A DNA stretch of 44,240 bases from Escherichia phage NTEC3, in sequence record NC_073318.1; one strand, given 5' to 3'. Both the position numbers and the translations under genes were made by a program. Positions 1 through 44,240 of this stretch are shown here, one piece after another; positions within the stretch are counted from its first letter, which is position 1, and each line of letters starts with the position of its first letter. The notes below the pieces were generated by a model, which did not search any database, was not told the origin of the DNA, and saw only the letters and a list, made by a program, of their open reading frames with translations.

Positions 1-513
1 TTAACCCCGGTACACATTAAATGAGAAGCCGTTGTTAAGACCACCACACAGTAACGGGCGTAAGGCGTCGTCAGCGGCGGTAATCGCGGTTGTGGCCCCG
101 CTGTTGCCGTTGTTGAAGTAGGTAACTGTTACCGCACCCTCTACACGCTCGGTCTGCACGGAACGTCCATCGGAGTTAGCCCGAACATCAGTGCCCGCTC
201 CATACGTAACAGCGGCGATTACCTGCGCCCGGATTAACTGCGGTGGGATAACATTATCAGCTACGGTGAAGCCGTTTAGTGTTGTTCCCGTACGTGGGTA
301 CGCCAGGGACTGCTCGGCGGACACACGGCGGCCGCACATCTGCGGTTCTGCAAGCCCGACATAAGTAGCGCCGTTGCGCAAGGCTACTTCGGTGGCCGTA
401 TCGTCTTCCGGTAGCTCAAGGCCATAATTAGCCGCTAACGCGCGGGCGTCGGCCAGGCTAATGTAACTGTCAGCATTAGGGACGATTTCTCCCGTTTCCA
501 CGATTAGCGGCAT
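1..513 (-). CDS. hypothetical virion protein (head completion / head-tail joining candidate)
   Basis: Complete 170 aa ORF; ATG at 513 preceded by GAGGAA; stop at window position 1-3; co-oriented directly downstream of capsid genes; Gly/Thr/Ala-rich. Function from position only. Confidence 0.45.
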   Translation of the reverse strand: MPLIVETGEIVPNADSYISLADARALAANYGLELPEDDTATEVALRNGATYVGLAEPQMCGRRVSAEQSLAYPRTGTTLNGFTVADNVIPPQLIRAQVIAAVTYGAGTDVRANSDGRSVQTERVEGAVTVTYFNNGNSGATTAITAADDALRPLLCGGLNNGFSFNVYRG

Positions 514-516
514 GAA

Positions 517-696
517 TTATTCCTCTGATTTACGGCGACGACGCTTGGCACCACCGCCGTTGTTGTGCGCTTCTTCGTTGTCCGGTTGGGTAGTGACCAG
601 TTCATCCGCGTCTACAACACCGCGAACTGGCATCACCTGCCCATCAACAATATCAACGTGGGTGTACTTTTCGCGGATTACATAATTATCTGCCAT
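517..696 (-). CDS. small hypothetical protein (59 aa, basic C-terminus)
   Basis: ORF below the track cutoff found by hand; ATG at 696 preceded by AAGGA; stop 4 nt before next gene start. Confidence 0.3.
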   Translation of the reverse strand: MADNYVIREKYTHVDIVDGQVMPVRGVVDADELVTTQPDNEEAHNNGGGAKRRRRKSEE

Positions 697-732
697 GACC
701 TTTCCTTATTACGGCCCCGAAGGGCCGTTGTA

Positions 733-1074
733 TTAAGACACAGTTGCTACAGTGCTGCTGGAGATAATATTACCATACACATCGTGAACAACCACTTTAT
801 ACGTGCCTGAATCTGCGCTAGTAGTAGACGCCTTTACATAGGAAGCAGCGTTTGCCCCGGCGATAGCGTTGTTGTTCTTGTACCACTGGTAGGAGTATGG
901 CTCCAGACCGCCAGTTACGGTTACGGTCAGTGTCATAGTTCCCCCTGTGTTTGCTGAGGTAGTACTCGCCAGCGCAGATGAGAAAGACGCGGGGGCGATA
1001 TTTGCCATATCGATTTTAGCGCCTACGGTATCGGCTGAAACACCGGTAATGCGACGTTTGATTACATCAACCAT
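733..1074 (-). CDS. Ig-like domain protein (capsid decoration candidate)
   Basis: 113 aa; C-terminal YxWYKN...SGxYxV pattern typical of Ig-like domains; lies in head module. Confidence 0.5.
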   Translation of the reverse strand: MVDVIKRRITGVSADTVGAKIDMANIAPASFSSALASTTSANTGGTMTLTVTVTGGLEPYSYQWYKNNNAIAGANAASYVKASTTSADSGTYKVVVHDVYGNIISSSTVATVS

Positions 1075-1086
1075 TTTTAAGCTCCT

Positions 1087-1386
1087 TTAGCTTACAGTTC
1101 CTGCGTTTTTAAGCGCAGTCAACAGATTTGCTACGGTAGTGCGCAGCGCGGTAACATCGGTTCGGAGTTTGTTGTACTCCGCTACAATGGCGTCGAACTC
1201 TTCCTTAGTCGGTGCCGCGGCGGACTGCACCCCGGCGGCGGCGGTAATGGCCGCAGGTGCCGCCACAGTAGCTGACTTTTTAACCCCACCAACTACGCTG
1301 GTAGTAGCAGGCGTGACTGGGATATCAAAGTCACCGAAGTCGACATTCTGAAGGCTGCGCGGCAAGCCTTTTCCGGTCTTAGCCAT
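1087..1386 (-). CDS. hypothetical head protein
   Basis: 99 aa ORF immediately downstream of major capsid gene, same strand; Ala-rich. Confidence 0.45.
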   Translation of the reverse strand: MAKTGKGLPRSLQNVDFGDFDIPVTPATTSVVGGVKKSATVAAPAAITAAAGVQSAAAPTKEEFDAIVAEYNKLRTDVTALRTTVANLLTALKNAGTVS

Positions 1387-1445
1387 AATTTACCTCTTAG
1401 TAAATGAAAAGAGGGACCGAAGTCCCTCTCGATTATAGCTTAACC

Positions 1446-2495
1446 TTAAGCACCGACACCAGTTACCAGGAAGGCAATCGGTACGTGCTTGCGGTCAACC
1501 ACACGGTTCCAGTTGGAGGCGTTCGCCAGGTCCTGCCAGGAAGCAGAGCGCGGGGTAGTCTCGGTGCCGTTGCCAGTGATTACTGCACTGGTGAAGCTGT
1601 AACCAAACGGATGTAGCAACCAGGTCTTACGGGTCCACAGGGTTTCAACGCCGCCGCCGTTGCCGCGGGACGCTTCGCGCTCGTATTCCAGCGGGTTGGA
1701 CGGAGAACCTTCACCGTAACCGATAGCGCCGTTGCCGAAGATGATGGAGATGAACTTACGGGTCGGGCCAGTGCCGACTACGGTCATGCTGTCGTCAACA
1801 ATCACGCGGTAGCCCTGGTAGGTGGCGAACATGGTGTTGTTGTCCGCGTCACGGATGAAGTCGATAAGCTGCTGCTTACGTGCCTGCGCATAAACGAAGC
1901 TATGCATCGCGATAGCCCCCAGCACTTCACCGCCGTTGCCCATCAGAGCATCGCCCATAGTCTGGGTAGCGTCGATGAACGCGCCCGCATCGAAGCCCAG
2001 AGTAGCAGACACGTCGATTACCATGTCATTCTGCTCGTGGTATGCGTCGGTAGCGGCTACGTTGTCATTGTACAGCCCGAGCGCGGTAGCAATCAGACGG
2101 CGTTGTGCCTGACGCTGCCAGAAGTTATCCAGACGTGACGCTACGGATTGCAGCGGGTTCTGGCTGGTCAGTTCAACGGTCAAATCCGCCTGACCGAAAC
2201 CTTCGTTCAGGTACGCAACGCGCGCCATCATCTCGCCGGTCTGCACGTTACGCGGGGTGGCGATGTCCTGGTATACGTCGTTCGAGTAGTTCGGCTCGAT
2301 AGAGGTATCAATCGCTTTCCAGAAAGGAATATTAGCGACGTTGGACGGGCCGCGGGCAATCTCGGCAGCGTACGGGGTCGGGGTCAGAATACCAGACTGG
2401 AAGAACGCGGTTTTTTCTACCGGGTCCTCGGTCATATAAGACGCCAGGACCGGGATGTTGCCAGTTACGATATCGCCGATAGTGGTAATTGCCAT
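1446..2495 (-). CDS. major capsid protein (candidate)
   Basis: 349 aa ORF directly after scaffold gene (2 nt gap) in portal - morphogenesis - scaffold - capsid order; assignment by synteny and size. Confidence 0.65.
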   Translation of the reverse strand: MAITTIGDIVTGNIPVLASYMTEDPVEKTAFFQSGILTPTPYAAEIARGPSNVANIPFWKAIDTSIEPNYSNDVYQDIATPRNVQTGEMMARVAYLNEGFGQADLTVELTSQNPLQSVASRLDNFWQRQAQRRLIATALGLYNDNVAATDAYHEQNDMVIDVSATLGFDAGAFIDATQTMGDALMGNGGEVLGAIAMHSFVYAQARKQQLIDFIRDADNNTMFATYQGYRVIVDDSMTVVGTGPTRKFISIIFGNGAIGYGEGSPSNPLEYEREASRGNGGGVETLWTRKTWLLHPFGYSFTSAVITGNGTETTPRSASWQDLANASNWNRVVDRKHVPIAFLVTGVGA

Positions 2496-2497
2496 TA

Positions 2498-3253
2498 TTA
2501 TTTCCTCAGGGCTTTAAGTTGCCGTTCAAATTCGGCAGGGTTCGATTTATACAGGGCTAAACGCTCTGCTTCACTCATGTCTTTAAACGCTGGTGCGGCC
2601 CCGCCGCCTTTGCTACCGGAAGCCCCGCCGCCGGAAGCTGCATTTGCTTTGATCAAATGCGAAAACGCCTTGTGTTCGCGCAGGTATTTGCGGAACTGTT
2701 CCGGGTCAGTCGTGATTACGTTACCGTCTGCGCCGACAAACTTAGTAACCACATCATCACCTTCGAACTCAGTCTTAACGAACGGCGCAAGGATGTCCAC
2801 TGCTTCCGGGGTAATAAAGTCACCCGCGAAAGAGCCTAGCACCGCTTTACGTTCGCTGCCGAGGATGCGCTCTGCCATTTTGGAGATGCGGCCATCTTTC
2901 TCGGCTAACACCGGGTCATACTGGCTACGAATCGTCTTTTCAAACTCGTCCATCTTACCGGCGGCCTTTAACGCCTCCTGGTGCGCACGCTGCCGTTCTT
3001 CTTCGGCCTCTTTTGCTTTACGGGCGGCTTCTTTCTTCTCCGCCAGCAATGCTTCCTGATTGGCCTTAAGCCCGGCAACTTCTTTCTCAATCAGCGCCTG
3101 AACTTCTTCAGCGGTGAACATTTTAGGAGCGTCACCGCCACCAGCTTTATCTTCTGCTCCAGCTTCTTCCTGGAACGGATAACGTAAAAAACGATTCATA
3201 GTCAGTATGTCCCCTGGACGTTGGAATCCGGGCCACCCGGATTTACATGTCAA
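2498..3253 (-). CDS. scaffolding protein (candidate)
   Basis: Highly charged Glu/Lys/Ala-rich helical protein immediately upstream of capsid gene; true start probably the internal Met (MNRFL) near 3199. Confidence 0.55.
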   Translation of the reverse strand: MTCKSGWPGFQRPGDILTMNRFLRYPFQEEAGAEDKAGGGDAPKMFTAEEVQALIEKEVAGLKANQEALLAEKKEAARKAKEAEEERQRAHQEALKAAGKMDEFEKTIRSQYDPVLAEKDGRISKMAERILGSERKAVLGSFAGDFITPEAVDILAPFVKTEFEGDDVVTKFVGADGNVITTDPEQFRKYLREHKAFSHLIKANAASGGGASGSKGGGAAPAFKDMSEAERLALYKSNPAEFERQLKALRK

Positions 3254-3281
3254 GAATAAATTATTCCAACATGCAAGGCAA

Positions 3282-3545
3282 CTATTCCAGAATATTCCTC
3301 ACGTAATCCTGCAACATGAACACTTTCAGTCTCAGTTGCCGTACGCATTCGGCGTTCTGAACGTCGATAGCTAAATCCTCGTCCGCGTCACTACTTGGTG
3401 GCGCCAGCTTGCACGGCGGCTGCATCATCGTCGTATCCGGAGATGGAATTGGCGTTGGCGACGGCGCGGGACTTGAGCTGCACGCGCTCAGGGTCAAAAG
3501 TGCACACGCTGCGACCAGGCGTTTTAATGTACTTAACGACTTCAC
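3282..3545 (-). CDS. o-spanin (Rz1-like outer membrane lipoprotein)
   Basis: Signal peptide with lipobox LSAC, Pro-rich mature part; starts inside the 3391-3777 ORF in another frame and extends past it (overlapped spanin architecture). Confidence 0.55.
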   Translation of the reverse strand: MKSLSTLKRLVAACALLTLSACSSSPAPSPTPIPSPDTTMMQPPCKLAPPSSDADEDLAIDVQNAECVRQLRLKVFMLQDYVRNILE

Positions 3546-3777
3546 GGGTAATCACCTCTGATTTCGTCTTGCCTTCGTTGTCAGCGGCGGCGGCCTTCGA
3601 TTCATCCTGCTGCTGCCGTTGTGTTTTCTTCGCTAACTCAGCCTGTGCTTTCTGCTGTTGCTGCGAAACGAGATTAGCCCGGCCTTCGTTCCATCCGCTG
3701 CGATACTGGTAGATGCCGTGTGCGTAAACCAGGATGATGAAACATGCTCCTGCTACGACAGTTGCTTTAAGATTCAT
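3391..3777 (-). CDS. i-spanin (Rz-like)
   Basis: N-terminal transmembrane segment, then Gln/Ala/Lys-rich coiled-coil-like region; overlaps the lipoprotein ORF; RBS AAAGGGGA before ATG. Confidence 0.55.
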   Translation of the reverse strand: MNLKATVVAGACFIILVYAHGIYQYRSGWNEGRANLVSQQQQKAQAELAKKTQRQQQDESKAAAADNEGKTKSEVITREVVKYIKTPGRSVCTFDPERVQLKSRAVANANSISGYDDDAAAVQAGATK

Positions 3778-4096
3778 GTTTCCCCTTTCTCGATAAGTAA
3801 AGCCCCGCCATAAAGCGGGGCGCTAGTCCTTATCATTTAAACATAGAAACGGCGTAATCTCAGTAAACCAGTTACTTTTTACACAAGCAATAGGGTATGG
3901 CCCTTCCGAACGCGTCAGCGTAACTACACTCAGGACTTACGTCCCGCTCCGTTACCTGCCCGCGCCGCGGTCGCTTGTTCATACTTCACAAGCTCAGGTG
4001 GAGCTTATCATATTTTTAGTGAAAAGTCAACTATTCGAATAGTTTATTCCAACATTTACAATTCGGAGGAATAACTGGAATACGTAAATAAATAGT

Positions 4097-4125
4097 TTGC
4101 ACACCCCAATATAATAGGGTACTAT
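4097..4125 (+). promoter_or_regulatory. class A sigma70-like promoter, TTGCAC-N17-TACTAT, with AATAG-GGTA-CTATT palindrome
   Basis: -35 at 4097-4102, -10 at 4120-4125; 32-bp element identical to the copy at 38905. Confidence 0.55.
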
Positions 4126-4152
4126 TCAGTTAACTTAAACAGGAGGTGAAAA

Positions 4153-4356
4153 ATGTATGCAATTTGCGAAGTAGTTCAAGAGTTCGATGAAGAGTTCGAC
4201 GGTGACTTGTGCCGGGTTAAAAAGGTTCTGCAGGTTTTCCCTGACGCAATGTCTGCTTACAAGGCATTAGATATATTTGAACCTGGAAGATACGGGGATT
4301 ATGACACTGTTCTGAGGGTTGTCCATGAGCAGGATTTAAACACAAGATTCCGTTGA
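4153..4356 (+). CDS. moron-encoded small acidic protein, unknown function
   Basis: 67 aa; strong RBS AGGAGGT 7 nt before ATG; own promoter upstream and terminator downstream; opposite strand to flanking head genes. Confidence 0.6.
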   Translation: MYAICEVVQEFDEEFDGDLCRVKKVLQVFPDAMSAYKALDIFEPGRYGDYDTVLRVVHEQDLNTRFR

Positions 4357-4361
4357 AAACT

Positions 4362-4388
4362 AAGGCCCCATAATGGGGCCTTTTATCA
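4362..4388. terminator. bidirectional intrinsic terminator
   Basis: Hairpin GGCCCC-ATAAT-GGGGCC followed by TTTTAT; on the minus strand followed by TTAGTTTT. Confidence 0.6.
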
Positions 4389-4847
4389 TTCTGGCTTAGT
4401 AACCTTCGCCGCTTTGCTTACCGCCTCTACTCCATCGGCATCAGTAACTTTAACGAAGTATTCGCCGACCGCATTAACCGTCAGAGACAGAGCCTCCTCA
4501 GGCGCATTCACCACTTCCTTACCGTCTTTGTACCAGGTCAGAGAATACGGCGCTTTGCCTGCCTTAACCTCGACAGTGATGGTTGCGCTGCCGCCCGCCA
4601 GTTCAGCGTCCTGCGGTTGCGCAGAGAAATACACGTCGCCAGCGTCCGCCAGATACGGAATTTCATAAAGCATACCGGCGGCGGGCAACGCAATACCGGT
4701 TTTATCTGCAAACGGCATATCATCTACCGGTGTACCGAGTACACTTTCGTCCTCAATAAATACCACGTTCTCGCCAGAGCCAGACACGCGGGCGTACTGG
4801 ACTACGCGACGAGACGGTACGTCAGTTACTTTGAAAAAGCCCATCAT
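4386..4847 (-). CDS. Ig-like domain protein (virion-associated candidate)
   Basis: 153 aa; C-terminal PYSLTWYKDGKEV...GEYFVKVTD Ig-like pattern; start overlaps stop of upstream gene at 4847. Confidence 0.5.
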   Translation of the reverse strand: MMGFFKVTDVPSRRVVQYARVSGSGENVVFIEDESVLGTPVDDMPFADKTGIALPAAGMLYEIPYLADAGDVYFSAQPQDAELAGGSATITVEVKAGKAPYSLTWYKDGKEVVNAPEEALSLTVNAVGEYFVKVTDADGVEAVSKAAKVTKPE

Positions 4848-5890
4848 TATTCCCCTTTCAGATAATCAGCAACACGTTTATCGAGTTCCGCCATCTGCTT
4901 AAGCGTGAGCGGATTCCCGAAACCATCTACAGATATTACGCGAAACTCTTCCGGCGATATACCGCTGTTACGGAAAATCTTACCTCGCACCGGGCCGAGC
5001 GCCTGGTCCTGAAACCATGCTGGTTGTTGTTTCAGGAACTCGTAATATGTTGTGTCCGCGCTTACCTGAGTGCCGCCGTCAGCGCCCTTAGCCGCCCGTT
5101 TTGCGCCTTTATCGAGGAAGTCGAACTCTGAACTGATTACCGGAGCCGTGCACGACCGACAATTCGGATGGGCTGGGGGTGTCGGCCCTTTACCGATTTC
5201 CCACGTCATTCCGTCTCTGGCCCTGCAAATAGCGCTGGTACGGCTATCCAGCGTAGACACCCATTCATATTTCTCGATGATGTCGTCGTTCTGGCGGTAT
5301 GTCTCGTTGCGGGCTTCGTTGGATACGTGAGACAGCGCGGTGCGTATTACTGTAGCTGCGTTACGTTCTGAGATGTCAGCCAGCCCGCCCGCGCCTACGA
5401 CATTCTTAACAATCTGCCGTGTTGTCTGGCCTTGTACAAAGCCCATCTTAACGCCGGTTACAAGACGTGCTACTTCCGTTTCACCCCAGCCGTCCATCAG
5501 CTTAGTGAAATCAACGGGCTTGTCACTCAACGATAATGGCTGAAACTCGGCAGCAGCCCACACCTGTTCAGCGGTAGGTGTAACAAATTCCGCGTCTACG
5601 TTGGCGGTCAGTGTCTTTACGTTCCACTCAGCCTCGTACGCCGCCAGTTCCTTAAGGTCGTCTGTCAGCTTTGTCTGCCAGTCGCCCGTAATCCCTGTCA
5701 GTGCTTCTTCAAGGTCCCGTAACAGTTTATTCAGCCGCGCAGTGCTTCGCCCGTCGTCGCCGAATAACAGCACCTGCCGTTTGATTTCATCCCGCATCTC
5801 CTGAATGAACGGTGTGAGGTCTTTCACCTCACCGGATGCGGTGCGTTGCAGCCATATCTGATGGCTGATGAGGGATGTAAGTAAGCTCAT
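4847..5890 (-). CDS. head morphogenesis protein, Mu F-like / SPP1 gp7-like family
   Basis: 347 aa; position right after portal; STLDSRTSAICRARDGMTW and HPNCRC motifs characteristic of this family. Confidence 0.65.
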   Translation of the reverse strand: MSLLTSLISHQIWLQRTASGEVKDLTPFIQEMRDEIKRQVLLFGDDGRSTARLNKLLRDLEEALTGITGDWQTKLTDDLKELAAYEAEWNVKTLTANVDAEFVTPTAEQVWAAAEFQPLSLSDKPVDFTKLMDGWGETEVARLVTGVKMGFVQGQTTRQIVKNVVGAGGLADISERNAATVIRTALSHVSNEARNETYRQNDDIIEKYEWVSTLDSRTSAICRARDGMTWEIGKGPTPPAHPNCRSCTAPVISSEFDFLDKGAKRAAKGADGGTQVSADTTYYEFLKQQPAWFQDQALGPVRGKIFRNSGISPEEFRVISVDGFGNPLTLKQMAELDKRVADYLKGE

Positions 5891-5933
5891 AGATCAACCC
5901 TGTGGCGCTAAAGTTAATAGCATACTATAAGAA

Positions 5934-5949
5934 AGCCCCTTTCGGGGCT
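5934..5949 (-). terminator. hairpin / attenuator after portal gene
   Basis: AGCCCC-TTTC-GGGGCT stem-loop 10 nt past portal stop; T-rich on minus strand. Confidence 0.35.
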
Positions 5950-5959
5950 ATAGGTGAAC

Positions 5960-7441
5960 TTACTGCTGAGTGGTGTCCTGTTGCTGCGCCGACTGCGGAA
6001 TCTCTCCCGCTACCTGAGCAACAGAACCCAACGGCAGAGGTGCGTCTTCAATAGCGTTCTGAATGTCCTCATCTGTCCAGTCAGTCACACCTGCCTTGCG
6101 CAACGCAGCATAGTAAGCGGTGGCGGGTAGCAGGCCAGCGTTAATATCCGCCATCCACTGAGCGCGGTCCTGAGCTGTCATAGGTTGCAGGAAGAATTCC
6201 ATATTCAGCTTGAACTCAATCTCAGTATCTTCACTAAGCCCAAGCATACCCGCAACCCAGCGCAACGCATCGGTATACGCCATGCTTACATTACGTGCTA
6301 TTGTTGCCATGACTGACGTGTCGGCGCCGCGTTGCAGGCGGGCCGATTCCGCGGTGATTTGCTGCGTCGGGGTGATAAGCTGCGCGCCAATCTGGATGGC
6401 CTGATTCTCTTTATCCAGCATATTCTGTTTGGCGAGGTTAGTTTCCGCCGCCTGAACCAGAAACGCATTTCCGCCGGAGCCGATGTTGTGGCCTGAACGC
6501 GACCCCATGCGTATGCCGTGTGGGTTGGCTTCTTTCCACTGCTCCATGCTCATGTTCTCGCCGGGGGCAATGAACAGTGTCGGTTGACCTACTATAAAGC
6601 TGGCCTCTTCCACATCGGCCGAATTTCTGAAGTGTCCTATATTTAGCTCAGCTAACGGCAGTAAAGGCGCATCGTCTATAGTGGCGTCGTTGTTGCTTGC
6701 GCCAATGAACGTGAACGGGATTTTACCGCGCAACTGTTCGCCGAGTTCCGGGAAGATTTCGATTACTTCATCCTGTGCACCACCTTCGGCATCGAAGCGG
6801 TAGATGCGCTGGCGGTAGCGACCGTCAATCAGGTCAAGGACGCGGTATTGCTCGCCGAATTTTGTTTCAAACTCAGCGCCTGGTTCCGAGTATTCCCATG
6901 CCTCACGCAATACAACCATCGTCACGCGGTTCACTGAACCGATGCGGGTGAGTCTCCAGTTGATAATGTTCTCCGCGGTATAGAATGCGATTACCGGGTT
7001 TAATAATCCCGCGTTCTGCTCTGCCGCCGTTGCTGCGGCTGTTTCCGGGGCGTCCACCAGCAACCCGCCACGGCCTATCGAGTTAATCTCCATCAGCGTA
7101 TCCTGCGCGTGCTGCCACAGCCCGACACCTGAACCGTCAGCGTTGTGCAACAGGTACTCAAGTTCAGGCGGGATAATCTGCTCAGGGTCTTTGCGCATCA
7201 CTGACCCCGTCATCCCCGCCAGCGTGCGTTTGGTGAAATTGTAGCAGATAGCGCCGTTCTCGTATTCTTCCTGTCGCTGTGCTGCGTAGGTCTGGTCAGG
7301 CTCGTTCTTCCCGACGTTGCGCAGATAGCGGATAAGGTCGCCTTCAAGAGCGTGGCGTACCTTCTGCCATTTATCGAAGTGATGCAGCCATTCCCGGTGT
7401 TTTGTCTTAACACCCTGATTCTGACCGTTCATAGTTAACAT
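5960..7441 (-). CDS. portal protein
   Basis: 493 aa ORF immediately downstream of large terminase; size, acidic C-terminus and synteny. Confidence 0.7.
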   Translation of the reverse strand: MLTMNGQNQGVKTKHREWLHHFDKWQKVRHALEGDLIRYLRNVGKNEPDQTYAAQRQEEYENGAICYNFTKRTLAGMTGSVMRKDPEQIIPPELEYLLHNADGSGVGLWQHAQDTLMEINSIGRGGLLVDAPETAAATAAEQNAGLLNPVIAFYTAENIINWRLTRIGSVNRVTMVVLREAWEYSEPGAEFETKFGEQYRVLDLIDGRYRQRIYRFDAEGGAQDEVIEIFPELGEQLRGKIPFTFIGASNNDATIDDAPLLPLAELNIGHFRNSADVEEASFIVGQPTLFIAPGENMSMEQWKEANPHGIRMGSRSGHNIGSGGNAFLVQAAETNLAKQNMLDKENQAIQIGAQLITPTQQITAESARLQRGADTSVMATIARNVSMAYTDALRWVAGMLGLSEDTEIEFKLNMEFFLQPMTAQDRAQWMADINAGLLPATAYYAALRKAGVTDWTDEDIQNAIEDAPLPLGSVAQVAGEIPQSAQQQDTTQQ

Positions 7442-7453
7442 TGAATAATCCTC

Positions 7454-8725
7454 TTAAAGTGCGAAAGTCACCGGGACGTTAATAACTGGTTTGCGAATCG
7501 GCATTTCATACGCGATAGGGTATGTGGTTCCATCATTCTGGTGGTCCACACCGCCTGATTTATCCGGTTCGCCGTTCTTGTCGTAAGCCTGTTGCTCCAG
7601 GCATCGTGCGGTAACAGGGCAAGCCTGTTCATTAATCATGACCATACCAGATTCAAGCGCCTTATTCATCGCCGCTACGCGGTCTTTAACCGGTGGGTTT
7701 GTCGATTTAGCGCGCACTTCGAAGCCGGCCTGCTGTAACTGGGCAATATCAGATGTGCTGGCGTTGTTACTTTTACGGTTTTTACCGCTTGCGTCGGGGT
7801 ACATAACGATATAGTGGCCCTTACTTTTCCAGCGCTCTGTTACGGCTCTCACCACATCGGGCGTATCGAACATATCCACCAACTCGGCGACTGCATGCCA
7901 GACTTTGCCACGTTGCACGTAAACTGTACTAGCCATGTGGCCTACGTTAAAGTCCTGCCCGATATACAGAGTCTCGCCTGGTTTTATTGTTTCGCGGCTG
8001 CTGTTTTTCCTGCGGTCATAGGCGTAATAGACAGTCCCCGCCGTCAGGTTGACGAACTCGCCGTTGATGTAGGCGTCAATCAACTGACCTGGGTATGTGT
8101 CGCGTAACGACTGCACATAATCTTCTGGCAGGAACGGGTTAGACAGGGTGGACGCCTGAATCATCTCGTAGCCTGGATTCTTTTTGACTACCCAGCGGTC
8201 ATGTACGAAACGGAATCCTTCCGGGGTAGTGAACACGGAAACGGTATTAGCAGGTTTCGGTGTAATAGGTTTATATGTCCGCGGCAACTGGCGGTTACGG
8301 GCGATGACTTTGTTCCACGCGTGCTCGGCGTGCTCCATGTTAAGGGTGTCCAACTCGTCGATTTTCGCACGAAACGATTCGTAGCCAACGATTCGTGCTG
8401 GATTATCAAGTGTACGCAGAACAAAATCCCCAAATTGTCCGGAAGACGTATAGATTATGTTGTCAGACTTGTTGTATTTGTACCGGATACCCCAGTCGGT
8501 GAGCTTTTCTTCCATACGCGGTGCAAGGATGAGGCGCACCAGGTCATAAGTCGGCTCATACATGGCGATGATAGAATCGCTACCACCTTCCATGCTGTCG
8601 AGTAGTGCAGAGTTGCACATAACTTCGGATTTACCCGTACCGAAGCCAGCTACGAATGCCGGAAACTTGCAATGCATACCGAGAAACGCGCCTTGCGGCT
8701 CCGTTGCCGTGATATTAACGTTCAC
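7454..8725 (-). CDS. terL: terminase large subunit
   Basis: 423 aa; Walker A GFGTGKS near N-terminus; follows small terminase with an 11 nt overlap. Confidence 0.8.
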   Translation of the reverse strand: MNVNITATEPQGAFLGMHCKFPAFVAGFGTGKSEVMCNSALLDSMEGGSDSIIAMYEPTYDLVRLILAPRMEEKLTDWGIRYKYNKSDNIIYTSSGQFGDFVLRTLDNPARIVGYESFRAKIDELDTLNMEHAEHAWNKVIARNRQLPRTYKPITPKPANTVSVFTTPEGFRFVHDRWVVKKNPGYEMIQASTLSNPFLPEDYVQSLRDTYPGQLIDAYINGEFVNLTAGTVYYAYDRRKNSSRETIKPGETLYIGQDFNVGHMASTVYVQRGKVWHAVAELVDMFDTPDVVRAVTERWKSKGHYIVMYPDASGKNRKSNNASTSDIAQLQQAGFEVRAKSTNPPVKDRVAAMNKALESGMVMINEQACPVTARCLEQQAYDKNGEPDKSGGVDHQNDGTTYPIAYEMPIRKPVINVPVTFAL

Positions 8726-9224
8726 CGGACACCACCTTAATTGTTACTTCGCTGATTGGCTCGTCGCGTACTTCTTCGGCGACAACTGTTTTATTCAGGC
8801 CCAGTTTCGCGGCAGCAAACGTAGCAGAGATGCCCGCGGCCCCCGTTTCAGTGAAGTATGCCTCTTCCAGCGCCTGTGCTGTCTCCCAGGCTTCTGCAAA
8901 TGCGGGAATCTCACGCAGCCAAAGCTTAATAATCGGGATAGTGACTCCGATGTGTAAGGCGAAGCGGGCCAGTGACGGTGGTTTATCCTGAATCAGCGGG
9001 CGTTCGTCACCCTTAGACGTTGGCACAAGCTCCCACGACGTGCGGTCGAAGAACTCGATTAACGCGTCACAGTAGTCCGGGTCCCACAATGCCGCAGAAT
9101 TACGGGATGATTGATAAAGGCTCTGTTTACCGCGCGGTCGTTTACGGCGACGGTTTGCGCTAACAGCTTCTTCATGTGCAGCTTGTACCACCTCTGGCGA
9201 TGGCTGCTTAAGTTTCAGCTTCAT
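8715..9224 (-). CDS. terS: terminase small subunit (candidate)
   Basis: ORF track gives 8715-9263; start more likely ATG at 9224 (MKLKLKQ) with RBS AAGGGGA; basic N-terminus, helix-rich, directly upstream of terL. Confidence 0.55.
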   Translation of the reverse strand: MKLKLKQPSPEVVQAAHEEAVSANRRRKRPRGKQSLYQSSRNSAALWDPDYCDALIEFFDRTSWELVPTSKGDERPLIQDKPPSLARFALHIGVTIPIIKLWLREIPAFAEAWETAQALEEAYFTETGAAGISATFAAAKLGLNKTVVAEEVRDEPISEVTIKVVSGER

Positions 9225-9264
9225 AGAATCCCCTTGCATATGCGTCTGACCATCAGAGCGCACC

Positions 9265-9283
9265 AGACGCGCCCTACGCGTCT
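9265..9283. repeat. perfect inverted repeat in terS leader
   Basis: AGACGCG-CCCTA-CGCGTCT, 7-bp arms, between early/late terminator and terS start codon. Confidence 0.5.
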
Positions 9284-9311
9284 AAATGGATTATATAGGG
9301 GGATTGCTCGG

Positions 9312-9342
9312 GATGTACAGAAAAGCCCTCCGTAGAGGGCTT
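9312..9342 (-). terminator. intrinsic terminator separating early block from terminase genes
   Basis: 8-bp stem AAGCCCTC / GAGGGCTT with CGTA tetraloop; minus strand followed by TTTTCTGT. Confidence 0.55.
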
Positions 9343-9440
9343 GTATCAGTTATATAGGCCGTGGCGTGGCGCTCTTTTACCGTCGTCGCAATGGTCGTTA
9401 GCTACGGCGATAGCCCTGGCGTTTGGTATGATTAGTAGTC

Positions 9441-9659
9441 TCATATATGTTCCAGTGATTCTCTCCAGTCTGTATCTTGGTTCTCTACACACCCGAGGCA
9501 TTGTACTTCTCCATCCTCGCTCGACCATACCCATTCAAGACCCTCGATAATGGGTTCGTACTCGAAGCCGTACACAGCCCCGTCTTCATCCGTGGCAACA
9601 TAGTTTATATTATCCCACACATGAAAATGTTTACCTTTATATTCTATAGTACGACTCAT
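9441..9659 (-). CDS. hypothetical protein
   Basis: 72 aa ORF in minus-strand early block; no recognisable motif. Confidence 0.4.
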   Translation of the reverse strand: MSRTIEYKGKHFHVWDNINYVATDEDGAVYGFEYEPIIEGLEWVWSSEDGEVQCLGCVENQDTDWRESLEHI

Positions 9660-9916
9660 TCCCCGCTCTCCTCTTTAGCAATGCGTTGCTCTGTTTTAGT
9701 GATACCCCGGCGCGTGAATAACACCGGGCTAGTCTTAACGTGCGTCATCAGACGATTGTTATAAATTACGTGGCGCTCACAATCAACGTCTTTACTGTAC
9801 TTAGCAATCGTCATTTCGTTGATACCGGTTTGTCGGCATGTCTCCGCCATCGTACCAAATTCTTTAATCAGGTTAGGAATGCTGGTAATCATCCTAAGAA
9901 ATTCCTCGTTGTCCAC
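9656..9916 (-). CDS. hypothetical protein (possible HTH)
   Basis: 86 aa; start overlaps downstream gene (ATGA-type coupling); TCRQTGINEMTIAKY resembles an HTH turn. Confidence 0.4.
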   Translation of the reverse strand: MDNEEFLRMITSIPNLIKEFGTMAETCRQTGINEMTIAKYSKDVDCERHVIYNNRLMTHVKTSPVLFTRRGITKTEQRIAKEESGE

Positions 9917-10146
9917 ATCGCATTCGGATATTTGTTATCGCGGTCCTGCACCACGGCGACCATGTTACCACGTTGCACCAGGCAGAAGTGACGCTGTTGC
10001 TCGCCGTTGTAACGGCGCCAGATTGCTTCTTCGATTGCTGCGTTGATGTCGCTGAACATTAGTATCTACCCCACAGAAAACCGACCAATAGCCCAATGAA
10101 GTAACTAAGACCAACCAGACTTATAACAACCTCAAGACTCATGCTC

Positions 10147-10344
10147 TCACCCCACTATCTCATCGCCAAGCCACGCCGTTTCTCGTATATCGTCTACTAC
10201 ACACGCAGCGTGCTCGCGGCTAATCGCAAAAATGTAGAAACTGAACTTCTTCCCATCGGCGTCGACGTGGTTAACCGAGTAAGGTTTCCACAGGACGCCA
10301 TCGATAACTACCGGCTCAGGCGTGCTCATCTGGCGCCTCAACAA
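10147..10344 (-). CDS. hypothetical protein
   Basis: 65 aa ORF in early block, overlapping neighbour. Confidence 0.35.
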   Translation of the reverse strand: MLRRQMSTPEPVVIDGVLWKPYSVNHVDADGKKFSFYIFAISREHAACVVDDIRETAWLGDEIVG

Positions 10345-10603
10345 GACAACTCAGCATGTCAGTAATCTCCGTCTCAAGCCGTTTTCCTAACGCCGATTTA
10401 GTGCAGTGTTCGGCCCACTCCCCGGATTGCAACAATCCAATCATATTTTCTATGTCCGCCGTGAGTGTGAGTAACAACTTAAATGCCTCCAGTTGAAACT
10501 CACCGTTAATTGACAATTGTCCGCCTAACGTCTGTTTTTCCGACTCAAGCACCAGAATACGACGCTCAAGTGATGAGATTGTGATTTCAGGCATTGGTAT
10601 CAC
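10316..10603 (-). CDS. hypothetical protein
   Basis: 95 aa ORF, helical/acidic, in early block. Confidence 0.4.
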   Translation of the reverse strand: MIPMPEITISSLERRILVLESEKQTLGGQLSINGEFQLEAFKLLLTLTADIENMIGLLQSGEWAEHCTKSALGKRLETEITDMLSCLVEAPDEHA

Positions 10604-10772
10604 CTTTGTTCAGGTTGAAGCGGTTAATCAGTTCGCGGCGCGTCTCATAAAGCGACTCCACCATTTGCTCGGCTACCGCGATTTTATTATTCAGGACGCA
10701 CATCACGTGGCTAATGTCTACGCCGCCGTTAACGGCCTCTACCATCATCTTTTCATATTCACGGTCAGTCAT
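10587..10772 (-). CDS. hypothetical protein
   Basis: 61 aa ORF overlapping neighbours. Confidence 0.4.
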   Translation of the reverse strand: MTDREYEKMMVEAVNGGVDISHVMCVLNNKIAVAEQMVESLYETRRELINRFNLNKGDTNA

Positions 10773-10922
10773 TTTTACGCTCTCCCCACATGCGGTTGAG
10801 ATACTTGTTCTTGTCCGGCCCCGGGAAACTGTTACGTTTCATAAGTTCCTCTCGTGTCGGGAACGGGGTGTGATTGACTTTACGGCCTACACGTAATGGT
10901 TGGCTTACTTGACCTTGTTCGC

Positions 10923-11114
10923 TCATTTTGTTAACTCCATCAATTTAGCGGCTAACTCTTTCGCTTGTTCTCTGGATAAAAGCAACACCTCTTCGTTAGT
11001 ATGAATACAGATATCACCATCGTCCCATGTGACTATTTCACCAATATCTCCTGCCTTATCCTTAAAGATATAACGGCCGCAGTACAAATCTCTTTCGTAG
11101 TTAAACATGCTCAT
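10923..11114 (-). CDS. hypothetical protein
   Basis: 63 aa ORF. Confidence 0.4.
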   Translation of the reverse strand: MSMFNYERDLYCGRYIFKDKAGDIGEIVTWDDGDICIHTNEEVLLLSREQAKELAAKLMELTK

Positions 11115-11359
11115 TTCTTCTCTCCTGCATAAGCTGCTTTAAGTGTCTGCATCGCGGCGAACCAGAACGCGTCCGCAGGGATGCTATTGCTCAGGTTACT
11201 AACGGCGATGCGTGCCATCAGTTGTGCGTCTTTGAATGCTTCGATGTCTGTGATTTTCATTGGAAATTTACGCATAGCAACCGGGTCATTATCCATAGTC
11301 CATGCGATACATTTGGCTTCAAGTTCCTCGGTTATTGCGATTGTCGGTACGTTACTCAT
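11111..11359 (-). CDS. hypothetical protein
   Basis: 82 aa ORF; first gene after a 180 bp noncoding gap. Confidence 0.4.
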   Translation of the reverse strand: MSNVPTIAITEELEAKCIAWTMDNDPVAMRKFPMKITDIEAFKDAQLMARIAVSNLSNSIPADAFWFAAMQTLKAAYAGEKK

Positions 11360-11440
11360 CTTCTCTACTCCGTTCTCGTTGTCGATGGAGTAAATATAAT
11401 AGGGTCGTAGGTAATAGTCAACTAGTCATTGCAGAAAATA

Positions 11441-11476
11441 GATAAAAAAAATCCCGGCTGGGTCAGGGCCGGGATA
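11441..11476 (-). terminator. intrinsic terminator after endolysin gene
   Basis: Stem ATCCCGGC / GCCGGGAT; minus strand followed by run of 7 T. Confidence 0.6.
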
Positions 11477-11539
11477 AAACTGGAGAGCAGAGGTATGGAA
11501 CAGGAGGTGATTTAAGTATCGTCGGATTAGTCTCAGGTG

Positions 11540-12079
11540 TCAACCTTTCACCGCGCGCCCGATAGCCTCTGCCTCTTGCCACGGTTTACCGTCGAACAGC
11601 GCCAGACGACCGGCAGTACGGCGGCGCAGACCAAGTAACGGTCTGCCGTTCTGGTTGATGAACAGTGTCAGCTTAGCCCGCAGCGTCTCGATGTCACCAG
11701 AACGCAGCGCCTTACCTGTGCCCGTGGTAGCGGCAATCACGCCAGCGCCTGCGTTGTAGACCAGGTCACACACAGCGTCGAACTGTGCCTGTGTCAGTGA
11801 ATGGTGCGCTGCCGCATCAACCGCAGCTACGGCTTTAGCCATATCGCGATTAAGTAACAGGAGGCCTTGTCCTGGAGTGATGGTCTGCCCAGCCTTAACA
11901 TGCGGGCCATAGCTTCCATACCCAATAGTCAGGTACTTCTCATTTGGCGTAGCGCGATACGCAGTTCCTCGGAATCCCTCGAACGCGGCGGTAAAATGCA
12001 ATCCATTATCTGAAATATTTCGAGACACGCTTATGTCCTCCGTATGACAGCCACGCCTGGCGAATCTGACGCAGCGCAA
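11540..12079 (-). CDS. endolysin, GH24 lysozyme (T4 / P22 gp19-like)
   Basis: AAFEGFRGTAYRA...TIGYG and FDAVCDLVYNAGAG motifs match phage lysozymes; true start probably internal (near 12020). Confidence 0.8.
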   Translation of the reverse strand: MRCVRFARRGCHTEDISVSRNISDNGLHFTAAFEGFRGTAYRATPNEKYLTIGYGSYGPHVKAGQTITPGQGLLLLNRDMAKAVAAVDAAAHHSLTQAQFDAVCDLVYNAGAGVIAATTGTGKALRSGDIETLRAKLTLFINQNGRPLLGLRRRTAGRLALFDGKPWQEAEAIGRAVKG

Positions 12080-12278
12080 CTAATGTAATTAACGTCTCAG
12101 GCAGCGTTGGTGACATGCTGCCCTGTAACAGGTGGATACACCCGGCAGCGCAGACAATAGCTGTCAGGATGTATAGCACCCGACCAAACAGTCCGTCGTC
12201 CACGCTGGGATGATATACATTAAACAGCGATGCGCCTCCGATTGCCAGCATACCGCCGAACCAGAATAATTCATTCAT
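12006..12278 (-). CDS. holin-like membrane protein
   Basis: 90 aa, two predicted transmembrane segments; overlaps endolysin start. Confidence 0.45.
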   Translation of the reverse strand: MNELFWFGGMLAIGGASLFNVYHPSVDDGLFGRVLYILTAIVCAAGCIHLLQGSMSPTLPETLITLVALRQIRQAWLSYGGHKRVSKYFR

Positions 12279-12579
12279 CTGTGCCTCCTCGACGTGCGAT
12301 GTATTCTCCGGCGACGATACCGGAGAGACGGGAATAGATGGGCATCCAGAGAATTGCGATGATGAATCCGAGGCCAGCTATCTCGCGCTCTCCGGTAATA
12401 CCGAACCATTGAGCGGCGAGAGGCGCGCCAAATACGGCGCAAGTGAAGCCAGTTGCAATAAAGCAGAATCCGTCGATAGGGCCGGAAATAGCGGACTTAT
12501 GTTGTCGTAGTCCGATTACCCCACCAGCTAGTGCGGCTGCCAGAAGCCAGCCTGTCACTGTTTCAGTAAATTTATCCAA
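12271..12579 (-). CDS. holin-like membrane protein
   Basis: 102 aa, three hydrophobic segments and charged C-terminus; directly upstream of second membrane protein and endolysin. Confidence 0.5.
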   Translation of the reverse strand: MDKFTETVTGWLLAAALAGGVIGLRQHKSAISGPIDGFCFIATGFTCAVFGAPLAAQWFGITGEREIAGLGFIIAILWMPIYSRLSGIVAGEYIARRGGTDE

Positions 12580-12638
12580 GATGAATCCTCCAGGTGCGTA
12601 TTAAGTATGCAGTAACTGGAGGATACCACGGTTAGGAA

Positions 12639-13076
12639 TTATCCTAATAGTTGTTTGGTAATAATCTTGCCGCCGGTGTTGGTGTCGAACTTAGATGCAA
12701 CTGCTACGCCACCATGTGCTGAATACCCACACTCCATAGCCGCCAGTGCATATGACGAGCCAGACCCTACGGCGGCAAAGCCGTCTGCAATTGGAATAAC
12801 AGAACTTAGAGTGCAATCCCAAGATTTGTAGAACTCCACCTTATACAACGTTTCAATGTCTTTAACCCATACCAAAGCAGAGAAATCAAAATCATAATGC
12901 TTAGGCACTAAAATACTATCGTCCTTCACTAAAAGGATACCAGCTTCAGCATTACCCGCTACACCGATAACAGCAAACTCGTTCTCATATATCTTGGTAT
13001 CTGTGTTGTAGATGTGGTCCCCGGCTACTCGGGTGTCACAGGCCATTGTCTTTCCGTCAAACGCGATAGTAGTCAT
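12639..13076 (-). CDS. HslV-like proteasome-type Ntn-hydrolase peptidase
   Basis: 145 aa; N-terminus MTTIAFDG...AGDH mirrors HslV Thr1 region; VIGVAGNAEAG and AAVGSGSSYALAA match HslV GFAG and GSG motifs. Confidence 0.6.
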   Translation of the reverse strand: MTTIAFDGKTMACDTRVAGDHIYNTDTKIYENEFAVIGVAGNAEAGILLVKDDSILVPKHYDFDFSALVWVKDIETLYKVEFYKSWDCTLSSVIPIADGFAAVGSGSSYALAAMECGYSAHGGVAVASKFDTNTGGKIITKQLLG

Positions 13077-13390
13077 TTATGTCTCCAGATGTATTGTCGT
13101 CTCTGTGGTTTCGTCGGAATATCATCGTACCCCAGCGATTTCCAGTAATTAAATAGCCGGTTCGCGATAGCTGCGCGTTCCTTTGTTTTAAACTCACCGA
13201 GATTCACGGCCTTTCCGTTCTGGAATCCACAGGCGTGGATAGCTTTACGCCGTTCTTGTATCTCTGGGTACAGCACGTTACGGCGACGCTTGTGTATACG
13301 TGTCTTCGCTCTCGGTGACAGCGGCGCAAGGCCGCTTCGTTTCAGGATGTCAGTTGCAAGGCTCATTGCGATACTTCTCCAGAATCTCAC
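13073..13390 (-). CDS. hypothetical basic protein, translationally coupled to HslV-like gene
   Basis: 105 aa, Arg/Lys-rich; its stop overlaps the HslV-like start (ATGA). Confidence 0.4.
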   Translation of the reverse strand: MRFWRSIAMSLATDILKRSGLAPLSPRAKTRIHKRRRNVLYPEIQERRKAIHACGFQNGKAVNLGEFKTKERAAIANRLFNYWKSLGYDDIPTKPQRRQYIWRHK

Positions 13391-13646
13391 CTACTCTATC
13401 GTATGCATATTCGTCCGGTATTACGCCGTAACCCAGGTCGTTGTCCAGCTTAACTAACATATCGAGTATATCGTTGAGTTCGGCTTCGAGTTTCGCGTAG
13501 TCTTCGTAACTTACATAACGCCCTTCATGAGAGTCCGGAACAGGCGTTATATCTACCACGCCACTCGCGCAGTCTTCTGTTAAATCGTAGCGTATAACCA
13601 TCACTCCACCCCCTCCACATGTGTAACTGACCCGCAGTTCGCGCAC
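13350..13646 (-). CDS. tandem paralog family member C (acidic small protein)
   Basis: Likely true start MVIRYDL (internal); shares MVxRY N-terminus with the two upstream paralogs. Confidence 0.45.
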   Translation of the reverse strand: MRELRVSYTCGGGGVMVIRYDLTEDCASGVVDITPVPDSHEGRYVSYEDYAKLEAELNDILDMLVKLDNDLGYGVIPDEYAYDRVGEILEKYRNEPCN

Positions 13647-13690
13647 TCGACGTAATCAGGGTACTGGTCTTTGTATTTCTGTAGCTCGGC
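13601..13690. repeat. direct repeat copy 1 (about 90 bp) from tandem gene duplication
   Basis: About 90% identical to 13870-13959 (shared CACATGTGTAACTGACC...CAGTTCGCGCACTCGACGTAATC core). Confidence 0.7.
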
Positions 13691-13915
13691 GTTTACTTCT
13701 GCCAGTCTCGACACAAGCCCTTCTATTTCCTTGTCGGCGTCGGCTAGACGTTCCTGGTAATAGTCGTCCAGTTCCTTATAGCTGTCGTACTCTACATAAT
13801 CGCCGTATGCGTACTCAGCCATCTCAGGCTCTGGCAGGCCCCACGCTTTTACCTCATATCTCTGTACCATTACTCCACCCCTCCCACATGTGTAACTGAC
13901 CCACAGTTCGCGCAC
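13601..13915 (-). CDS. tandem paralog family member B (acidic, C-terminal CxxC)
   Basis: Likely start MVQRYEV; C-terminal ELQKYKDQYPDYVECANCGSVTHVEGVE nearly identical to paralog A. Confidence 0.5.
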   Translation of the reverse strand: MRELWVSYTCGRGGVMVQRYEVKAWGLPEPEMAEYAYGDYVEYDSYKELDDYYQERLADADKEIEGLVSRLAEVNAELQKYKDQYPDYVECANCGSVTHVEGVE

Positions 13916-13959
13916 TCGACGTAATCCGGGAACTGGTCCTTGTATTTCTGTAACTCGGC
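13870..13959. repeat. direct repeat copy 2
   Basis: Matches 13601-13690; encodes the conserved C-termini of paralogs A and B. Confidence 0.7.
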
Positions 13960-14145
13960 TTCAACTTCCAACAGCTTTAGGTCAAGATTCTGGTAGTCCT
14001 CAAACTTAACCCACTTCCCGTGGCGGTCAATGAAATGGTTGTCGGACCCATACTTAGAATATCTCTGTACCATGTTATTTCTCCTGTTTTCCAAGTCGCT
14101 TAGGTGAGCAGATAGCGCGTACCTCTGAATCGTTGGGCTTGTCAC
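13870..14145 (-). CDS. tandem paralog family member A (acidic, C-terminal CxxC)
   Basis: Contains MVQRY...ELQKYKDQFPDYVECANCGSVTHVGGVE. Confidence 0.5.
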   Translation of the reverse strand: MTSPTIQRYALSAHLSDLENRRNNMVQRYSKYGSDNHFIDRHGKWVKFEDYQNLDLKLLEVEAELQKYKDQFPDYVECANCGSVTHVGGVE

Positions 14146-14278
14146 CCTGAAACAGAAAGTGCGCGTTCTCGGCGGCGCGTGCCGCTGACTGGCACGCCTC
14201 CATCGAGTAAAACGTTTCTGATGCCGCCAGGTGCATCTGGCCTGCGGACAGTACCCAGATAAATAAGATGCTGGTCAT
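14075..14278 (-). CDS. small secreted protein (signal peptide, two Cys)
   Basis: 67 aa; hydrophobic N-terminus ILFIWVLSAGQMHLAA followed by polar mature part; overlaps both neighbours. Confidence 0.4.
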   Translation of the reverse strand: MTSILFIWVLSAGQMHLAASETFYSMEACQSAARAAENAHFLFQGDKPNDSEVRAICSPKRLGKQEK

Positions 14279-14748
14279 TTGATTTTCCCGTGGTTGTCGT
14301 GAAACCCATATTTGTTCTCAGCGTCGGCCCTCGCTGCTCTTGCGGCAGAAAGGTCGTCGAAATATCCTAAATGTACATTTTTACCGTTAACCTTTATGGT
14401 CCCTTTCCATTTACCCGCACGCTGGAACCAATACACTCCAGTAACACCTGACCGGTTGTTGGCGGCTAATTTTGTGTTTCTATGGTTTTCGGATGCTGTT
14501 ACTTTCCTAAGATTGCACAAACGATTGTCACTACGGTCGTGATTTATGTGGTCTATTTGCTCCCCTGGGTGAAGTAAATCGTCGGGGTTAAACATGTCCC
14601 ATATTATTCGATGTGCGCGGTACTGCCTCTTTTCGACCTTCAACACAACATAGCCATCCCTATTCTTACACGTTACTTTTGCTGAGGTCTTCTTCCATGA
14701 AAGAATGCCGGTAGTATGGTCATAATCGAATAGTGTGTGCCATTTCAT
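14275..14748 (-). CDS. HNH homing endonuclease with AP2-like DNA-binding domain
   Basis: IDHINHDRSDNRLCNLRKVTASENHRN HNH motif; GVTGVYW...GKWKGTIKVNGKNVHLGYFDD AP2-like segment. Confidence 0.75.
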   Translation of the reverse strand: MKWHTLFDYDHTTGILSWKKTSAKVTCKNRDGYVVLKVEKRQYRAHRIIWDMFNPDDLLHPGEQIDHINHDRSDNRLCNLRKVTASENHRNTKLAANNRSGVTGVYWFQRAGKWKGTIKVNGKNVHLGYFDDLSAARAARADAENKYGFHDNHGKIK

Positions 14749-15212
14749 TTGTTGTCAGCGTCCCATTTTCGGCAACCAGATTGCTCCCACCCGTACCTGC
14801 CCTTGCAGATAAGTTTGTACGACTCCACGTCACCTGTGGCCTCAGCCAGCTGTTTTGTCAGGCCCTTAACTTGCCCTGTCAGGTGCGATATGTGCTCAGA
14901 TTTCTTAATGTTGTCTTCCTGTAACTCGGCCACCAGCGACGAAGCATCACGTAACTGGTTTTTAAGTGACTGCACCTCATGCGCCAGGTCTTCGCACTGG
15001 CTGTTATTTACCTGCTGCCGTAAACTGTCTTTCAGCGCTCGTATTTCGTCATCCTTACCGGCGATATGCTGCTGTAGGTTGTGAATTACCTGCTTGACCT
15101 CATCAAGGTCGGATATCCGCACAGACACATTGAAAGATGTGACATCTTTCTTATTTACCTGCTGCCGTAGTTGGTCAATCAGGTACTCGAATACTTCGTT
15201 TTTGTTACTCAT
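14745..15212 (-). CDS. coiled-coil protein, unknown function
   Basis: 155 aa, heptad-rich (LRQQVN repeats), overlaps HNH gene start. Confidence 0.45.
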   Translation of the reverse strand: MSNKNEVFEYLIDQLRQQVNKKDVTSFNVSVRISDLDEVKQVIHNLQQHIAGKDDEIRALKDSLRQQVNNSQCEDLAHEVQSLKNQLRDASSLVAELQEDNIKKSEHISHLTGQVKGLTKQLAEATGDVESYKLICKGRYGWEQSGCRKWDADNK

Positions 15213-15406
15213 ACTACGTCTCCTACTAACCCAACCTTCATGACGCCGCGTTCACCTTTCTTGCCTGCACGAAGCCACTCACGCGCAACTTTCTCATCAG
15301 TGAACACAAATTTCGGTACGTGCTTTCCGTCGGGGGCGATAACCCACGCCGACCATACCGGGGTAACTTTAATCAAATGCTCGTTTTTAGTATTCATATT
15401 CTTCAC
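15209..15406 (-). CDS. hypothetical protein
   Basis: 65 aa ORF, overlapping neighbour. Confidence 0.4.
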   Translation of the reverse strand: MKNMNTKNEHLIKVTPVWSAWVIAPDGKHVPKFVFTDEKVAREWLRAGKKGERGVMKVGLVGDVV

Positions 15407-15546
15407 TCACTCCGTTATAGACGCCGTTGTAATCTCCGTCGCAGATGAACGGGTAGAGCATATCTTCATACTCGTCCTGCAACTCGCCTAAAGTCACTTC
15501 GCTATAATCTTTCATCCTCTGTCTCTCCTCTCGTTTGTGTAAATGA

Positions 15547-15575
15547 ATAGTAGCCTATTCTATATTAGTGTGCAA
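15547..15575 (-). promoter_or_regulatory. class A promoter variant (internal early promoter)
   Basis: Reverse complement TTGCAC-N17-TACTAT, 26/32 match; upstream of a small minus-strand ORF starting near 15522. Confidence 0.4.
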
Positions 15576-15722
15576 GTAAATTTTATTGGTGTTTGTATTG
15601 TTGCGTCTCCTGCAATAGTCGCTTCGATTGTTGCGTTTGGTGAAATAGAACAAAAATGAGAAAAATGATACGCTGCTGTGTAGCAGCGTAAGTCACTCAG
15701 TAAAATCCCAAACTATTGAACA

Positions 15723-15923
15723 TCACACTTCTGGCGGCTCGGGTAACGGCATCCAGTGCGTCACGTACTTATCGTAGTGATTCCAGAAAGGCTTTCTCCC
15801 GTCATCAGGAACGATGTAATAATCGTGTTGAACTGCGTTATTTAACGTTTCATACACCAGGAACTCTTTATCCGTACACCCATTACCCGGCAGCATCTCA
15901 CTACACTTAATCCACTCACCCAT
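15723..15923 (-). CDS. DUF551-like small protein
   Basis: 66 aa; WIKCSEMLP ... THWMPLPEPP pattern recalled from the DUF551 phage family; not verified by search. Confidence 0.45.
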   Translation of the reverse strand: MGEWIKCSEMLPGNGCTDKEFLVYETLNNAVQHDYYIVPDDGRKPFWNHYDKYVTHWMPLPEPPEV

Positions 15924-16219
15924 ACCTCACACCTCTTTCAATCAAGGATTGCACACCAGCTTTCCACGCCCGCCATGCGAGACGCGTCTTAACGTTCAGG
16001 TACTCTTTCTTCGAACCCTTGTTAACCGGCAGACCCTCGACGACGGCCCACCGTTCGAATGCTTCTCTCATACCAGAACCTCGCATTCATCCCGATACAC
16101 GAACAATAATGACCCTTTGTACTCAATCATAAAACCATAATGGTTGCTGCTGAACGCCAGAAAAACATCACCTACCGAGATACCGAAATCTATAAGCCTG
16201 CGGTCAGTTATTCGAATTC

Positions 16220-16516
16220 TCATTGACGGCAACCTCCCTCAGAGTCGTCGGCACGAGCATCACGATTCGATGCCGTTCTCATAAACAATTTGCCCTTACG
16301 CTGTAGCAAGTCCATCGTTACCACACCTGCACCTGACTTATTAGGGCGACGCAGTATGCTAAAGTTCCATACCCTGGCCTTTGTTACGTCTCTGGCGTTA
16401 CACACCCACAAAGCGCCATTTTCTCTTAGTTCCAGCAATTCAGAAATGTTGAAATTATTTACGGGAATAAACCCGCTAATGAACTGGCGTTCGCATTGAG
16501 GTAATTCTTCCATCAC
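16220..16516 (-). CDS. hypothetical protein
   Basis: 98 aa ORF in early block; coupled to flanking ORFs. Confidence 0.35.
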   Translation of the reverse strand: MMEELPQCERQFISGFIPVNNFNISELLELRENGALWVCNARDVTKARVWNFSILRRPNKSGAGVVTMDLLQRKGKLFMRTASNRDARADDSEGGCRQ

Positions 16517-16713
16517 TTCGCCCCTTTGAATTTAAAATTGTTGCCGATGAGCTTCATTTCATACTCTTGGTAATACGCCGCGGAACTTAACCCGTGCTCC
16601 CTTAGTAAGCTAACGACATAAGAACTTCGATACACTGTCGATTTCTTTTCAATAATACCTAAGCTACCGTATATAGTTTTTACTAACTGACCCTTCTTAA
16701 ACATAACCACCAC
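16513..16713 (-). CDS. first early gene, hypothetical
   Basis: 66 aa; probable ATG at 16704 after AGGAG; about 25 nt downstream of predicted class A promoter. Confidence 0.45.
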   Translation of the reverse strand: MVVMFKKGQLVKTIYGSLGIIEKKSTVYRSSYVVSLLREHGLSSAAYYQEYEMKLIGNNFKFKGAK

Positions 16714-16738
16714 TCCTCTGTCTCGTTCCGATAAGTGA

Positions 16739-16767
16739 ATAGTATCCTATTATATTGGGGTGTGCAA
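16739..16767 (-). promoter_or_regulatory. class A promoter for minus-strand early block
   Basis: Reverse complement reads TTGCAC-N17-TACTAT (31/32 match to consensus); first early ORF about 25 nt downstream. Confidence 0.5.
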
Positions 16768-17016
16768 GAGGATAGTTACGTTGCCGTTGTGATTCTTCGG
16801 GGATGGTTGTGCCATTATTCTTATTACTTGGTAACTAAAGGGCAGGCCTTAAGCCTGCCCAATAATCGTTACATTTTTACGGTTGCGAATCTACGGCACT
16901 TTAAGAAAATCAGATACTTAAGAGATATGCTGTCGATGAGAATAGAGCTTGCCCAGGGCAACCGGAGATACTTAGGAAGGAAAGTTACAACAATTCTCGT
17001 GTTCAGTAAGCCTGCT

Positions 17017-17048
17017 GCTTAACCCTTTGCTTAACGCACGGGTTAAGC
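17017..17048. repeat. 9-bp inverted repeat in divergent control region
   Basis: GCTTAACCC ... GGGTTAAGC separated by 14 nt that re-contain GCTTAAC. Confidence 0.45.
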
Positions 17049-17138
17049 ATTCTTACAAGGTGAACAGGAATCAAAGTAACTAAGATATAGAAGCACCTTA
17101 AACGAAGATTTTCTTAATGTCAATAGGTGTGATTATGT

Positions 17139-17167
17139 TTGATTTCCCATTATTCGCAATGTATACT
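17139..17167 (+). promoter_or_regulatory. candidate sigma70 promoter for replication module
   Basis: TTGATT-N17-TATACT about 30 nt upstream of the HTH gene start at 17200. Confidence 0.35.
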
Positions 17168-17199
17168 TGGTTTCGTTAACTGATAATGAGGGCTTTGGA

Positions 17200-17370
17200 A
17201 TGACACAGAATGAAGTAGCTGAGCGTATCGGGGTTACCCGTCGTACGCTGAATAACTGGTTAAAGAGTGGGAAGTTCCCGGATTGTTGTATTCGCATTAT
17301 GGGCCGCAGGCAGCCTGGTACGTTTGACCCGGAGAAAGTGGAAGCGTGGATTAAGGAGAACGTGAAATGA
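17200..17370 (+). CDS. HTH DNA-binding protein (AlpA/excisionase-like)
   Basis: ORF track starts at TTG 17167; likely ATG 17200 (MTQNEVAERIGVTRRTLNNW) after GAGGG; classic HTH. Confidence 0.55.
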   Translation: MTQNEVAERIGVTRRTLNNWLKSGKFPDCCIRIMGRRQPGTFDPEKVEAWIKENVK

Positions 17371-17600
17371 CAGAGTTTCAGTCACGCGTATTTACGGCAG
17401 TCGTTTCATTAACACGTAAAAAAGGGTCGTGCAGCGTTATCGACTTGCGCCGTAGTTATTTTAAGTACTATAGTTCCGCCATTATTGAAGGGTCGTTGAA
17501 GGTACTGGTTAAATCTGGTGTCGTGAAAAATGTTGGCGGGAAATATAGTGCTGTTGCCGAAGTTCGCGGAATGACCGCTACTTTAGAAGACCTGGAATAA
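17367..17600 (+). CDS. hypothetical protein with C-terminal LEDLE tail
   Basis: 77 aa; start overlaps previous stop (ATGA); C-terminus ATLEDLE resembles tails of two downstream replication proteins. Confidence 0.5.
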   Translation: MTEFQSRVFTAVVSLTRKKGSCSVIDLRRSYFKYYSSAIIEGSLKVLVKSGVVKNVGGKYSAVAEVRGMTATLEDLE

Positions 17601-17617
17601 AAGAAAGCCCCGACGCG

Positions 17618-19900
17618 GTGAACGCCGAGGCCAAATTACTTGCTGAAGGAATATACAACATGTCCGATGTAATTTTATCCTACTCGTGGTCCCGTCGCAA
17701 CGCGCGGGCAGAGAAAAAGGATATAAACGTCAGAACCACGCATGCGGCAACACTGGACGACCTGAAAGAGTTAATCCAGCCGCTCGATGCTGTTCGTGAC
17801 GGGATTAACCCTAAGACCGCGCCCGGCTATATCACAGCCGCGTGCGACTCTACGCACAGCACCGTAAAAGACCCGGAAACTGGGGACTTTAAGCAAGCAC
17901 GTAAAGGCTTCTTCTATCGCTGTGACGCGTCTGTAAGCAAATCGTCGCTCGCCTATCTGGACTTTGACAGTGCAACGCCGGAGGAGTATCAGGAAGCGGT
18001 GCGCCTGGTTAAGCGCAGCCGCCAGGCTATGTGCCTTTACACTACGGCATCCCATACTGATGAGGTCCCCCGCTTCCGCGTCGTCATGCCGCTAGGTCGC
18101 CCGGTCGAAGGTGGTGACATCATCCGCGTTCGTCATGGATTGCTGGAGCACTTCTTTAAAGGCATGGGCGCGGACCGCAGTGGTTTTACTCTGTCGCAGC
18201 CGATGTACCTGCCACCGGTCGGCTCTACCGTTATCTGGTCACGACGCAACGACCTGATTGACCCGGACGAGTTGCTGGAAGGTATCCCTGCCGTTGACGT
18301 TAGCAGCGCATCGGATTACCAGATACCTGAAGAACTGCGCACCGCGTTTACTGATGCGTTCGAGGCACTGGCGTTTGAGTACGGCGGCATCATGACGCCC
18401 CGCGGCCTTAAGATGCCAGCTACACCAGAACACGCAGAAAACTACAGCGACCCGACGCCTCGCCCGGACGACTTCCTGTTGTGTTTTCCGCGCGAGGGAT
18501 ATGAAGCGCCGAACGTAACCATGATTCACGACACCGACATTACGGCAACTGAAGGCATGTCTCCGAAAGAGGTGTGGAAGTATGCGTGCGACGCGACCGG
18601 GCTGCCGTTCAGTGAAGTGGCAGAGGCCATAGGTTGGGGTGCGCGTGAATCCGTTTCATGCAGCCTCGACGACCTGGAAGACGAGGATGACTCAGAGGAG
18701 TACGAGCTACCGGAACCTGTAAAGGCTGATTTCGTCGTAGAAGGGTATATGCCGTCGGATTGTATATGGGATATCGTCGGGGAGTCGGGCACATACAAAT
18801 CGTTCTATACTCTGGGGATGATGTACCTTAGCGCCGCCGGATACCGGTTCGCCGGGGCGGACACCCAGCGTTGCCATCACTTCTATATCGACGGTGAGGG
18901 GGGTGCTGCTACACGTACACGTATTGACGCACTCGCGGCTAAATACGGCGAGGAAGGTAAAGATTATGTACACGTCATCGATATGGGCGAAGTCGGCAAA
19001 CTGAAGAGCCTGATTAAGTTAATGCGCGAAACTGCCGGCGACGAGCCAATCGGCATGGTCGCGTTCGACACCCTAAACCAGACGCTGGCCCTGACGATTG
19101 ATAAGTTCGACGAGAACAGTTCATCAACGGCAATCGGCATGGGTAAAGTCATCGCCATCCTGAAAGAAGTGCGTGACGCGACTAAAGCCGCAGTAGGCGT
19201 TGTCCACCATACGCCGAAGGGTGGAAAGAAAGCACGCGGCAGTGGGGCGCTGTATGCGGGTGTTGACGTGGAACTGACAATCGAACGTGCAACCGACCGT
19301 CAAATAAACGTATACCACTCGAAATTTAAGCACGGTCCTCAACAGAAAACGGTTGGCATGGTGCTGGAGTCTGTGCAGTTCCGCGAAGCTCCGCCGCCGA
19401 AAGAGTACCGTGCGGTTGAGTTCCTGGGGGGCACAGAAGAATACGGCACAATCGTAAACCTGGACCTTCCTGAACCACACAAGGCGCTTGTGTTGATGCC
19501 GTGGGGTTTCGAGCCGTTCAAAACTGACGAGGAGAAAGAGCGGGAAGAAGGGTTGACGAAAGAAGGTAAGCAAAAAGTAAAGGAAGAAGTTAAACGCGGC
19601 AGGGATGAAGTAAGGAAGGAGTCAATACTTTCGGCACTGGAAGACCTGCAACAGTCAGATGACACAGGTCGCGGTTTTACTCAGCAGCAGATAGTGGCTC
19701 GTTCCGGTGACTTCTCTGTGACTAACACCCATCTTGATAAAATGTTGAAAGATGGAGAACTAATGCTTGGTTGCGATGCTAACGGCGAAGTAGTACCGAG
19801 AACATATCGTATACCCGAAAGAATAGGGGATAGATTAAGGCCGAAGACACTATACGAACCAAATGAGATGCTGGTGGTGACAGAGGAGGATTTGGAATAG
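17618..19900 (+). CDS. DNA primase / helicase (RepA/DnaB-like ATPase domain)
   Basis: 760 aa; Walker A-like GESGTYKS, Walker B MVAFDTLN, VVHHTPKGG block typical of RepA-like ATPases; C-terminal VTEEDLE. Confidence 0.7.
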   Translation: MNAEAKLLAEGIYNMSDVILSYSWSRRNARAEKKDINVRTTHAATLDDLKELIQPLDAVRDGINPKTAPGYITAACDSTHSTVKDPETGDFKQARKGFFYRCDASVSKSSLAYLDFDSATPEEYQEAVRLVKRSRQAMCLYTTASHTDEVPRFRVVMPLGRPVEGGDIIRVRHGLLEHFFKGMGADRSGFTLSQPMYLPPVGSTVIWSRRNDLIDPDELLEGIPAVDVSSASDYQIPEELRTAFTDAFEALAFEYGGIMTPRGLKMPATPEHAENYSDPTPRPDDFLLCFPREGYEAPNVTMIHDTDITATEGMSPKEVWKYACDATGLPFSEVAEAIGWGARESVSCSLDDLEDEDDSEEYELPEPVKADFVVEGYMPSDCIWDIVGESGTYKSFYTLGMMYLSAAGYRFAGADTQRCHHFYIDGEGGAATRTRIDALAAKYGEEGKDYVHVIDMGEVGKLKSLIKLMRETAGDEPIGMVAFDTLNQTLALTIDKFDENSSSTAIGMGKVIAILKEVRDATKAAVGVVHHTPKGGKKARGSGALYAGVDVELTIERATDRQINVYHSKFKHGPQQKTVGMVLESVQFREAPPPKEYRAVEFLGGTEEYGTIVNLDLPEPHKALVLMPWGFEPFKTDEEKEREEGLTKEGKQKVKEEVKRGRDEVRKESILSALEDLQQSDDTGRGFTQQQIVARSGDFSVTNTHLDKMLKDGELMLGCDANGEVVPRTYRIPERIGDRLRPKTLYEPNEMLVVTEEDLE

Positions 19901-19927
19901 GTAAAAAGAAAGGGGCTTTAAGCCCCT
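19900..19927 (-). terminator. terminator hairpin at 3' end of XRE gene
   Basis: AGGGGCT-TTA-AGCCCCT stem-loop; minus strand followed by TTCTTTTTAC. Confidence 0.45.
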
Positions 19928-20133
19928 TCACCTAACGCCAGCCACTTGGCGTCTACTTCCAGAACTTCCGCCAGTTTGAACAGCGTTGCCGGGCGGACGT
20001 CCTGAGTTACTCCAAGTGCCAGTTGGTTAATCGCGCCCTGGGAAACGCCGGTCAGGGCCGCCAAACGGCGCTGGGAGATGCCGAGTTCTTTGCGGCGTTG
20101 TTCTACACGGATGCCTAGTTCAGATGGTTGCAT
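19918..20133 (-). CDS. XRE-family (Cro/CI-type) HTH transcriptional regulator
   Basis: 71 aa; LGISQRRLAALTGVSQGAINQLALG is a canonical XRE HTH; RBS AAGGAG; divergent from plus-strand promoter. Confidence 0.75.
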   Translation of the reverse strand: MQPSELGIRVEQRRKELGISQRRLAALTGVSQGAINQLALGVTQDVRPATLFKLAEVLEVDAKWLALGEGA

Positions 20134-20154
20134 GTCAATTACTCCTTAGTCAGT

Positions 20155-20183
20155 TGATATGTGAATAGTACCATATTAATTAT
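20155..20183 (-). promoter_or_regulatory. candidate promoter for XRE repressor gene
   Basis: Minus-strand -10 TACTAT (plus coordinates 20155-20160) inside AATAGTACCATATT palindrome, 22 nt upstream of XRE start codon; -35 weak. Confidence 0.4.
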
Positions 20184-20197
20184 TTTAGAAAAGCCCA

Positions 20198-20226
20198 TTG
20201 ACATGTGAATAGTTCGCTATTATAGT
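20198..20226 (+). promoter_or_regulatory. class B sigma70 promoter, TTGACA-N17-TATAGT, operator in spacer
   Basis: -35 20198-20203, -10 20221-20226; spacer carries AATAGTTCGCTATT palindrome; drives gene at 20258. Confidence 0.6.
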
Positions 20227-20257
20227 TAGCCCATACCAAACGAGAGGAGAGAAACAA

Positions 20258-20758
20258 ATGTTAGAACAATTCTTAAAATTACTGGAACGTTTCGTAGTTG
20301 CACATGAACTGATTGCTGCGAACAGTGCGAAACAGTCAGCACAAGTTGCAGCGCCGTTAGAAGTAGAGACGGTAGTGTATACCAAAGAAGCGGTAGCTGA
20401 GTGCGAAAAAGAAGCAACAAAAGAAATCCCTGTTGAAGGTGAAGACATCGTTGACGCTAAACCAGCAGAAGAAGAGAAGCCGAAACGCAAGCCGCGTAAA
20501 GCTAAAGTAGAGGAGCCGACTCCAGAACCAGAAGAAGAGAAAGAAGAGGTCGATTACCAGTCTCTTCGTGACCAGATTCAGGCTATCGACGATGCGATTA
20601 ACGAAGGCCCAAGCGATGCCGCGTGCGACGATTCCGATGAACTGCTGGAGGAGTTCACCGGTAAGAAAATGAAGATTGCCGCGATTAAAGACGAAGACCT
20701 GGCTGAATACCTGAAACGCCTGACGGCAATCAAGAACAAGTATTTCGAAGAAGAATAA
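20258..20758 (+). CDS. acidic low-complexity protein, unknown function
   Basis: 166 aa, Glu/Lys-rich; RBS GAGAGGAGAG; 32 nt after class B promoter. Confidence 0.5.
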   Translation: MLEQFLKLLERFVVAHELIAANSAKQSAQVAAPLEVETVVYTKEAVAECEKEATKEIPVEGEDIVDAKPAEEEKPKRKPRKAKVEEPTPEPEEEKEEVDYQSLRDQIQAIDDAINEGPSDAACDDSDELLEEFTGKKMKIAAIKDEDLAEYLKRLTAIKNKYFEEE

Positions 20759-20801
20759 TTTATCTGGCGGCCTCCGGGCCGCTTTAACAGAGGGTCGTAA
20801 T

Positions 20802-21074
20802 ATGATTTACCAACTCTACCGAGGTATTGACCGACGGGATAACACAGAGGCGTTGTGGCTGTTGCGTGCGCCGTCCGGCGCGCACCAGATGGAAGAGATG
20901 GCCTACCTCGGCAAAGTACCGAAGCCGAAAGATATAGGCCGTCACCTGTCGCAGATTAAGCGCACGACATTCGTTAAAAGTGACTTTTATGTCTTCGAGT
21001 CGATGTATAGCTGGGCGATGCATTGTGACCACAAGACACGACATTTAATTGACCAGTGGGAGGTCAGGGTATGA
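20802..21074 (+). CDS. hypothetical protein
   Basis: 90 aa ORF with GAGGG RBS; overlaps next gene. Confidence 0.45.
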   Translation: MIYQLYRGIDRRDNTEALWLLRAPSGAHQMEEMAYLGKVPKPKDIGRHLSQIKRTTFVKSDFYVFESMYSWAMHCDHKTRHLIDQWEVRV

Positions 21075-22312
21075 TTTTAAAAGAACGCGGCGGCAATAAC
21101 GATGTGCACGCCCTGCTGTCGCCGTCAGGGGCTAAAAAGTGGCTAAGCTGCGCCGCATCGCTGGCCTGTGAGAAAGATATTCCCAACACGTCAGGTAAAG
21201 CCGCCGTTACAGGTACAGCGTGCCACACCATAGCGGAGGTCCATCTCAACGCCTATATCCGCGGAACTGCACTGCCGTTAGAGCGTGAAGTTGGCGCTTA
21301 CGTGCTGGACGAGGGTAAAGGCCAGATTAAGGCGCTAATCAGCCCGATGAAAGGTGCTGTACTGATTACGGCGGACATGATTGAGCAGGTGCGCAAGTAC
21401 ACCGACTACTGCAAAGCGATTATAGACGTAGCGACTTACGCCAAGCTGGAAATGCGTGTCAATCTTACTGAGGTATTGCATCCGGGGTATGAAGGCGTTG
21501 AGACGTTCGGAACCGCTGACCTCGTTGCTGTCCAGGAACTGGCAAACACCGACGAGCACATGCTCATTATCGGCGACATGAAAACCGGGCGGCATCGCGT
21601 CGAAGCGAAAGAAAACAAGCAGCTTATGCTTTACGCTCTCGGTGTTTATCGTCGACTCAAGAGACGTTATAACATAACAACCGTTCGTCTGGTCATCTTC
21701 CAGCCTTACGCTGGGGGCGCGACAGAGTGGGACATCTCGGTTGAAGGACTGGAACTGTTCGCTAAGTTCGCACAGAAACGCGCGCTGTTAGCGCTTGATG
21801 CGTATTTCCGTGGCAAGAAGAACCTGAAAGCGTCGGACTTCAAGCCATCGGTAGATGGTTGTCAGTGGTGCCGGTTCTCTGAACAATGCGCTGCGCGTAC
21901 AAAGACGGTTAATTCTGTACTGGCGGAAGAACTGGAAGACGACTTTGTGCTGGAACTGACGCCGGAGCAACTCGTAGCTGAGTATGAGAAGTTGCCGCTG
22001 TTGCGCCAGCACATCGACAAGGTTGAGAAAGCTATGGCGGCCGCGTTGCATTCAGGTAAGAAAGTTCCTGGTTACAAGTTGGTTGAAGGCCGCCCGGGTA
22101 ATCGTGCATGGAAAGACGCGGAGAAAGTAACAGAACTCTACGGCGACAAGCTGACTAAAGAAGTGCTCATGTCACCTACCGAAGCTGTTAAAGTCATACC
22201 GGAAGAAGAACTGAAAGACTTCATTACCCGTAAGCCAGGCGCACCATGTGTCGCAACGGCAGACGACAAACGTCCTGAGTGGAATCAGGTAACAGAGGAG
22301 GATTTGGAATGA
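21071..22312 (+). CDS. DUF2800-like PD-(D/E)xK (Cas4/RecB-like) nuclease
   Basis: ADLVAV ... IGDMKTG nuclease-like motifs and C-terminal Cys cluster CQWCRFSEQC; likely start ATG 21071 after GGGAGG; C-terminal VTEEDLE. Confidence 0.65.
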   Translation: MILKERGGNNDVHALLSPSGAKKWLSCAASLACEKDIPNTSGKAAVTGTACHTIAEVHLNAYIRGTALPLEREVGAYVLDEGKGQIKALISPMKGAVLITADMIEQVRKYTDYCKAIIDVATYAKLEMRVNLTEVLHPGYEGVETFGTADLVAVQELANTDEHMLIIGDMKTGRHRVEAKENKQLMLYALGVYRRLKRRYNITTVRLVIFQPYAGGATEWDISVEGLELFAKFAQKRALLALDAYFRGKKNLKASDFKPSVDGCQWCRFSEQCAARTKTVNSVLAEELEDDFVLELTPEQLVAEYEKLPLLRQHIDKVEKAMAAALHSGKKVPGYKLVEGRPGNRAWKDAEKVTELYGDKLTKEVLMSPTEAVKVIPEEELKDFITRKPGAPCVATADDKRPEWNQVTEEDLE

Positions 22313-22512
22313 TTCAAGTAAATGAAATGCCCACAGATAAAGATTTTGTGATGATATGGCGCTGGGGCGGTTATATCCATTCGGAATCGTTTACGTTCCT
22401 GAACGGCACGATGGTGCGATACAACCATGTGGAGGATGAATTCGAACCCGTTGATATGAATGATTTCGAGAACATAGTCCGTATTGCGAAATTTTATTTG
22501 ACACCTGAATAG
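22309..22512 (+). CDS. hypothetical protein
   Basis: Likely start ATG 22309 (MIQVNEM) after GAGGAGG; 67 aa. Confidence 0.45.
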   Translation: MIQVNEMPTDKDFVMIWRWGGYIHSESFTFLNGTMVRYNHVEDEFEPVDMNDFENIVRIAKFYLTPE

Positions 22513-22526
22513 TTAGCTATTATAGT
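22498..22526 (+). promoter_or_regulatory. class B promoter upstream of DUF2815-like gene
   Basis: TTGACA 22498-22503, 17 nt spacer with AATAGTTAGCTAT, TATAGT 22521-22526. Confidence 0.55.
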
Positions 22527-22585
22527 TCTAATCACTGACCGGGCAGCTTCCCGGAGTAAACGAAACTTAAAAGCGAGAAATTAAG

Positions 22586-23212
22586 ATGGGTATTAAACTG
22601 AATCTGCGTAAAGTAAACACTGCTTGGGTTAACGTATTTGAACGTGAAAAAGACCGTGAAAACGATGATGGCTCAATCACTAAAGGCCAGTACAGCGCGA
22701 CTATCATCCTGCCGTCTGACCATGCTCAAATCGATGCACTCTACGACACCGTTTACGCTGTAGTTGAAGAAGCGTTAGGCGCAGCCGCTGCCGAGAAATG
22801 GATGAAGTCCAACTACGGTGAAGGTAAGCACATGGATAAATGCGCGATTAAAGACATTGCCGAGCGCGACAATCCGTTTGAAGACTTCCCGGAAGGCTTC
22901 TACTTCAAAGCGAAGGCACAGAAACAGCCGCTGATTGTAACCTCTAAAAAAGGTGAGACTCAGGTAGAGCAGGACTTCAACGTAGACGGCGAACAGATTG
23001 AAGGTGAACAGGTTTACAGCGGATGCTTAGCTAACGTAAGCGTTGAAATCTGGTTCAGCCAGAAATACAAAGTCCTCGGCGTTAACCTGCTGGCGATTAA
23101 ATACGTTGGCGAAGGCAAAGCGTTCGGCGGTTCTAAAGTCGCTGCGAGCGTCAATGACCTGGAAGACGACGAAGAAGATGAAGCACCGCGCCGCGAACGT
23201 CGCCGCCGCTAA
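22586..23212 (+). CDS. DUF2815-like protein (ssDNA-binding candidate)
   Basis: 208 aa; sits between DUF2800-like nuclease and DNA polymerase as in the known DUF2800-DUF2815-PolA phage module; acidic/basic C-terminus. Confidence 0.55.
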   Translation: MGIKLNLRKVNTAWVNVFEREKDRENDDGSITKGQYSATIILPSDHAQIDALYDTVYAVVEEALGAAAAEKWMKSNYGEGKHMDKCAIKDIAERDNPFEDFPEGFYFKAKAQKQPLIVTSKKGETQVEQDFNVDGEQIEGEQVYSGCLANVSVEIWFSQKYKVLGVNLLAIKYVGEGKAFGGSKVAASVNDLEDDEEDEAPRRERRRR

Positions 23213-23231
23213 TATCTGAATCAATTTAACT

Positions 23232-23256
23232 AAGGCCCTTCATTGGGCCTTTTTAC
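23232..23256 (+). terminator. terminator / attenuator between DUF2815-like gene and DNA polymerase
   Basis: AAGGCCC-TTCATT-GGGCCTT hairpin followed by TTTTT, 16 nt before polymerase ATG. Confidence 0.45.
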
Positions 23257-23271
23257 TAGGGGTCAAAAATA

Positions 23272-25452
23272 ATGAGTTACCTGTTCTTAGACTTTGAAAC
23301 ATTCTCAGAAGCCGATTTGAAGAAAGTCGGTTCTTACGCTTACGCCGAACACCCGTCAACCGAAGTGCTTATCTGTACATATGCTTTTGACGACGAACCT
23401 GTGCGGGTATGGGATTGCACCGACGGCAGCGACATGCCGGGGGATTTACACCGCGCACTGCGCCGCCTTGTTAAGCCCAACAGCCGCATCAAGATGGTGT
23501 GGCACAACGGTGGACTTTTCGACCGCCTAATCATGAAACACTGCTGGGACTTTGATATTCCGGTAAGTAACACCATTGATACTATGATTTGGGCGTTCCG
23601 TCACGCGCTGCCGGGTTCTCTTGATGCGCTGTGCGAAGTGCTGGGCGTGTCTGCAGACAACGCGAAAGATAAACGCGGCAAGGCTCTGATTAAGCGTTTT
23701 TCTAAACCTACGCCGAAGAACTACAAAATCCGCCGCTACACCGCCGATACGCACCCGGACGAGTGGGCGCTGTTCATCAAGTACGCCGTTAGCGACATCA
23801 CTGCGATGCGTGAAGTCTTCCATAAGCTGCCGCGTTGGGGTAACTCCGAGTTCGAAGACCGTGTACTGGAACTGGACCAGTTGATTAACGACCGTGGGTT
23901 TAAGGTTGATGTGACGCTGGCGGAAGCCGCGATTGAAGCCGTGGAAAAACACAAGGCCAAGCTACAGGAAGAAGCACAGCGCAAATACGGCGGCTCGCTT
24001 ACTGGTAAAGACTTCCTGCCGATTCTGCGTGAACTGGCCCCCGCACACCGCATACACAACGCACAGAAGTCGACGCTGAATGACCTGCTGGCCGATGATG
24101 ATTTACCTGACGACGCCCGCACGATTATCGAAATGCGCCTCGGGGCCGCGTCAACAGCGTCCACGAAATATAACCCGCTGCTGTTAGGCCGCTCGTCGGA
24201 CGACCGACGCCGCGGTTGTATCCAGTACGGTGGGGCAAAGCGTACGTTACGGTTCGCGGGTAAAGGCTTCCAGCCACAGAACCTGGCGCGCGGGTACTAT
24301 CACGATGATGAACTGGATAAAGGTATTTCAGCGTTACTTAAGGGCCGCGCGCATCGCCGTTTCGATGTCGCTAAGCTAACGGCATCGACGGTGCGTAGCT
24401 GCATTATCCCGGAAGCCGGAAAAAAGTTTGTCGTCGCCGATTACTCTAACGTTGAAGGTCGGGGGCTTGCGTGGCTGGCAGGCGAAGAAACCGCGCTAGA
24501 TACGTTCCGCGCCGGGCTGGACATTTACTGTGTAACCGCGGGTAAGATGTTCGGCATGGAGCCGGATTACATTAAGAAGGAACGCAAAGACTTGCGCCAG
24601 ATTGGTAAAGCCTGCGAGCTTGGCCTCGGCTACGCTGGTGGTGTTGGCGCTTTCGTTCAGTTTGCTAAGAACCTCGGACTTGACCTTGTTGATATGTCAA
24701 AAACAATGGACGGTACTTTCCCGGACCACATCTGGGCGGCTACTGCACGCGGCTATGAATGGGCACGTATTCAGGAAGCCAAGCGACCGCCGCGACCCGG
24801 GGAGAAGGATGACCGACCATCGTATATTCTTGATAAGAAAGTGTGGCGTACCTGTGACGCTATCAAGCGTATGTGGCGAGAGTCACACCCTGAAACAGTA
24901 GCTTTCTGGCGAGATATTGAAGACGCAGCTATGGCCGCTATCCGCAATCCAGGTAAAGAGTTCACCGCGGGGCCTAGGGGGGTTAAGTTTTCGCGCAACG
25001 TAGAGACAGACAACAACGGCAACAAAGTCGCCGGCTGGTGGTTGCGCATGACGTTGCCGTCGGGTCGCGTTATGTCTTATCCGGGCGTCGGGTTAAGCGT
25101 GTCGAAAGAAACAGACGAAGATGGAAAAGTGTCTACTAACGTACGCATCAAGTACCAGGGGGAGAACCAGTTAACCCGTCAGTGGGGCTTCCAGTACACC
25201 TACTCTGGTAAACTCGTGGAAAACTGTACTCAGGCGCTGTGCCGTGATTTGCTGGCCAATGCACTGCTGAACGTTGAAGCAAACGGCTATCCTATTGTGC
25301 TTCACGTACACGACGAAATTATCTGCGAAACACCAGATACGCCAGAATACAATGTTGCAGAGCTTGAGCGGTTGATGTGCGAATTACCGGAGTGGGCGGA
25401 GGGGTTCCCTCTTGTAGCGGAAGGTGCGGAGATGAAGCGATATGCCAAGTAA
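23272..25452 (+). CDS. family A DNA polymerase with 3'-5' exonuclease domain
   Basis: 726 aa; N-terminal DFETFS exonuclease motif; C-terminal VHDEIICE polymerase motif C. Confidence 0.85.
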   Translation: MSYLFLDFETFSEADLKKVGSYAYAEHPSTEVLICTYAFDDEPVRVWDCTDGSDMPGDLHRALRRLVKPNSRIKMVWHNGGLFDRLIMKHCWDFDIPVSNTIDTMIWAFRHALPGSLDALCEVLGVSADNAKDKRGKALIKRFSKPTPKNYKIRRYTADTHPDEWALFIKYAVSDITAMREVFHKLPRWGNSEFEDRVLELDQLINDRGFKVDVTLAEAAIEAVEKHKAKLQEEAQRKYGGSLTGKDFLPILRELAPAHRIHNAQKSTLNDLLADDDLPDDARTIIEMRLGAASTASTKYNPLLLGRSSDDRRRGCIQYGGAKRTLRFAGKGFQPQNLARGYYHDDELDKGISALLKGRAHRRFDVAKLTASTVRSCIIPEAGKKFVVADYSNVEGRGLAWLAGEETALDTFRAGLDIYCVTAGKMFGMEPDYIKKERKDLRQIGKACELGLGYAGGVGAFVQFAKNLGLDLVDMSKTMDGTFPDHIWAATARGYEWARIQEAKRPPRPGEKDDRPSYILDKKVWRTCDAIKRMWRESHPETVAFWRDIEDAAMAAIRNPGKEFTAGPRGVKFSRNVETDNNGNKVAGWWLRMTLPSGRVMSYPGVGLSVSKETDEDGKVSTNVRIKYQGENQLTRQWGFQYTYSGKLVENCTQALCRDLLANALLNVEANGYPIVLHVHDEIICETPDTPEYNVAELERLMCELPEWAEGFPLVAEGAEMKRYAK

Positions 25453-25573
25453 ACTGATTATTGCGGTACTGGCGGGATTTGCCGCCGGTGTCTACTGTCA
25501 CGAGGGACAATACGGCATGATGGTTGCCATATTGGGCATGTTCATCGCAATTTATATGTGGGTGCTGGAATGA
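25442..25573 (+). CDS. micro-ORF, single-pass membrane peptide (43 aa)
   Basis: Hand-found; ATG overlaps polymerase stop; hydrophobic core IIAVLAGFAAGV / MMVAILGMFIAIYMWVL. Confidence 0.35.
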   Translation: MPSKLIIAVLAGFAAGVYCHEGQYGMMVAILGMFIAIYMWVLE

Positions 25574-25659
25574 AAATTTACTGGTTTTATGAAGAAGACT
25601 GCCGAATCTGCCCGCGCTGCGGGATTGAGCATACGAAACGTGAGGGGTGCGTATTATGA
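25570..25659 (+). CDS. micro-ORF, Cys-rich zinc-ribbon-like peptide (29 aa)
   Basis: ATGA overlap with previous ORF; CRICPRCG ... C pattern. Confidence 0.3.
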   Translation: MKIYWFYEEDCRICPRCGIEHTKREGCVL

Positions 25660-25809
25660 CAATGTTTGTATTTAGGACCATAGTAACCATGCTCGCACTG
25701 TTACTCGGTGCGGGAATAGCTGCTATGTTCTGTTACGGCCTGTTCTTTCAGTTTGCCGGTGTTGCCATTCTAGGCTGGGTTTTCCTTACCTGGATGCTGC
25801 GGTCATGAC
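25656..25809 (+). CDS. micro-ORF, membrane peptide (50 aa)
   Basis: ATGA overlap both sides; two hydrophobic stretches. Confidence 0.35.
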
Positions 25810-26089
25810 TAAAGAGGGACGCATCCAGAAATACGCAAAAGAGCGATTCGAGGCCATTGGTGGCCTCGTTCGTAAGCTGTCTTATGAGGGGCGCTCCGGC
25901 GCCCCCGACCTGCTGGTAATTCTCCCCGGCGGCATCGTCTGGTTCGTCGAGGTTAAGAAAGACGAAAACACGAAGCCAGACCCGCACCAGATACGAGAGC
26001 ACGAGCGGATGCGTAAACGCGGTGCAAATGTTTTTGTCGTCGGTTCGTTTAAACAGGTTGACGACCTAATAGCGAACTATTATAGTTAG
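25805..26089 (+). CDS. VRR-NUC domain nuclease
   Basis: 94 aa; GAPDLLVI ... VEVKK fits the PD-(D/E)xK VRR-NUC signature. Confidence 0.65.
   Translation: MTKEGRIQKYAKERFEAIGGLVRKLSYEGRSGAPDLLVILPGGIVWFVEVKKDENTKPDPHQIREHERMRKRGANVFVVGSFKQVDDLIANYYS
26058..26086 (+). promoter_or_regulatory. class B promoter upstream of 63 aa / methyltransferase / SNF2 genes
   Basis: TTGACG 26058-26063, spacer with AATAGCGAACTAT, TATAGT 26081-26086; overlaps 3' end of VRR-NUC gene. Confidence 0.55.
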
Positions 26090-26119
26090 TCCTACACCAA
26101 CAATATAAGGAATTGAGAA

Positions 26120-26311
26120 ATGAAACACGAATATGACCGAAAACCTGCACGTGACATCGTACCAGGCGACATGATTTTCAACGTTAAGACCCGTCGTCCT
26201 GTTGCCGTTGATACAGTGTTCGTCGAGTCGAACGGTAAACTGGTTATCGAAGATGTAACCGGCAATATTACGGCGTTCGGGCGTAAAGAGTTAGTTCTGG
26301 TGGCAAAATGA
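26120..26311 (+). CDS. hypothetical small protein, coupled to methyltransferase
   Basis: 63 aa; RBS AAGGAA; stop overlaps methyltransferase start (ATGA). Confidence 0.45.
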   Translation: MKHEYDRKPARDIVPGDMIFNVKTRRPVAVDTVFVESNGKLVIEDVTGNITAFGRKELVLVAK

Positions 26312-27102
26312 ACTATTACAACGAATGGGATAAAGGCGCAGCCGCGTGGCTGCGTGAATTAATAAAACAGGGTCACATACCTTTTGGAGTTGTAGATGAA
26401 AGAAGCATTACCGAAGTTAGACCAGAAGACCTTGACGGGTTCACCCAGTGTCATTTTTTCGCGGGTATTGGCGGCTGGCCTCTCGCGCTCAGACTTGCGG
26501 GAGTTTCTGAAGATACGCCTATATGGACGGGAAGTCCGCCTTGCCAACCGTTTAGCACGGCAGGAAAGCAACTCGGACAGTTCGACCAGAGACACCTCGC
26601 ACCTGTGCTCCTCGACCTCATCAGCGAGTGCCACCCTCCAGTCATCTTTGGGGAGCAGGTTGCGGCAGCAATTGCAAAATCGTGGATGTGCGATTTACAA
26701 ACTCACCTGGAAAGAGAAGACTACGCCGTCGGGTTTGCCGTACTCCCAGCTTGTAGCGTCGGCGCACCGCACAAAAGGAATCGATTGTTCTTCGGAGCGC
26801 AGCAACTGGCCAACACCGTGTGCGAACAACTCGGCGGGAGCAGGCCATCAGGGCAGGAACGGGGGCCACAATCTGCAAACAGAGGCATCTCTGACACAGC
26901 CAATCCGCCTAACGGGTTCTGGTCAGATGCTGACTGGCTCGGATGCCGGGATGGAAAATTCAGGCCAGTTGAACCCAGCACATTCCCGCTGGCTAATGGG
27001 GTACCCGCCAGAGTGGGACGATTGCGCGGTTACGGCAATGCTATCGTCCCGCAAGTAGCCGCTGAATTTATAAAGGCGTTCATGGGGGCCGTAAATGAGT
27101 AA
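26308..27102 (+). CDS. DNA (cytosine-5)-methyltransferase, compact form
   Basis: Motif I FAGIGG, motif IV PCQPFS (catalytic Cys), ENV-like GEQV, motif VIII-like HKRNRLFF, motif X GNAIVP; only 264 aa. Confidence 0.7.
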
Positions 27103-28519
27103 GTTTCAAAGGCGCGAATACCAGAAGCTAATGACTTCGTTCATGTTGCGGCACCATCGCTGTAATATTTGGGCGAGCATGGGCGCCGGGAAGACTGGCA
27201 GCGTACTGTGGACATTAAACCGACTGTTCCGCAACGGGCAGCTTACAGAAGAGGACCGCGTGTTAATCCTCGCCCCGTTGCGCGTTGCGTCCGGCACATG
27301 GCCGGCGGAACAAACTAAGTGGAATTTCCCATGTCTGCGTGTCGTAGACGCGACCGGTTCAGAGAAGCGCCGCATCGCGGCGCTGGAGTCAGATGCTAAC
27401 GTGGTGTGCACGAACTACGAAGTTATCGAGTGGCTTATTGACTACTACGGCAAAGACGACTGGCCTTTTACCGTTATCGTTGCCGATGAAAGCACGAAAC
27501 TGAAGTCATTCCGCAGCCGTTCAGGCGGCAGCAAGAGGGCAAAGGCGCTTAGTAAAGTGGCATTTGGCAAAGTTAAGCGTTTCATTAACCTGACTGGCAC
27601 GCCGTCACCAAACGGCCTCAAGGACTTGTGGGGGCAGAACTGGTTTATCGACGCAGGCGAGCGCCTGGGGTCATCGTACACAGCATTCACCGACCGCTGG
27701 TTTAACTCGGTACAGAAAGGGAAATCTGCGATGGCCCGTGAATACCACGCACGCCCGGGTGCGGATAATGAAATTCACCAGAAGATGAAGGACATTAGTC
27801 TCACGATTGACGCCGCCGAGTGGTTCGGGTGTGAAGCGCCGATTATTGTGCCGGTTGAAATCGACCTGCCGAAGAAAGCACGTCAGGCGTACATCGATAT
27901 GGAGGAGAAGTTATTCGCGGAACTGGAAAGCGGAGAAGTTGAAGCGGCTAACGCTGCGGCGAAGACGTCGAAGTGCCTACAGATTGCCTCCGGTGCCGTG
28001 TATGTATCGGGGCCAGATGGCGAATCAACCAAAGAATGGGAGAAAGTGCACGACACGAAACTTGATGCGCTGGAGTCAATTGTGGAGGAGTTGCAGGGCG
28101 CGCCGTTGCTGGTCGCCTATCAGTTCAAGCACGAACTTGAGCGCATCCTTAAGCGATTCCCACAGGCGCAGGCGTTTTCCAAAGGCGCGAAGGGTAATAA
28201 GCAGATGGAAGCGTGGAACCGCGGCGAAATAGAAATCTTATGCGTACACCCTGCGTCAGCCGGGCATGGTTTGAATTTACAGGACGGCGGCCATCATCTG
28301 GCGTTTATTTCACAAGGCTGGAATCTTGAGCACTATTTGCAGGTTGTCGAGCGCATCGGCCCTGTTCGCCAGAAACAAGCTGGGCACGAGCGCCCGGTGT
28401 TCCTTTATCACATAGTCGCTAAAGACACGCTGGACGAGGTTGTTGCCGCGCGTACCGACGAGAAGAAATCGGTACAGGAAGAGTTGCTTAACTACATGAA
28501 GAGACGAGGTAAGAAATGA
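27095..28519 (+). CDS. SNF2-family helicase / ATPase
   Basis: Walker A ASMGAGKTG, DExx box VADEST, LTGTPSPN motif III. Confidence 0.75.
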   Translation: MSKFQRREYQKLMTSFMLRHHRCNIWASMGAGKTGSVLWTLNRLFRNGQLTEEDRVLILAPLRVASGTWPAEQTKWNFPCLRVVDATGSEKRRIAALESDANVVCTNYEVIEWLIDYYGKDDWPFTVIVADESTKLKSFRSRSGGSKRAKALSKVAFGKVKRFINLTGTPSPNGLKDLWGQNWFIDAGERLGSSYTAFTDRWFNSVQKGKSAMAREYHARPGADNEIHQKMKDISLTIDAAEWFGCEAPIIVPVEIDLPKKARQAYIDMEEKLFAELESGEVEAANAAAKTSKCLQIASGAVYVSGPDGESTKEWEKVHDTKLDALESIVEELQGAPLLVAYQFKHELERILKRFPQAQAFSKGAKGNKQMEAWNRGEIEILCVHPASAGHGLNLQDGGHHLAFISQGWNLEHYLQVVERIGPVRQKQAGHERPVFLYHIVAKDTLDEVVAARTDEKKSVQEELLNYMKRRGKK

Positions 28520-28653
28520 ACATCATAGCCCCGATTCCAGCATTGCAAAAACGTATCAAGGAACTCGAAGAGGAGGTTCTACGCCTACGGCAACAGAGAG
28601 ATGCCGCTAATGCGCAACTGGCGTTTGTGCTGGAGAAGTTATCAGAAGAGTAG
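28516..28653 (+). CDS. small coiled-coil peptide (45 aa)
   Basis: Hand-found; ATGA overlap with SNF2 stop; followed by terminator. Confidence 0.3.
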   Translation: MNIIAPIPALQKRIKELEEEVLRLRQQRDAANAQLAFVLEKLSEE

Positions 28654-28654
28654 A

Positions 28655-28684
28655 GAAAAGGCCCCGTTTGGGGCCTTAGTTTTA
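28655..28684. terminator. bidirectional terminator between replication module and tailspike gene
   Basis: AAGGCCCC-GTTT-GGGGCCTT hairpin; T-runs on both strands. Confidence 0.6.
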
Positions 28685-30862
28685 ATCGCAAAGTAAGGAT
28701 TTGGTGAAGTTTGGCACCCACGGCATCCTGTCAGAAATTACTAAATCTCTGATTAATATGCCGCAGTCTGCAGATGCGCCGCTATAGGTAACTTGGATAT
28801 TAAAACTAGTTGCCTGGCTTCTGGCAAGACTGATGGCTGCAAAATAATCGTTACCGGTCTGTGGTGATATAGTCACATATGAGGTTCCTAGTCCTATTTT
28901 TACGACAGTATTTGTCCCATAACTGGTAAATTGATGACGGAAAAGAACATAAACGCGGTCGTGATTGTTGAAAACCGCGTTTGTAGTTGTGATTGGTATT
29001 GTGAATGTTTTTGTGGTAGCGTCTCGTGCAAAGGTAACCTGTAGATTATCACCAGAAGTAGCCATAGTTACGCCTGATTCCTGCGGGTAAGCAGAACCGT
29101 TATTGGCGTTAAGCGCAGACCTTTTAAAAAGAACAAATGGTTTTGAAGACATTTGTTCACTCTCCCAGGTACTTGTCCCACTATCGTCCCAAAAAAGACC
29201 CTTAAAATAATACATTACACTGGATGACACGGTCCAACCGGCTAAATCAAACATGCTCCCGGTTGCATCTGTTAAGTCACAGTTAATAAATCTATTAAAT
29301 CTGTTGGTGGAGTTCTGGTATACGCAACAAGGTGTCGTTGTTCCTGTTGTGATATTAGGGTCCGCAAATGATACTGAGTTGAATGTTACGTATTCGCACC
29401 CATCCATGATAATGCCGCCGCGAGTCACAGCGCCGGAGCGTTGGATATTAGTAAATGTACTGTTACGCATATTCGCAAGAAGGGCAAAAGTACAGTCCGC
29501 TGTTAATGACCCATCGGCATTGTGGGCTTCTCCGTGGAAATCTGTAAAATGAATATCGCGGAAGCCCTTGACATCAGATGCACTATTTCCGGCTAGGCTT
29601 TCTGAATAGATGGCGTATGTTGCGCGACTCGCCCATCCTACACGGTCGAATGTACATGCAAAAATCTGTCGGTCTACATGGCAGGAGAACCTGATACTAG
29701 GGTTGCCAGATGTCGCCCATGAAGGGTTGTTGTCGATTGTGCTGAAAAACATACAATCCCGGAATGACAGGCCTGTTAAATTTCCACGGTCGATATCTGT
29801 ATTAGTCCTGAGCACAAGCCCACCGCCTAATGTCCATACGTGGCTTAATTCCAGGTTCTCCACGTCTCCAGATGTTGCGTTTTTAGGGTGGATAACAACA
29901 GCAGCATCGAAGGTTCCAGATACAGATATCCGACGGACGACGGAATTACGGCAGCCGCCAATGTGCAGCCCAACCACATTCGGCTGGGAACCATCTGCGT
30001 TTATCTGGAAACCTTCAATATAAAACGGGTCTTGTCCTGTGTTATCAATAGCGACTATAGCGGGTCCTGTGGAACCGGCAATTACGTTAGTGCCAGTAAA
30101 GTCAGGGAGAGCCATAAAGTATGTTTCTGGGTAGACCCCAACAATACGCGTCCTTTTTGGAAGGTTAAGAGTAGAATCAAGCCAAAAGAACCCAGCCGGG
30201 AAACGTAAAGTAACCCCAGTACCGATATTCTCGCTAGTTGCTGCCGCTAAAGCCTGCTCAATGTATGTCCTTACGCTTCCTAGTGCTTTTGACGCGTTAA
30301 CATCGTTTAGAGCTGCGATCACGTTAGCTGGAAGGTAGTCAAGTATGTTTATCTCTGTTTTTGCTGCTTGAGTCTTGCGGTAGTCAAACTCTGCCTGTAC
30401 GGTCCTGCCGGATGTTGTCCCAACTAACCCTGCGCCAGTGCTTAGGGCCAAATCACGGCGCAATGCAGCTTCACTAACGGCAACCCATGCGGTCTGGCCT
30501 ACTCCGCCCGTAGACGCCGGGGTTGAAGATGCCGGGATGGTTTTTGGCAGAGCACCCTTCCATGCATAATAGTTGCCGTCGCCTGATGGCCCTGGCCACA
30601 ACACCGCCAGGTCAGCGTCGTTAACGCCCAAAGTCCCACCTGTTTCGAATGTGAAAGACGCAGGTCTGAACCCGGCGTCGCGCAACACGGCGGGGAGTGT
30701 CTTCTGCGTCTGCCCTGTAACCTGATTTGTTGCGTAATCAATATCAGCACCAGTAGCAACACCACCGGATTTACCAGTAATAACCTCAGCTTCAAAAATC
30801 TGGTGCTTCTTGGCGGTCTGTAAATCCGCCAGGCTTAAAACGTCACCGCATACGCTTGACAT
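28682..30862 (-). CDS. tailspike / tail fibre protein (receptor binding, beta-helix candidate)
   Basis: 726 aa, last gene of tail module, Gly/Asn/Thr/Ser-rich repetitive C-terminal part; fold not verified. Confidence 0.55.
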   Translation of the reverse strand: MSSVCGDVLSLADLQTAKKHQIFEAEVITGKSGGVATGADIDYATNQVTGQTQKTLPAVLRDAGFRPASFTFETGGTLGVNDADLAVLWPGPSGDGNYYAWKGALPKTIPASSTPASTGGVGQTAWVAVSEAALRRDLALSTGAGLVGTTSGRTVQAEFDYRKTQAAKTEINILDYLPANVIAALNDVNASKALGSVRTYIEQALAAATSENIGTGVTLRFPAGFFWLDSTLNLPKRTRIVGVYPETYFMALPDFTGTNVIAGSTGPAIVAIDNTGQDPFYIEGFQINADGSQPNVVGLHIGGCRNSVVRRISVSGTFDAAVVIHPKNATSGDVENLELSHVWTLGGGLVLRTNTDIDRGNLTGLSFRDCMFFSTIDNNPSWATSGNPSIRFSCHVDRQIFACTFDRVGWASRATYAIYSESLAGNSASDVKGFRDIHFTDFHGEAHNADGSLTADCTFALLANMRNSTFTNIQRSGAVTRGGIIMDGCEYVTFNSVSFADPNITTGTTTPCCVYQNSTNRFNRFINCDLTDATGSMFDLAGWTVSSSVMYYFKGLFWDDSGTSTWESEQMSSKPFVLFKRSALNANNGSAYPQESGVTMATSGDNLQVTFARDATTKTFTIPITTTNAVFNNHDRVYVLFRHQFTSYGTNTVVKIGLGTSYVTISPQTGNDYFAAISLARSQATSFNIQVTYSGASADCGILIRDLVISDRMPWVPNFTKSLLCD

Positions 30863-30874
30863 ATAGAGTCCTCT

Positions 30875-33442
30875 TTAATTAAAACCATTGCTGAATCCAT
30901 CGGAGAAACCGCTGCCGTATGGCGCGACGCCGTCGTATTTATAGAATCCGTCGTCATAGTTGTAGCCAGTAATCTTGACCGTGCGGTCGTCGCCCGGGTC
31001 GATTGAAGAAACAACTATCTTCTGAGCATTATGCCTTGCTTCGTTGCCGAATGAAAACTCAGTTTTTAGCGCGCTATTCCCCGTGTAGATTGCTTCTTCC
31101 GGCGCGGAGAGCATAATCACCTCGCGGTCGTGGCTTCCTTTGATAACCGAGATACTCTGCACAGAGCCATCGCGCTTCTTGAGGATGATGGAGTGGTCGT
31201 CTCCGGGGGTAAACGTAACTGGCTGAGACAGCGTAAGCGTAAGCCCGTTAACGGCAACAACATAACCATCCTGCGGCGCGATGCGTGAGCCTTTAACCAC
31301 GCTGATTACGCCGCCCGGTGTAGCGAGTGCCCCCTCTTCGGTAGCTTCGAACTCTACGACAACTTTACTTAACGCGTTGCGCTGGTAGCGACGCCACGCC
31401 AGCCAATATGCCTGCTGATAGTTACGTACGCCCTTCGATTCATATTCCTCGGTGTTTGCTCCGAGTTCTTCCGGGATATAAATCGTTTCCTGTACGTTAG
31501 TATCCGGGTCGATGTATGAGAACGACAGGCTATCATAGGTTGTCGAATCGTTGAACGTGCGCGTCCATTTCTCTGTACCAGTAGTTTTGCTGCGGTGGGT
31601 GAACACCATCTCAGGCCCAGCAACCGGACGGTCGAATCGCAGCATAATATCCGCACCTTTACGGTACGCAGTACAGAACACGGCTTCCGCTATAGTCTGA
31701 ACGATGTCCTGCATCGTGGTGTCGTAGTCGTCGAACGTGTAGCAGAACTGCCCGGCTAATTCACTGCCAAAATACGACTCAATTTCTTCCTGCACGGCAA
31801 GTAACTTGTCCATATTTGCCGTTGTCAGTTCCAGATTACCCACCACAGGGTCACGCGCCAGCCTGATTAGCGACTGCACGGCCTGAGTGTTCGGTGTCAT
31901 TACCGTATCGAATACGCCGTTACCTAAGTATTTGTAACACATCTCGGTTGCTATCATGCGTAGTTCCGGTTCTGACACCTCCGCGGCACGTGGCGTTTGT
32001 TTACGAGCGCAGTGTACGGTGGTTCTGTTGCCGTAGTGTGGGGTTGTGTCCAGAGACTGCCCGTACAGATTAGTGAAAGTAACCTCATCACTAACAGTAC
32101 CTTCAAAATCTTTATCGGTGTCGGAAACACGACGCATACGGGCGCGGAATCTGGAAGCAGTTGGTAAACTTCCGTAAAGAGTAATACCTGTGTAATCCGT
32201 GTTCCGGCCTGTTACGGTTCCTTGTACAGTAAATATATCACCTACAGGCTGTTTCAGCTCATCAACCATCTGGTATTGCAGTTCCACTGTCACTGAAGCG
32301 CGGTTATAGTCGCCGTTGTATTTATACATGCCGTTGCTGGCGGCGACATTGGCTACAACACGGTCGACAGTACCGCGGGTGATGTACGCCCATTCAGAGA
32401 GAGAAGCCGCGTAAGTGTCCGCCGGGCCTATAAGATGGTTACCCTCTTCACCTATAAACCACACAGACGCCCCTAGCTGGTTCCATACTGATTGATTTGT
32501 ACTGACGTCCACAATAAGGGTCGTTTCACTAACAGAAAGAACCGTGTACCTCCCGTCCAGGTTAACCTCATTACCCAAAGACCCTGGGGTTGTATCTGCA
32601 TATACGTTATCGAAGTATGCCAGGTCCCCGACCGCCAAAAACTCATCGAAACCAGCGTCATCGCCTACTACAACGCCGGTTGTTCCCTGCCGCTGGACAG
32701 TGTAGTCCTGCACGTCTATAGCGATATCATTAGGGGCGGGAAGAACAGCGCCATCGACATCGGCGTTTTTAAATGTAACGTACAATTTCTGGTCTATAGG
32801 GTCGCCGATATGCAATTGTGGTGTGCTGGTGTTATTCGGCGAAGTGTAAGGAGAATACACCGTCACCGACGAGCCAGTTATCTCGCTGATTCGGGTATCT
32901 GCCTCAGTTACACCGTCTTCCTCAATATGCAGATACCCTCGACCGGCGTCATAGTACGCATATTCAATAAGCGCCCCCGTGGCGTTAAACACCTTATACG
33001 TCTGCATCAGGTCATTGGGTATAGTCTGCACTGTCCCGCAGATATCATAGGAACGCTCATAAGGTCGTGGCTTGTTTGAGCGGTCGGTGAGACTGTTGTT
33101 AGGCGACGTAGCCTGATTGTTGGTAGCGGAATAATTAGCGTTAGCCGCTGTGTTTAGCCCGAACAATTTGGCGATTGGCTTAAGGATGAAACTGAATACA
33201 CTCCCGATGGCGTCGCCAATGCCGCCGCCAGCGCCCTCAATAATGTGGTACACGGCGTCCTCGTCTTTGAGCGCGTCGAAGTCGTCTGTAACATCAGTAT
33301 CATCACCAATCTCGCCAAGATAGACGCGTACCGGAACGCCGTCCGGGATACGGTTAACGACAAACTCCATCGGCATCCCGACGTGTTTTGTACGGTTGAA
33401 AGCGCCATCAGCGTTTCGCGTGTAGTGCAAGATTATCGCCAA
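30875..33442 (-). CDS. tail tip / host specificity protein (lambda J-like)
   Basis: 855 aa; position after K-like gene in lambda-type order. Confidence 0.55.
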   Translation of the reverse strand: MAIILHYTRNADGAFNRTKHVGMPMEFVVNRIPDGVPVRVYLGEIGDDTDVTDDFDALKDEDAVYHIIEGAGGGIGDAIGSVFSFILKPIAKLFGLNTAANANYSATNNQATSPNNSLTDRSNKPRPYERSYDICGTVQTIPNDLMQTYKVFNATGALIEYAYYDAGRGYLHIEEDGVTEADTRISEITGSSVTVYSPYTSPNNTSTPQLHIGDPIDQKLYVTFKNADVDGAVLPAPNDIAIDVQDYTVQRQGTTGVVVGDDAGFDEFLAVGDLAYFDNVYADTTPGSLGNEVNLDGRYTVLSVSETTLIVDVSTNQSVWNQLGASVWFIGEEGNHLIGPADTYAASLSEWAYITRGTVDRVVANVAASNGMYKYNGDYNRASVTVELQYQMVDELKQPVGDIFTVQGTVTGRNTDYTGITLYGSLPTASRFRARMRRVSDTDKDFEGTVSDEVTFTNLYGQSLDTTPHYGNRTTVHCARKQTPRAAEVSEPELRMIATEMCYKYLGNGVFDTVMTPNTQAVQSLIRLARDPVVGNLELTTANMDKLLAVQEEIESYFGSELAGQFCYTFDDYDTTMQDIVQTIAEAVFCTAYRKGADIMLRFDRPVAGPEMVFTHRSKTTGTEKWTRTFNDSTTYDSLSFSYIDPDTNVQETIYIPEELGANTEEYESKGVRNYQQAYWLAWRRYQRNALSKVVVEFEATEEGALATPGGVISVVKGSRIAPQDGYVVAVNGLTLTLSQPVTFTPGDDHSIILKKRDGSVQSISVIKGSHDREVIMLSAPEEAIYTGNSALKTEFSFGNEARHNAQKIVVSSIDPGDDRTVKITGYNYDDGFYKYDGVAPYGSGFSDGFSNGFN

Positions 33443-33798
33443 AATTCAATCTCCGTGTACGTGTCTCTGAGGTCTGCCAGCCTGTCAAGCCGTACCTGAC
33501 GGGAAGCAAGCTCGCAATGGCTCACCATCCCGTCGAAGTAAACTCCTGCGTGCCACACGATACGGCCGCCGCGGCGATACCCCATAAGCACCGCACAGAA
33601 GTTTTCAGGCTTATCAATTTTTGTAAGTCCCTTCGTGTTGCGATGTCCTTCGTCGAACGCTTCGTTAATCGCCGTTGGGCTTGTAACGTCGAACGCCGGG
33701 GTTTCTAACCCGGCATCGGCCCGTACAATGCGAACGTGATGCCAGCAATTGCGCTTGCGAAAGTCGTAAGGTATGCCCGTGTAGTCGTTAATATTCAT
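33433..33798 (-). CDS. tail assembly protein, NlpC/P60-like (lambda K-like)
   Basis: 121 aa; candidate Cys (NCWHH) and His (WHAGV, SHCE) residues arranged as in NlpC/P60 peptidases. Confidence 0.45.
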   Translation of the reverse strand: MNINDYTGIPYDFRKRNCWHHVRIVRADAGLETPAFDVTSPTAINEAFDEGHRNTKGLTKIDKPENFCAVLMGYRRGGRIVWHAGVYFDGMVSHCELASRQVRLDRLADLRDTYTEIEFWR

Positions 33799-34310
33799 GT
33801 GGTCAACAGGCCGCGTAATAACGGTATCTCTTTAGGTGTCATCAGTATACCAGTGCTTCGCTGGTTCAGCATAGGTGTACCAACATCCGCGGAGAACTCG
33901 CCCTTCTCCTGGTTGATGGCCTGCAACTCATACATGACAGGACCGTCAGCCGGATAAGACAGGTCTGTGCTGACGTAACGACGGAAGACGAACTTCGGCA
34001 ACTCGGTGTTACTCATAGGGATTTTATCCATCTCATCGTCAAGTTGATTGAGAATATCCGGTAAAGTAAATGTCGTCGTCTGGTCCATATCACTGTTGTT
34101 AGCCGCACCCGACGCTTCCATAGGAGTAGGTTCGAACGTGATTGTTTCTCCCGTCTCCAGCGTTGCCGTAAGTTCCTGTAGCCCGCGCACAAGATAGTAC
34201 GTCTTTGACAGCAACGGGTGGCTGATTTGCAACGTGATGTAGTCCATCTCGCCGTCGGGATTTGAGGCCAGCTTACGGCGATAGGCGGCTTCTACAGATT
34301 CCTGGCTCAT
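33795..34310 (-). CDS. minor tail protein
   Basis: 171 aa; overlaps both neighbours within tail module. Confidence 0.45.
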   Translation of the reverse strand: MSQESVEAAYRRKLASNPDGEMDYITLQISHPLLSKTYYLVRGLQELTATLETGETITFEPTPMEASGAANNSDMDQTTTFTLPDILNQLDDEMDKIPMSNTELPKFVFRRYVSTDLSYPADGPVMYELQAINQEKGEFSADVGTPMLNQRSTGILMTPKEIPLLRGLLTT

Positions 34311-34313
34311 AAA

Positions 34314-35714
34314 TTAACCGTCCACATTAAAATCAATACGAGTGATGTATTTACTACCCCACGCCGAATCCGCTTGTGGTATGGAGGCGTAACCGTCAAC
34401 AGCCTGAACGTTTATCACGGAGCCGTCGGAGTAGGTAATGTCAATGCTTGTCGCGCCATTCATGGTTACTTTTGCTGATGCCGTTGGACGAGTTACCGGT
34501 GACTCCTCGGTCACTATCGGGGAGGAGGCAAACTCTGAAGGCTCCATCTGGATTAGGGCTATAATGAACCCACTGACATCATCCCCTGTGAAGGTGAGGG
34601 AGTTAGACGGAGACAACATGTTTATCTGCGAATAAATCAATCCGCCGGAGTCGTTAGTGTCCGCTGACATTGAAACGTGATACCACCCACCACCAAGATT
34701 GCTTACGAACGACCTTGAGGTGTCGCCTGATATCAAATAGCCGGAGGCTAAGTCAACATAGGCATACTGGAAATTATCTAAAGCGGCTCGGTTGCCGATG
34801 GCTACCGCTGCCGACTGGTACTCATCTGCTTTTATAATAGCACTAATAGAGTATCTTGTTTCTTGTTCTGGGGCCTCTGCCTTGTTTATATAATGGTTAC
34901 CTGATACCGACGTTGCGGTTAATTTAGCAGCATAAGTTTCTTGGAATAACGCCAAAGAACTCGCCGTGGTTGTTGTTCTGGTACGTGAAAATGATGTAGA
35001 TAGTAAGTTGTTAGAATGTTCTACCACATTGGTAGCAGCCTTTTCCGGCGGCACACGCCCAACTGCAGTTCCGTCAATAAACGTAAGAGGCCATTCATTA
35101 GTGGCGGACTGCACAAGATTGCCGTTGCGGTTGATGTAATAAACCTGCGGCCCTTCATACACAATGCGGCTATCAAGAGTCGACGCCAGAAGGTTAATCG
35201 GCGGATACCCGGCAGGGCCTTCATTACTCCAGATTCGTGGAAACGTTGATTGCGCGGTTCCGTAGGCTTTAAGGAAACACCCCAGCCCGTCACCATAGCA
35301 ACCATACAAATCCGGCAGATTATTGACAAGACACTGGTTCTCGAGGTCCTGGAACGGGGATTTCTCGGCGGTTGCCGTGAAAGTAATCGTCCAGTTAATG
35401 CCGTCTTCGGTGGACTCCGCGATGGTGGACGTGATGGTTACCTGATAATCTTCAATACCCATGCCGAAGTCATGCGCCATCCAGAAACTTGACGCACCGC
35501 CGTCCACTTTCTCAAGGAACGACAGAAACGCCTGTCGCCCTAGTGCAGATGTAATCAGGGTTACGCTTATTGGGAACACATCATAATACGTGTCACGGCC
35601 CTGGCGCACTCCACCGCCGGCTAAATCTACACTCCAGACGTTGTTGCGTCTGGTCATTGAGTAGCCTTTCGATACCACCGGCTTAAGGCTACGTGGGAAA
35701 TATAAGTCGCTCAT
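34314..35714 (-). CDS. distal tail / minor tail protein
   Basis: 466 aa; start overlaps tape measure stop. Confidence 0.45.
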   Translation of the reverse strand: MSDLYFPRSLKPVVSKGYSMTRRNNVWSVDLAGGGVRQGRDTYYDVFPISVTLITSALGRQAFLSFLEKVDGGASSFWMAHDFGMGIEDYQVTITSTIAESTEDGINWTITFTATAEKSPFQDLENQCLVNNLPDLYGCYGDGLGCFLKAYGTAQSTFPRIWSNEGPAGYPPINLLASTLDSRIVYEGPQVYYINRNGNLVQSATNEWPLTFIDGTAVGRVPPEKAATNVVEHSNNLLSTSFSRTRTTTTASSLALFQETYAAKLTATSVSGNHYINKAEAPEQETRYSISAIIKADEYQSAAVAIGNRAALDNFQYAYVDLASGYLISGDTSRSFVSNLGGGWYHVSMSADTNDSGGLIYSQINMLSPSNSLTFTGDDVSGFIIALIQMEPSEFASSPIVTEESPVTRPTASAKVTMNGATSIDITYSDGSVINVQAVDGYASIPQADSAWGSKYITRIDFNVDG

Positions 35715-38041
35715 TATTTAAACCCCGGCGCATTTCTTGTGGCCTTGCGGGCCTTGCTAATCTTACTGTTACTGTTCTGCAAAGAGGCAGCCACTTGCTC
35801 CTCGATGATGATACGCAAACGGCCTTCATCATCTTGCTCAGTGGATACGTTGCCGATTTGAGAACTCGTGTTGTTTACGATAGTAACATTAGACGGTCCG
35901 GAAGAAGACCCGTTTTGCCCCATAATTTCTTTCATCTGCTGTGCGGTGCGTACACGTGACGCACCAGCGGGCATGATAACTTCTGGTTTACCGCGTTCGG
36001 CGATGGTTGAAGCCTGCCCCGCGGATAACTGTCCGCCCTGTTCACGTGCGGACCTGATAGCGGAAATCTGCGCCATACCCGCCCCAACGGCAGCAGCGGC
36101 AGCTACAGGAGCCAGGAACGGGCCAACTACAGGGATAGCCGCTGTTGACTTATACGCCTCAATAGCCGCGGTGTACGTGGCTATAGTGGCCTGCACGATA
36201 GCGAATGCCTTGTACGCGCCAGAAGCCTCGCCCAAAGCCGAACCGATGTTTGAGGCCATGTTACCGAAGGCCGTTGCCGTTGCGTCGGCACGCTTCGTGG
36301 CGTACTGCTCATTGATGGCGTTAAGCGCCGCCTGGTACTGCTTCTCACTAATAAGCCCCTGCTCACGGTACTTATCCGCTACCTTCAGTTTCTGCTGTTC
36401 CTGGATGTCGAGAAGCTCAAGCTCAGTAGCGTTCTGACCCATAATCTGTGCCATGAAGTCCTCGCCTTTCTGCTGCTTTTCCTGCTGCTCTTTTCTTTTC
36501 TTATCCAGTTCTTCCTGTCTGGCCTGCTCGGCTGTGAGCATAATTTGAGTTTTGGCGTTTTCATACTGCTGCTGGCTTATCGTTCCGGCGCGGTTGAACT
36601 CCTCCAGTTTCGCCAGTTTCTGTTCTTCCGCAGCGGTAATGCGCGAAATCTCATCTCCGGTTGTGCGGTCGACAGTAGCCAGGAAATCTTCCGCCGCTTT
36701 TTTCTGTCGTTCAGCCGCCGTTTCTTCGCGTTTGGCTTGTGCCGCCAGCCGTTTCTCGTTCGATTTAGCCTCGCGGTCTGCCTTCTCTTTCTCGGTCTTG
36801 TCAATGCGGGCGATGTCTTGCTGAGCTTCCGTGTCGCGAGCGGCATTATACGCGGCTATCTGTTCTTTGGTGACAGCTTCACGTTTAGCGAACGCCTGTT
36901 TATCGAGTTCAGCTTGCGCCCGGATGCGCTCACGGTCGCTTAAGATGGCAATTTGCTGGTTTTTGACGATGGCGTCGTTCTGTTCCTGGAATCTCTGCGT
37001 GGTTGAGTTGACGTTACGGCCGAGATTCTTTTGGGCCTCCGCCGCCGCGTTTGCCGACTTCTCCGCGTTCTCCAGTGCCGTGGCGTTCTTGTTGGCATTG
37101 TCGGTCAGGCGGATAAGCTCCGGGTTCAGCTGTTTTGTGTTACCCAGCCAGTCGGTAAACACATCGGCGATGCGGCGGGCATTCTCCGCGGTTGGTTCTT
37201 TGTTAAACGCACTCTGCGCCGCTATCATCTCCAGCGCCTGGTCACGGTTAACCCCGAACTTACTGCTAAGCTCTGCGATATTCTGCGCCAGCATGTTGAC
37301 GCCTACGATGTTACCCTCGTAAGTGCCGCCGAGTTTTTCTAATGTGTCGCCTACATCTGCACCCTTAGACACCAGCGCATCATACTGGCTAATAGCTGAT
37401 GCTGTGGAGGCTTTCCATGTTTCCCATGATTCCGCGTCCTCACGAACAGCTTTAGCTGTTTGCTGTGCGATAAGGTCAGCGTTAGCCTTAGCCAAAGCGA
37501 GCTGAGTCTCCGCCGCTTCTCTGCTGATTTGGGTAAGCTGGATAAGGCCGTCTGTCAGTTCGAGGGAGCCAGATGCCGTTTGTTGGAAAGTATCTTTTAA
37601 CTGTTTCTGTGCGGCTTCGAGGTCTTTTGAACTGCCTTCTGCTTCGGTTAGCGATTTATACAGGACGCCACCAACAGCTGATGCAAGAGCAATTACAGCC
37701 CCAAGCACCGCACCACCGGGGCCGAAAGCACCCGCAAGCTGCGAACCTTGCTGTCCTATCGCGACGAATGCGGACGTACCGGATTGCAACTGGACAACCA
37801 TGTCCTGCACCTGGAAGCCTACCTGCCCAGCGGCATTACGGAACTTAGCGAAACCGTCAGAGGCGGCTTTAGACGTAGCGGAGTTTACTTTATTAACATC
37901 CGGAGTCAGCTTGTTTACTGCGGTATCCGCACGGTCTGCAGACGACGCCATAGCGTCAAGCTGTTTGGCAGCTACGTCAGCACCTTCTGTTTTTACTCTG
38001 GCAATTAGGGAAGCCGTATCAGCCATCTTCTCTGCCCTCAA
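35714..38041 (-). CDS. tape measure protein
   Basis: 775 aa; long Ala/Gln/Glu/Lys-rich coiled-coil centre, Gly/Ala hydrophobic stretch near C-terminus; follows G/GT pair. Confidence 0.75.
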   Translation of the reverse strand: MRAEKMADTASLIARVKTEGADVAAKQLDAMASSADRADTAVNKLTPDVNKVNSATSKAASDGFAKFRNAAGQVGFQVQDMVVQLQSGTSAFVAIGQQGSQLAGAFGPGGAVLGAVIALASAVGGVLYKSLTEAEGSSKDLEAAQKQLKDTFQQTASGSLELTDGLIQLTQISREAAETQLALAKANADLIAQQTAKAVREDAESWETWKASTASAISQYDALVSKGADVGDTLEKLGGTYEGNIVGVNMLAQNIAELSSKFGVNRDQALEMIAAQSAFNKEPTAENARRIADVFTDWLGNTKQLNPELIRLTDNANKNATALENAEKSANAAAEAQKNLGRNVNSTTQRFQEQNDAIVKNQQIAILSDRERIRAQAELDKQAFAKREAVTKEQIAAYNAARDTEAQQDIARIDKTEKEKADREAKSNEKRLAAQAKREETAAERQKKAAEDFLATVDRTTGDEISRITAAEEQKLAKLEEFNRAGTISQQQYENAKTQIMLTAEQARQEELDKKRKEQQEKQQKGEDFMAQIMGQNATELELLDIQEQQKLKVADKYREQGLISEKQYQAALNAINEQYATKRADATATAFGNMASNIGSALGEASGAYKAFAIVQATIATYTAAIEAYKSTAAIPVVGPFLAPVAAAAAVGAGMAQISAIRSAREQGGQLSAGQASTIAERGKPEVIMPAGASRVRTAQQMKEIMGQNGSSSGPSNVTIVNNTSSQIGNVSTEQDDEGRLRIIIEEQVAASLQNSNSKISKARKATRNAPGFK

Positions 38042-38291
38042 ATATTCCGTCTAAGCCCATGATAACCTCGGCTTCGAACAAACTTATGCCGTAACCGGCG
38101 ACATCACGAAACGCTACCAAATCTTGCCATTTGAGCGCATCGCGCGGGATTATAACGATAGTATCATCTGTTTCGCGCTGTAGGAATTTAATGGCACGGT
38201 ATTTCTCGAACACGTCGATAAGAGAAACGGGGCATTCCGGCCCCGTCGCTTCTTTCATCTGCGGTTCTTTAATCACGCCCATTGCAATCAA
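38019..38291 (-). CDS. tail assembly chaperone T segment (expressed as G-T fusion by -1 frameshift, candidate)
   Basis: Reading frame is open upstream to 38399 and is the -1 frame relative to the G ORF; overlaps tape measure start. Confidence 0.45.
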   Translation of the reverse strand: MIAMGVIKEPQMKEATGPECPVSLIDVFEKYRAIKFLQRETDDTIVIIPRDALKWQDLVAFRDVAGYGISLFEAEVIMGLDGIFEGREDG

Positions 38292-38380
38292 AGCCGCCTG
38301 GTGGCCCGCCGCGATGTCGTCGAATTGCTTACGTTTGTGGCGGTCGACAAAGCACCATTGCGCAAATTCATACAGCGCTT

Positions 38381-38797
38381 TTACTTTTCCGAGAGTTTCT
38401 CACGGCTATCGGTGTGATGCTTAACTACGGCCTCTGCCAACCCACTGTACTGGTCGAACAGGTTAGCAAGCGCCTCTTTGCTGAATGGTTCGTCGAATGA
38501 CCAACCGGTGACGATTTCCACGGCAAGCTGCTTGTTCAGGTCCATCACCCGCCAGCCCTTCTCATCATTATAGCGCGCCCAGTTATTCAGCGCCTCGCAC
38601 TCTTTATCTAATGGCGCAAGTTCTTCCGTAAGGCGTCGAATTGCCGTTGTGTAGGCGCGGCCCGCACGAACACCAGCGTCACAATCGGGGCCAATGACCT
38701 GTAGCCATTCACCAGAGTCTTTACCACTCGGCAGAAGGATAGGCATTTTAGTGCCAGCAGCATGGCGGTCCGCAAAATAAAAATCAGAAAGTTTCAT
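38381..38797 (-). CDS. tail assembly chaperone G (candidate)
   Basis: 138 aa acidic protein immediately upstream of tape measure gene; ends in GAA-AAG-TAA. Confidence 0.5.
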   Translation of the reverse strand: MKLSDFYFADRHAAGTKMPILLPSGKDSGEWLQVIGPDCDAGVRAGRAYTTAIRRLTEELAPLDKECEALNNWARYNDEKGWRVMDLNKQLAVEIVTGWSFDEPFSKEALANLFDQYSGLAEAVVKHHTDSREKLSEK

Positions 38798-38904
38798 TCT
38801 TTAATCCTTTGGTTAAGAGGTTACTGGTTAAGGTTGACGCGCCAGACGGGAACCACCCGCTTTTCGTGTGCGACACTAGGCGCAAAATTATTCTAGCACA
38901 CTAC

Positions 38905-38933
38905 TTGCACACCCCAATATAATAGGGTACTAT
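38905..38933 (+). promoter_or_regulatory. class A promoter driving the tail-module accessory operon
   Basis: -35 TTGCAC 38905-38910, 17 nt spacer, -10 TACTAT 38928-38933; identical 32-mer to 4097-4128. Confidence 0.55.
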
Positions 38934-38961
38934 TCACCAGTAACTTACTGAGGGTATAATT

Positions 38962-39288
38962 ATGCGTAAATTAGTATTAGCTCTGGGGTTTATGTCTTTT
39001 GCTACTTTTGGAGCCCCGTGCGAACAGGTATTTAGTGAATCCGTTCTTATGACTTCTGGTGTGCTTGATAAAGCCGACCTTACTATTGTAAAGGCATTTA
39101 AAGACTCTACAGTTCGCGAGTGTGAGGCTGCCGTAGTGGTTGGTAAATCGGGCCTGCCTCCGCAAGCCGTAACATACTCGGTAATACGTTCTGTAGAGAA
39201 AAACGGAGACGCGTTTTACAGCCTACTGACAGCCACCCGCCTGCAAATGGTGATGACCGGGTGGGCGATAGGCGCGGAAAGTAAATAG
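38962..39288 (+). CDS. secreted small protein (signal peptide), accessory operon gene 1
   Basis: 108 aa; N-terminal MRKLVLALGFMSFATFGA signal peptide; GAGGG RBS; class A promoter 30 nt upstream. Confidence 0.55.
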   Translation: MRKLVLALGFMSFATFGAPCEQVFSESVLMTSGVLDKADLTIVKAFKDSTVRECEAAVVVGKSGLPPQAVTYSVIRSVEKNGDAFYSLLTATRLQMVMTGWAIGAESK

Positions 39289-39353
39289 TCGCCTTTATTT
39301 AAAGGAATGCACTGTGGTTAAATAGGACAAATCCTAAACACGAGGAAGTAAGC

Positions 39354-40484
39354 ATGGCCCGGAAGAAAATAACCGACGAACAGTTGCAGGAAGAATTGAA
39401 CGCCGGGATGAAGAATATCGATATCGCCCGTAAATACGGAATCTCAGACCGCGTTATTCGTATCCGTAAAGCGAAGCTGGCTAAGAAAGGTGTAGGCCAC
39501 GGGCGTGACGTTAGCCACCTTGTCCCAGACGGCTACAAGATTAAAGGGACGTCGTCCCTGGTGGACGAGTTCGGCAACACTAAGTTGCAATGGGTTAAGA
39601 CCGACGCTGATGCCGAACGTCAGGTTGAATTGATGAAAGCCGTAATAGAGGGCATGAAGTCAGAGATTACGCCCGTTGCGCCTGTTAAACCGGCACGAGC
39701 CAAACGTGACGATAAACTACTCAATCTTTACACGGTATCTGATTTCCATCTCGGTATGCTGGCATGGGCCGATGAGAGCGGCGACGACTGGGACATGAAG
39801 ATTGCAGAAGACCTGTTCTCTCGGTGGTTCGACGCGGCGTTTCAGAAAGCACCGGATGCAGGAACAGGAGTTATTAACCTGCTTGGCGACCTTGCACACT
39901 TCGATAGTCTGGACGCCGTTACCCCGGCAAGTGGTCATGTTCTCGATGCGGACACGCGCTACCAGAAACTGGTTCGCTACATGATTCGTATGGTCCGCCG
40001 TGTTGTCGATATGGCCCTTGTTAAGCATAAAAATGTTCGCTTGCTTATCGTACAAGGGAACCACGACGAAAGCGGAATGATTTGGTTAGCTGAGATGTTC
40101 AGTACGCTGTACGACAATGAGCCTCGTGTGTTCGTCGATACGTCGCCGGATGTTTACAAGATGGTGCAACACGGCAAAACGACGCTGTTCTTTACACACG
40201 GGCATAAATGCCGGTTTGAGGTGGTCGAACCCATTATGATAGCTAAGTTCAGAAAAGCATTTGGCGAAAGCGAGTACAGTTACGCACATGTCGGTCATCT
40301 CCACCATCAAAAGATTGTAGAAAGTAGGAATATGGTAGTGGAACAACATCGCACTCTCGCGGCGAAAGATGCATATGCTTCCCGCGGTGGGTGGATGTCT
40401 AAGAGGTCCGCTAATGTCATAACCTATAGTTCAGAGTTCGGGGAAGTAGGTAGGCTTTCGATCTCACCGGAGATGCTAAGATGA
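39354..40484 (+). CDS. HTH domain fused to calcineurin-like / SbcD-Mre11-like metallophosphoesterase
   Basis: N-terminal HTH (NIDIARKYGISDRVIRIRK); phosphoesterase motifs SDFHLG, GDLAHFD, QGNHDE, THGH, VGHLHH in canonical order. Confidence 0.65.
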   Translation: MARKKITDEQLQEELNAGMKNIDIARKYGISDRVIRIRKAKLAKKGVGHGRDVSHLVPDGYKIKGTSSLVDEFGNTKLQWVKTDADAERQVELMKAVIEGMKSEITPVAPVKPARAKRDDKLLNLYTVSDFHLGMLAWADESGDDWDMKIAEDLFSRWFDAAFQKAPDAGTGVINLLGDLAHFDSLDAVTPASGHVLDADTRYQKLVRYMIRMVRRVVDMALVKHKNVRLLIVQGNHDESGMIWLAEMFSTLYDNEPRVFVDTSPDVYKMVQHGKTTLFFTHGHKCRFEVVEPIMIAKFRKAFGESEYSYAHVGHLHHQKIVESRNMVVEQHRTLAAKDAYASRGGWMSKRSANVITYSSEFGEVGRLSISPEMLR

Positions 40485-40951
40485 AGTACCTTGATGTTTC
40501 AAAACAATTTAAATACTGCCCTGATACTGGGCAGGTTACCAGGATATCTACTGGTGCTGAGGTTGGTACGGTTGGTGTAAGAGGCTATCTGTGCTGCGGT
40601 ATGGGTGGCAAAACAGTGTATGTCCACCGCATAGCATGGTGTCTTTATAATAAATGTGACTTAGACAGGAAAACTCAAATAGACCACATAAACCATAACA
40701 GGCTAGACAATAGAATAGAAAATCTACGCGCCACCGACAATACAGGGAACAGTAAAAATAAAACTATGAGAAAGATAAATAAATCCGGGGCTACAGGTGT
40801 AAGTTTCCACAAAGCCGCGGGTAAGTGGCGCGCGTTTATAAAAGTTAACTACAAACAAGTGCATTTAGGGCTTTACGACGATTTTGATGTAGCGGTTGCC
40901 GCGCGTAAAGCCGCCGAGAGTAAATACGGTTTCCATGAAAACCATGAGTAG
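40481..40951 (+). CDS. HNH homing endonuclease with AP2-like domain (paralog of 14275-14748)
   Basis: IDHINHNRLDNRIENLRATDN HNH motif; GVSFHKAAGKWRAFIKVNYKQVHLGLYDD AP2-like segment; ATGA overlap with upstream gene. Confidence 0.75.
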   Translation: MKYLDVSKQFKYCPDTGQVTRISTGAEVGTVGVRGYLCCGMGGKTVYVHRIAWCLYNKCDLDRKTQIDHINHNRLDNRIENLRATDNTGNSKNKTMRKINKSGATGVSFHKAAGKWRAFIKVNYKQVHLGLYDDFDVAVAARKAAESKYGFHENHE

Positions 40952-40964
40952 GGGAGATTGATTT

Positions 40965-41195
40965 ATGACTTCAAAATACAACCGCACAATGACAAATACT
41001 CACGGCAGCACTATGACAGTAGACGTTTATGATGTGCTCCGCGCCTTCGATATACGCGACCCGGCGCTACAGCACGCATTGAAGAAGCTATTGTGCATGG
41101 GCTTGCGCGGACACAAGGACACCGGAACCGACTTAGCGGAAGCAATTGAAAGTCTGGAGAAGTTACGGGAATACCGAAGCAATATTGATGAGTAA
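40965..41195 (+). CDS. hypothetical protein, last gene of accessory operon
   Basis: 76 aa ORF, 14 nt after HNH gene, followed by terminator. Confidence 0.45.
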   Translation: MTSKYNRTMTNTHGSTMTVDVYDVLRAFDIRDPALQHALKKLLCMGLRGHKDTGTDLAEAIESLEKLREYRSNIDE

Positions 41196-41226
41196 GAAAA
41201 AGGCCCCGAAAGGGGCCTTAGTTTTA
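41196..41226. terminator. bidirectional terminator between accessory operon and major tail gene
   Basis: AAGGCCCC-GAAA-GGGGCCTT hairpin; plus strand followed by AGTTTTA, minus strand by TTTTTCTTA. Confidence 0.6.
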
Positions 41227-42396
41227 TGCGTAGGTGATACGTTGAATTACGATAGACGACTGGTACTGGTTGCCGGTGGCCTGCCCCTCAATGGACTGAG
41301 TGATTGACTCAGGTCCGCCAATCTCTGGGGTAACTGCCGTAAGCTCCGCACGTTTCAGGCTGAAAGACATAGCCCCGTTTACCCCCGCCAGAATAGAGTT
41401 AATCTCTACCTGCTGCTCGTTGATAAACTTCTGAATCATCGCCATGTCATACAGCTTGCCGGAGATGGAGAAGGTGTTAGCCGCGCGGCTACGTTCCACA
41501 AACGCAACGTTAGAGTTGCCGAGTTCGAACTGTGCGGACGCGCTGTTGTCGTTGGTGATGGTAAGGCTATCACAACGCAACGGCGTAGAGCCATCGAACA
41601 CGGAAACGTCAACCGAAGAGAATGGCTCATCACCAAAAGTAATAGATGAGAAGTTGGAACCGGTCGGCGGCGTAGTGAGAATCTCCTGACTGCGACCGAT
41701 GAATGGGAAGCTGCCGGTTACCATAGCGTTAACTGCCTGCTCAATAGTGAAACCAGAAACTTCCACGCCTTTGGTTAGTGTGTATGCGTCAGTCCCGCCG
41801 CACTGTCCTTTGTACCAGGTGAGAATAGAGAACGTCTTACATGTGTTACCGGTTTCCAGCGTGTCGCCAGTTTTAGCCTTACTAGTTTTTGTCTCGGTGG
41901 TCAGGGTGTGTTGGATGCCTGCACCAGTAACAACGGTAGCCGTTACTGCGGTAACAATAAATGGTTTTGCGTTATCGCCTGTTAAGTCGGTAAACGCAAT
42001 CAGGTCGCCTACCCCAACTCCGTCAGTGATAAAACTGCCGGTAGCGCGTGTGAACGTCTTGCCCGCGGGCGCGACGGTGATCGATAGTCCTGGCAGAGAA
42101 ACACCGGATTGCCACGTAGAGCCTAAAGCACCTGCCAACCAGTCATCCTGGCTTTTAGAGCTAAGCTCAATTGCGTATTCACCGCTAACCTGTTTGTTAC
42201 CGGTGCGGATGGATGTAGTTTCACGGCTGCCGTCGAGTTCGTTGGAGGTCAGTGTGTCACGGGTAATGGCAGGAACACCGCCCGTGTTACGTAATGGTGA
42301 CCAGACCGGGTTAGTCGGTGTTACACCCGGGGTCACTTCCGCCACATAGAATTGCGCGGTATTCGCGCCCTTAAAAGGAGTTGTAGCCATATTCAC
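41224..42396 (-). CDS. major tail protein (candidate)
   Basis: 390 aa Thr/Gly/Ser-rich ORF upstream (in transcription order) of G/GT and tape measure. Confidence 0.5.
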   Translation of the reverse strand: MNMATTPFKGANTAQFYVAEVTPGVTPTNPVWSPLRNTGGVPAITRDTLTSNELDGSRETTSIRTGNKQVSGEYAIELSSKSQDDWLAGALGSTWQSGVSLPGLSITVAPAGKTFTRATGSFITDGVGVGDLIAFTDLTGDNAKPFIVTAVTATVVTGAGIQHTLTTETKTSKAKTGDTLETGNTCKTFSILTWYKGQCGGTDAYTLTKGVEVSGFTIEQAVNAMVTGSFPFIGRSQEILTTPPTGSNFSSITFGDEPFSSVDVSVFDGSTPLRCDSLTITNDNSASAQFELGNSNVAFVERSRAANTFSISGKLYDMAMIQKFINEQQVEINSILAGVNGAMSFSLKRAELTAVTPEIGGPESITQSIEGQATGNQYQSSIVIQRITYA

Positions 42397-42806
42397 AGCC
42401 TCTTGGTGAATGCTATAAAGTTAATTGACAATGGCCGTTTGGCCCATCCGTTTTCTACAATCAGCGGCCCCAGGCTAACCGATTGAACCTCGGCGCAGAT
42501 GTCGTTACGCGAAAATGACTTACCTGCTTTAAACGCCGTGTTAAGTAAGTCTGCCATTTTATTGATTGGCGCGCTACCTTTCACCGATGCGTAGTTAATG
42601 TCTACCTGATAAATACCAGAGCGTTGCTCAGTGAAGAACAAATCCGCCTGCTCGGTATCTGCCAGTAGCATGTAACTCGCCAGATACGGCGTATCGGTTG
42701 ACGTCGGCGCGTCGATGTTTTCAAGCGCAACCTTGATGCCGTTGGCGGTTCCGAAGGCTACCAGCGGAACATCGAACGCTTTTGTTAAGTCCTCAAAGTA
42801 GCCCAT
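42393..42806 (-). CDS. head-tail connector / tail terminator candidate
   Basis: 137 aa; overlaps both neighbours (coupled). Confidence 0.4.
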   Translation of the reverse strand: MGYFEDLTKAFDVPLVAFGTANGIKVALENIDAPTSTDTPYLASYMLLADTEQADLFFTEQRSGIYQVDINYASVKGSAPINKMADLLNTAFKAGKSFSRNDICAEVQSVSLGPLIVENGWAKRPLSINFIAFTKRL

Positions 42807-43306
42807 TATTTATACTTCCTCGCTTCTTCTTCGAGCAGTTTATTGAATCGCTGAACGTTAACCCGGACAACACCTTGCGGAGCCTGAAGGGAATATCCGT
42901 CTGTGGTTGTTCTGCTGGGCGCTTTCGGCCTCAATGGGCCAACAAATTTAGAGCCTAAGTTAGAAGGACGCTTAGGGCCATGGAAGCCGGTAGCGTAACC
43001 CCCGAACTCTATAACTTCCGCATACGGCAGATTATTTGTCAGGGTGAACTCGCTCCAGTCGGGTAAACCAGACACGGTAGAAACCATGGCACTTATTGCG
43101 TTCGCCCCGCTAGGGTCAGTACCGCGGCTTGTACCGGAAGCGGGGGTACTGCCAGAGGCCATCCAGTTCATTCGGAACCGGCCTGTATCTACCGGACTCG
43201 CCTTTATAATAGCGGAAAACAGCTTGATAGACACCTGACGCATCACCTTCTCGGGGTTCTTCTTCGCCTTTTCCACGAACTTAGAGACATCAAGCGCGAA
43301 ACTCAT
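42806..43306 (-). CDS. head-tail connector protein candidate
   Basis: 166 aa; coupled ORF in connector region. Confidence 0.4.
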   Translation of the reverse strand: MSFALDVSKFVEKAKKNPEKVMRQVSIKLFSAIIKASPVDTGRFRMNWMASGSTPASGTSRGTDPSGANAISAMVSTVSGLPDWSEFTLTNNLPYAEVIEFGGYATGFHGPKRPSNLGSKFVGPLRPKAPSRTTTDGYSLQAPQGVVRVNVQRFNKLLEEEARKYK

Positions 43307-43716
43307 TTTCTCACCTGAATAAAGTATGCCACGACATCACCATTAACCATCTTCTTCTCGATGGCTACGACAGACCATTGCCCGCCGTCGAATTGCACCT
43401 TGTCTTCCATCTTCGGAACGACACTGCAATCGGCTTTAACAATCACATCACCGGCCTGAATCGTCGTACCGTTTACCAGTCCAGCGTTTACCGGAACCGG
43501 AACCGCTTTCAACGGCAACACTTCATCCGCAGACCAGACGTATTCACCGAGAACTTCATCCCACACTTTCGAGCCAGCACGAACCAGAGATACCGTGCTG
43601 CCGAATTTGGTTAGCAGGCGTGTACCCACGCCTTGCATACGTTTACTGAAAGCGGTGCTCATCAGGCGGCCTCCAGTCTCGAAATAACCAGCAACGCGGA
43701 CGGGGCTATACCCCAT
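43303..43716 (-). CDS. head-tail connector protein candidate
   Basis: 137 aa; coupled ORF. Confidence 0.4.
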   Translation of the reverse strand: MGYSPVRVAGYFETGGRLMSTAFSKRMQGVGTRLLTKFGSTVSLVRAGSKVWDEVLGEYVWSADEVLPLKAVPVPVNAGLVNGTTIQAGDVIVKADCSVVPKMEDKVQFDGGQWSVVAIEKKMVNGDVVAYFIQVRK

Positions 43717-44192
43717 GCGGTTACGGTAGCCGCTCGCGGGTATACACCACCGAAGTTAGTTCCGACGCTATCCCGCATAATCTGAACGGCAAACGTCTGG
43801 CCTGCTGTTGGGTTAATAACAACGCGAGATTCAATCGGGATTGTGGTGTCCGCGCTTACCAGTTTCGTGGCGGCAGGTGAGCCGTACTGAGCACCGTTCA
43901 GAAGAATGCGTGATAACAGGATAGACGTTCCGCTGGCACCTGTGCGGCCTGCCTGTAACTTGATGCGAACGGCGTAGTTACCGGCGGTGTTGAATGTAAC
44001 CAGCCCCGCAGCATTAATCATTACCGGGTCGGATGCACTACCCTGAGCTGCACCGAAAGTTAACTGCAATGCCGTATCTACCGCGGTAGGCGCTTGGGTT
44101 ACCGTAGACGCGGCACGGAGAACTTCAACCTCTTTAACACCTGGAGTGGCGTAAATAGGTGAGTCAGCCATCTGTGTCATTACCTCGCGCAA
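43662..44192 (-). CDS. virion structural protein candidate
   Basis: 176 aa; probable true start MTQMADS near 44180; Ala/Thr/Gly-rich. Confidence 0.4.
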   Translation of the reverse strand: MREVMTQMADSPIYATPGVKEVEVLRAASTVTQAPTAVDTALQLTFGAAQGSASDPVMINAAGLVTFNTAGNYAVRIKLQAGRTGASGTSILLSRILLNGAQYGSPAATKLVSADTTIPIESRVVINPTAGQTFAVQIMRDSVGTNFGGVYPRAATVTAWGIAPSALLVISRLEAA

Positions 44193-44240
44193 CGCTGCGG
44201 GGGTAATAAGCCCGGTAGTGTTATCGGGGAGGTTTGCGCC

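Follow-up and report, generated by a model that had tools for sequence, protein, structure and literature searches.

Variable hot spots for accessory or anti-defence genes are found in phage genomes, such as those of P2/P4 and the early accessory genes of the T7 group. The morons of lambdoid and HK97-like phages are independent units of promoter, gene and terminator (PMC3594210), and the PeSLs of T4-like phages, which combine a sigma-70-like early promoter with a stem-loop, border indels and replacements of small ORFan genes (PMC2839356, PMC4122927). The locus described herein lies in Escherichia phage NTEC3 (NC_073318.1). The window that was analysed, 44,240 nucleotides in length, is a complete Kagunavirus genome (Guernseyvirinae); in the regions tested by megablast, it is fully (100%) identical to phage 590B and 98.7-100% identical to SCS92. 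At 4097-4388 of this window, a plus-strand cassette consisting of a promoter-like element, an RBS, a 67-aa ORF and a hairpin lies antisense among minus-strand head genes (Table 1).

Like the morons of lambdoid and HK97-like phages, this cassette is an autonomous unit with its own putative promoter and terminator between the genes of a structural operon (PMC3594210), present or absent among collinear relatives, deviant in base composition and horizontally spread. Unlike lambdoid morons, it resides in a virulent phage, which leaves no place for expression in a prophage state or for lysogenic conversion. The records of SCS92, XY2 and EM1, which are collinear with the window, list neither an integrase nor a lysogeny module, and Kagunaviruses are regarded as virulent (PMC11990801); therefore, the classical corollary of expression from a repressed prophage to the benefit of the lysogen has no bearing here, which makes the unit "moron-type" in architecture only. 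Two further differences are that the promoter is not private, being the repeated early-type promoter of the phage itself, and that a single socket can be reused for many different cargos. The likeness to PeSLs is meant as an analogy, and membership is not claimed. As with PeSLs, the promoter-like element recurs in the genome (three to four copies), as does one type of terminator (three copies), the motifs border replacements between close relatives, and recombination in short motifs likely shuffles genes. In contrast to PeSLs, the carrier is a 44-kb siphovirus rather than a myovirus, the copies are three or four rather than dozens, and promoter and terminator flank the cargo instead of forming a contiguous composite, except perhaps in a remnant at 5916-5950; the elements are probably unrelated in sequence to those of T4-like phages. 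The locus also resembles the accessory hot spots in its fixed position and in the varied small genes that close relatives carry there, some of which encode DNA methyltransferases or membrane proteins, but unlike anti-defence hot spots it has a heterogeneous cargo theme, and a role in defence or anti-defence is not demonstrated for any of the cargos. Taken as a whole, 4097-4388 is probably a moron-type accessory expression cassette in a hypervariable head-module socket of a virulent Kagunavirus. The cassette is real but fairly ordinary. The moron, the PeSL-like shuffling of genes and the accessory hot spot are all established concepts.

Table 1. Positions of the cassette, its neighbours and the related elements in the 44,240-nucleotide window.
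Feature	Position	Strand	Remarks
Rz-like spanin	3391-3777	-	left flanking gene
Left backbone/insert junction, ATTCGGAGGAATAACTGGAATA	4061-4082	+	from slot sequences of 43 loci
Class-A promoter-like element, TTGCACACCCCAATATAATAGGGTACTATTCA	4097-4128	+	-35 TTGCAC 4097-4102, spacer 17 nt, -10 TACTAT 4120-4125, then TCA
Dyad AATAG-GGTA-CTATT, candidate operator	4113-4126	.	overlaps the -10 hexamer
5'UTR, GTTAACTTAAACAGGAGG	4129-4152	+	conserved; AGGAGG RBS at 4141-4146
67-aa acidic protein (MYAICEVVQEF...NTRFR)	4153-4356	+	small phage-restricted family
Predicted bidirectional intrinsic terminator, AAGGCCCCATAATGGGGCCTT plus T-tract	4362-4388	.	common to all filled slots
Hoc-like decoration protein	4386-4847	-	right flanking gene
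Portal/head-morphogenesis slot, here empty	5891-5959	+	degenerate 3' half of the promoter, TTAATAGCATACTATAAG, and hairpin AAAGCCCCTTTCGGGGCT
Fourth class-A copy, diverged, TTGCACAC...GAATAGGCTACTATTCA	15544-15575	-	inside leftward small-gene array
Third class-A promoter-like copy, 31/32	16736-16767	-	heads leftward small-gene array that starts at 16704
71-aa Cro/XRE-type HTH gene	19918-20133	-	PF01381, E=3.9e-13, above cut-off
Two tandem dyad/-10 motif copies	20162-20237	-	directly upstream of the HTH gene, divergent intergenic region
Second class-A promoter-like element, identical	38905-38936	+	heads tail-module island
Tail-island terminator, AAGGCCCC-loop-GGGGCCTT type	41200-41219	.	same type as 4362-4388

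Several findings on this locus have been obtained in the present study. First, the slot is highly polymorphic. The original prediction, made from the sequence alone, had described a plus-strand unit between minus-strand genes, and every element of it was found where it had been placed, including the strong RBS, whose AGGAGG precedes the ATG at 4153 by 6 nt. The ORF has a G+C content of 43%, below both the 51% of the genome and the 53-55% of the genes on either side. To the left, the non-coding stretch 3822-4096 gave no match in Rfam and tRNA scans and folding z-scores of only -2.2 and -2.6. Among 43 related loci, slots match as far as 4082 whether filled or empty, and divergence begins beyond. 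The slot is empty in nine loci, where it consists of 59 nt with the hairpin only and no promoter, is occupied by the 67-aa ORF in five and holds another cargo in 29. A 173-aa phrog_3007 protein fills it in 10 of the 43; other cargos are DNA methyltransferases of the N6_N4 and D12 types, one lipoprotein, one TM protein and several proteins of unknown function, and the alternative families number about 15 and are mutually unrelated. In every filled slot the promoter-like element (0-6 mismatches) and the 5'UTR are kept and the terminator comes straight after the stop codon, the ORFs being swapped between RBS and stop codon; an alignment of five phages with three different cargos places the left boundary of the swap at the RBS or later. 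The 375 nt upstream are 96% identical whatever the cargo. Presence or absence in related phages, which had been named as a check, was found to vary, the ORF being present, missing or replaced in otherwise collinear genomes. Its absence from conserved regions had been named as evidence against a moron; such absence occurs in many relatives, yet it counts for the moron reading and not against it. That reading is upheld by the unit's own promoter-like element and terminator, its low G+C content, its presence, absence or replacement among relatives and its occurrence elsewhere in VSt10.

Second, the unit is mobile as a whole. In Salmonella phage VSt10, a promoter-ORF-terminator unit occupies the portal/MuF slot, another position in the head module; its ORF is 63% identical, its promoter is of the same type and its terminator is nearly the same. 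The portal/MuF slot of L028 holds a class-A promoter-like element and a 78-aa ORF, and an 81-aa cargo of L010 is 77% identical to an ORF in the early array of the window (16220-16516). The same flanks are found at three positions, namely spanin/Hoc, portal/MuF and the tail island. This last unit (38905-41219), which encodes a 108-aa signal-peptide protein, an exonuclease, an HNH endonuclease and a 76-aa ORF, had also been taken for an accessory unit under the same promoter; the common promoter-like element stands, whereas a purely accessory nature does not, as the exonuclease is widely conserved (phrog_704).

The identical flank types at these three positions, the exchange of cargo exactly between the promoter/5'UTR and terminator flanks, and the "empty" composite of promoter remnant and hairpin that spans 5916-5950 in the portal slot would also suit another explanation, in which the 32-mer and the hairpin are chiefly recombination substrates that shuffle cassettes in a PeSL-like manner and any transcriptional role is secondary. 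The spacing of the 32-mer to the RBS and start codon is, however, fixed at all copies, as promoters would show, and no clear concerted evolution of the copies within one genome was seen: the slot copy and the tail-island copy differ by one base in SCS92 and by three in EM1, and copies within a genome showed no consistent co-variation. Thus, recombination from socket to socket within the same genome is hypothetical. We consider it rather unlikely that recombination is the chief role of these elements; a part in recombination is compatible with the expression cassette rather than exclusive of it.

Third, the promoter-like element is one of several copies. The 32-bp identity that had been claimed holds base for base between 4097-4128 and 38905-38936, with 0 matches expected in 100 shuffles, but the count of two copies had to be corrected, since three are near-identical (the third, 16767-16736 on the minus strand, has one mismatch) and a diverged fourth lies at 15575-15544, also on the minus strand. 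In all four copies, TTGC at -35 and TACTAT at -10 are exactly 17 nt apart. The TTGCAC-17-TACTAT arrangement of the cassette is placed 25 nt before the RBS, and its hexamers match the consensus at three of six positions (-35) and five of six (-10), with no extended -10; a generic sigma-70 scan missed the site because of the poor -35 hexamer. Positions 1-4 and 15-32 are near-invariant among 33 orthologous slots, and positions 5, 6, 7, 9 and 14 are variable. A perfect TATAAT within the spacer (4110-4115) was not accepted as the -10 hexamer, as its first T is replaced by C in 13 of the 33 orthologs and no conserved -35 hexamer lies upstream of it. The class-A element is a putative promoter, and the cassette and the tail island may be co-regulated through it, as originally proposed. 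The element is not limited to accessory units, heading also the main leftward small-gene array from 16767, which holds holin and endolysin genes further downstream; the "early" timing that we assign to it is a putative one, based on context. As for published data, no mapping of transcription start sites for Guernseyvirinae was found in the literature, and the only Kagunavirus RNA-seq paper (PMC12645636) offers no usable gene-level assignment for the cassette.

The class-A element belongs to a motif family of seven sites. The dyad AATAG-N4-CTATT occurs in the window in seven perfect and four one-mismatch copies against about one expected, an 11-fold enrichment, and overlaps the -10 or the spacer of promoters. 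It is also present within differently built promoters at 22498-22526 and 26058-86, and the two differently built promoters that carry it, TTGACA-17-TATAGT and TTGACG-17-TATAGT, are near the sigma-70 consensus. Every dyad site is kept in SCS92, XY2 and EM1. The layout is of the operator type, with the dyad over core elements of several promoters, including that of the candidate regulator itself, a Cro/XRE-type HTH gene that is core in 486 phage records. The seven sites together with the tandem pair before this gene suggest one repressor common to the dyad-bearing promoters, and the 71-aa HTH protein is the candidate for it.

A different role has been given to the same motif in a relative, fBC-Eco01, in which annotation by PHIRE produced seven sites of the form tgAATAGTa-ccTATTat-T, the reverse complement of the motif, which the authors named phage-RNAP promoters (PMC9825357). 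On that model, the 32-bp repeat would be a promoter for a phage RNA polymerase or another phage-specific signal rather than a sigma-70 promoter, and the cassette would be expressed in the middle or late period; the conservation that runs through the spacer, more than sigma-70 requires, would fit. However, no RNA polymerase gene is annotated in collinear SCS92, nor in XY2 or EM1, and TTGC and TACTAT, with their 17-nt distance in the four class-A copies, are precisely what the variation among the 33 orthologs spares. Moreover, the motif lies inside two differently built near-consensus sigma-70 promoters, where an operator fits better than a polymerase-specific promoter. A phage-specific signal is accordingly regarded as very improbable.

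The right end of the cassette is formed by a hairpin, AAGGCCCC-ATAAT-GGGGCCTT, at 4362-4382, followed by TTTATCATT. Its GC-rich stem of 9 bp begins 5 nt past the stop codon and folds with -15.8 kcal/mol on the plus strand and -16.3 on the minus strand, and the predicted terminator also serves the convergent Hoc-like gene. The terminator that had been proposed at 4362-4388 was confirmed as a stem with a T-tract that is kept after every cargo, and it is one of three of the same type (4362-4388, 28658-28677 and 41200-41219).

Fourth, the ORF encodes a genuine protein under purifying selection with a confident fold. The acidic 67-aa product that had been described is borne out, with a pI of 4.5 and a net charge of -6.4 (14 D/E vs 8 K/R). 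Its pair of cysteines, Cys5 and Cys20, is present in this phage but is not conserved, because C20 is replaced by F in two homologs and C5 alone is nearly invariant. Homologs that cover the full length, 44-100% identical, are present in Kagunavirus, Jerseyvirus, Cornellvirus, Jedunavirus and 60-kb phages. The family is spread over five unrelated siphovirus groups, and 24 columns are invariant among 18 homologs. A profile search of 1.84 billion representatives gave 22 matches, of which three eukaryote-like repeat proteins were discarded, leaving about 19 genuine families of equal length. Comparison with the VSt10 homolog showed 18, 16 and 39 differences at the three codon positions, an excess at the third, and an AF2 model (pLDDT 89.7) accompanies a predicted topology of β-hairpin, α, β. 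The view that the ORF is a chance reading frame in a merely regulatory or antisense-RNA element could appeal to its 67 codons, its lack of an annotated function and its antisense position in a late operon. Given the homologs, the third-position excess, the strong RBS, the model confidence and the number of equal-length families, this view is already effectively refuted, and its probability is close to nil.

The earlier statement that the protein has no recognisable motif also holds, with no match in Pfam, NCBIfam, PADLOC or PDB. A sequence-profile search of the PDB returned nothing meaningful, the best Foldseek match of the model against the PDB had an E of 0.86, and a BFVD search returned uncharacterised phage proteins only. 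A weak and marginal match was obtained to PHROG 27256, a 65-aa phage protein family without annotated function (E=4e-4; residues 2-67 of the protein against profile positions 4-65). In other siphoviruses, the homologs are usually promoter-proximal: in Geezett and Shemara the homolog is the first gene behind a sigma-70-like promoter, and in a 46-kb phage it opens an antisense island as the first gene; in L051 and vB_Kpn2-P2 it sits inside small-gene arrays. Neighbours of about 170 aa (Geezett, vB_Kpn2-P2) and the 173-aa cargo of XY2 were considered as a conserved partner and rejected, as the sequences look unrelated by inspection.

A small acidic protein in a variable slot invites comparison with anti-restriction or anti-defence proteins, such as the acidic DNA mimics Ocr and ArdA, with the slot as an anti-defence locus. 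All seven BASEL Kagunaviruses (Bas70-76) encode the 67-aa ORF, yet they are reported to be highly sensitive to the tested RM systems and variably Old-sensitive (PMC11990801), and no defence phenotype has so far been found to correlate with the gene. The protein has no sequence or fold similarity to known inhibitors, and the other cargos, among them a lipoprotein, a TM protein and a clamp-like 173-aa protein, share no common theme. An anti-defence function is thus considered unlikely, and the target of the protein is probably not among the classical RM systems.

Herein, we propose a mechanism for the expression cassette that would account for these observations. The left end of the socket would be a fixed promoter for host RNAP (sigma-70-type), followed by the 5'UTR and the RBS, and the right end a fixed bidirectional intrinsic terminator, with the ORF in between exchangeable. 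Recombination in the short conserved flanks would exchange cargo between phages, and possibly between the two or three sockets of one genome. Immediately after infection, the unmodified host RNAP would transcribe the cassette into a monocistronic mRNA of about 250 nt, which would end at the hairpin before entering the Hoc-like gene antisense. Later, the Cro/XRE-type HTH protein would silence the cassette together with the other dyad-bearing promoters, and this shut-off would spare a collision with the transcription that runs through the head genes on the minus strand in the late period. The product would be a compact, acidic, cytoplasmic protein without a catalytic motif, and its most likely mode of action is stoichiometric binding to a host protein, be it a target of the takeover or a defence factor.

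The findings on the cassette do not overturn current views. They provide a clean small example of how accessory genes are taken up and exchanged in virulent siphoviruses, through a reusable socket with about 15 alternative cargos, and these cargos together make up a brief list of candidates for host-interaction genes. Kagunaviruses find use in therapy and in synthetic biology, and the slot readily suggests itself as a safe place for engineered payloads in them. The putative regulon of seven dyad sites and one Cro-like gene could explain temporal control. More tentatively, and with more doubt than confidence in the reading as a whole, we hypothesize that Guernseyvirinae hold standardised plug-in sockets and that the 67-aa protein is the founder of an inhibitor family. 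If this is true, each socket would consist of a fixed early promoter with the operator of a Cro-like repressor and a fixed bidirectional terminator, and a few such sockets per genome would stand antisense inside late structural operons, so that any inserted ORF would automatically be switched on as soon as infection has occurred and switched off ahead of late transcription. The 67-aa protein would then found a family of immediate-early inhibitors of host or defence factors that travels across siphovirus lineages; it has a confident small fold and no solved or annotated relative, and its target would be new information.

The slot between the minus-strand genes for an Rz-like spanin (phrog_2536) and a Hoc-like decoration protein (phrog_3945) is hypervariable. 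The original prediction had interpreted the plus-strand unit at 4097-4388 in this slot as a single-gene moron between head genes and had proposed a survey of presence and absence in related phages. This survey covered the window, 4 GenBank relatives and 38 IMG/VR contigs found via the Hoc-like protein, and the slot was taken to run from the end (...GGAATAACTGGAATA, 4082) of a conserved block to the stop codon of Hoc. Empty slots (59 nt, hairpin only, without promoter) were observed in 9 loci, the 67-aa ORF of the window in 5, and a 173-aa phrog_3007 protein in 10. All remaining loci carried other cargos: an N6_N4 DNA methylase (PF01555), a D12 Dam-type methylase (PF02086), a 114-aa lipoprotein (phrog_13472), a 70-aa TM protein, proteins of 94, 83, 81, 57 and 141/179 aa, and two multi-gene inserts, giving approximately 15 unrelated cargo families in total. 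In every filled slot, the promoter (0-6 mismatches) and the 5'UTR GTTAACTTAAACAGGAG were kept, and the terminator (T)AAAACTAAGGCCCC-loop-GGGGCCTTTTA was located directly 3' of the stop codon; therefore, ORFs have been swapped almost exactly between the RBS and the stop. The 375 nt 5' of the ORF showed 96% identity whatever the cargo. The moron interpretation is supported by this polymorphism, together with the moving unit observed in relatives.

The window is a complete genome of a Kagunavirus (Guernseyvirinae, E. coli siphovirus). In Megablast searches, 3000-6000 matched phage 590B at 100% and SCS92 at 98.7% identity, and 38300-41300 was 100% identical to SCS92, a phage of the same length (44,240 bp) with a collinear gene order and neither an RNA polymerase nor an integrase annotated in its record.

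Features of the window, with the gene layout taken from the SCS92 record
Feature	Position	Strand	Remarks
Head and terminase genes	1-9224	minus	SCS92 layout
Leftward array, ~30 small genes and lysis genes	9346-16704	minus	SCS92 layout
Rightward replication module	16807-28653	plus	SCS92 layout
Tail genes	28682-38797 and 41224-end	minus	SCS92 layout
Island splitting tail genes	38962-41195	plus	SCS92 layout
67-codon ORF	4153-4356	plus	AGGAGG 6 nt 5' of ATG
Class-A promoters	4097+, 38905+, 16767-, 15575-		predicted; TTGCACAC...TACTAT, dyad over -10
Class-B promoter	22498-22526	plus	TTGACA-17-TATAGT, near-consensus, dyad in spacer
Class-B promoter	26058-26086	plus	TTGACG-17-TATAGT, near-consensus, dyad in spacer
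Dyad AATAG-N4-CTATT	4113, 15546, 16738, 20164, 20208, 22508, 26068, 38921
Tandem dyad pair	20237-20162	minus	directly 5' of 71-aa Cro/XRE HTH gene
Cro/XRE HTH gene, 71 aa	19918-20133	minus	PF01381, E=3.9e-13
Terminators at all three convergent (+/-) junctions	4362-4382, 28658-28677, 41200-41219		bidirectional, AAGGCCCC-loop-GGGGCCTT

Every element of the predicted anatomy (putative promoter, strong RBS, ORF, terminator, minus-strand flanks) was present. The product is acidic as claimed (pI 4.5, net charge -6.4), and the terminator is a hairpin, AAGGCCCC-ATAAT-GGGGCCTT, with a T-tract, 5 nt 3' of the stop codon, folding at -15.8 kcal/mol on the plus strand and at -16.3 on the minus strand, on which it terminates the convergent Hoc-like gene. 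The single Cys pair is present in the product, but Cys20 is not conserved among homologs. The G+C content of the ORF is 43%, that of the genome 51% and that of neighbouring genes 53-55%. The asserted identity of the promoter with that of the tail-module island holds base for base: TTGCACACCCCAATATAATAGGGTACTATTCA stands at both 4097-4128 and 38905-38936. One further copy, differing by 1 mismatch, is located at 16767-16736 (minus), and no copies are expected by chance; across the three copies, identity runs exactly from TTG to TTCA, with unrelated flanks. The candidate cassette promoter consists of -35 TTGCAC, a 17-nt spacer and -10 TACTAT, and a generic promoter scan missed the site because the -35 matches only 3/6. 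The slot promoter of SCS92 differs from that of the window at base 4105 alone (A vs C), and the two copies of EM1 are 3 positions apart; thus, the 32/32 identity is specific to the window genome and 590B, and is not genus-wide.

Related units were observed at other positions. For example, in the Salmonella Jerseyvirus VSt10, a 63%-identical ORF is located between head-morphogenesis and portal genes; its promoter is of the cassette type (TTGCTTAACCAAATATAATAGGGTACTATTAT), its leader is similar and its terminator is nearly identical. The whole promoter-ORF-terminator unit moves between positions. The portal and head-morphogenesis slot is filled in VSt10 and also in the IMG/VR contig L028 (class-A promoter and 78-aa ORF). 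At 5891-5959 of the window, the same slot holds only the degenerate 3' half of a class-A promoter fused to a hairpin and resembles an "empty socket". A third socket instance is the tail-module island, with the identical promoter at its start and a terminator of the cassette type at its end. The first gene of this island (38962-39288) encodes a 108-aa secreted protein that carries a signal peptide at its N-terminus (phrog_14165, no assigned function), and the same position in EM1 encodes a 63-aa "superinfection immunity protein" (cf. L056 21675-21866). The exonuclease following this gene is conserved; further downstream, polynucleotide kinase, dNMP kinase and HNH genes are also variable. Moreover, the 81-aa slot cargo of a related locus (L010) is 77% identical to ORF 16220-16516 (minus) of the small-gene array; therefore, sockets and array draw on one gene pool, which indicates traffic between them.

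The class-A promoters belong to a wider family. The octamer ACTATTCA occurs 7 times versus 1.1 expected, and the dyad is represented by 7 perfect and 4 one-mismatch sites versus approximately 1 expected; the motif sites are all conserved in SCS92, XY2 and EM1. A comparison of 33 orthologous slot promoters showed almost no variation at positions 1-4 (TTGC) and 15-32 (ATAATAGGGTACTATTCA), and variation at positions 5, 6, 7, 9 and 14. Sigma-70 makes no base-specific contacts in the spacer, where the left half of the dyad sits. The invariance of this half therefore suggests a bound protein. The Cro/XRE HTH gene is a core gene in 486 Guernseyvirinae-like records. In an earlier annotation, this 7-site motif was found by PHIRE in fBC-Eco01 (OM272052.1) and labelled a "phage-encoded RNA polymerase promoter" (PMC9825357); however, this reading is unlikely because an RNA polymerase gene is annotated in none of three related Kagunavirus records (SCS92, XY2, EM1). 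Instead, we infer that the dyad-bearing sites may be host-RNAP promoters with the operator of the Cro-like protein. The dyad across at least 3 promoter architectures, with tandem copies at the Cro/XRE gene, looks like a compact phage regulon. In addition, a near-consensus minus-strand promoter (TTGACT, 17 nt, TATATT) lies at 11413-11440, beyond the terminator following the endolysin gene, and its -35 hexamer is overlapped by a one-mismatch dyad.

The 67-aa ORF is a real gene, based on homologs, invariant columns, codon-position pattern and a confident structural model. Full-length homologs were detected by tblastn in 31 phage records: 19 from Escherichia (18 Kagunavirus, among them all seven BASEL isolates, Bas70-76), 6 from Salmonella (including Jerseyvirus VSt10 and Cornellvirus Shemara) and 6 from Klebsiella (including Jedunavirus Geezett); two are phages of ~60 kb, Klebsiella vB_Kpn2-P2 and Escherichia Ec1-ASingh. 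A large protein collection added 18 homolog clusters, and a profile search of 1.84 billion representatives gave only ~19 credible families, all of 63-75 aa or fusions. The metagenomic homolog P0026 (130 aa) has a 63-aa N-terminal extension, which reflects either fusion to a small, unrelated domain or the merging of two genes. The alignment contains 24 invariant columns, including a C-terminal F-R, and substitutions relative to the VSt10 ORF are distributed 18/16/39 by codon position. The AlphaFold2 model is compact (pLDDT 89.7, pTM 0.71; β2-12, β17-29, α32-42, α44-47, β53-58). As predicted, the protein has no recognisable motif in Pfam, NCBIfam, PADLOC and PDB sequence searches; BFVD returned uncharacterised phage proteins only, and PHROG 27256, a family without assigned function, matched at E=4e-4. 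The homolog is the first gene after a sigma-70-like promoter in Geezett and Shemara, opens an antisense island within the structural module of a 46-kb metagenomic phage, and lies inside long small-gene arrays near primase genes in vB_Kpn2-P2 and a 72-kb contig; these contexts are consistent with an early accessory gene. In the BASEL study, Bas70-76 are reported to be highly RM-sensitive, with variable Old sensitivity (PMC11990801), which argues against a general anti-restriction role.

The non-coding stretch upstream of the cassette (3822-4096, ~275 nt) is 96-99% identical across Kagunaviruses with differing cargos, a value that equals or exceeds the 92-97% observed in these relatives for the 3 kb around it. 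Rfam and tRNA searches of this stretch gave no match, the folding z was only -2.2 to -2.6, and one relative is annotated with a 36-aa minus-strand ORF within it. A perfect 16-bp palindrome, AACTATTCGAATAGTT, at 4029-4044 (elsewhere in the genome one copy only, with 3 mismatches) adjoins a candidate minus-strand promoter at ~4005-4050 (TTGACT, 17 nt, TGATAAGCT with extended -10), and the palindrome is centred near -41.5 of this promoter. The candidate, divergent from the cassette promoter, is directed toward the spanin, scaffold and major-capsid genes.

The present study thus adds to the original prediction a socket and cargo catalogue, promoter copies three and four, the shared terminator and the dyad/Cro hypothesis. 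In architecture, the cassette is a moron (PMC3594210), but it resides in a virulent phage and its promoter is the phage's own repeated one. In evolutionary behaviour, the PeSL regulatory cassettes of T4-like phages (PMC2839356, PMC4122927) are closest, although the cassette has no sequence relationship to them and is much smaller in scale. Herein, we propose that, upon phage entry, the cassette promoter would be fired by host RNAP, and that the ~250-nt monocistronic mRNA would end at the hairpin, which would also insulate the convergent Hoc-like gene; the acidic product would act by binding a host factor. Later, the Cro-like protein would shut off all dyad promoters, so that the late operons for head and tail would no longer face opposing transcription. 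Cargo turnover would proceed through homologous recombination in the ~75-bp promoter/leader and ~30-bp terminator stretches, which are common to sockets across phages and positions.

Follow-up and report, generated by a model that had tools for sequence, protein, structure and literature searches.

The window that we analyzed, 44,240 nucleotides in length, is the complete genome of Escherichia phage vB_EcoS_SCS92 (SCS92), a Kagunavirus. Three small genes, which we refer to as A, B, and C, lie in tandem on its minus strand between conserved genes encoding a 67-amino-acid (aa) protein and a 97-aa protein. In the order in which they are read, the genes of the locus are the following.

14745 to 15212, minus strand: mosaic coiled-coil gene (product MSNKNEVFEYL...), a neighbor of the array
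14075 to 14278, minus strand: gene for a 67-aa protein with a hydrophobic N terminus (MTSILFIWVLSAGQM...), the conserved upstream flank
13870 to 14073, minus strand: gene A, an annotated CDS of 67 aa starting MVQRY, composed of MVQRY, the head cassette SKYGSDNHFIDRHG, the core KWVKFEDYQNL, a short helix, and the C1 tail AELQKYKDQFPDYVECANCGSVTHVGGVE
13601 to 13870, minus strand: gene B, 89 aa, starting MVQRY, composed of MVQRY, the head EVKAWGLPEPEMAEYAYG, the core DYVEYDSYKEL, the coiled-coil cassette DDYYQERLADADKEIEGLVSRLAEVN, and the C1 tail
13350 to 13601, minus strand: gene C, 83 aa, starting MVIRY, composed of MVIRY, the head DLTEDCASGVVDITPVPDSHEG (type N00), the core RYVSYEDYAKL, and the C2 tail
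13073 to 13366, minus strand: gene for a 97-aa basic protein (MSLATDILKRSG...), the conserved downstream flank

The N-terminal signature MV(Q/I)RY that a preliminary description had reported for three consecutive minus-strand ORFs is present in all three genes. The end of the array had been set at position 14145, which belongs to an over-long ORF overlapping the upstream 67-aa gene; we assigned the starts to the ATG codons giving MVQRY, MVQRY, and MVIRY rather than to longer GTG ORFs. A strong Shine-Dalgarno sequence accompanies each of these starts, and stop and start codons overlap within the array as TAATG and TGATG. Gene B is unannotated in the GenBank record (ON548432.1) and annotated in phages 590B and XY2. 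Among relatives, the 67-aa gene precedes the array in most loci, and the 97-aa gene is the right-hand edge of the variable array in every one. A Pfam scan of the 97-aa protein returned zero matches, and we do not claim an AP2-like identity for it on the basis of a lone 10-residue match (E = 0.028). The SCS92 copy of the MSNKNEVFEYL... gene is truncated by an HNH gene at 14275 to 14748.

All three proteins had been called acidic, which fits B (pI 4.2, net charge -14) and C (pI 4.1, net charge -13); A is only mildly so (pI 5.2, net charge -4). Tyrosines number 5 in A, 11 in B, and 8 in C. The C terminus with a CxxC motif, described at the outset as near-identical in two of the ORFs, belongs to A and B, where it forms the C1 tail; C has no CxxC and ends in the C2 tail, a helical hairpin.

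Three repeated segments connect these genes at the DNA level.

13597 to 13699, minus strand: direct-repeat copy 1, 103 nucleotides (nt), the reference copy, encoding the C1 tail of B
13866 to 13968, minus strand: direct-repeat copy 2, 89% identical to copy 1, encoding the C1 tail of A
14059 to 14073 and 13856 to 13870, minus strand: exact 15-nt repeat (100% identity; ATATCTCTGTACCAT and ATGGTACAGAGATAT) covering the MVQRY start

The direct repeats were thus correctly recognized at the outset, at about 90 bp instead of their real length of 103 nt. The last codons of copy 1 (GTGGAGGGGGTGGAGTGATG) also provide gene C with its Shine-Dalgarno sequence and start, and copy 2 does the same for gene B. 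The 15-nt repeat at the MVQRY start is a conserved 5' module boundary.

This double use of the C1 3' end as ribosome-binding site and next start, together with a homing endonuclease gene 200 bp upstream of the array, could mean that the locus has no protein function and is instead a DNA or RNA element (a recombination site, a regulatory RNA, or a homing target) or a set of decaying mosaic ORFs. However, an Rfam scan gave no matches, a tRNA search found none, and folding of the repeat RNA revealed no excess stability over shuffled sequence (z = +1.2 and +1.4, the latter for copy 1), the RNA being less stable than the shuffled controls; we therefore rejected the reading of the repeats as RNA or DNA elements. 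Constraint on C1 at the DNA level was rejected as well, because its pS of 0.20 is of the same order as that of the neighboring 97-aa core gene (pS 0.30, pN/pS 0.12) and its pN/pS is 0.10. Per-codon variation in C1 is mostly synonymous, and both of its cysteines are invariant in 28 distinct DNA versions in which their codons vary synonymously. The ORFs of the family are also intact in nearly all relatives. An array without protein function is, on these grounds, extremely unlikely. The C1 tail also matched E. coli Enzyme I (PtsI 210-285, E ~0.1), which we took as chance, since the C1 repeat has no DNA similarity in any of 5,426 E. coli genomes.

The relatedness of the three proteins rests on the family level. 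Pairwise BLAST does not establish C as a relative of A or B (A-C, E = 0.5; B-C, E = 0.02), but family-level evidence does. The PHROG 29624 profile matched A over its full length (E = 9.2e-23), B over its tail half (E = 3.6e-19), and C over its head core (E = 3.2e-5). An N-module HMM run against the entire genome found exactly A (8e-15), B (6e-11), and C (7e-18), a result that attests to specificity and is not independent support, as all three were in the training set. In natural chimeras, identical head cassettes are joined to either tail. With these three lines of evidence, C is a paralog of A and B, and the tandem array of diverged paralogs originally proposed is upheld. A, B, and C all conform to the family pattern, in which an M-x-x-R-Y strand and a variable cassette are followed by a G-x-[WY]-V-x-[YF]-x-D-Y-x-x-L core that leads into a helix; R4, Y5, G19, V22, D26, Y27, and L30 are near-invariant in the head.

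Homologs fell into 360 clusters with A as the query and 107 with C, and nearly all homolog-bearing contigs long enough to judge were ~41 to 46 kb. The C1 gene occurs in ~100 phage records, compared with 112 Kagunavirus records that matched a flank query covering the 97-aa gene together with the neighboring peptidase gene. Most Kagunavirus genomes have a member of the family, which is near-core in the genus. PHROG 29624 itself bears no functional or structural annotation and misses the head/stalk/tail modularity described below; alternative tails fall in PHROGs 22955, 37174, 23083, and 23941. Scans of A, B, C, their neighbors, and 30 relatives against Pfam, NCBIfam, and PHROG yielded only PHROGs of unknown function and subthreshold zinc-ribbon, Lar, and coiled-coil noise, and sequence-profile searches of the PDB (with A1, A2, and P0251) gave nothing significant. 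No family, fold, or RNA match of significance for function was obtained in the databases searched, nor did we find a functional study of these genes in the literature on Kagunavirus, CM001, Ea22, and Ea22-like proteins.

Members of the family share a layout of MVQRY strand, head cassette, G-x-[WY]-V-x-YEDY-x-x-L core, optional coiled-coil cassette, and tail module. Among the sampled proteins we counted no fewer than 28 head cassettes and 9 tails, along with ~5 stalk cassettes; because the homolog samples are query-biased, this table records existing combinations and not their frequencies. Head N00 alone was found joined to C1, C2, C3a, C3b, C4, C5, C6, and C7, and natural chimeras at the module joints (P0011, P0120, P0150, and L024) display the same shuffling. 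An AlphaFold2 (AF2) model of C (pLDDT 80) has strands at residues 5 to 9 and 16 to 20 and helices at 32 to 57 and 63 to 78. The model of A, a low-confidence monomer (pLDDT 64), predicts a beta-hairpin, a helix at 24 to 47, and a C-terminal hairpin.

The number of family members per locus varies. Among 32 loci, 2 have no copy, 12 have one, 16 have two, and 2 have three, the last being SCS92 and its near-twin 590B. With at least 28 heads and at least 9 tails among relatives, this range of 0 to 3 copies bears out the diversification that had been suspected; the array is not invariant, and none of its proteins matches a structural or replication family. Relatives with 99% identical flanks lack B and C, or C, and their breakpoints are module boundaries. 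Bas73 is 99% identical over 14278 to 13868 and then resumes at 13357. L021 has 99.6% DNA identity over 13870 to 13599 (gene B) before it, too, resumes at 13357, and Bas72 has 99.2% identity over 14280 to 13780 (A and the head of B) and then diverges. In Bas73, L021, and XY2, the breakpoints lie at the 3' end of the repeat (13868 and 13599). Gene C occurs only in 590B, as an identical protein, and in L019, with ~86% DNA identity. Because copy differences map to repeated module boundaries in 99% identical backgrounds, recombination at the repeats is a credible driver of copy-number change, as the preliminary description had suggested. Its account of the array as a duplication is less apt: the matches to Bas72, L021, and 590B/L019 place the modules in different phages, and accretion of modules from these separate sources is the better description of the array's origin.

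Purifying selection acts on the tails and also on individual heads. Within head types, pN/pS is 0.13 to 0.29, which indicates that heads are discrete conserved units rather than hypermutated loops. A diversity-generating (hypermutation) system was accordingly ruled out, the heads being discrete, dissimilar types that are each under purifying selection. In loci with more than one copy, the heads always differ from each other. Cassette shuffling could in part be neutral mosaicism at a recombination hotspot.

Diversification is known among phage proteins that trigger defense systems. A conserved tail under purifying selection combined with discrete, replaced heads would be expected if the tail carries out a conserved task and heads are exchanged to escape host immune sensors rather than to gain new binding specificities; the same data serve the explanation that we favor below. 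We regard sensor escape as improbable, however, because two or three different heads per genome would raise exposure to sensors, and because each head type is conserved and common to distant phage groups. This conservation and spread suggest that heads are functional units.

Early expression of the array, as named in the preliminary description, is an assumption. The position of the genes is equally compatible with regulation internal to the phage, since A, B, and C are co-oriented in one run with genes for an HslV-like peptidase and for holin/endolysin, with no terminator predicted between the array and these genes. The proteins would then be regulators or partners of conserved neighbors, as an antagonist or chaperone of the 97-aa protein, an adaptor of the peptidase, or a factor in lysis timing. 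Translational coupling, the 17-nt overlap between the end of gene C and the start of the co-oriented 97-aa gene, and the near-core status of the family all point in this direction. Yet a conserved partner leaves the 28 or more heads and the 0 to 3 copies without explanation. Further, the peptidase is missing from Bas70, Bas72, and XY1, all three of which keep the family, and L022 keeps the 97-aa gene with zero family members. We consider internal regulation unlikely.

A role against restriction-modification (RM) was part of the original reading of the array, as DNA mimicry. The strong acidity of B and C resembles that of the mimics Ocr and ArdA, and Lar/Ral-like restriction alleviators (PF14354) are likewise small and phage-encoded, bear a CxxC-G knuckle, and have weak recurrent profile similarity to the array; either type would shield incoming phage DNA from RM. 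Subthreshold matches to Lar_restr_allev PF14354 were repeatedly obtained (A, 13.1 bits; B, 13.3 bits), an extended relative, P0073, reached 18.5 bits (E = 0.0024), and there were weak matches to the "Lar-like" PHROGs 3592 and 6422. Every Lar score is nonetheless below the 28.6-bit gathering cutoff. Lar_restr_allev is a four-cysteine zinc ribbon made of two CxxC knuckles, whereas A and B have one and C has none, and fold and profile comparisons turned up no link to Ocr, ArdA, or Lar and no resemblance to any DNA mimic. The BASEL data bear indirectly on this question, as Bas70 has a gene of the A type, differing by one residue, and a second paralog. Bas70 plates poorly on six RM systems, with EOPs of 1.3e-5 and 5e-6 for EcoKI, 1e-3 for EcoCFT_I, 1.5e-5 for EcoRI, 8e-6 for EcoRV, 1.5e-6 for EcoCFT_II, and 5e-5 for EcoPI. 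It is thus restricted about 10^5-fold, and the BASEL authors describe their Kagunavirus isolates as highly RM-sensitive. That a phage with an A-type gene is still restricted argues against an anti-restriction role, which is largely refuted for the six RM systems tested, with B and C absent from the BASEL phages concerned. We judge DNA mimics or Lar-type alleviators very unlikely; counterdefense against systems other than RM is possible.

The head domain extends well beyond Kagunavirus arrays. A profile of N00 head proteins, which included the flanking helix and tails, collected 667 cluster representatives, many of them 120 to 250 aa long with an RY...G-x-YV-x-YEDYAAL N terminus on a coiled-coil protein, and head types are common to distant phage groups. 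Hundreds of the long relatives carry ETPATDAFLAEVRAQGVE...AAQLRKG tails resembling those of proteins labeled Ead/Ea22-like; one is named Ead/Ea22-like in UniRef, and one is located two genes away from a PF13935 (Ead_Ea22) gene. Lambdoid and P22-like phages encode Ead/Ea22-like proteins as oligomeric early accessory factors. In lambda Ea22, a coiled coil joins a short N-terminal domain to a C-terminal domain that is variable (PMC10834534), and a pro-lysogenic role has been reported for it (PMC7093339). Three-part architecture and high mosaicism are common to both groups, and the AF2 models of A and C, as predicted monomers, match the Ea22-type domain order. PF13935 matched neither A, B, and C nor 20 long relatives, and a link between the N terminus of lambda Ea22 itself and the RY...YEDY head would be conjectural. 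Because the SCS92 proteins are 2 to 3 times smaller, have other tails, and belong to a virulent phage, the pro-lysogenic role of Ea22 cannot apply to them directly.

A second parallel involves the neighboring MSNKNEVFEYL... gene. In relatives it terminates in zinc-ribbon modules (EC-x-H-x-W...DYF-x-C-x-x-CG), and such modules also occur attached to C1 tails; the second of their knuckles, GDYFICAKCG, is similar to PDYVECANCG of C1. In P0120 and L024 the gene is naturally fused to a C1 tail, and in "C1+ext" variants of 96 to 117 aa the same zinc-ribbon module is fused after C1. The MSNKNEVFEYL... protein differs in being longer and in having another N terminus and no MVQRY head, while C1 is without the first C-x-H knuckle. 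The Rad50 zinc hook offers an analogy only, in that there, too, one CxxC per chain lies by a coiled-coil helix; it has no sequence or fold relationship to A or B, and the one hit, to an NCBIfam Rad50 model over the coiled coil, was at chance level (E = 0.06). By this analogy, a CxxC beside a coiled-coil helix suggests intermolecular metal coordination.

Taken together, these observations show how the genes are built, that they belong to one family, that its modules are shuffled, that copy number varies with breakpoints at module boundaries, and that selection is purifying: A, B, and C are small acidic proteins of a modular family reshuffled by recombination. We propose, with a probability of roughly 0.45, that they act as oligomeric head-stalk-tail binding proteins in phage-host conflict. 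In the head, the MVQRY strand and the G-x-[WY]-V-x-YEDY-x-x-L core flank an exchangeable beta-hairpin cassette. The stalk, through which the proteins may oligomerize, is a helix or a coiled coil that differs in length among members. The tail is a conserved C-terminal module, C1 contributing one CxxC knuckle, like half a zinc ribbon, and C2 a helical hairpin; paired knuckles of C1 types may share one zinc ion. We infer that the conserved tail engages a conserved partner and that the exchangeable head binds, or evades, a strain-variable protein of the host or of a rival phage. A typical locus has one C1-type gene, in many cases with a second paralog behind it that ends in a different tail. SCS92 and 590B probably gained a third gene by recombination at repeated module boundaries, namely, the C1 3' end (which includes the Shine-Dalgarno sequence and MVQRY start) and the point where the downstream gene begins. 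On such a model, the array would give the phage a small set of specificities for use in phage-host conflict and would not antagonize RM.

A bolder version, which we hold to be unlikely, is that the family and its longer relatives with Ead/Ea22-like tails are unrecognized phage "programmable adaptors." The beta-hairpin heads would be a cassette pool circulating among unrelated virulent and temperate enterobacterial phages and would direct a coiled-coil/zinc-knuckle module onto strain-variable host immune or competitor-phage proteins, with A-B-C as a combinatorial counterdefense repertoire.

Hypervariable clusters of small genes are the source of many phage counterdefense and host-takeover functions. 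The SCS92 array is an unusually clean case of such a cluster, being formed by a near-core family of one genus in which natural recombinants directly reveal where the modules begin and end. Through its head domain it is also connected to hundreds of as yet unexplained temperate-phage proteins, many with Ead/Ea22-like tails. Should the genes be dispensable without a phenotype, the locus would be another mosaic accessory region. Should the heads determine specificity, the swaps that occur in nature, along with the Kagunavirus isolates of BASEL (Bas70 to Bas76), would be a ready test system, providing a route to the targets and to a first function for the head domain.

The window (44,240 bp) matches the whole genome of Escherichia phage vB_EcoS_SCS92 (SCS92; ON548432.1; Guernseyvirinae, Kagunavirus) at 100% identity. 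It carries three adjacent small genes, A, B, and C, within a long co-oriented series of minus-strand genes. In order of transcription, the series comprises the following:

Small hypothetical genes, minus strand, first in the series
14745-15212, minus strand, mosaic coiled-coil gene (MSNKNEVFEYL...)
14275-14748, minus strand, HNH-AP2 homing endonuclease gene (PF13392, 8.7e-14)
14075-14278, minus strand, 67-aa gene, upstream flank of the array
14073 to 13870, minus strand, A, 67 aa, start MVQRY
13870 to 13601, minus strand, B, 89 aa, start MVQRY
13601 to 13350, minus strand, C, 83 aa, start MVIRY
13073-13366, minus strand, gene for a conserved basic 97-aa protein, downstream of C
12639-13076, minus strand, HslV-like peptidase gene
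Holins and endolysin, minus strand, last in the series, after the peptidase gene

The preliminary description had reported three consecutive ORFs beginning with MV(Q/I)RY, and we confirmed these as MVQRY, MVQRY, and MVIRY. Their stop and start codons overlap (TAATG and TGATG), and a good Shine-Dalgarno sequence precedes each gene. The array had been extended to 14145 by an over-long GTG-initiated ORF that overruns the upstream gene and is not a real gene; the longer GTG-initiated ORFs came from mechanical ORF listing. B is unannotated in GenBank ON548432.1, leaving a 268-bp "gap" (13601-13870), and an identical or near-identical gene is annotated in the related phages 590B and XY2. A and B do share a near-identical C-terminus, AELQKYKDQ(F/Y)PDYVECANCGSVTHV(G/E)GVE; the CxxC motif is missing from C, which has a different tail (C2, LNDILDMLVKLDNDLGYGVIPDEYAYDRVGEILEKYRN...). 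The direct repeat encoding the A/B tail, first put at about 90 bp, is 103 nt long (13597-13699 and 13866-13968, 89% identity), and a second, exact repeat of 15 nt spans the MVQRY starts. Acidity, attributed to all three proteins, is strong in B (pI 4.2, net charge -14, 11 Tyr) and C (pI 4.1, net charge -13, 8 Tyr) and only mild in A (pI 5.2).

The proposed paralogy holds for A and B; for C, it rests on family-level evidence rather than on pairwise BLAST, in which no relationship to A (E=0.5) or B (E=0.02) was seen. PHROG 29624 matches all three proteins (A, 9e-23; B, 4e-19; C, 3e-5), and head cassettes of one type are joined to either tail in natural chimeras. A whole-genome scan with an HMM of the N-terminal module matched exactly A, B, and C; as all three belonged to the training set, the informative result is the lack of any other similar ORF in the genome.

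Searches with A and C recovered 360 and 107 homolog clusters, respectively, defined at 90% identity, and no Pfam domains were found among these matches. Where long enough to judge, nearly all homolog-bearing contigs were ~41 to 46 kb, like these phages. The family is nearly universal in Kagunavirus, with genes ending in C1 (the CxxC-bearing tail that A and B share) in about 100 phage records versus 112 matching the conserved flanking region; complete E. coli genomes lack it. Reading and aligning the homologs showed that they are built strictly from modules. M-V-Q-R-Y comes first and is followed by a head cassette of roughly 8 to 28 residues, of which at least 28 discrete, mutually unalignable types were counted. 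Next is the conserved core G-x-[WY]-V-x-[YF]-E-D-Y-x-x-L, then in some members a coiled-coil cassette (about 5 types), and finally a tail, with at least 9 types. C1 was the commonest tail among the sampled homologs. The head type of C (N00) was found with C1, C2, C3a, C3b, C4, C5, C6, and C7, and the B-type head with C1, C2, and C3; sampling was query biased, so these pairings are combinations that exist, not frequencies.

Comparison of copy number and sequence among relatives, a check proposed in the preliminary description, revealed a variable array with exchanged heads and tails. Across the SCS92 locus and 31 related loci (22 IMG/VR contigs and 9 GenBank phages), HMM counts gave no copies in 2 loci, one in 12, two in 16, and three in 2, namely, SCS92 and its near-twin 590B. 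Multicopy loci begin with a C1-type gene and end with a gene carrying another tail, and their heads differ from one another. DNA alignments to SCS92 located the junctions. Bas73, which lacks B and C, is 99% identical over 14278-13868 and then jumps to 13357; a locus lacking C, with no A upstream (L021), is 99.6% identical over 13870-13599 and also jumps to 13357; and Bas72 follows SCS92 at 99.2% identity from 14280 up to and including the B head (13780) before diverging into another tail. The junctions thus fall at the C1-repeat end plus MVQRY start, the head/stalk joint, and the point where the downstream gene starts. These joints also recur in natural fusions: P0011 (C1/C3), P0150 (C2/C1), and P0120 and L024 (upstream gene fused to C1). 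The SCS92 array is thus a mosaic accretion and not the simple in-place duplication first envisaged. There is good support for the suggestion that copy number changes through the repeats.

The individual modules are conserved. The C1 tail, compared over 28 distinct DNA versions, had a pN/pS of 0.10 (pS 0.20), and both its Cys residues were invariant, with codons alternating between TGC and TGT; the adjoining 97-aa gene gave 0.12 (pS 0.30), and single head types gave 0.13 to 0.29 in small samples. Tails and heads are therefore protein-coding units under purifying selection, and their diversity comes from replacement of whole cassettes, not from hypermutation. A non-protein element or genetic debris is barely credible as an explanation: there were no Rfam matches and no tRNAs, and the repeat RNA showed no folding advantage over shuffled sequence (z +1.4 and +1.2). 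The last five C1 codons (GTG GAG GGG GTG GAG TGA TG) also serve the following gene as its Shine-Dalgarno sequence and start, which adds some constraint at that end.

AlphaFold2 modeled A (pLDDT 64) as a β-hairpin, a helix (24-47), and a C-terminal hairpin bearing the CxxC. Its model of C (pLDDT 80) pairs strands 5-9 and 16-20 in a hairpin and continues with two helices, a long one at 32-57 and another at 63-78. The C1 tail resembles one half of a zinc ribbon. In relatives, the mosaic upstream gene ends in ribbons (EC-x-H-x-W...GDYFICAKCG) whose second knuckle resembles the PDYVECANCG of C1, and this ribbon module is also appended after C1 in variants of 96 to 117 aa. Recurrent signals for Lar_restr_allev were always under the 28.6-bit cutoff (A and B, 13 bits; best relative, 18.5 bits). 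The family profile also aligned with residues 210-285 of E. coli Enzyme I (PtsI) (AELAKLKD...VEVCANIGTVRDVEGAE versus AELQKYKD...VECANCGSVTHVEGVE), not significantly (E about 0.1 against PDB for the C1 tail, 13601-13690 and 13870-13959); the C1-tail repeats matched no E. coli genome at the DNA level.

Profile searches seeded with N00-head proteins found the head outside Kagunavirus, in Wifcevirus myoviruses, in Pectobacterium, Klebsiella, and Enterobacter phages, and on 59- to 73-kb contigs, in relatives of 60 to 260 aa. An exhaustive search, whose profile took in head, helix, and tails together, returned 667 cluster representatives at E<=1e-3, many of which hold a different head cassette flanked by the shared RY and G-x-YV-x-YEDYAAL anchors. 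In long relatives, which belong to the unknown-function PHROGs 492, 614, and 368, the head is followed by an AAENAxLK coiled coil and a ETPATDAFLAEVRAQGVE...AAQLRKG tail; 25 of the 28 Kagunavirus head-type representatives align to their N-termini. Lambda Ea22 is likewise described as a coiled coil set between a short N-terminal and a variable C-terminal domain (PMC10834534). One long relative carries an Ead/Ea22-like name in UniRef, and one has a PF13935 gene two genes away. Since no long relative reaches the PF13935 profile, the link to Ea22 is one of architecture and association, not demonstrated homology. Three long Wifcevirus-like relatives (P0230, P0233, and P0265) contain a second internal cassette and core unit (G-S-YVKF-x-DY-x-x-LEAK), indicating that the head module can repeat in tandem within one protein.

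Upstream of the array, the coiled-coil gene is itself highly mosaic (88 to 259 aa in loci L003-L030), with one to three C-terminal zinc-ribbon modules (EQSGCRKED-x-QEC-x-H-x-W...C-x-x-CG); the extended C1 variants and the P0120 and L024 fusions indicate that it exchanges ribbon modules with the MVQRY family. In SCS92, its product ends just past the conserved EQSGCRK motif, and the homing endonuclease gene occupies the site of the ribbon end. 590B, 99.5% identical over the array, lacks the endonuclease, and a deletion there (L002, 3546-3923) fuses the upstream-gene N-terminus to the 67-aa MTSILFIW... protein. With a 1.8-kb query including the endonuclease gene, no other phage record was covered over more than two-thirds of the query. 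A DUF551 gene (PF04448, 4.6e-12) lies upstream at 15723-15923 (minus strand), and DUF551 and PF13935 Ead_Ea22 genes adjoin a long N00-head relative (P0223) on a 59-kb contig (L033, 7458-8462), pointing to an accessory-gene neighborhood common across phage groups.

Downstream, the start of the 97-aa gene overlaps the end of C by 17 nt in another frame, which explains why C2 and C6 tails recurrently end in ...EPCN or ...EPRN. The 97-aa protein is very basic and has no Pfam match; by eye it contains an AP2-like NGK-x-V-x-LG-x-F motif, supported only by an alignment of 10 residues with the HNH-AP2 protein (E=0.028). A query of the 97-aa and peptidase genes matched 112 Kagunavirus records. The peptidase gene, named from annotation in relatives (no Pfam match at E<0.01 in SCS92), is present in SCS92, 590B, Bas73, Shashou, and UTEC10 and absent at the equivalent position in Bas70, Bas72, and XY1.

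Before the gene block, a 208-bp intergenic gap (15516-15722, minus strand) contains a terminator-like hairpin (15690-15669) with a T-run and, beyond it, AT-rich sequence in which weak -35/-10-like hexamers precede gene 15515. This gap is probably the start of a transcription unit holding the array and, apparently, the lysis genes; no terminator was predicted between the two, and Shashou is annotated with terminators at equivalent places. The array proteins might be partners of the 97-aa protein, the peptidase, or the lysis genes, which we consider unlikely.

A, B, and C have no enzymatic domain, and their small, acidic, helix-centered makeup is compatible with binding proteins or inhibitors. 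A constant tail, exchangeable heads that always differ within a genome, and zero to three copies fit a specificity repertoire better than a single housekeeping role; that the heads vary solely to escape immune sensing seems improbable. Anti-restriction, as the preliminary description implied, is disfavored and very improbable, because Bas70, which carries an A-type gene differing by one residue and a second paralog, was restricted 10^3- to 10^6-fold by all six restriction-modification (RM) systems tested; the authors call their Kagunavirus isolates highly RM sensitive. Bas70 was unaffected by RexAB, PifA, Fun/Z, and Old in the published BASEL data. We favor a model, at a probability of roughly 0.45, in which the proteins are oligomeric head-stalk-tail adaptors. 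The tail would touch a conserved partner, possibly via zinc shared by two CxxC knuckles, and the head's counterpart would be a variable protein of the host or of a rival phage, which it would either engage or evade. We regard the model's structural and evolutionary side as very probable and the conflict or adaptor function as tentative.

We found no paper on this family, which is catalogued only as a PHROG of unknown function. Mosaic, fast-turnover accessory genes and Ea22-like head/coil/tail proteins are already familiar. What is new is the explicit cassette system with its half-ribbon C1 tail and the link between a mini-family of virulent phages and the head domain carried by hundreds of proteins from other phages. 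Rather than a demonstrated new mechanism, the array is a well-defined experimental lead.

Follow-up and report, generated by a model that had tools for sequence, protein, structure and literature searches.

Two open reading frames in the 44,240-nucleotide window, which is the whole stretch of phage DNA analysed here, encode small proteins in which an HNH nuclease core is followed by an AP2-like C-terminal region. They raise the question of how two such genes came to lie at two unrelated places in one genome and whether they are mobile. The closest record in a megablast search is Escherichia phage vB_EcoS_SCS92 (ON548432.1; Guernseyvirinae, Kagunavirus), which matches the window in length (44,240 bp) and in coordinates; SCS92 is used below as the name of the window's genome. 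The two sequences differ by 1,461 patchily distributed substitutions, none of them within the two HNH genes or the phosphoesterase gene that precedes the second. The first gene, HNH1 (14275-14748, minus strand; 157 aa; UTQ72459.1), is identical to its ON548432.1 counterpart, where it is annotated as "homing endonuclease", and the second, HNH2 (40481-40951, plus strand; 156 aa; UTQ72495.1), is annotated there as "HNH homing endonuclease".

We consider it probable that HNH1 and HNH2 are free-standing selfish homing endonuclease genes (HEGs) of the HNN-AP2 class that entered this Kagunavirus independently. The comparisons that point to this reveal, for HNH2, a precise insertion polymorphism, co-transfer of a flank and incongruence with the rest of the genome, and for HNH1 a precise insertion polymorphism. 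Such genes are a real, ordinary and known kind of element, and as a discovery they carry little weight. Both are already annotated, and the HNN-AP2 family and its selfish lifestyle are textbook material; what is new is the comparative evidence for mobility, the precise description of the HNH2 cassette and its transfer between genera.

HNH1 belongs to a cluster of early genes that read leftward, with a coiled-coil gene (14745-15212) upstream of it and a 67-aa gene (14075-14278) downstream. HNH2 is part of a rightward four-gene island within the leftward tail module, where it is preceded by a metallophosphoesterase gene (39354-40484) and followed by a 76-aa gene (40965-41195), and a terminator-like hairpin at 41200-41219 marks the end of the island. 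Both are separate open reading frames flanked by other genes and outside any intron or intein. The original prediction that they are free-standing and unrelated in function to their neighbors is supported. Each has an ATGA overlap with its upstream neighbor, and a promoter scan found no promoter-like site 5' of either gene, so that HNH1 and HNH2 do not appear to be independent transcription units. The promoter and terminator counts did not exceed those of shuffled controls, and these scans lend weak support at most to operon embedding.

Domain architecture and family of the two proteins

Over 147 residues the HNH1 and HNH2 proteins share 45% identity (E=1e-39), a similarity well past chance, and their translations contain the HNH core motifs IDHINHDRSDNR and IDHINHNRLDNR and the C-terminal motifs KYGFHDNH and KYGFHENH, respectively. 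Both match PHROG 99, "HNH endonuclease" (HNH1 E=3e-59, HNH2 E=1e-55), and both pass the gathering threshold of 24.8 bits for Pfam HNH_3 (PF13392), with scores of 51.3 bits for HNH1 and 39.4 bits for HNH2. The same Pfam scan gave no match to PF01844 in either protein. The Pfam AP2 family (PF00847) scores 19.7 bits in HNH1 and 19.8 bits in HNH2, both under its gathering threshold of 33.3, and a precomputed PF00847 match is present in some close homologs.

A family alignment of 46 members, both window proteins included, was used for profile searches. In this alignment D66, H67, N88 and N91 (HNH1 numbering) are invariant and N75 and N79 are at least 90% conserved, and the family profile aligns the HNH residues with the VDH...NLR...N segment of I-HmuI. 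[quoted passage not shown] I-HmuI and the AP2 domains emerged only with the profile; the single HNH1 sequence, searched against the PDB, returned nothing but spurious matches, to PCF11 and to a lectin repeat.

An AlphaFold model of HNH1 (pLDDT 86), by which HNH2 is represented through its 45% identity, agrees with these assignments. The predicted HNH1 nuclease core (14479-14622, minus strand; residues 43-90; HNH_3), with the six conserved residues, has strands 63-67 and 80-84 and helix 85-90 arranged as an I-HmuI-like beta-beta-alpha-metal fold. The C-terminal part has strands 105-108, 113-120 and 123-130 followed by helix 133-146, and this arrangement of three strands and a helix defines the predicted AP2-type DNA-binding domain (14308-14451, minus strand; residues 100-147). 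The top fold match of the model in the PDB is 1U3E (E=8.4e-5, probability 1.00), with AP2 domains next, among them TEM1 at probability 1.00 and AtERF1 (1GCC) with an rmsd of 1.7 Å over 49 columns and a target TM of 0.64. In HNH2 the predicted nuclease core (40616-40750, plus strand; residues 46-90; HNH_3) keeps the D, H, N, N columns, and the predicted AP2-type domain (40793-40927, plus strand; residues 105-149) aligns with that of HNH1. Profile and model together confirm the AP2 assignment of the C-terminal regions despite the subthreshold Pfam score. The original prediction of two HNH-AP2 open reading frames with these motifs is therefore confirmed by the translations, the HNH_3 matches, the profile and the fold. 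HNH_3 and AP2 modules belong to group 2 of the His-Me finger nucleases, together with I-HmuI (PMC5714182), and the matches in both genes place them in the HNN-AP2 class of this group.

Members of the HNN-AP2 family occur in 3,053 phage records, with up to four at various loci in a single Guernseyvirinae genome. The two window genes were originally described as paralogous, which holds for membership in one family and not for duplication within the genome. HNH1 has at least 120 database clusters that are nearer to it than HNH2, which scores below all 120 listed, and an in-genome duplication as the origin of the pair is rejected on this ground. Together with the complete identity of the HNH2 protein to Salmonella phage copies, the closer clusters point to independent acquisitions, and HNH1 and HNH2 are separate lineages of the family. 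Comparisons of HNH2 copies give dN/dS ratios of 0.05-0.22, and that of HNH1 with its 96% identical homolog gives 0.11; few substitutions underlie these estimates, which are consistent with purifying selection on both genes and a maintained function.

The HNH2 cassette at the phosphoesterase junction

Of the roughly 411 related records, 37 carry HNH2 at its locus (29 from Salmonella and 8 from Escherichia, with RefSeq duplicates counted), and HNH1 is at its locus in 1 of 323. Universal presence of both genes at the same loci, the distribution that would have spoken against the original prediction, is thereby ruled out, which favors that prediction. The HNH2 polymorphism is a clean 484-bp indel at an ATGA junction between the phosphoesterase gene and the 76-aa gene, and the insertion occupies 40485-40968 on the plus strand. 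Empty sites are found in Bas73, phage 26, NBSal006 and phi135, where the stop codon of the phosphoesterase gene and the start codon of the 76-aa gene overlap (...CACCGGAGATGCTGGG-ATGA-CTTCAAAATAC). Filled sites are found in SCS92, 590B, EC3-1, AV104, HSE2, Ro145clw and Salmonella phage S100. In these, ATGA stands at both ends of the insert, so that its placement, as seen when Bas73 and phage 26 are compared with Ro145clw and S100, is ambiguous by 4 nt. The 3' spacer of HNH2 (40952-40964, 13 nt, GGGAGATTGATTT) places a GGAG Shine-Dalgarno sequence 8 nt before the ATG of the 76-aa gene. As read from the sequence, the GGAG inside the phosphoesterase 3' end now serves HNH2, and GGGAGATTGATTT restores a GGAG at equal 8-nt spacing.

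The upstream flank is tied to the insertion. The 100 nt before the insert (40385-40484) are at least 97% identical in exactly the 37 HNH2-positive records, and the next best match anywhere is 74%. This stretch belongs to an HNH2-specific allele of the phosphoesterase gene (40344-40484, plus strand; the last 46 codons, about 130 nt) that differs from the HNH-free sister genome in 26% of nucleotides and by 6 amino acid changes. The differences between S100 and its HNH2-free sister phi135 are essentially the insert and these 46 codons, in which 36 of 138 nt differ, against about 5% elsewhere. All six amino acid changes are at sites where the HNH2-free genomes of both genera encode identical residues. 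We regard the 40344-40484 tract as a candidate target-site or immunity tract.

A longer flank was co-transferred between genera. In a sliding-window comparison of SCS92 with S100, identity is 58-85% over phosphoesterase nt 1 to about 800, 95-100% from there through the whole insert, and about 72-74% just past it, where the 76-aa gene (40965-41195, plus strand) is again of Kagunavirus type. Segment means of six HNH2-positive Kagunaviruses against Jerseyvirus S100 are 75.2% for phosphoesterase nt 1-750, 95.7% for nt 801-1131 (40154-40484, plus strand; range 94-98%), 97.9% for the insert, 81.3% for the 76-aa gene and 68.4% for the major tail gene. The cassette also varies least of these segments within Kagunavirus (96.7-97.3% identity). 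SCS92, EC3-1 and S100 share one HNH2 protein sequence (100% identity), and the gene is 99% identical in nucleotides between SCS92 and S100, so that the HNH2 phylogeny is incongruent with the host genome, in which the tail genes of the same two phages are 68% identical. Between the Kagunaviruses of Escherichia coli and the Jerseyviruses of Salmonella, identity is 96-99% in the cassette and 68-81% in the flanking genes, which is evidence of a recent transfer, and these comparisons indicate that HNH2 moved recently between the Salmonella and E. coli phage genera.

The source of the cassette appears to have been a Jerseyvirus background, since phosphoesterase nt 801-990 of the Kagunaviruses resembles phi135. 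We infer that the most likely direction was from Jerseyvirus to Kagunavirus, with about 330 nt of upstream flank and essentially none downstream. The island itself did not move. The original prediction held that the HNH gene inside the tail-module island may have contributed to its mobility; the island, however, lies at the same place throughout the Guernseyvirinae (411 records). Since about 411 records have it there and 90% of them lack HNH2, the island is rejected as a mobile element carried by HNH2. It is best regarded as a conserved feature of the subfamily, and only the last ~330 nt of the phosphoesterase gene appear to have travelled with HNH2.

The upstream boundary of the tract is roughly common to the six HNH2-positive Kagunaviruses, which a single import followed by ordinary recombination fits as well as repeated homing. 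General mosaic exchange, in place of nuclease-driven conversion, could in principle also account for the high identity of the cassette. It is possible, and we hold it tentatively, that HNH2 is a currently active cross-genus homing cassette that targets the conserved junction of the phosphoesterase and 76-aa genes and converts the upstream flank only. If this is true, then some Salmonella Jerseyviruses and E. coli Kagunaviruses coinfect a common host in nature, HNH2 could be an inter-phage weapon that excludes a competitor's markers, and for the first time an HNH-AP2 phage endonuclease would have its natural target and immunity allele defined.

HNH1 at the coiled-coil gene junction

Among the 323 records that cover the HNH1 region, SCS92 is the sole full match, and the junction is empty in the other 322. 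The next best phage homolog in a tblastn search is about 50% identical, and IMG/VR holds no relative closer than 50%. A large protein database contains a homolog at 96% (P0001) and three more at 64-68%. Outside SCS92, an HNH1-type gene is found at this junction only in four metagenomic contigs. P0001 itself lies there in two of them (L013 and L014), with 93% nucleotide identity from window position 14849 to 14059, and in another contig (L017) a 68% identical homolog is followed by a homolog of the 67-aa gene. HNH1 appears to be rare and without sign of recent spread.

In the HNH1-free Bas72 and Bas73, the coiled-coil gene directly adjoins the 67-aa gene, and 99% homology to SCS92 restarts a few bases from the HNH1 stop. 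The downstream flank (geneA, the 67-aa gene; 14075-14278, minus strand), whose start overlaps the HNH1 stop at an ATGA, is 99% identical in HNH1-free relatives up to the junction. The upstream flank (geneB, the coiled-coil gene; 14745-15212, minus strand), whose stop overlaps the HNH1 start, again at an ATGA, is truncated after EQSGCRK relative to HNH1-free phages: it ends early in SCS92 (...EQSGCRKWDADNK*), whereas in Bas72 and Bas73 it extends into longer Cys-rich C-termini. Its new 3' end (14749-14765, minus strand) encodes ...WDADNK*, and these 17 nt match no phage record except SCS92; in a blastn search with 14749-14860, other records align only from query position 18 on. The early stop and the unmatched last 17 nt suggest that HNH1 replaced the 3' end of the coiled-coil gene. 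In the sister phage 590B there is a gap of 740 bp (window 14242-14981) at a CTGGC microhomology. It leaves an in-frame fusion in which the N-terminal half of the coiled-coil protein continues into the C-terminal part of the 67-aa product, and the simplest reading is a deletion that removed HNH1.

These features bear on the possibility that both genes are relics, which arrived as homing endonucleases or as passive mosaic cargo, have lost homing and now persist as neutral operon passengers. Such a history is more plausible for HNH1 than for HNH2. HNH1 is known from one phage record and a handful of contigs, and its flanks, in which only 17 nt are unique and the L013 identities are uninformative, carry no clear co-conversion signal. 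For HNH2, the similar tract boundary in all HNH2-positive Kagunaviruses is compatible with one import, and gain followed by degeneration is the usual fate of HNN-AP2 genes (Lee et al., PMC2248197). We nevertheless consider it unlikely that the genes are relics, because both open reading frames are full length with all invariant catalytic and AP2 residues intact, dN/dS is about 0.1 for both, the flank variant is tied to HNH2 in 37 of 37 records, and the 96-99% identity of the HNH2 cassette across genera whose flanking genes are 68-81% identical requires a recent transfer.

Tandem Repeats Finder detected no array in the 13000-15400 region around HNH1. As a separate observation, three small open reading frames near HNH1 in this region are clearly paralogous to one another.

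Other functions, related endonucleases and a proposed homing model

A second alternative is that the nucleases have been domesticated, either for packaging, in the manner of the HNH protein gp74 of HK97, or as a repair or recombination accessory to the phosphoesterase. HNH2 is translationally coupled to a metallophosphoesterase that is annotated as "DNA repair exonuclease", and homing and domesticated HNH proteins are inseparable by bioinformatics alone (Barth et al., PMC10448857). We regard domestication as very improbable all the same. The phosphoesterase gene occurs without HNH2 in about 90% of relatives and HNH1 is absent from all other matching records, which means that neither gene can be essential; the terminase genes lie at 7454-9224, with neither HNH gene adjacent; and both proteins belong with I-HmuI to HNH_3 and group 2, whereas the HNH proteins of packaging fall into group 1 with PF01844 (PMC5714182). 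A terminase-associated packaging HNH is rejected on position, on family (no PF01844) and on sporadic distribution. Equally improbable is that the proteins are AP2-based DNA-binding regulators or silencers in which the nuclease is inactive or secondary, comparable to the CasPR anti-CRISPR repressors and plant AP2 factors: although transcription factors or silencers have repeatedly arisen by co-option of AP2 domains of HEG-like ancestry (10.64898/2026.02.23.707548; PMC10448857), the D-H...N...N catalytic set is invariant in the family and present in both proteins, the whole protein is under apparent purifying selection, CasPRs combine CapR with AP2 without HNH and occur in Bacillota phages (10.64898/2026.02.23.707548), and the distribution of HNH1 and HNH2 is that of a mobile insertion, and a regulatory role is rejected on position, family and distribution.

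The reading of HNH1 and HNH2 as selfish HEGs also places them among known enzymes. The HNN-AP2 class has been known since 2004-2007 (Magnani et al. 2004; Lee et al. 2007, PMC2248197), and its free-standing endonucleases were described in Xanthomonas phages Xp10, OP1 and Xop411, with T1, Rtp, T5 and RB16/RB43 as further carriers (PMC2248197). Like HNH1 and HNH2, these enzymes have an N-terminal HNN HNH_3 core without Cys dyads, DH...DNR...NLR...N boxes and a C-terminal AP2 domain; they are about 155-170 aa long, and they occur in dispersed multiple copies at variable positions with gain and loss (PMC2248197). Nothing categorical separates the two window proteins from them. The enzymes of Lee et al. 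lacked conserved flanks, and a sequence-independent transmission was suggested for them (PMC2248197), whereas HNH2 has a defined junction, a linked flank allele and a co-transferred tract, which point to site-specific homing. Among the papers searched we found no biochemical characterization of any phage HNH-AP2 enzyme; the SCS92 paper does not mention the endonucleases, and the 590B and Jerseyvirus papers ignore or merely list such genes. The original assignment to the homing endonucleases is well supported by the HNH_3 core, the AP2 domain and the lateral-transfer and co-conversion signature of HNH2.

I-HmuI, from Bacillus phage SPO1, nicks one strand, and it is the best match of the family among solved structures by both profile and fold. 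It shares with HNH1 and HNH2 an N-terminal beta-rich DNA-contacting region and an HNN beta-beta-alpha-metal core. It differs in being intron-encoded and in having C-terminal helical and helix-turn-helix DNA-binding modules in place of AP2. The AP2 fold of HNH1, a three-stranded sheet on a helix, is that of AtERF1 (1GCC), TEM1 (7ET4), WRI1 (7WQ5) and PF14_0633 (3IGM), with a significant family-profile match, although the plant and apicomplexan AP2/ERF proteins are transcription factors without a nuclease and the phage domains fall under the Pfam AP2 threshold.

A homing cycle for the two genes can be proposed on this basis. In a mixed infection of a HEG-carrying phage and a HEG-free relative, the AP2 domain would bind a sequence at or near the empty junction, the I-HmuI-like core would then nick or cut the HEG-free genome at the junction, and recombinational repair on the HEG-carrying template would copy the HEG and adjacent markers into the recipient. 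Cleavage of related phage genomes during coinfection, which was part of the original prediction, is plausible as a predicted activity of both enzymes. The HNH2 target would most likely lie within the strongly conserved phosphoesterase 3' end and its junction, and the ~130-nt variant allele, together with the insertion, would shield HEG-carrying genomes. To be expressed, HNH2 would usurp the translational coupling signal at the phosphoesterase 3' end, and the replacement ribosome-binding site for the displaced 76-aa gene would make the insertion cheap for the phage. HNH1 would represent a rare lineage that inserted at the junction of the coiled-coil and 67-aa genes and replaced the upstream 3' end, with the 590B deletion as a loss.

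The HNH2 locus is a useful test case: filled and empty alleles exist in nature, the candidate target is short and conserved, and a candidate immunity allele is linked to the insertion. It is convenient for learning how HNH-AP2 enzymes recognize and cut DNA. It also bears evidence that phage genera of Salmonella and E. coli exchanged DNA recently. Guernseyvirinae are used in phage therapy cocktails, and the locus could be used to gauge HEG-driven mosaicism in this subfamily.

In ICP1 and other phages, HEGs mark where genetic exchange begins and ends (Barth et al. 2023, PMC10448857). Like the genes described here, the free-standing HEGs of T4-like phages and ICP1 (Seg, Mob; T5orf172, IPA-HNH) are intergenic and near conserved genes, mark exchange boundaries with flanking co-conversion, and include distinct HEGs that share one hotspot between isolates (PMC10448857). 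They differ in being GIY-YIG enzymes or in combining HNH with a zinc finger, and the IPA-HNH domains of ICP1 are too divergent for Pfam HNH_3 (PMC10448857), whereas HNH1 and HNH2 match it well; the exchange of HNH2, unlike theirs, spans two phage genera with different host genera. The phosphoesterase/76-aa locus is likewise a HEG hotspot: in Salmonella phage CTH7 the identical junction is occupied by a different HNH-AP2 gene with 37% identity to HNH2, and Ro145clw has a third HNH-AP2 gene, located after the 76-aa gene.

HNH-AP2 genes around the phosphoesterase gene

The island, a rightward four-gene block within the leftward tail module, is a hotspot for the HNH-AP2 family. HNH2, the HNH-AP2 gene at 40481-40951 on the plus strand, lies there between the phosphoesterase gene (39354-40484) and a gene for a 76-aa protein (40965-41195). 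At exactly the same phosphoesterase/76-aa junction, the Salmonella phage CTH7 carries a different HNH-AP2 gene (L011 2531-3004), whose 157-aa product is 37% identical to HNH2. Phage Ro145clw possesses HNH2 together with a third HNH-AP2 gene positioned after the 76-aa gene (L006 2740-3228), encoding a 162-aa protein with 40% identity to HNH1, the HNH-AP2 protein encoded at 14275-14748 on the minus strand.

The phosphoesterase gene has no annotated CDS in the record of the sister phage 590B (MW722821.1). It is not a pseudogene: the ORF is intact, encodes 376 aa and retains the HNH2-linked C-terminus (L021 1355-2485), and so its absence from the record is an annotation gap.

Relatives differ in the cargo that follows the phosphoesterase gene. 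A polynucleotide kinase-phosphatase and a hypothetical gene replace the 76-aa gene in phage K1ind1 (L012 3628-4667), and the Jerseyviruses encode an additional Roi-like DNA-binding protein downstream of the phosphoesterase gene (Salmonella phage S100, L007 4301-4972). Kagunaviruses that are otherwise close show strong mosaicism in the major tail gene adjoining the island (41224-42390, minus strand), with pairwise identities of 81-92%; SCS92 groups with HSE2, and 590B with AV104 and Ro145clw, groupings that differ from those of the phosphoesterase gene.

A deletion spanning the HNH1 position in 590B

The whole HNH1 position is absent from 590B through a 740-bp deletion with CTGGC microhomology (window 14242-14981; L002 1926-1942). 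It joins in frame the first 72 residues of the upstream coiled-coil gene product (14745-15212, minus strand) and the last 53 residues of the downstream 67-aa protein (14075-14278, minus strand), and the 125-aa product is annotated in 590B as a single hypothetical protein.

The coiled-coil gene is hypervariable (homologues at L003 1976-2389 and L004 1911-2456). SCS92 and 590B share an internal insertion of approximately 50 residues; the cysteine-rich, zinc-ribbon-like C-termini differ between the relatives Bas72 and Bas73 and are missing from SCS92.

Close downstream of HNH1 are three overlapping, paralogous small ORFs of 98, 104 and 91 aa (13350-14145, minus strand), none of which matched Pfam. 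Two of the three have in common an N-terminal motif, MRELRVSYTCGGGGVMV, and two of the three a C-terminal motif, ELQKYKDQ(F/Y)PDYVECANCGSVTHV. A segment of about 103 nt is repeated within this region at a spacing of about 269 nt with 88% identity; Tandem Repeats Finder detected no array there.

Divergence from the deposited SCS92 record

Compared over its whole length with the deposited record of SCS92 (ON548432.1, L001), the window shows 1,461 substitutions (3.3%), and indels are absent. These substitutions occur only in patches, and within conserved genes most of them are synonymous; in the helicase-primase, for example, 144 codons carry synonymous and 18 carry non-synonymous changes. Some kilobase blocks, both HNH loci among them, are identical.

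Follow-up and report, generated by a model that had tools for sequence, protein, structure and literature searches.

Why would a phage carry the same 32-bp promoter-like sequence at distant places in its genome, each time with the -10 hexamer buried in a palindrome? The question is raised by a minus-strand site at 16736-16767 in Escherichia phage NTEC3 (NC_073318.1; the window that we analysed is the whole stretch of 44,240 nucleotides). An initial annotation described a promoter element in four copies and suggested that a dimeric DNA-binding protein could occlude its -10. We propose that the element is probably a sigma-70-type promoter fused to an operator, and that a phage-encoded dimeric helix-turn-helix (HTH) repressor occludes it.

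The window belongs to the Kagunavirus group (Guernseyvirinae) and is nearly identical to Escherichia phage vB_EcoS_SCS92 (ON548432.1). The two sequences are collinear, with equal length (44,240 bp) and coordinates, and they differ by 1,461 substitutions and 0 indels. Because the substitutions are patchy and mostly synonymous, we take them to be natural divergence, and we used the 72 annotated coding sequences (CDS) of vB_EcoS_SCS92 as the gene map of the window. For comparison, we used about 100 IMG/VR loci from kagunaviruses and jerseyviruses, along with the complete genomes of the Salmonella phages Jersey and SE1. This is a virulent phage, with neither an integrase nor a CI-type two-domain repressor.

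A search of the window found the 32-mer TTGCACACCCCAATATAATAGGGTACTATTCA exactly at 4097-4128 and 38905-38936 on the plus strand, as the initial annotation had reported, and with one mismatch at 16736-16767 on the minus strand. (This copy had been described correctly, except that it was ended one base too far, at 16768.) In 100 dinucleotide shuffles there were no matches, as compared to these three in the window. The fourth copy, TTGCACACTAATATAGAATAGGCTACTATTCA, does match at 26 of 32 positions as claimed, but it lies at 15544-15575 on the minus strand, 2 nt from where it had been placed (15546-15577). All four copies have the expected TTGCAC and TACTAT hexamers, 17 nt apart. A start codon had been predicted within 20-35 nt of each copy, with a ribosome binding site, and indeed a Shine-Dalgarno sequence and ATG follow at 24, 25, 31, and 28 nt (starts at 4153, 38962, 16704, and 15515). 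The same arrangement is found downstream of the element in 36 cassettes of related phages. We call these elements class A:

4097-4128, plus strand: predicted class A promoter-operator A1, with -35 TTGCAC at 4097-4102 and -10 TACTAT at 4120-4125.
4113-4126, plus strand: A1 operator, AATAGGGTACTATT; A1 is predicted to drive the 67-aa cassette gene at 4153-4356.
38905-38936, plus strand: predicted class A promoter-operator A2, with -35 at 38905-38910, -10 at 38928-38933, and operator at 38921-38934; the predicted target is the plus-strand island at 38962-41195, within the tail-gene cluster.
16736-16767, minus strand: predicted class A promoter-operator A3, with -35 at 16762-16767, -10 at 16739-16744, and operator at 16738-16751; the predicted targets are five small genes, from 16704 down to 15723.
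15544-15575, minus strand: predicted class A promoter-operator A4 (the 26/32 variant), with -35 at 15570-15575, -10 at 15547-15552, and operator at 15546-15559; the predicted targets are the gene at 15515 and the minus-strand genes beyond it.

Class A elements match the sigma-70 consensus at 7 of 12 positions (3/6 for TTGCAC and 4/6 for TACTAT), which is below the threshold of our consensus scan, so the scan did not list them. In all four copies, the second base of the -10 is A and the sixth is T. We also noticed a perfect TATAAT inside the element, 10 bp upstream of the proposed -10. The A2 base of this TATAAT is invariant in 96 variants (as seen in sequence logos), and there is no -35 at a usable distance from it. 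It may be a second or alternative -10. Another observation concerns promoter A2, which may also fire leftward, towards the tail operon: in relatives, its reverse strand reads GTTACA-17-TATATT.

The initial annotation had noted the palindrome AATAG-N4-CTATT over the -10 of class A. Scanning the window for this palindrome with up to one mismatch, as had been recommended, gave 11 sites, while 0.97 were expected and the shuffled sequences had 4 at most. In an unbiased enumeration of palindromes with 5-nt arms and centers of 0-10 nt, AATAG-N4-CTATT came out at the top for the window, where 7 sites are exact, and again for Salmonella phage Jersey, where 4 are. So the count of four copies is right for class A only; as a total it is too low, as there are 11 operator sites in at least three architectures. 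Of these sites, nine fall between genes, and two overlap the final codons of the gene upstream. The sites outside class A, with the predicted promoters that they accompany, are:

20198-20226, plus strand: class B promoter B1, TTGACA-17-TATAGT (11/12 matches to consensus), with an operator at 20208-20221 in its spacer; predicted to drive 20258 onward.
22498-22526, plus strand: class B promoter B2, TTGACA-17-TATAGT (11/12), with an operator at 22508-22521 in its spacer; the predicted target is the operon of the ssDNA-binding protein and DNA polymerase.
26058-26086, plus strand: class B promoter B3, TTGACG-17-TATAGT (10/12), with an operator at 26068-26081; predicted to drive 26120-28653.
20164-20177, minus strand: imperfect operator AATATGGTACTATT, covering the promoter that we predict for the XRE gene (described below).
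20165-20173, minus strand: TGGTACTAT, which reads as the extended -10 of the putative XRE promoter.
11421-11393, minus strand: predicted class C promoter, TTGACT-17-TATATT (10/12), with an orthologue in Jersey.
11413-11426, minus strand: near-palindrome ACTAGTTGACTATT, with the class C -35 inside it.
4002-4044, minus strand: weaker class C-like site upstream of the spanin/capsid operon, with AATAGTTGACTTTT at 4035-4022, -35 TTGACT at 4030-4025, and candidate -10 TAAGCT at 4007-4002.
4029-4044: perfect 16-bp everted palindrome AACTATTCGAATAGTT, at the class C-like site.
5916-5929, no strand assigned: orphan near-operator AATAGCATACTATA, which abuts a terminator at 5934-5949.

Class B promoters have the layout TTGACA-N4-AATAGnnnnCTAT-TATAGT and lie ahead of replication operons. 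B1, B2, and B3 are the three best sigma-70 matches within 19801-39800 in the consensus scan. The imperfect operator at 20164-20177 is 44 bp from the B1 operator (center to center) and is invariant, imperfect half-site included, in 36 relatives. A good candidate for the promoter of the helicase-primase operon, at 17139-17167, has no operator palindrome. Still, most of the recognizable promoters of this Kagunavirus appear to carry the AATAG-N4-CTATT operator.

The palindrome has no fixed position with respect to the hexamers: in class A (centered at about -12.5) it overlaps the -10, in class B (about -18.5) the spacer and the first base of the -10, and in class C (about -33.5) the -35. Counting Jersey's TTGCAT-17-TATTAT, there are at least four registers. 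A single palindrome in several registers, all of them inside the footprint of RNA polymerase, fits an occluding repressor, but neither an activator with a fixed geometry nor a recognition element for a polymerase. To our knowledge, no consensus of an E. coli transcription factor fits this palindrome. (The OxyR site is ATAG-N7-CTAT, which has a different spacing.)

The promoter reading fits the pattern of conservation in the relatives. Among 44 unique class A elements, TTGC is kept, and its position is kept while the sequence of the spacer varies: the spacer is 17 nt in 42 of them and 18 nt in the other two. The central N4 is NNTA in 43 of the 44. In contrast, 48 unique class B elements have 18 different values of N4, with fixed half-sites and a linker of 4 or 5 nt to the -35. 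Because N4 is free in class B and is NNTA in class A, it seems to be the -10, not the palindrome, that needs the TA. We consider this to be the best available evidence that TACTAT is a working -10 and that class A promoters read on the strand that was originally assigned to them. The operator idea from the initial annotation likewise fits the fixed half-sites with a variable center, the several registers, and the top rank of the palindrome in Jersey.

The palindrome persists between genera, although protein identity between them is only about 50-90%. In Jersey's GenBank record (NC_021777), the orthologous palindrome elements are annotated as sigma-70 promoters, and in the SE1 lineage, a variant motif, AATAC-N4-CTAAT, is found at promoters. 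When we scanned the sequence collection for TTGC-N12-AATAGNNTACTATT, the matches listed were from kagunaviruses, plus one conserved site in phages similar to epsilon15 and phiV10. Within the few kb of DNA flanking the latter site, in the matches listed, we found no XRE homologue; this site is possibly coincidental.

What are these promoters attached to? Class A promoters stand at the head of promoter-gene-terminator units, which some phages have and their relatives lack. In the window, the A1 unit comprises the promoter at 4097-4128, the gene at 4153-4356, and a terminator (both signals are predicted). Its neighbors are the spanin gene on one side and the fibritin-like gene on the other, both of which are on the other strand. 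Terminators of one family close A1 and A2:

4362-4382, plus strand: predicted terminator AAGGCCCC-loop-GGGGCCTT, which closes the A1 cassette and is the conserved right-hand boundary of the slot.
41200-41219, plus strand: predicted terminator of the same family, which closes the A2 island.

In relatives, class A promoters are followed by cassette genes in two slots, the spanin/fibritin-like one and a second one near 5916. The 36 genes that come first belong to 17 unrelated families, and an N6/N4 DNA methylase is one of them. Homology between the genomes breaks directly after TACTATTCA and returns at the conserved terminator, AACTAAGGCCCC-loop-GGGGCCTTTTA. Filled slots are 159-769 nt long. In 13 loci, the slot is empty, with neither promoter nor gene, and GGAATAACTGGAATA runs straight into the terminator. 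At the 5916 site, relatives have either the orphan sequence or a class A promoter and a gene, never both; by this comparison, the site in the window is the empty state of the second cassette slot. Class A units thus appear to be moron-like, in that they are gained, lost, and swapped between related phages.

The initial annotation had argued that conservation well beyond the two hexamers suggests a dedicated regulator. This argument needs to be corrected: the identity outside of the hexamers and the palindrome, ACCCCAATAT, is not general, as it varies in A4 and in the relatives. It seems better explained by common descent or by the exchange of promoter-gene-terminator cassettes. In other words, A1, A2, and A3 are probably alike beyond what function needs because they head moron-like units. 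We also asked whether terminal or other long repeats could have given rise to the identical copies, and rejected this idea: the copies have only 32-36 bp in common and their flanks are unrelated. Similarly, we rejected an RNA element. No Rfam families were found anywhere in the window, and transcription is predicted to start downstream of the palindrome, which is therefore not expected to be transcribed.

Which protein might bind the operator? There are two main candidates:

19918-20133, minus strand: XRE/HTH_3 protein of 71 aa, the stronger candidate for a repressor that would bind the operator.
17200-17370, plus strand: HTH_17 (excisionase-like) protein of 56 aa, the alternative candidate.

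The XRE protein matches HTH_3 in Pfam (E = 4e-13). Its best sequence matches in the PDB are 434 Cro, which also has 71 aa, and the DNA-binding domain of the 434 repressor (E about 1e-5). We also modeled it with AlphaFold from the single sequence (pLDDT 81), and this model matches HipB, C.BclI, 434 Cro, SinR, and P22 c2, all of which are palindrome-binding dimers. Furthermore, the XRE gene adjoins the operators at 20164 and 20208. Among 30 small open reading frames that we compared to Pfam, the only hits to DNA-binding proteins were XRE, HTH_17, and a sub-threshold NinH-like match (9656-9892).

Comparisons across genera cut both ways, whether we consider the phylogenetic profile or the recognition helices. 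The XRE proteins of Kagunavirus and of Jersey (a Jerseyvirus) are 49% identical, and their recognition helices (SQGAINQ and SQSLITH) differ at most of the specificity positions of 434 Cro, although both genera have one and the same operator. For HTH_17, the identity between these genera is 88%. The assignment to XRE is weakened because its recognition helix differs under the same operator while HTH_17 is so similar. On the other hand, HTH_17 is absent from the SE1 lineage (best tblastn E = 0.35), which keeps an XRE homologue (recognition helix TQSAISH) together with its variant motif. In another locus (L039), the helix is SQGNISD, and ATATC-N9-GATAT lies upstream of its XRE gene. Across Kagunavirus, Jersey, SE1, and L039, co-variation between the helix and the operator is not clean. 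Given its sequence, its structural model, and its location, we rank XRE first as the binder of the operator, but this choice is tentative.

In the mechanism that we propose, the host's RNA polymerase would read the 32-bp element by its -35 (TTGCAC) and its -10 (TACTAT), 17 nt apart. Since the -10 is embedded in the 14-bp operator, a phage-encoded dimeric HTH protein that binds AATAG-N4-CTATT would block RNA polymerase. The best candidate for this protein is the 434-Cro-like XRE, encoded beside two operators. As XRE accumulates, early and middle transcription would be turned down, and the conserved but weaker site at XRE's own promoter would lead to negative autoregulation. Class A promoters would be the heads of small accessory units, inserted so that they run opposite to the late genes. 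Because the operator is found on class C (putative late) promoters as well as on early promoters, the regulator would not be a simple device for shutting off early genes.

We considered several other explanations. The palindrome might be the core of a bidirectional promoter, with no dedicated binder: opposed -10s, TACTAT forward and TATATT in reverse, would produce the symmetry, and class A would fire both ways and would serve the divergent late operons too. The reverse complement of class A, TGAATAGTAyCCTAT-TATATT, does have the class B layout minus the -35, and A1, A2, and A3 are all in divergent intergenic regions. The reverse strand of A2 in relatives matches the consensus at 9 of 12 positions, and the tail operon, which begins at 38797, has no other minus-strand promoter with at least 9/12 matches in our scan. 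In Jersey, the orthologous palindrome, with a class A-like geometry, points towards the tail genes. However, the left half-site of class B, AATAG, lies in the spacer and is not part of a hexamer on either strand, yet it is conserved like the hexamers are while N4 varies. Also, the palindrome of class C covers a -35, the reverse "-35" at A1 differs with each cassette, and the reverse TATATT decays to TATGTT in many A3 orthologues and is absent at A4, where neither a usable reverse -10 nor a gene is found on that side. So we consider this explanation to be unlikely. At A2, a bidirectional reading could hold in addition to the operator, not instead of it. It also seems quite unlikely that the 32-bp identity and the palindrome are kept as a boundary for the exchange of cassettes, or are a recent copy, instead of being a regulator's site. 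A1 and A2 are identical at 32 of 32 positions within unrelated flanks; homology breaks after TACTATTCA and returns at the terminator, around empty slots or around first genes of 17 unrelated families; and the orphan site at 5916 and a filled second slot are mutually exclusive. Exchange can account for the identity in ACCCCAATAT but not for fixed half-sites around a variable center. Moreover, the palindrome is also conserved at places that do not bound a cassette, namely at the class B and class C promoters that serve core replication and late operons, and it persists between genera with N4 free to vary.

If the palindrome is an operator, then it might be read by another protein, such as HTH_17 or a small protein that we did not recognize, or XRE might act as both an activator and a repressor, as the controller (C) proteins of restriction-modification systems do. 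We doubt both variants and give them a low probability. The similarity of HTH_17 across Kagunavirus and Jerseyvirus, which have the same operator, favors it over XRE with its diverged recognition helix. But the SE1 lineage has operator-like motifs at its promoters without HTH_17, excisionase-type proteins such as HTH_17 are not typical readers of 14-bp palindromes, and no further HTH was found among the 30 small proteins that we scanned. As for a dual role for XRE, C.BclI, C.AhdI, and C.Esp1396I are among the structural neighbors of the XRE model, and the -35s of class A and of the XRE promoter are weak or absent, so an activator could help. This seems inconsistent with the operator's centers, near -12.5, -18.5, and -33.5, which all overlap the region that RNA polymerase contacts; judged by geometry, such positions do not allow activation of the classical class I or class II type. 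The remaining alternative has been published: PHIRE independently found the motif in a related Kagunavirus, fBC-Eco01, in seven copies with the consensus tgAATAGTa-ccTATTat-T, which were assigned to a phage RNA polymerase (PMC9825357). PHIRE also predicted 7 promoters in phage Golestan (PMC7203180). However, none of the 72 annotated CDS is an RNA polymerase gene (apart from the helicase-primase, the DNA polymerase, and tail proteins, no protein exceeds 700 aa), and on this ground we reject promoters for a phage RNA polymerase. Phage-specific promoters of any kind, including those for a re-targeted host polymerase, seem very unlikely to us: the motif is palindromic, so it has no intrinsic direction, and near-consensus sigma-70 hexamers flank it in several registers and in varying orientation to the genes.

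A repressed sigma-70 promoter, which is the explanation that we prefer, has a familiar counterpart in the Cro and repressor proteins of phage 434 (and of lambda and P22). 434 operators are 14 bp, with conserved outer half-sites and a variable center, as is the palindrome that we describe. As in phage 434, the operators overlap promoter hexamers; the regulator gene lies beside a divergent pair of promoters with two operators; and XRE is a small single-domain HTH_3 protein with the same length as 434 Cro. Unlike phage 434, this phage is virulent, with no integrase and no CI-type two-domain repressor. Instead of 434's two control regions with three tandem sites, single operators are scattered over at least 8-11 promoters and their register varies. 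Also, binding by XRE is putative, and its recognition helix does not clearly co-vary with the operator between genera.

The cassettes resemble morons. In the concept of Juhala and Hendrix, morons are promoter-gene-terminator units between the late genes of lambdoid phages, and classically they are expressed from the prophage. The A1 unit is likewise a promoter, a gene, and a terminator between late genes, and its presence and content vary among relatives. But in a virulent phage there is no expression from a prophage, and these units share one standard promoter-operator that ties them to the phage's circuit, so they are not autonomous. Another parallel is the PeSL (promoter-early stem-loop) elements of T4-type phages, which Arbiol and colleagues reportedly described in 2010 as mobile regulatory cassettes. 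There too, a conserved early-promoter module flanks hypervariable small open reading frames and marks breaks in homology. In our case, instead of one repeat on both sides, the promoter-operator bounds the unit on the left and a distinct terminator bounds it on the right, and a role in recombination is putative.

The motif itself is already in print: the PHIRE promoters of fBC-Eco01 and the sigma-70 features in Jersey's record (NC_021777) have the same motif (TTGACACCTTAATAGTTAACTATTATAGT) at orthologous places. These sources describe a promoter only, without the palindrome as an operator, the several registers, or the link to cassettes. In the literature that we searched, we did not find a paper that proposes the operator reading. 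Nor did we find, in the searchable literature, any data on transcription starts, expression, or binding for Guernseyvirinae, for which there are in-silico lists of promoters only.

Overall, the core of the initial interpretation stands. The element is real and statistically solid, and it is best seen as one architecture of a promoter-operator system that extends across the subfamily and is attached to swappable cassettes. Our analysis shows how the element is built, its enrichment, how it is conserved, and the polymorphism of the cassettes, and from these we infer promoter activity, repression, and the binding protein. As phage regulation, the module is fairly ordinary and its novelty is modest: a Cro-type operator on sigma-70 promoters, plus morons. 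A bolder proposal, which we consider unlikely, is that a virulent siphophage has wired nearly its whole transcription program to one 14-bp operator that is read by a single Cro-like protein, with the same module serving as a "plug" for cassettes. If so, the operator would cover the early accessory cassettes, the replication operons, and at least some of the late operons. A captured gene, such as a DNA methylase, would come at once under the control of the phage's timing and would be silenced late. The late silencing would also avoid collisions between transcription of the cassette gene and late transcription in the opposite direction.

Guernseyvirinae (Kagunavirus and Jerseyvirus) are among the most often isolated phages of E. 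coli and Salmonella, and they are widely proposed for therapy and biocontrol, but their gene regulation is essentially unstudied. One operator on most promoters, with a Cro-like candidate repressor, would be a simple circuit that can be tested directly, and the operator reading would correct the published assignment of the motif to a phage RNA polymerase. As the heads of cassettes, class A promoters may point to the likely locations of genes for anti-defence or host takeover. And for phage engineering, the class A slot would be a natural place for inserting genes, with a regulated promoter already present.

One leader motif, (A)AACGAGAGGAG(A), recurs around the first gene's Shine-Dalgarno sequence downstream of promoters of different classes, that is, with the putative operator AATAG-N4-CTATT over the -10 (class A), in the spacer (class B), or over the -35 (class C). 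It is present in these 5' leaders:

after the predicted promoter at 16736, class A
after the predicted promoter at 15544, class A (A4)
after the predicted promoter at 20226 (end), class B
after the predicted promoter at 11393, class C
near 39930 in Salmonella phage Jersey (L041)

The operator half-sites also occur in everted order (CTATT-CG-AATAG), directly upstream of the class C -35 in the predicted promoter for the spanin/capsid operon:

4029-4044, perfect 16-bp palindrome AACTATTCGAATAGTT

This palindrome is kept in about 36 relatives. Several kagunaviruses (among relatives L002-L038) have an extra exact palindrome, AATAGGTTACTATT, which is absent from the window. It lies at the 3' end of the gene before the A4 promoter, upstream of a terminator that is orthologous to 15669-15690 of the window.

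An unrelated viral contig (L039) encodes a distant homologue of XRE, the leading candidate for binding the operator, with 33–38% identity (depending on the alignment). Ahead of this gene are three ATATC-N9-GATAT palindromes, 15 bp apart (L039:6177-6230); this is a different putative operator for a different recognition helix. The temperate podophages related to epsilon15 and phiV10 have one conserved class A-like element, TTGCAGACTGTGGGTGAATAGCGTACTATT, at these loci:

L137:6007-6036, and about 28 similar loci among the matches listed
L220 (phiv142-3, Uetakevirus), about 1788-1817

The element directly follows the anti-repressor gene, and the sequence after the element is variable. We did not find an XRE homologue within the few kb flanking it. 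The resemblance may be fortuitous, or the element may be an unrelated moron promoter.

Within the window, the divergent early operons are separated by about 495 bp (16705-17199), which includes:

17139-17167, promoter candidate TTGATT-17-TATACT, without an operator

A strong terminator on the minus strand (16860-16840) lies within the annotated ORF of this region (16807-17022, plus strand), and no counterpart of that ORF is annotated in phage Jersey; 16807-17022 may therefore be non-coding (an origin or regulatory region). Four other terminators, AAGGCCC(C)-loop-(G)GGGCCTT, are nearly identical:

4362-4382
23232-23251
28658-28677
41200-41219

These are located where converging transcription units meet, and T-rich tails flank them on both strands; therefore, they are probably bidirectional.

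The annotation of Escherichia phage vB_EcoS_SCS92 (L001, ON548432.1), which we used as the gene map, lacks the first two of the following three ORFs, and the first lies in a 1.1-kb gap:

1446-2495, minus strand, 349 amino acids
13601-13915, minus strand, first of a paralogous pair
13870-14145, minus strand, the adjacent paralog

The 349-amino-acid ORF has the scaffold gene on one side and a small capsid-associated gene on the other, and given its position relative to phage Jersey, its product is probably the major capsid protein. The paralogy of the two neighboring small genes explains a direct repeat of 103 nt (13597-13699 and 13866-13968, 89% identical). Their products share a C-terminal tail, ...AELQKYKDQ(Y/F)PDYVECANCGSVTHV.GVE.

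The window and SCS92 have the same length and coordinates, with 1,461 substitutions and no indels (1-44240 compared). Codon changes are mostly synonymous (1,041, versus 232 non-synonymous). The substitutions cluster in blocks (such as 7–8 kb, 17–28 kb, 30–33 kb, and 41–43 kb), forming a mosaic of differences between two very closely related phages.

Follow-up and report, generated by a model that had tools for sequence, protein, structure and literature searches.

Related acidic peptides in the replication proteins of NTEC3

Why do two replication proteins of Escherichia phage NTEC3, a helicase-primase and a nuclease, end in the same seven residues? A sequence-only reading of record NC_073318.1 (44,240 nucleotides, the whole of which is here called the window) had proposed that these two proteins and a 77-aa protein share an acidic tail, encoded in the first two by an identical stretch of about 20 nt, and that the tail probably recruits them to a common partner. 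The window represents a Kagunavirus (Guernseyvirinae) genome that is collinear with Escherichia phage vB_EcoS_SCS92. The following features are relevant to the question.

17367..17600, + strand: 77-aa winged-helix protein (phrog_5169), C-terminus GMTATLEDLE, tail codons 17580-17597
17660..19900 (alternative start 17618), + strand: replicative helicase-primase (phrog_3228), AAA_25 domain by Pfam, C-terminus EMLVVTEEDLE
18662..18679, + strand: internal motif copy S-L-D-D-L-E in the helicase-primase, found by the regular expression scan and followed by DEDDSEE
19880..19898, + strand: first copy of the 19-mer ACAGAGGAGGATTTGGAAT, comprising the TEEDLE codons of the helicase-primase (19880-19897), with TAG as the stop
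19905..19930: G+C-rich hairpin (GGGGCTTTAAGCCCC), read by eye, between the helicase-primase and the convergent HTH gene
19918..20133, - strand: HTH gene (HTH_3 match by Pfam), convergent to the helicase-primase
21071..22312 (alternative start 21056), + strand: DUF2800 / PD-(D/E)XK (Cas4-like) exonuclease (phrog_69 exonuclease), C-terminus EWNQVTEEDLE
22292..22310, + strand: second copy of the 19-mer, comprising the TEEDLE codons of the nuclease (22292-22309)
22309..22512, + strand: 67-aa gene, the ATG start of which overlaps the end of the nuclease gene
22586..23212, + strand: DUF2815 / T7 gp2.5-like single-stranded DNA-binding protein (SSB), Pfam Enc34_ssDNA-bd
23147-23164, + strand: motif S-V-N-D-L-E of the SSB, directly after the OB domain
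23272..25452, + strand: family A DNA polymerase with 3'-5' exonuclease domain, DNA_pol_A by Pfam, C-terminus AEMKRYAK
27095..28519: SNF2-type helicase

The translations confirmed that both the helicase-primase and the nuclease terminate in VTEEDLE, and that the 77-aa protein terminates in ATLEDLE, written with codons (GAAGACCTGGAA) that differ from those of the 19-mer. All three tails are thus real, but three is not the full count, since further copies are present in the SSB and in the linker of the helicase-primase. An acidic peptide of the form T-x-E/D-D-L-E is common to several of the DNA-replication proteins of NTEC3.

A C-terminal DLE was found in exactly 3 of the 458 stop-to-stop open reading frames of at least 45 aa in six frames, namely the helicase-primase, the nuclease and the 77-aa protein. 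Four of the six residues in TEEDLE are acidic, and among the open reading frames of the window only the helicase-primase and the nuclease have at least four D/E in their last seven residues. The regular expression [TS].[DEN]DLE, which was picked post hoc, gave five matches in 42,798 six-frame residues, every one of them in four proteins (helicase-primase, nuclease, 77-aa protein and SSB); the mean in shuffled sequences was 0.13 matches.

Pfam analysis identified the DUF2800 / DUF2815 / PolA replication module, described previously (PMC8093625), with the nuclease, SSB and polymerase genes adjacent to each other. The nuclease matched DUF2800/PDDEXK_1 (E=9.7e-69), and its tail lies outside the folded domain, the DUF2800 model stopping about 11 residues short of the C-terminus. 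The AF2 model of the 77-aa protein (pLDDT 89.9) displayed an H-H-H-beta-beta fold, with a pLDDT of about 69 for the tail as compared to more than 90 for the core. Foldseek matched this model to the winged helices of LexA-N, MotA-N, Fur/PerR, IclR and RPA32C, with TM scores of 0.6-0.7 and weak E-values.

The two remaining copies are internal. The one in the helicase-primase is located in the inter-domain linker, directly before the helicase domain; a search of PDB sequences returned no solved relative of this protein. A conserved Cys precedes the linker copy, which could belong to a fold rather than represent a free peptide. The copy in the SSB is located 19 residues from the end; after it come first the acidic residues DDEEDE and then a basic stretch, APRRERRRR, so that the C-terminal tip is RRERRRR. 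The AF2 model of the SSB, built from a 13-sequence alignment, had a pLDDT of 34.7, which is too low to place the motif relative to the OB fold.

Conservation of the tail in related genera

Helicase-primase and nuclease genes occurred together in 74 related loci, and the tail was present in every one. Its absence from close homologs, which the sequence-only reading had named as a refutation of its proposal, was thus not seen in any relative examined. These relatives comprise Kagunavirus, Jerseyvirus, Cornellvirus, Dhillonvirus, Eiauvirus and two further clades. The helicase-primase and nuclease tails, respectively, are TTEGDLE and VTEEDL in Jerseyvirus, SEEDDLEN and ATDSDLDD in Cornellvirus, ATDDDLKD and ATDEDLSNE in Dhillonvirus, ATNSDLED and VKDDDLVD in Eiauvirus, and ASDEDLNS and ASDEDLS in the clade L057-L064. 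No tail in the 74 loci contains an aromatic residue; they end in Leu-Glu, Leu-x-Asp or Leu. A homologue search with the nuclease returned only relatives that were 95-99% identical, and diversity was taken from a search of 50%-identity clusters instead. The DUF2800 representatives of these clusters, down to about 36-43% identity, have the C-terminus [AV][TS][DE]xDLx.

The tail persists where the helicase-primase is only 27-33% identical, where it is encoded on the opposite strand, as is often the case, or where other codons are used. At least five very divergent helicase-primase alleles (98 to 27% identity) occur in Kagunavirus, all ending in YEPNEML[TV]VTEEDLE. Ten different helicase-primase tails were encoded by 32 distinct 18-mers, with TEEDLE alone written in 11 ways and DDDLKD in nine. 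Copies of the 77-aa protein from Kagunavirus and Jerseyvirus, which are about 69% identical, end in T[LP]EDLE, again with other codons. The internal copies are likewise maintained: the aligned linker block of the helicase-primase, C-[STQD]-x-[DEAF]-D-L-[EDM]-[DN]-[ED], is kept in all genera compared, D191 and L192 of the SSB are invariant across alleles that are 48-99% identical, and an SSB equivalent, [AV][TN]D[DS]DL plus poly-D, was found in all genera compared. Since the tails are kept through many synonymous codon changes, we conclude that the tail is a real motif, selected at the level of the peptide.

The shared nucleotides and the overlapping gene

The 19-mer occurs exactly twice in the window; the number expected from 100 dinucleotide shuffles is zero, even with three mismatches allowed. 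The nuclease tail codons contain a Shine-Dalgarno sequence, GAGGAGG (22295-22301), located 7 nt before the start codon (ATG, 22309-22311) of the 67-aa gene. Translational coupling was recognized by a GGAGG-like string 5-10 nt before a start that overlaps the stop codon. The nuclease copy has this arrangement; the helicase-primase copy, with its TAG stop and no start codon, does not have it in the window. Where a downstream start overlaps the nuclease gene, the tail has the codon pair GAGGAG in 25 of 28 relatives; among the 18 relatives that lack such a start, none has GAGGAG and 17 have GAAGAA instead. Among 17 relatives with the same six-residue tail on the helicase-primase and the nuclease, the two sequences were identical in nucleotides in three, and differed by one nucleotide in seven, by two in five and by three in two. 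Judged from these sequences, the exact 19-nt identity is incidental and reflects the same peptide combined with the embedded Shine-Dalgarno and start of the next gene. The shared stretch reported earlier does exist as an exact 19-mer, but the identity is not in itself significant, nor is it maintained in the relatives.

The coupling signal raises the question of whether the peptide, too, is a by-product of the DNA, with the codons GAGGAGGATTTGGAATGA serving as the Shine-Dalgarno and start of a coupled downstream gene. The nuclease copy and the 25 of 28 relatives just described agree with such an origin, as do three relatives (L012, L017 and L022) in which the tail codons of the helicase-primase end in GGAATGA and a downstream gene overlaps. 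However, SEEDLE in nucleases that lack an overlapping downstream gene is written with GAAGAA, as AGTGAAGAAGATTTGGAATAA, without the signal and followed by a promoter-like TTGACA; the 77-aa protein uses its own codons; the Cornellvirus, Dhillonvirus and Eiauvirus tails have neither the Shine-Dalgarno string nor a coupled gene; and the matching tips of distant phages, described below, occur without coupled starts and with codons that differ within one genome. A by-product of this kind accounts for the 19-nt identity and not for the motif; for the peptide it is largely refuted, and we regard it as highly improbable. Exchange of DNA where modules meet, by way of conserved recombination linkers or gene-conversion tracts, could also have made the tails alike without any role of the proteins. 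The exact repeat, with copies 2.4 kb apart in one genome, would fit, and the divergent Kagunavirus helicase-primase alleles are nearly identical in their last 60 nt or so, as if exchange breakpoints were located there. Such exchange is nevertheless very unlikely, given that only 3 of the 17 relatives with identical tails are also identical in nucleotides, that in other genera the codons for the peptide differ between the helicase-primase and the nuclease (in StarDew, for instance, GCGACCGATGACGATTTA as compared to GCTACTGACGAGGACTTA), and that the motif is also located inside the SSB and the helicase-primase, away from gene boundaries. The synonymous differences in the relatives indicate that the tail DNA follows its host gene rather than clustering by genome, and they led us to reject gene conversion as the source of the 19-nt identity.

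Lineage-specific matching tips in distant phages

Distant loci were collected with single DUF2800 representatives, which yielded 80 loci (P0180), 13 loci (P0239), one locus (P0201) and none (P0174). Loci L137-L170 were left out, as they contain only a short nuclease-like open reading frame of about 250 aa and no module. Phages with the DUF2800 / DUF2815 / PolA / primase-helicase genes displayed lineage-specific matching C-terminal tips on the SSB, primase-helicase and nuclease, such as DEV, EEL, DLA, FG and PF. The primase, exonuclease, SSB and small terminase (TerS) of Enc34 and Chi-like phages all end in DEV, and in Enc34 the primase, exonuclease, ORF3, TerS and ORF17 have the same [DE][DE]EV tip as the SSB. 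Tips of the form E[ED]L were seen in AVP3 and [DE][DE]L in FoX4; proteins E, S and H end in [ED]DLA in L132, and S and H end in [IL]FG in BM127P1, in PF in L112 and in DFL[ND] in Javan25. The Casjensviridae have the tip on additional proteins, including the small terminase. Matching tails were absent from L174-L183, Liberibacter SC2 and the RcAquaphina primase.

When the lineages were clustered at 50% nuclease identity, permutation tests supported a match of SSB with primase-helicase tips (p=1e-5, n=21), of nuclease with primase-helicase tips (p=0.002-0.004) and of nuclease with SSB tips (p=0.006-0.013); the polymerase controls gave p values above 0.25. Stricter clustering, at 35-40% identity and thus with 13-17 lineages, left the match between nuclease and helicase only marginal (p=0.03-0.08). 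Acidic tails were present on 21 of 29 nucleases, 14 of 28 SSBs and 14 of 26 primase-helicases, and on the polymerase neither in the window nor in any of 27 lineages. In the literature searched, which covered subscription journals thinly and so leaves absence unproven, we found no earlier description of shared tails in this module and no paper stating that the [DE][DE]EV tip is shared among Enc34 proteins.

Comparison with known acidic tails

The replisomes of T7 and of this module both consist of a family A polymerase, a fused primase-helicase and an SSB with the gp2.5 fold. In T7, the tails of gp4 bind two basic patches of the polymerase gp5 (PMC12593628), and the gp2.5 tail anchors at the front basic patch, with a DTDF peptide present in PDB 6P7E (PMC12339929); the documented roles are polymerase tethering and exchange, and SSB displacement (PMC12593628, PMC12339929). 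The analogy with T7 drawn by the sequence-only reading holds at the level of the pattern: gp4 ends in DTDF, gp2.5 in DGDF and the polymerase is untailed, and within other lineages of the module the SSB and primase-helicase tips likewise match each other (p~1e-5). In both systems the tails are short, acidic and disordered, and the tip is common to at least two replisome proteins. The differences are in the tip and its carriers. The Kagunavirus tip is Asp-Leu-Glu (or Asp-Leu-x-Asp), preceded by a conserved Thr/Ser three residues upstream of Asp-Leu, and lacks the aromatic residue that is essential in the T7 tip, a C-terminal Phe, and in the bacterial SSB tip. It is found on a PD-(D/E)XK exonuclease and a winged-helix protein, whereas the T7 gp6 exonuclease has no such tail. 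Also unlike T7, the helicase-primase has a second, internal copy, and the copy in the window SSB is internal and followed by the basic tail. Suppressors of the T7 gp2.5 mutant that lacks its terminal Phe map in the polymerase.

The bacterial SSB tip (DDDIPF) is similarly a disordered acidic stretch with a hydrophobic end that organizes many DNA-metabolism proteins, and the module SSBs of some distant phages end literally in DDDIPF or DDLPF (FDDDIPF in L108, DDLPF in L112), the SSB of L185 ending in DDEIPF. The window SSB, with its DLE motif and basic C-terminus, does not conform to the bacterial consensus D-D-D-[IL]-P-F. In bacteria there is one carrier, the SSB, and many readers; in the module many proteins carry the tip, which implies the reverse, a single reader. 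The window SSB belongs to the same Pfam family (DUF2815) as Enc34 ORF6, the acidic and disordered C-terminus of which occupies, in the crystal, the groove of the beta-sheet of a neighbouring molecule (PMC5686142). That study covers the SSB tail alone, and the Kagunavirus tip (DLE) is different.

A probable docking function

Based on these patterns, we consider it probable (roughly 60%) that the tail is a docking peptide like that of T7, read by one co-evolving receptor encoded by the phage, either the polymerase or the groove of the SSB. The peptide [AV]-[TS]-[DE]-x-D-L-[DE] would be a short linear motif on flexible ends or linkers of the replication-module proteins: the linker and C-terminus of the helicase-primase, the C-termini of the DUF2800 exonuclease and the winged-helix protein, and the segment after the OB domain of the SSB. 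A single receptor site would read all copies and co-evolve with them, in which case the proteins would be recruited to, and compete or exchange at, one site of the replisome. To judge from T7, the likeliest receptor would be a basic patch of the family A polymerase, a candidate also as the sole core protein of the module that never carries a tail; a PDB sequence search with the polymerase gave a single, distant match, covering residues 372-484. The ssDNA-binding groove of the gp2.5-like SSB may be an alternative or additional site, as this groove accepts acidic tails both in gp2.5 of T7 and in the crystal of the Enc34 SSB (PMC5686142). The small terminase with the tip in Casjensviridae fits a general hub better than a polymerase receptor. 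The motif, its conservation and selection as a peptide, its co-variation within lineages and the untailed polymerase are shown by the sequences, and from them we infer both partner binding and the choice of partner.

A broader interpretation, which is possible but which we hold only tentatively, is that the C-terminal tips serve as an address code specific to each phage, differing between lineages and again recognized by one receptor that co-evolves with them. In a given phage, as many as six or seven proteins would have the same tip of 2-4 residues, among them the SSB, the primase-helicase, the exonuclease, the SNF2-type helicase, one small acidic protein and even the small terminase, so that the replication and packaging factory would be wired via one exchangeable socket and insulated from co-infecting relatives.

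Docking at a shared receptor has to be weighed against a role of each tail in cis, as a DNA mimic that folds onto the DNA-binding surface of its own protein, with no common partner. Every carrier is a DNA-binding protein, removal of the acidic tail from the Enc34 SSB alters its DNA-binding specificity (PMC5686142), and the T7 gp2.5 tail competes with ssDNA for one surface (PMC5686142 and work cited there). Separate autoinhibition, however, gives no reason why the proteins of one phage should share their last 2-4 residues while other tips are used elsewhere, and the invariant Thr/Ser and Asp-Leu suggest a specific pocket rather than bulk charge; we find a purely cis function unlikely. The reader could also be a factor of the host, such as a protease adaptor that recognizes a shared degron, the beta clamp or the interaction network of the host SSB, which is plausible where the DUF2815-type SSBs have tips like that of the host SSB (L108, L185 and L112). 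Yet the tips differ among phages that infect the same enterobacteria (EDLE in Kagunavirus, DDLxD in Dhillonvirus, DDEV in Chivirus and DxDF in T7), which argues for a phage-encoded receptor. The beta-clamp-binding motif is a hydrophobic pentapeptide, Q-L-[SD]-L-F or of the QxxLxxF type, and TEEDLE falls outside this consensus because it lacks Gln and contains only one hydrophobic residue. We know of no E. coli C-terminal degron that TEEDLE resembles, and a host reader seems quite improbable to us.

Docking peptides would provide a simple and testable map of how the replisome is wired in a phage module that is very common but biochemically unstudied, and which is distributed in Guernseyvirinae, Dhillonvirus, Casjensviridae, many Firmicutes prophages and Bacteroides phages. 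Such a map would show which proteins compete for one site, would add the Cas4-like exonuclease and the winged-helix protein to the replisome, and predicts that replisome assembly is broken or re-targeted by tail swaps. Differences in the tips between lineages could explain which allele exchanges between phages are tolerated, the divergent helicase-primase alleles keeping the resident tail. The tips also represent short peptides that might specifically inhibit phage replication.

Other features of the locus

Four cysteines of the nuclease (C27, C264, C267 and C273) are invariant or nearly so in an alignment of 48 family members. The hairpin between the helicase-primase and the HTH gene is, as judged by eye, likely to be a bidirectional terminator.

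The replication module and its C-terminal tails

The window is the genome of a siphophage of the genus Kagunavirus (Guernseyvirinae); Escherichia phage vB_EcoS_SCS92 is collinear with it, and Bas73 is close to it. Its replication module contains, in order:

HTH_17 protein
17367..17600, 77-aa protein
17660..19900, helicase-primase (AAA_25; phrog_3228)
HTH repressor-like gene, convergent
20258-20758, 166-aa acidic protein (phrog_3127), just 5' of the nuclease
21071..22312, DUF2800/PD-(D/E)XK exonuclease (the nuclease)
67-aa gene overlapping the exonuclease end
22586..23212, DUF2815 (T7 gp2.5-like) SSB
23272..25452, family A DNA polymerase
SNF2-type helicase, farther along, beyond the polymerase

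Translations and an ORF scan confirmed in every detail the sequence-only reading that three replication-module proteins share a C-terminal EDLE. The last residues are VTEEDLE in both the helicase-primase and the nuclease and ATLEDLE in the 77-aa protein, whose tail codons differ from those of the other two. Among 458 ORFs of 45 aa or more in the six frames, these three are the only ones ending in DLE. ACAGAGGAGGATTTGGAAT is present in two exact copies, at 19880-19898 and 22292-22310; the window has no third site even when 3 mismatches are allowed, and by chance no such repeat is expected.

The 77-aa protein (phrog_5169) is confined to Kagunavirus and Jerseyvirus and is a confident winged helix (AF2 pLDDT 89.9, tail ~69). 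Its nearest folds are LexA-N, MotA-N, Fur/PerR, IclR and RPA32C, with TM 0.6-0.7 and weak E-values. Some Kagunavirus contigs encode a variant with 32-34% identity, which likewise has ..DLE as its last residues.

The window and the SCS92 record ON548432.1 have gene coordinates and a length of 44,240 nt in common and are identical from 14100 to 17691. From 17692 to 27847 there are 805 substitutions, mostly at third codon positions, and 0 indels, and the SSBs share only 70% identity. The window nuclease matches the phage 590B nuclease at 100% identity, and the window SSB matches that of Bas73 at 97%. Given these substitutions and matches, the window is a mosaic relative and not the deposited sequence. 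Residues C27, C264, C267 and C273 of the window nuclease (21071-22312) are invariant or nearly so in an alignment of 48 DUF2800 proteins, a pattern that would fit a Cas4/AddB-type iron-sulfur cluster. The polymerase gene of Salmonella phage AG11 (11367-14465) has 1032 codons versus 726 in the window, and its match to the window polymerase breaks at residue 448, suggestive of an inserted element, for example an intein or a homing endonuclease.

Conservation of the peptide and of its coding sequence

Homologs were assigned by BLASTP in 74 related IMG/VR loci and several annotated phages (L-numbers denote such related loci). The tail was found on all complete helicase-primases and almost all nucleases.

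Tails by lineage (helicase-primase; nuclease)
Kagunavirus: ..VTEEDLE; ..V[TS]EEDLE
Jerseyvirus: ..TTEGDLE; ..VTE[ED]DL(EA)
Cornellvirus: ..SEEDDLEN; ..ATDSDLDD
GRNsp27: ..SEEDDLEN; ..VTDDDLAN
Dhillonvirus: ..ATDDDLKD; ..ATDEDLSNE
Eiauvirus: ..ATNSDLED; ..VKDDDLVD
Clade L057-L064: ..ASDEDLNS; ..ASDEDLS

Helicase-primases outside Kagunavirus have only 27-33% identity to that of the window, many on the opposite strand, and [AV][TS][DE]xDLx is kept in DUF2800 representatives of 50%-identity clusters down to ~36-43% identity. At least five very divergent Kagunavirus helicase-primase alleles (98, 87, 65, 53, 32 and 27% identity to that of the window) all end in ..YEPNEML[TV]VTEEDLE, the tail being kept whichever allele resides. 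Synonymous sites vary freely: 32 different 18-mers encode ten helicase tails, with 11 for TEEDLE and 9 for DDDLKD. We conclude from these comparisons that the tail is selected at the peptide level. Its presence in close homologs, a check named with the earlier proposal of a common partner, supports that proposal.

Between the Kagunavirus alleles of L009, L010, L017, L022 and L033 and the window gene (17660-19900), near-identical DNA is limited to the last ~60 nt, as if one allele had replaced another with the breakpoint falling within the end that encodes the tail.

The nuclease tail codons include GAGGAGG (22295-22301), 7 nt 5' of the ATG (22309) that starts the overlapping next gene and is built from the last GAA and TGA. 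GAGGAG was present in 25/28 nuclease tails of relatives with an overlapping downstream start, and GAAGAA in 17/18 without one, where SEEDLE is still encoded. After the window helicase copy come TAG and a terminator-like hairpin; the helicase-primase genes of L012, L017 and L022 end in ..GGAATGA with a downstream gene. Of 17 relatives in which the last six residues agree between the two proteins, only 3 have nucleotide-identical tails, and the 19-nt identity is therefore incidental. On these sequences it reflects the same peptide with the same embedded translation signal (dual coding) and has no meaning of its own; the identical stretch of about 20 nt reported earlier exists at both sites, and its separate significance falls away. 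The same count led us to reject the ACAGAGGAGGATTTGGAAT pair as a maintained repeat or evidence of gene conversion.

Matching tips in distant phages

In distant phages carrying the module, the last residues (tips) match within a lineage and differ between lineages.

Tips in distant lineages
Enc34: primase ..DDEDEV, exonuclease ..DDDEV, SSB ..DEDEV, ORF3 ..EEEEV, TerS ..DDDEV, ORF17 ..ADDEV
Chi-like Season12: same protein set as Enc34, ..DEV
Aeromonas AVP3: ..E[ED]L on six proteins
Xanthomonas FoX4: ..[DE][DE]L on five proteins, SNF2-type helicase ..DLEL
L132: nuclease ..LEDLA, SSB ..GDDLA, primase-helicase ..VEDLA
Phocaeicola BM127P1: SSB ..DDIFG, primase-helicase ..LDLFG
L112: SSB ..DDLPF, primase-helicase ..KGVPF
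Streptococcus Javan25: SSB ..DDFLN, primase-helicase ..YDFLD

In a permutation test, one representative per 50%-identity nuclease cluster was used, partners were shuffled among lineages and the last 2-4 residues were scored. Tip identity exceeded the null for SSB and primase-helicase (n=21, p=1e-5, the lowest value that the test can give), nuclease and primase-helicase (n=23, p=0.002-0.004) and nuclease and SSB (n=25, p=0.006-0.013). The polymerase C-terminus showed no excess identity to the other tips in this test (p=0.25-0.87). When the single-linkage clustering was tightened to 40% and 35% identity, leaving 16 and 13 lineages, the first pair was still significant (p=1e-4 to 0.02) and the second marginal (p=0.03-0.08). 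The distant tips had no coupled starts after them and no Shine-Dalgarno-like strings, and their codons differ within one genome. The match is absent in L174-L183, Liberibacter SC2 and the RcAquaphina primase; the pattern is not universal.

A candidate docking peptide

This independent co-variation of tips supports the common-partner reading at the strength of a sequence inference. Phages of the same host differ in their tips, which points to a phage-encoded receptor co-evolving with them rather than a host one. Acidic tails were found on nucleases in 21/29 lineages, SSBs in 14/28, primase-helicases in 14/26 and polymerases in 0/27, the polymerase being the sole core module protein never carrying one. 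T7 has the same working principle of common tips and a tail-less polymerase: gp4 ends in ..DTDF and gp2.5 in ..DGDF. Two basic patches on the polymerase gp5 are the binding sites of the gp4 tails, and the front basic patch anchors the gp2.5 tail (PMC12593628, PMC12339929). Because of this T7-like pattern, the tail-less polymerase and the different tips in same-host phages, we think that the tail is probably a docking peptide whose carriers share one phage receptor. The first candidate would be the family A polymerase. The second would be the ssDNA-binding groove of the gp2.5-like SSB, which acidic tails occupy in Enc34 DUF2815 and T7 gp2.5 crystals (PMC5686142).

Strictly, the window tail falls outside the T7 motif family: it ends in Asp-Leu-Glu with a conserved upstream Thr/Ser and lacks the defining C-terminal aromatic residue. 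Unlike in T7, a Cas4-like exonuclease and a winged-helix protein are among the carriers, and in the SSB the copy lies internally, ahead of a basic tail. The bacterial SSB-tip hub is a looser likeness. Our literature search found no description of common tails in this module; the Enc34 structural paper discusses the SSB tail alone (PMC5686142).

The Casjensviridae small terminase has the same tip as SSB, primase and exonuclease (..DDDEV or ..EDEEL); small-terminase/ORF17 tip sites are in Enc34 (10318-10893 and 17801-18085), L082 (10721-11290), L084 (12379-12981) and L086 (10410-10997). This hints at a link of replication with packaging proteins, and a general hub would fit it better than the polymerase. 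Some DUF2815-type SSBs in IMG/VR have bacterial-SSB-type tips (L108, L185, L112, L173: ..FDDDIPF, ..DDEIPF, ..DDLPF, ..GDLPF), which suggests that these tails may address the host's SSB-interaction partners.

Internal copies and other C-terminal ends

The pattern [TS]-x-[DEN]-D-L-E had 5 matches among the 42,798 residues of the window's six-frame ORFs, versus 0.13 on average and at most 2 in shuffles, a descriptive count, as the pattern was chosen after the tails were seen. The scan included two internal sites, both kept in every genus compared:

18662-18679, SLDDLE in the helicase-primase linker, before the helicase domain
23147-23164, SSB motif SVNDLE, immediately C-terminal to the OB domain

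Across genera, the linker site reads C-[STQD]-x-[DEAF]-D-L-[EDM]-[DN]-[ED] and the SSB site [AV][TN]D[DS]DL followed by poly-Asp/Glu; SSB residues D191 and L192 are invariant among alleles of 48-99% identity.

The SSB of this phage group ends in an added basic stretch, APRRERRRR, not an acidic tail (window SSB C-terminus, 23165-23209). Several alternating acidic/basic repeats (..DDEDDKPRKSKKSKRR..) are present at the SSB C-termini of Dhillonvirus, Eiauvirus and clade L057 (L006, L007, L057), and the SSB-position ORF of the tail-less lineage L174-L183 ends in ..RRRRVVA (L183, 11044-11715). The 166-aa protein has its own conserved tail, [YF][YF]x[VIFL]E[ED][ED], ending in ..KYFEEE (Kagunavirus), ..YYHVEEE (VSiP), ..TYFELED (StarDew) or ..FFEFEEE (eiAU). 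At its position in Casjensviridae and L132 is a protein bearing the lineage tip (Enc34 ORF3 ..EEEEV, AVP3 ..EEEDL, L132 ..DDQLA).

Follow-up and report, generated by a model that had tools for sequence, protein, structure and literature searches.

In a phage that carries no integrase, a gene for a Cro/CI-type helix-turn-helix (HTH) protein could be part of a lysogeny switch, a remnant of one, or a regulator of the lytic cycle. This question is raised by the XRE gene of Escherichia phage NTEC3, whose complete 44,240-bp genome, 6% of it non-coding, is the window analysed here. The phage belongs to Kagunavirus (Guernseyvirinae). Members of this subfamily (Kagunavirus, Jerseyvirus) rank with the phages of E. 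coli and Salmonella most often isolated and described as "safe, strictly lytic", and the papers found on them either name the gene in passing as "DicA/Cro/repressor" or state that a repressor is absent. A first-pass annotation of the locus likened it to an autoregulated genetic switch, which might time the early-to-middle transition or be a relic of temperate ancestry. As judged from the sequence, the gene is most likely a transcription brake of the lytic cycle and not a lysogeny switch. The main new result is a palindrome repeated at promoters throughout the genome; the kind of repressor, Cro-like, is already known.

The XRE gene and its divergent promoter region

The XRE gene (19918..20133, minus strand) lies antisense within the replication gene block, convergent with the helicase-primase gene and, as first annotated, facing the plus-strand replication genes. 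Its 71-amino-acid product is a real XRE/HTH_3 protein of the Cro/CI type: residues 11-65 match Pfam HTH_3 (PF01381) with an E value of 3.9e-13 and 49.7 bits, against a score cut-off of 23 bits. HTH_3 is its sole Pfam domain, and no cleavable, C-terminal peptidase or oligomerisation domain was found. Among solved structures, the best match is 434 Cro, which is also 71 amino acids long (XRE residues 6-68 with 434 Cro residues 4-64, E 8.5e-6), and the N-terminal domain of the 434 repressor matches as well (E 1.1e-5). The AF2 model (pLDDT 81) is all-helical with an XRE fold, and structure modelling from the single sequence gives no more than this generic fold. The protein has the 434-Cro-type single-domain architecture, with about 70 amino acids and an HTH domain only. 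The gene is monocistronic. A Shine-Dalgarno sequence, AGGAG (20143..20147, minus strand), stands 8 nt before the ATG, and an intrinsic terminator (19909..19929, minus strand) overlaps the stop codon. The hairpin has a 9-pair stem with 5 GC pairs and the minus-strand tail CTTTTTACCT; the T-run is present on the minus strand only, with none on the plus strand, and the neighbouring gene is convergent.

The region between the XRE gene and the gene at 20258 measures 124 bp (20134-20257), as first described. The strong plus-strand promoter proposed there is P(+), a class A promoter (TTGACA-17-TATAGT, 20198..20226, 11/12 matches in a consensus scan) that drives 20258 onward, with transcription predicted to start near 20233. 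The first gene behind it (20258..20758, plus strand) encodes an acidic 166-residue protein of phrog_3127 (unknown function), for which a Pfam search gave no match and no HTH. This slot is variable, with at least five unrelated genes substituting in relatives.

Two operator-like dyads are graded over the divergent promoters. The perfect one, O2 (AATAGTTCGCTATT, 20208..20221), occupies the P(+) spacer up to the first base of the -10 element; it is the palindrome first placed at 20207-20220, real but 1 nt off. The imperfect one, O1 (AATAGTACCATATT, 20164..20177), overlies the XRE -10 and has the right arm ATATT in place of CTATT. The earlier assignment of a palindrome to 20154-20167 (TTGATATGTGAATA) did not hold, as that segment is not palindromic. 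It forms the left portion of the first copy of a 25-nt direct repeat, whose two copies (20154-20178 and 20198-20222) are separated by 44 bp; the dyad falls within that first copy, 10 nt from the position first given. A near-palindrome over the P(+) -35, ATTGACATGTGAAT, was rejected as an operator because its ACATGT is not conserved among relatives. The O1-O2 spacings of 44, 55 and 64 bp fall about a quarter turn or less from whole helical turns, an observation given little weight because a 71-residue Cro-type protein has no obvious means of DNA looping.

A minus-strand promoter with its -10 inside a palindrome had been suggested, and the candidate hexamer TACTAT (20170..20165) indeed lies within O1. 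The proposed XRE promoter has an extended -10, TGgTACTAT (20165..20173, minus strand), with no usable -35, and its transcript is predicted to start near 20158. On the minus strand, O1 reads GGTACTATTCAC, identical to the -10 block of the class B promoters described below. The O1 imperfection is conserved in the Kagunavirus relatives examined and appears to create the TGn motif of this extended -10: the TG is invariant in relatives and the following base varies (G, A or C), as TGn predicts. Two candidate promoters nevertheless compete for the gene, the second being TTCACA-16-TAAAAT (20182..20209, minus strand, 10/12 matches in a consensus scan), and the starts predicted for the XRE transcript are near 20158 or 20175.

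Conservation within the genus is centred on these elements. P(+) is conserved in 37 Kagunavirus relatives, and the O2 arms are perfect in all 37 loci. Variation is found in the central 4 nt of the dyad, in the stretch from the -35 to the arm, where a 1-nt indel occurs, and in the downstream gene. The region upstream of XRE is almost invariant across the same 37 loci, even where the neighbouring gene has been replaced.

A palindrome shared by two promoter classes

The palindrome is not local to the XRE gene. An unbiased census of the window (5-N-5 and 6-N-6) ranks AATAG-N4-CTATT first, and all other repeated palindromes are GC-rich, terminator-type hairpins. Seven perfect copies occur against 0.04 expected, an enrichment of about 175-fold. 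With one mismatch allowed there are 11 copies (seven perfect and four with one mismatch), compared with 0.97 expected and a maximum of 4 in 100 shuffles. Nine of the 11 are wholly non-coding, and the other two lie in the last codons of open reading frames, immediately before the following gene. O1 and all seven perfect copies fall inside class A or class B promoters or the XRE gene's own promoter, and at least eight promoters are marked genome-wide. The dyad spans 14 bp, as do the dyads bound by 434 Cro and the 434 repressor.

In class A promoters the dyad sits in the spacer. Besides P(+), these are TTGACA-17-TATAGT at 22498..22526 (plus strand, perfect dyad 22508-22521), which precedes the SSB and DNA polymerase genes, and TTGACG-17-TATAGT at 26058..26086 (plus strand, perfect dyad 26068-26081), which precedes 26120 and the methylase and SNF2 helicase genes. 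In class B promoters the dyad encloses the -10. Two of them share TTGCAC-17-TACTAT and lie on the minus strand: 16739..16767 (perfect dyad 16738-16751) serves a leftward block of small genes from 16704 on, and 15547..15575 (perfect dyad 15546-15559) drives the leftward genes from 15515. The other two are on the plus strand, at 4097..4125 (perfect dyad 4113-4126), preceding 4153-4356, and at 38905..38933 (perfect dyad 38921-38934), preceding 38962-41195. The register relative to the -10 differs among class A, class B and Jerseyvirus promoters, which marks the dyad as a module of its own, distinct from the sigma-70 consensus. It would not be strictly accurate to speak of "all early/middle promoters", because the promoter of the helicase-primase operon (17139) lacks a dyad. 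The promoter TTGACT-17-TATATT (11421..11393), ahead of the packaging and head genes, likewise has no full dyad.

The XRE gene is intact in 535 phage records with a match and holds a conserved position in three genera, Kagunavirus, Jerseyvirus and Cornellvirus (48% and 41% identity to the window protein). In all three, two dyads stand upstream of the gene, and each O1-type site contains a -10-like hexamer. Jerseyvirus has the same dyad, with four perfect and three one-mismatch copies versus 1.33 expected. A search of Cornellvirus for AATAG-N4-CTATT found none; orthologous promoters there carry, in the same register, the weakly symmetric site ATTAG-N4-GTAWT (9 copies versus 2.2 expected). The conservation of gene, position and operators across three genera argues for a current function.

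A proposed lytic brake and the candidate dyad-binding proteins

The window encodes three small HTH proteins: XRE, an HTH_17 protein (17200-17370) and a NinH-like protein (9656-9892). We infer that XRE is the one that binds the dyad, and the direction and timing of regulation are proposed on the same footing. XRE probably belongs to the single-domain repressors of 434-Cro type and, in this strictly virulent phage, acts as a negatively autoregulated lytic brake on early and replication promoters. A dimer would bind the 14-bp AATAG-N4-CTATT and, on O2, would block RNA polymerase at P(+) (20198-20226), since O2 lies within the P(+) spacer. The same perfect dyad would bring repression to the class A promoters at 22498 and 26058 and to the class B promoters at 4097, 15575, 16767 and 38905. 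Because the XRE gene's own extended -10 would be embedded in the weaker O1, the other promoters would be shut first and XRE would limit itself only at higher concentration, a form of negative autoregulation. A burst of host sigma-70 transcription would thus come first, followed by a genome-wide turn-down of early and replication promoters, and promoters without the full dyad, for example 11421..11393, would stay open. The task would be the lytic role of Cro, without its lysogeny partner.

Comparison with known regulators delimits this proposal. Like 434 Cro, XRE has 71 residues in a single all-helical HTH domain, with 14-bp dyads that overlap promoters. The proposed turn-down of early promoters, with the protein's own promoter also repressed, is shared with 434 Cro and with lambda and P22 Cro in their lytic role. 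In contrast to those systems, a CI partner, a tripartite OR/OL and lysogeny are all lacking; the operators extend over at least eight promoters instead of two operator clusters; and the XRE gene is antisense in the replication block, convergent with the helicase-primase gene. The operator itself, AATAG-N4-CTATT, is unrelated to the ACAA-N6-TTGT of 434 Cro. A functional parallel is p4 of the virulent Bacillus phage phi29, a small DNA-binding protein by which early sigma-A promoters are repressed and the early-to-late switch is timed. It binds at or beside the promoter, activates the late promoter A3 and acts with the histone-like p6. However, p4 is not an XRE/HTH_3 protein, and no activation is evident here. 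RNA-seq of a Kagunavirus lists, among four early genes, an HTH gene (_008) that may or may not correspond to XRE (PMC12645636). A genome-reduction paper (PMC9825161) was set aside as a source, as its phages are Skatevirus and Ackermannviridae.

It is unlikely, though less so than the other alternatives considered below, that the dyad is bound by the 56-residue HTH_17 protein, of MerR/excisionase type, or by the NinH-like protein, and that XRE has a local or different target. The two dyads beside the XRE gene would then belong to a class A promoter and to its degenerate duplicate, and a duplication of the P(+) core did give rise to O1, as the 25-nt direct repeat shows. Dyads in promoter spacers, the position of those in class A, are the classical targets of MerR-type proteins. 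HTH_17 is conserved where the dyad is shared (87.5% identity between Kagunavirus and Jerseyvirus) and absent from Cornellvirus, where the dyad is missing; all three genera encode both XRE and the NinH-like protein. Moreover, although they share the dyad, Kagunavirus and Jerseyvirus have XRE proteins that are only 48% identical and differ at four of six recognition-helix positions (SQGAINQ versus SQSLITH), so a clean covariation of helix with operator arms was rejected and, with arms shared despite different helices, such covariation does not settle the binder.

Other evidence speaks for XRE. Cornellvirus has no HTH_17 and yet has the altered sites in register, two of them before the XRE gene. 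The loss of HTH_17 there coincides with a very divergent helicase-primase (28% identity), which suggests that HTH_17 belongs to that replication module. At 56 residues, HTH_17 also lacks the MerR dimerisation helix, and a 14-bp dyad suits dimers of 434-type XRE proteins. Finally, the defect in O1 also supplies the TGn of the putative XRE promoter and so ties the dyad to the XRE gene in function.

Lysogeny, carriage and ancestry

Pfam scans of 29 open reading frames singly and 49 small ones concatenated found no integrase, recombinase, ParA/B or protelomerase and no antirepressor family; "Serglycin" matches in the concatenated set were artefacts of the GS linkers. The other large open reading frames, according to the ON548432.1 annotation, encode head, packaging, tail, lysis or replication proteins or an HNH endonuclease. 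A search of the rest of the genome for integrase or parAB genes had been recommended, but the window is already the whole genome. Since it aligns collinearly from end to end with ON548432.1, a complete record, the absence of integrase, partition genes and a prophage copy holds genome-wide. The first-pass annotation was right on integrase and ParAB, less so on excisionase: the best PHROG match of HTH_17 is "excisionase and transcriptional regulator", with no integrase alongside. Of the hallmarks of a CI/Cro immunity switch, several graded operators over divergent promoters are found; an antagonistic divergent repressor, integration or maintenance functions and a repressor with an inducible domain are not. 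The likeness to an autoregulated switch thus stands for the two dyads, over the divergent promoter and XRE's own -10, but the system is not local and has no second repressor. Neither a prophage copy nor a temperate relative was found in 5,426 complete E. coli genomes or in 185,579 species-representative bacterial genomes. The sole match of at least 48% identity in the species collection (a "Taishania" assembly) was 93% identical to Jerseyvirus and was discarded as a contaminant for that reason.

Dormancy without integration is an improbable reading, in which high XRE levels would reversibly silence the genome, or incoming relatives, as a carrier-state or superinfection-immunity switch. The regulon covers seven early and replication promoters, and the repressor appears autoregulated. 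One of 72,556 plasmid records, CP088689.1, is a circular 44,086-bp "plasmid" from the clinical E. coli isolate C16EC0033 that consists of a full-length Kagunavirus genome; it has the look of phage DNA submitted under a plasmid label. This single record could equally well stem from contamination or from an infection in progress, and the phage has no module for partition, replication control or anti-repression/induction. Nor does a dyad cover the helicase-primase promoter. The group is also reported to be strictly lytic (PMC9787291, PMC13216507), and Jerseyvirus GF04 forms clear plaques (PMC13216507). The fullest version, that the XRE regulon amounts to a full off switch needing no integration, giving reversible, silent episomal pseudolysogeny or a carrier state in slow-growing cells and immunity to related phages, with CP088689.1 as a trace, is a shade more doubtful still. 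If true, it would matter, as Kagunavirus and Jerseyvirus are used or proposed as "strictly lytic" therapeutic and food-safety agents.

There is similarly little probability that the gene is an immunity gene left over from a temperate ancestor, contributing little or nothing to the lytic cycle today. The nearest XRE homologues outside the subfamily include CI and Cro of temperate phages (32-45% identity), and the lack of integrase, excision and partition machinery fits a relic. Virulent Streptococcus thermophilus phages carry cro-like genes that have been read as suggesting a prophage origin and have been credited with a part in controlling early genes or replication, or else regarded as what is left of a lysogeny module (PMC5338259). 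Those phages, like the present one, are integrase-less lytic siphoviruses with a Cro-type HTH gene, but they are of another lineage and host; here the sequence reveals a defined set of operators across the genome, and temperate relatives are not known. Against a relic stand the intact gene and its conserved position in 535 records and three genera, the upstream region kept almost invariant in the 37 Kagunavirus loci despite replacement of the neighbour, the dyad regulon maintained genome-wide, and the failure to find temperate relatives or prophages in either genome collection. Of the two roles first suggested, the evidence favours the timing of transcription; a relic cannot be demonstrated, and conservation argues for present function.

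It is barely conceivable that XRE acts as an antitoxin within a toxin-antitoxin pair or as a restriction-modification controller (C) protein: searches by fold and sequence also match HipB, HigA, C.BclI and C.AhdI, and the phage encodes a C-5 cytosine methylase (26308-27102), but these matches are attributable to the XRE fold in general, the gene stands alone in its transcript, which has a terminator of its own, no partner frame lies on its strand, the methylase is about 6 kb away, Pfam scans found no restriction endonuclease family, and searches beside XRE found neither a co-transcribed toxin gene nor adjacent R and M genes with a C-box operator, the operator sequence being different. C proteins do share with XRE the fold, a length of 70-80 amino acids and the pairing of a strong with a weak dyad at the promoter of their own gene, which in their case provides concentration-dependent autoregulation and delayed expression of other genes. 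Here, there is no C-box and no adjacent restriction-modification genes, and the regulon consists of phage promoters.

The lytic brake proposed for XRE yields a testable regulatory map from sequence, comprising one candidate repressor, a 14-bp operator, two promoter classes and an autoregulated promoter, and would explain why a repressor-like gene need not signal lysogeny. Deletion or over-expression of XRE should alter the timing of infection. The strong sigma-70 promoters with a built-in operator are also parts on offer for engineering, and the BASEL authors consider these small phages attractive models for synthetic biology (PMC11990801).

A Cro-type gene and its divergent promoter region

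The minus-strand gene at 19918-20133, here called XRE, is best read as encoding a Cro-like, negatively autoregulated repressor of a virulent phage. Its 71-aa product has a clear HTH_3 domain (Pfam, E 3.9e-13), bearing out the Cro/CI-type assignment of the first-pass annotation. The best solved relatives are the 434 repressor DNA-binding domain and 434 Cro, which is also 71 aa long (residues 6-68 versus 4-64, E 8.5e-6). The AlphaFold model is entirely helical (pLDDT 81) and shows the generic XRE fold, with structural matches to HipB, C proteins, 434 Cro, SinR, and P22 C2. The gene is monocistronic, convergent with a helicase-primase gene (17618-19900), and ends in a hairpin at 19909-19929. Because a T-run follows this hairpin on the minus strand only, plus-strand read-through is possible, and transcription from the plus-strand promoter at 17139 may cross XRE antisense, with possible transcriptional interference.

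As first annotated, the 124-bp intergenic region upstream of XRE contains a strong plus-strand promoter of near-consensus sequence, TTGACA-17-TATAGT (20198-20226). A 25-nt direct repeat (20154-20178 and 20198-20222, spaced 44 bp) carries one 14-bp dyad, AATAG-N4-CTATT, inside each copy: O1 (AATAGTACCATATT, 20164-20177), with one imperfect arm, and O2 (AATAGTTCGCTATT, 20208-20221), with perfect arms. Of two palindromes previously placed here, that at 20207-20220 is real, 1 nt out of position, whereas there is none at 20154-20167, the true dyad beginning 10 nt further right.

Read on the minus strand, O1 is AATATGGTACTATTCAC; the right-hand portion, GGTACTATTCAC, matches exactly the -10 block of a promoter family termed class B. 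The minus-strand promoter suggested earlier, with its -10 inside a palindrome, has a candidate in the TACTAT of O1, which, unlike class B promoters, lacks a TTGCAC -35. The sole defect of O1, AATAT for AATAG, puts TG one base upstream of TACTAT, and TGn is the extended -10 motif. Kagunavirus loci keep this TG and vary in the next base (G; A in L009; C in L038). Given the -10 block and the retained TG with its variable neighbor, an extended -10 promoter for XRE is proposed at 20173..20165, with a predicted start near 20158; protein on O1 would repress the gene. A consensus scan also yields an alternative XRE promoter, TTCACA-16-TAAAAT (20209..20182), which would place O1 just downstream of the start. 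Whichever promoter is used, the effect of O1 would be negative.

The dyad in two promoter families

The earlier observation is largely real, with one coordinate pair wrong and its scope too narrow: two dyads do lie beside XRE, but the dyad is genome-wide. Seven perfect copies (starting at 4113, 15546, 16738, 20208, 22508, 26068, and 38921) occur in the whole window against 0.04 expected, and 11 sites with at most one mismatch against 0.97 expected. The dyad ranks first in a census of all 5-N(0-8)-5 and 6-N-6 palindromes, the remaining recurrent ones being GC-rich, terminator-like hairpins. The non-coding share of the genome is 6.0%, and it wholly contains nine of these 11 sites; the remaining two lie within the last codons of the ORF immediately upstream of the next gene.

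Class A promoters, TTGACA-N4-AATAGNNNNCTATTATAGT, hold the dyad within the 17-bp spacer. The three, at 20198, 22498, and 26058, are all plus-strand and lie ahead of replication genes (DUF2800 nuclease, SSB, DNA polymerase, methylase, and SNF2 helicase). Class B promoters, TTGCAC-ACCCCAATAT-AATAGGGTACTATT, have their -10 (TACTAT) inside the dyad and precede mainly small genes of unknown function at 4097(+), 38905(+), 16767(-), and 15575(-). Since the arms are constant while the central bases and the register relative to the -10 vary between promoters, the dyad is, judging by this pattern, a binding module in its own right, distinct from the promoter consensus.

In TTGACT-17-TATATT, a class-A-like promoter at 11421..11393(-) that precedes small genes leading into terminase and head genes, the left arm is lost (ACCTA for AATAG). 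This loss, together with its position, makes the promoter a candidate for escaping repression. Jerseyvirus has a matching arrangement (L043, about 30466-30503 (+)). Elsewhere, 16705-17199 is a long, poorly coding stretch; the ORF annotated at 16807-17022 has no PHROG match and encloses a strong hairpin (16840-16860), and the stretch may be regulatory or origin-like rather than protein-coding.

The protein that binds the dyad

Binding of the dyad by XRE is the weak link and key step of the whole reading, and we regard it as more likely than not. By tblastn, the protein is matched in 535 phage records, with identities of 93-100% in Kagunavirus, about 48% in Jerseyvirus, and 41% in Cornellvirus. 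The layout, convergent with the helicase, is unchanged in Jerseyvirus; in Cornellvirus phage Shemara, XRE runs in the same direction as the helicase, which is very divergent. The 434-Cro-type fold and 14-bp dyad length argue for XRE as binder, as do its presence in all three genera, the two sites upstream of its gene in each, and the tie between the O1 defect and its own promoter.

The intergenic region is nearly invariant across 37 Kagunavirus loci (IMG/VR). Both O2 arms are perfect in 37/37, while the central 4 nt vary (TTCG, TTCA, TTAG, CTAG, TTTG, CTCG), as do the bases from -35 to arm in the divergent promoter, a 1-nt indel included. The first gene behind that promoter fills a hypervariable slot and is swapped for at least five unrelated genes or N-termini among these loci (L002-L038), the promoter-operator region staying constant; in the window, its product (20258-20758) is acidic, 166 aa long, and of unknown function (phrog_3127).

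Jerseyvirus has four perfect and three one-mismatch dyads against 1.33 expected. A good site (O2) and a poor one (O1), spaced 55 bp, lie upstream of its XRE gene; O1 encloses TACTAT, with TTGCGT 17 bp upstream. AATAG-N4-CTATT does not occur in Shemara; at orthologous promoters, ATTAG-N4-GTAWT takes its place with the register unchanged (nine sites versus 2.2 expected), two of the nine preceding XRE and one of these overlapping the -10 TATACT. A more distant XRE relative (38% identity; L039, IMG/VR 3300045596_000160, about 3860-4000) has a different palindrome upstream, about ACAGATATCTGT, in 3-4 copies; operators therefore change along with the protein in this lineage.

Counting against XRE, its Kagunavirus and Jerseyvirus versions are just 48% identical and have different recognition helices (SQGAINQ versus SQSLITH), yet the two genera use one set of dyad arms. 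An HTH_17 protein of 56 aa (17200-17370(+)), encoded by the first gene of the helicase-primase operon, also fits as binder by phyletic pattern, being 87.5% identical between these two genera and absent from Shemara. However, Shemara retains a related site set without it, and its loss coincides with helicase-primase replacement (28% identity), which suggests that it belongs to that replication module.

Probable lytic control and the question of lysogeny

The operator set of XRE would span early and replication promoters. The element is best read as temporal control of the lytic cycle, in line with the timing role first entertained, and not as a lysogeny switch. The divergent partner at 20258-20758 lacks an HTH and varies among relatives, and there is therefore no CI/Cro pair. 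The window is collinear base for base with ON548432.1, the complete 44,240-bp genome of Escherichia phage vB_EcoS_SCS92 (Guernseyvirinae, Kagunavirus), so the rest of the genome, where an integrase or parAB might have been sought, is already inside it. Pfam scans covered 29 ORFs singly and 49 small ORFs in concatenated form and gave no match to an integrase, serine recombinase, ParA/B, protelomerase, or antirepressor; the other large ORFs, outside these scans, are annotated in ON548432.1 as head, packaging, tail, lysis, replication, and HNH endonuclease. The earlier report of no integrase, excisionase, or partition gene held, with a caveat on excisionase: the HTH_17 protein gives the only 'integration and excision' match, its best PHROG match being phrog_66, 'excisionase and transcriptional regulator'.

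Published descriptions term these phages strictly lytic and either name the gene only briefly, as 'DicA', or report the absence of a repressor (PMC11990801, PMC9787291, PMC13216507). Cro in lytic growth and the cro-like genes of virulent S. thermophilus phages (PMC5338259) are systems of like kind, and the likeness to phi29 p4 is functional. The kind of system is already known; a full-text literature search turned up no account of this regulon.

Megablast with 17000-24000 matched 445 phage records, nearly all Kagunavirus or Jerseyvirus, and 5,426 complete E. coli genomes held no Kagunavirus-like DNA. Matches in 185,579 species-representative genomes were all at most 50% identical. The sole full-length one (48%) lies on Taishania pollutisoli scaffold22 (NZ_JACVEL010000022.1, a Bacteroidota assembly); over about 12 kb, this 18,987-bp scaffold matches Jerseyvirus at 91-93% identity, and it is almost certainly contaminating phage DNA. 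Among 72,556 plasmids, a single record, CP088689.1 (excerpt 1191-10098), is a full-length Kagunavirus genome, entered as the circular 44,086-bp plasmid 'pC16EC0033-2' of a clinical E. coli isolate from blood. Either a carrier state or contamination could account for it. Relative to SCS92, the window shows 1,461 substitutions and not one indel; they are spread very unevenly (0 per kb in many stretches, at most 141 per kb) and mainly at third-codon spacing, a pattern suggestive of a mosaic relative or of a consensus guided by a reference.
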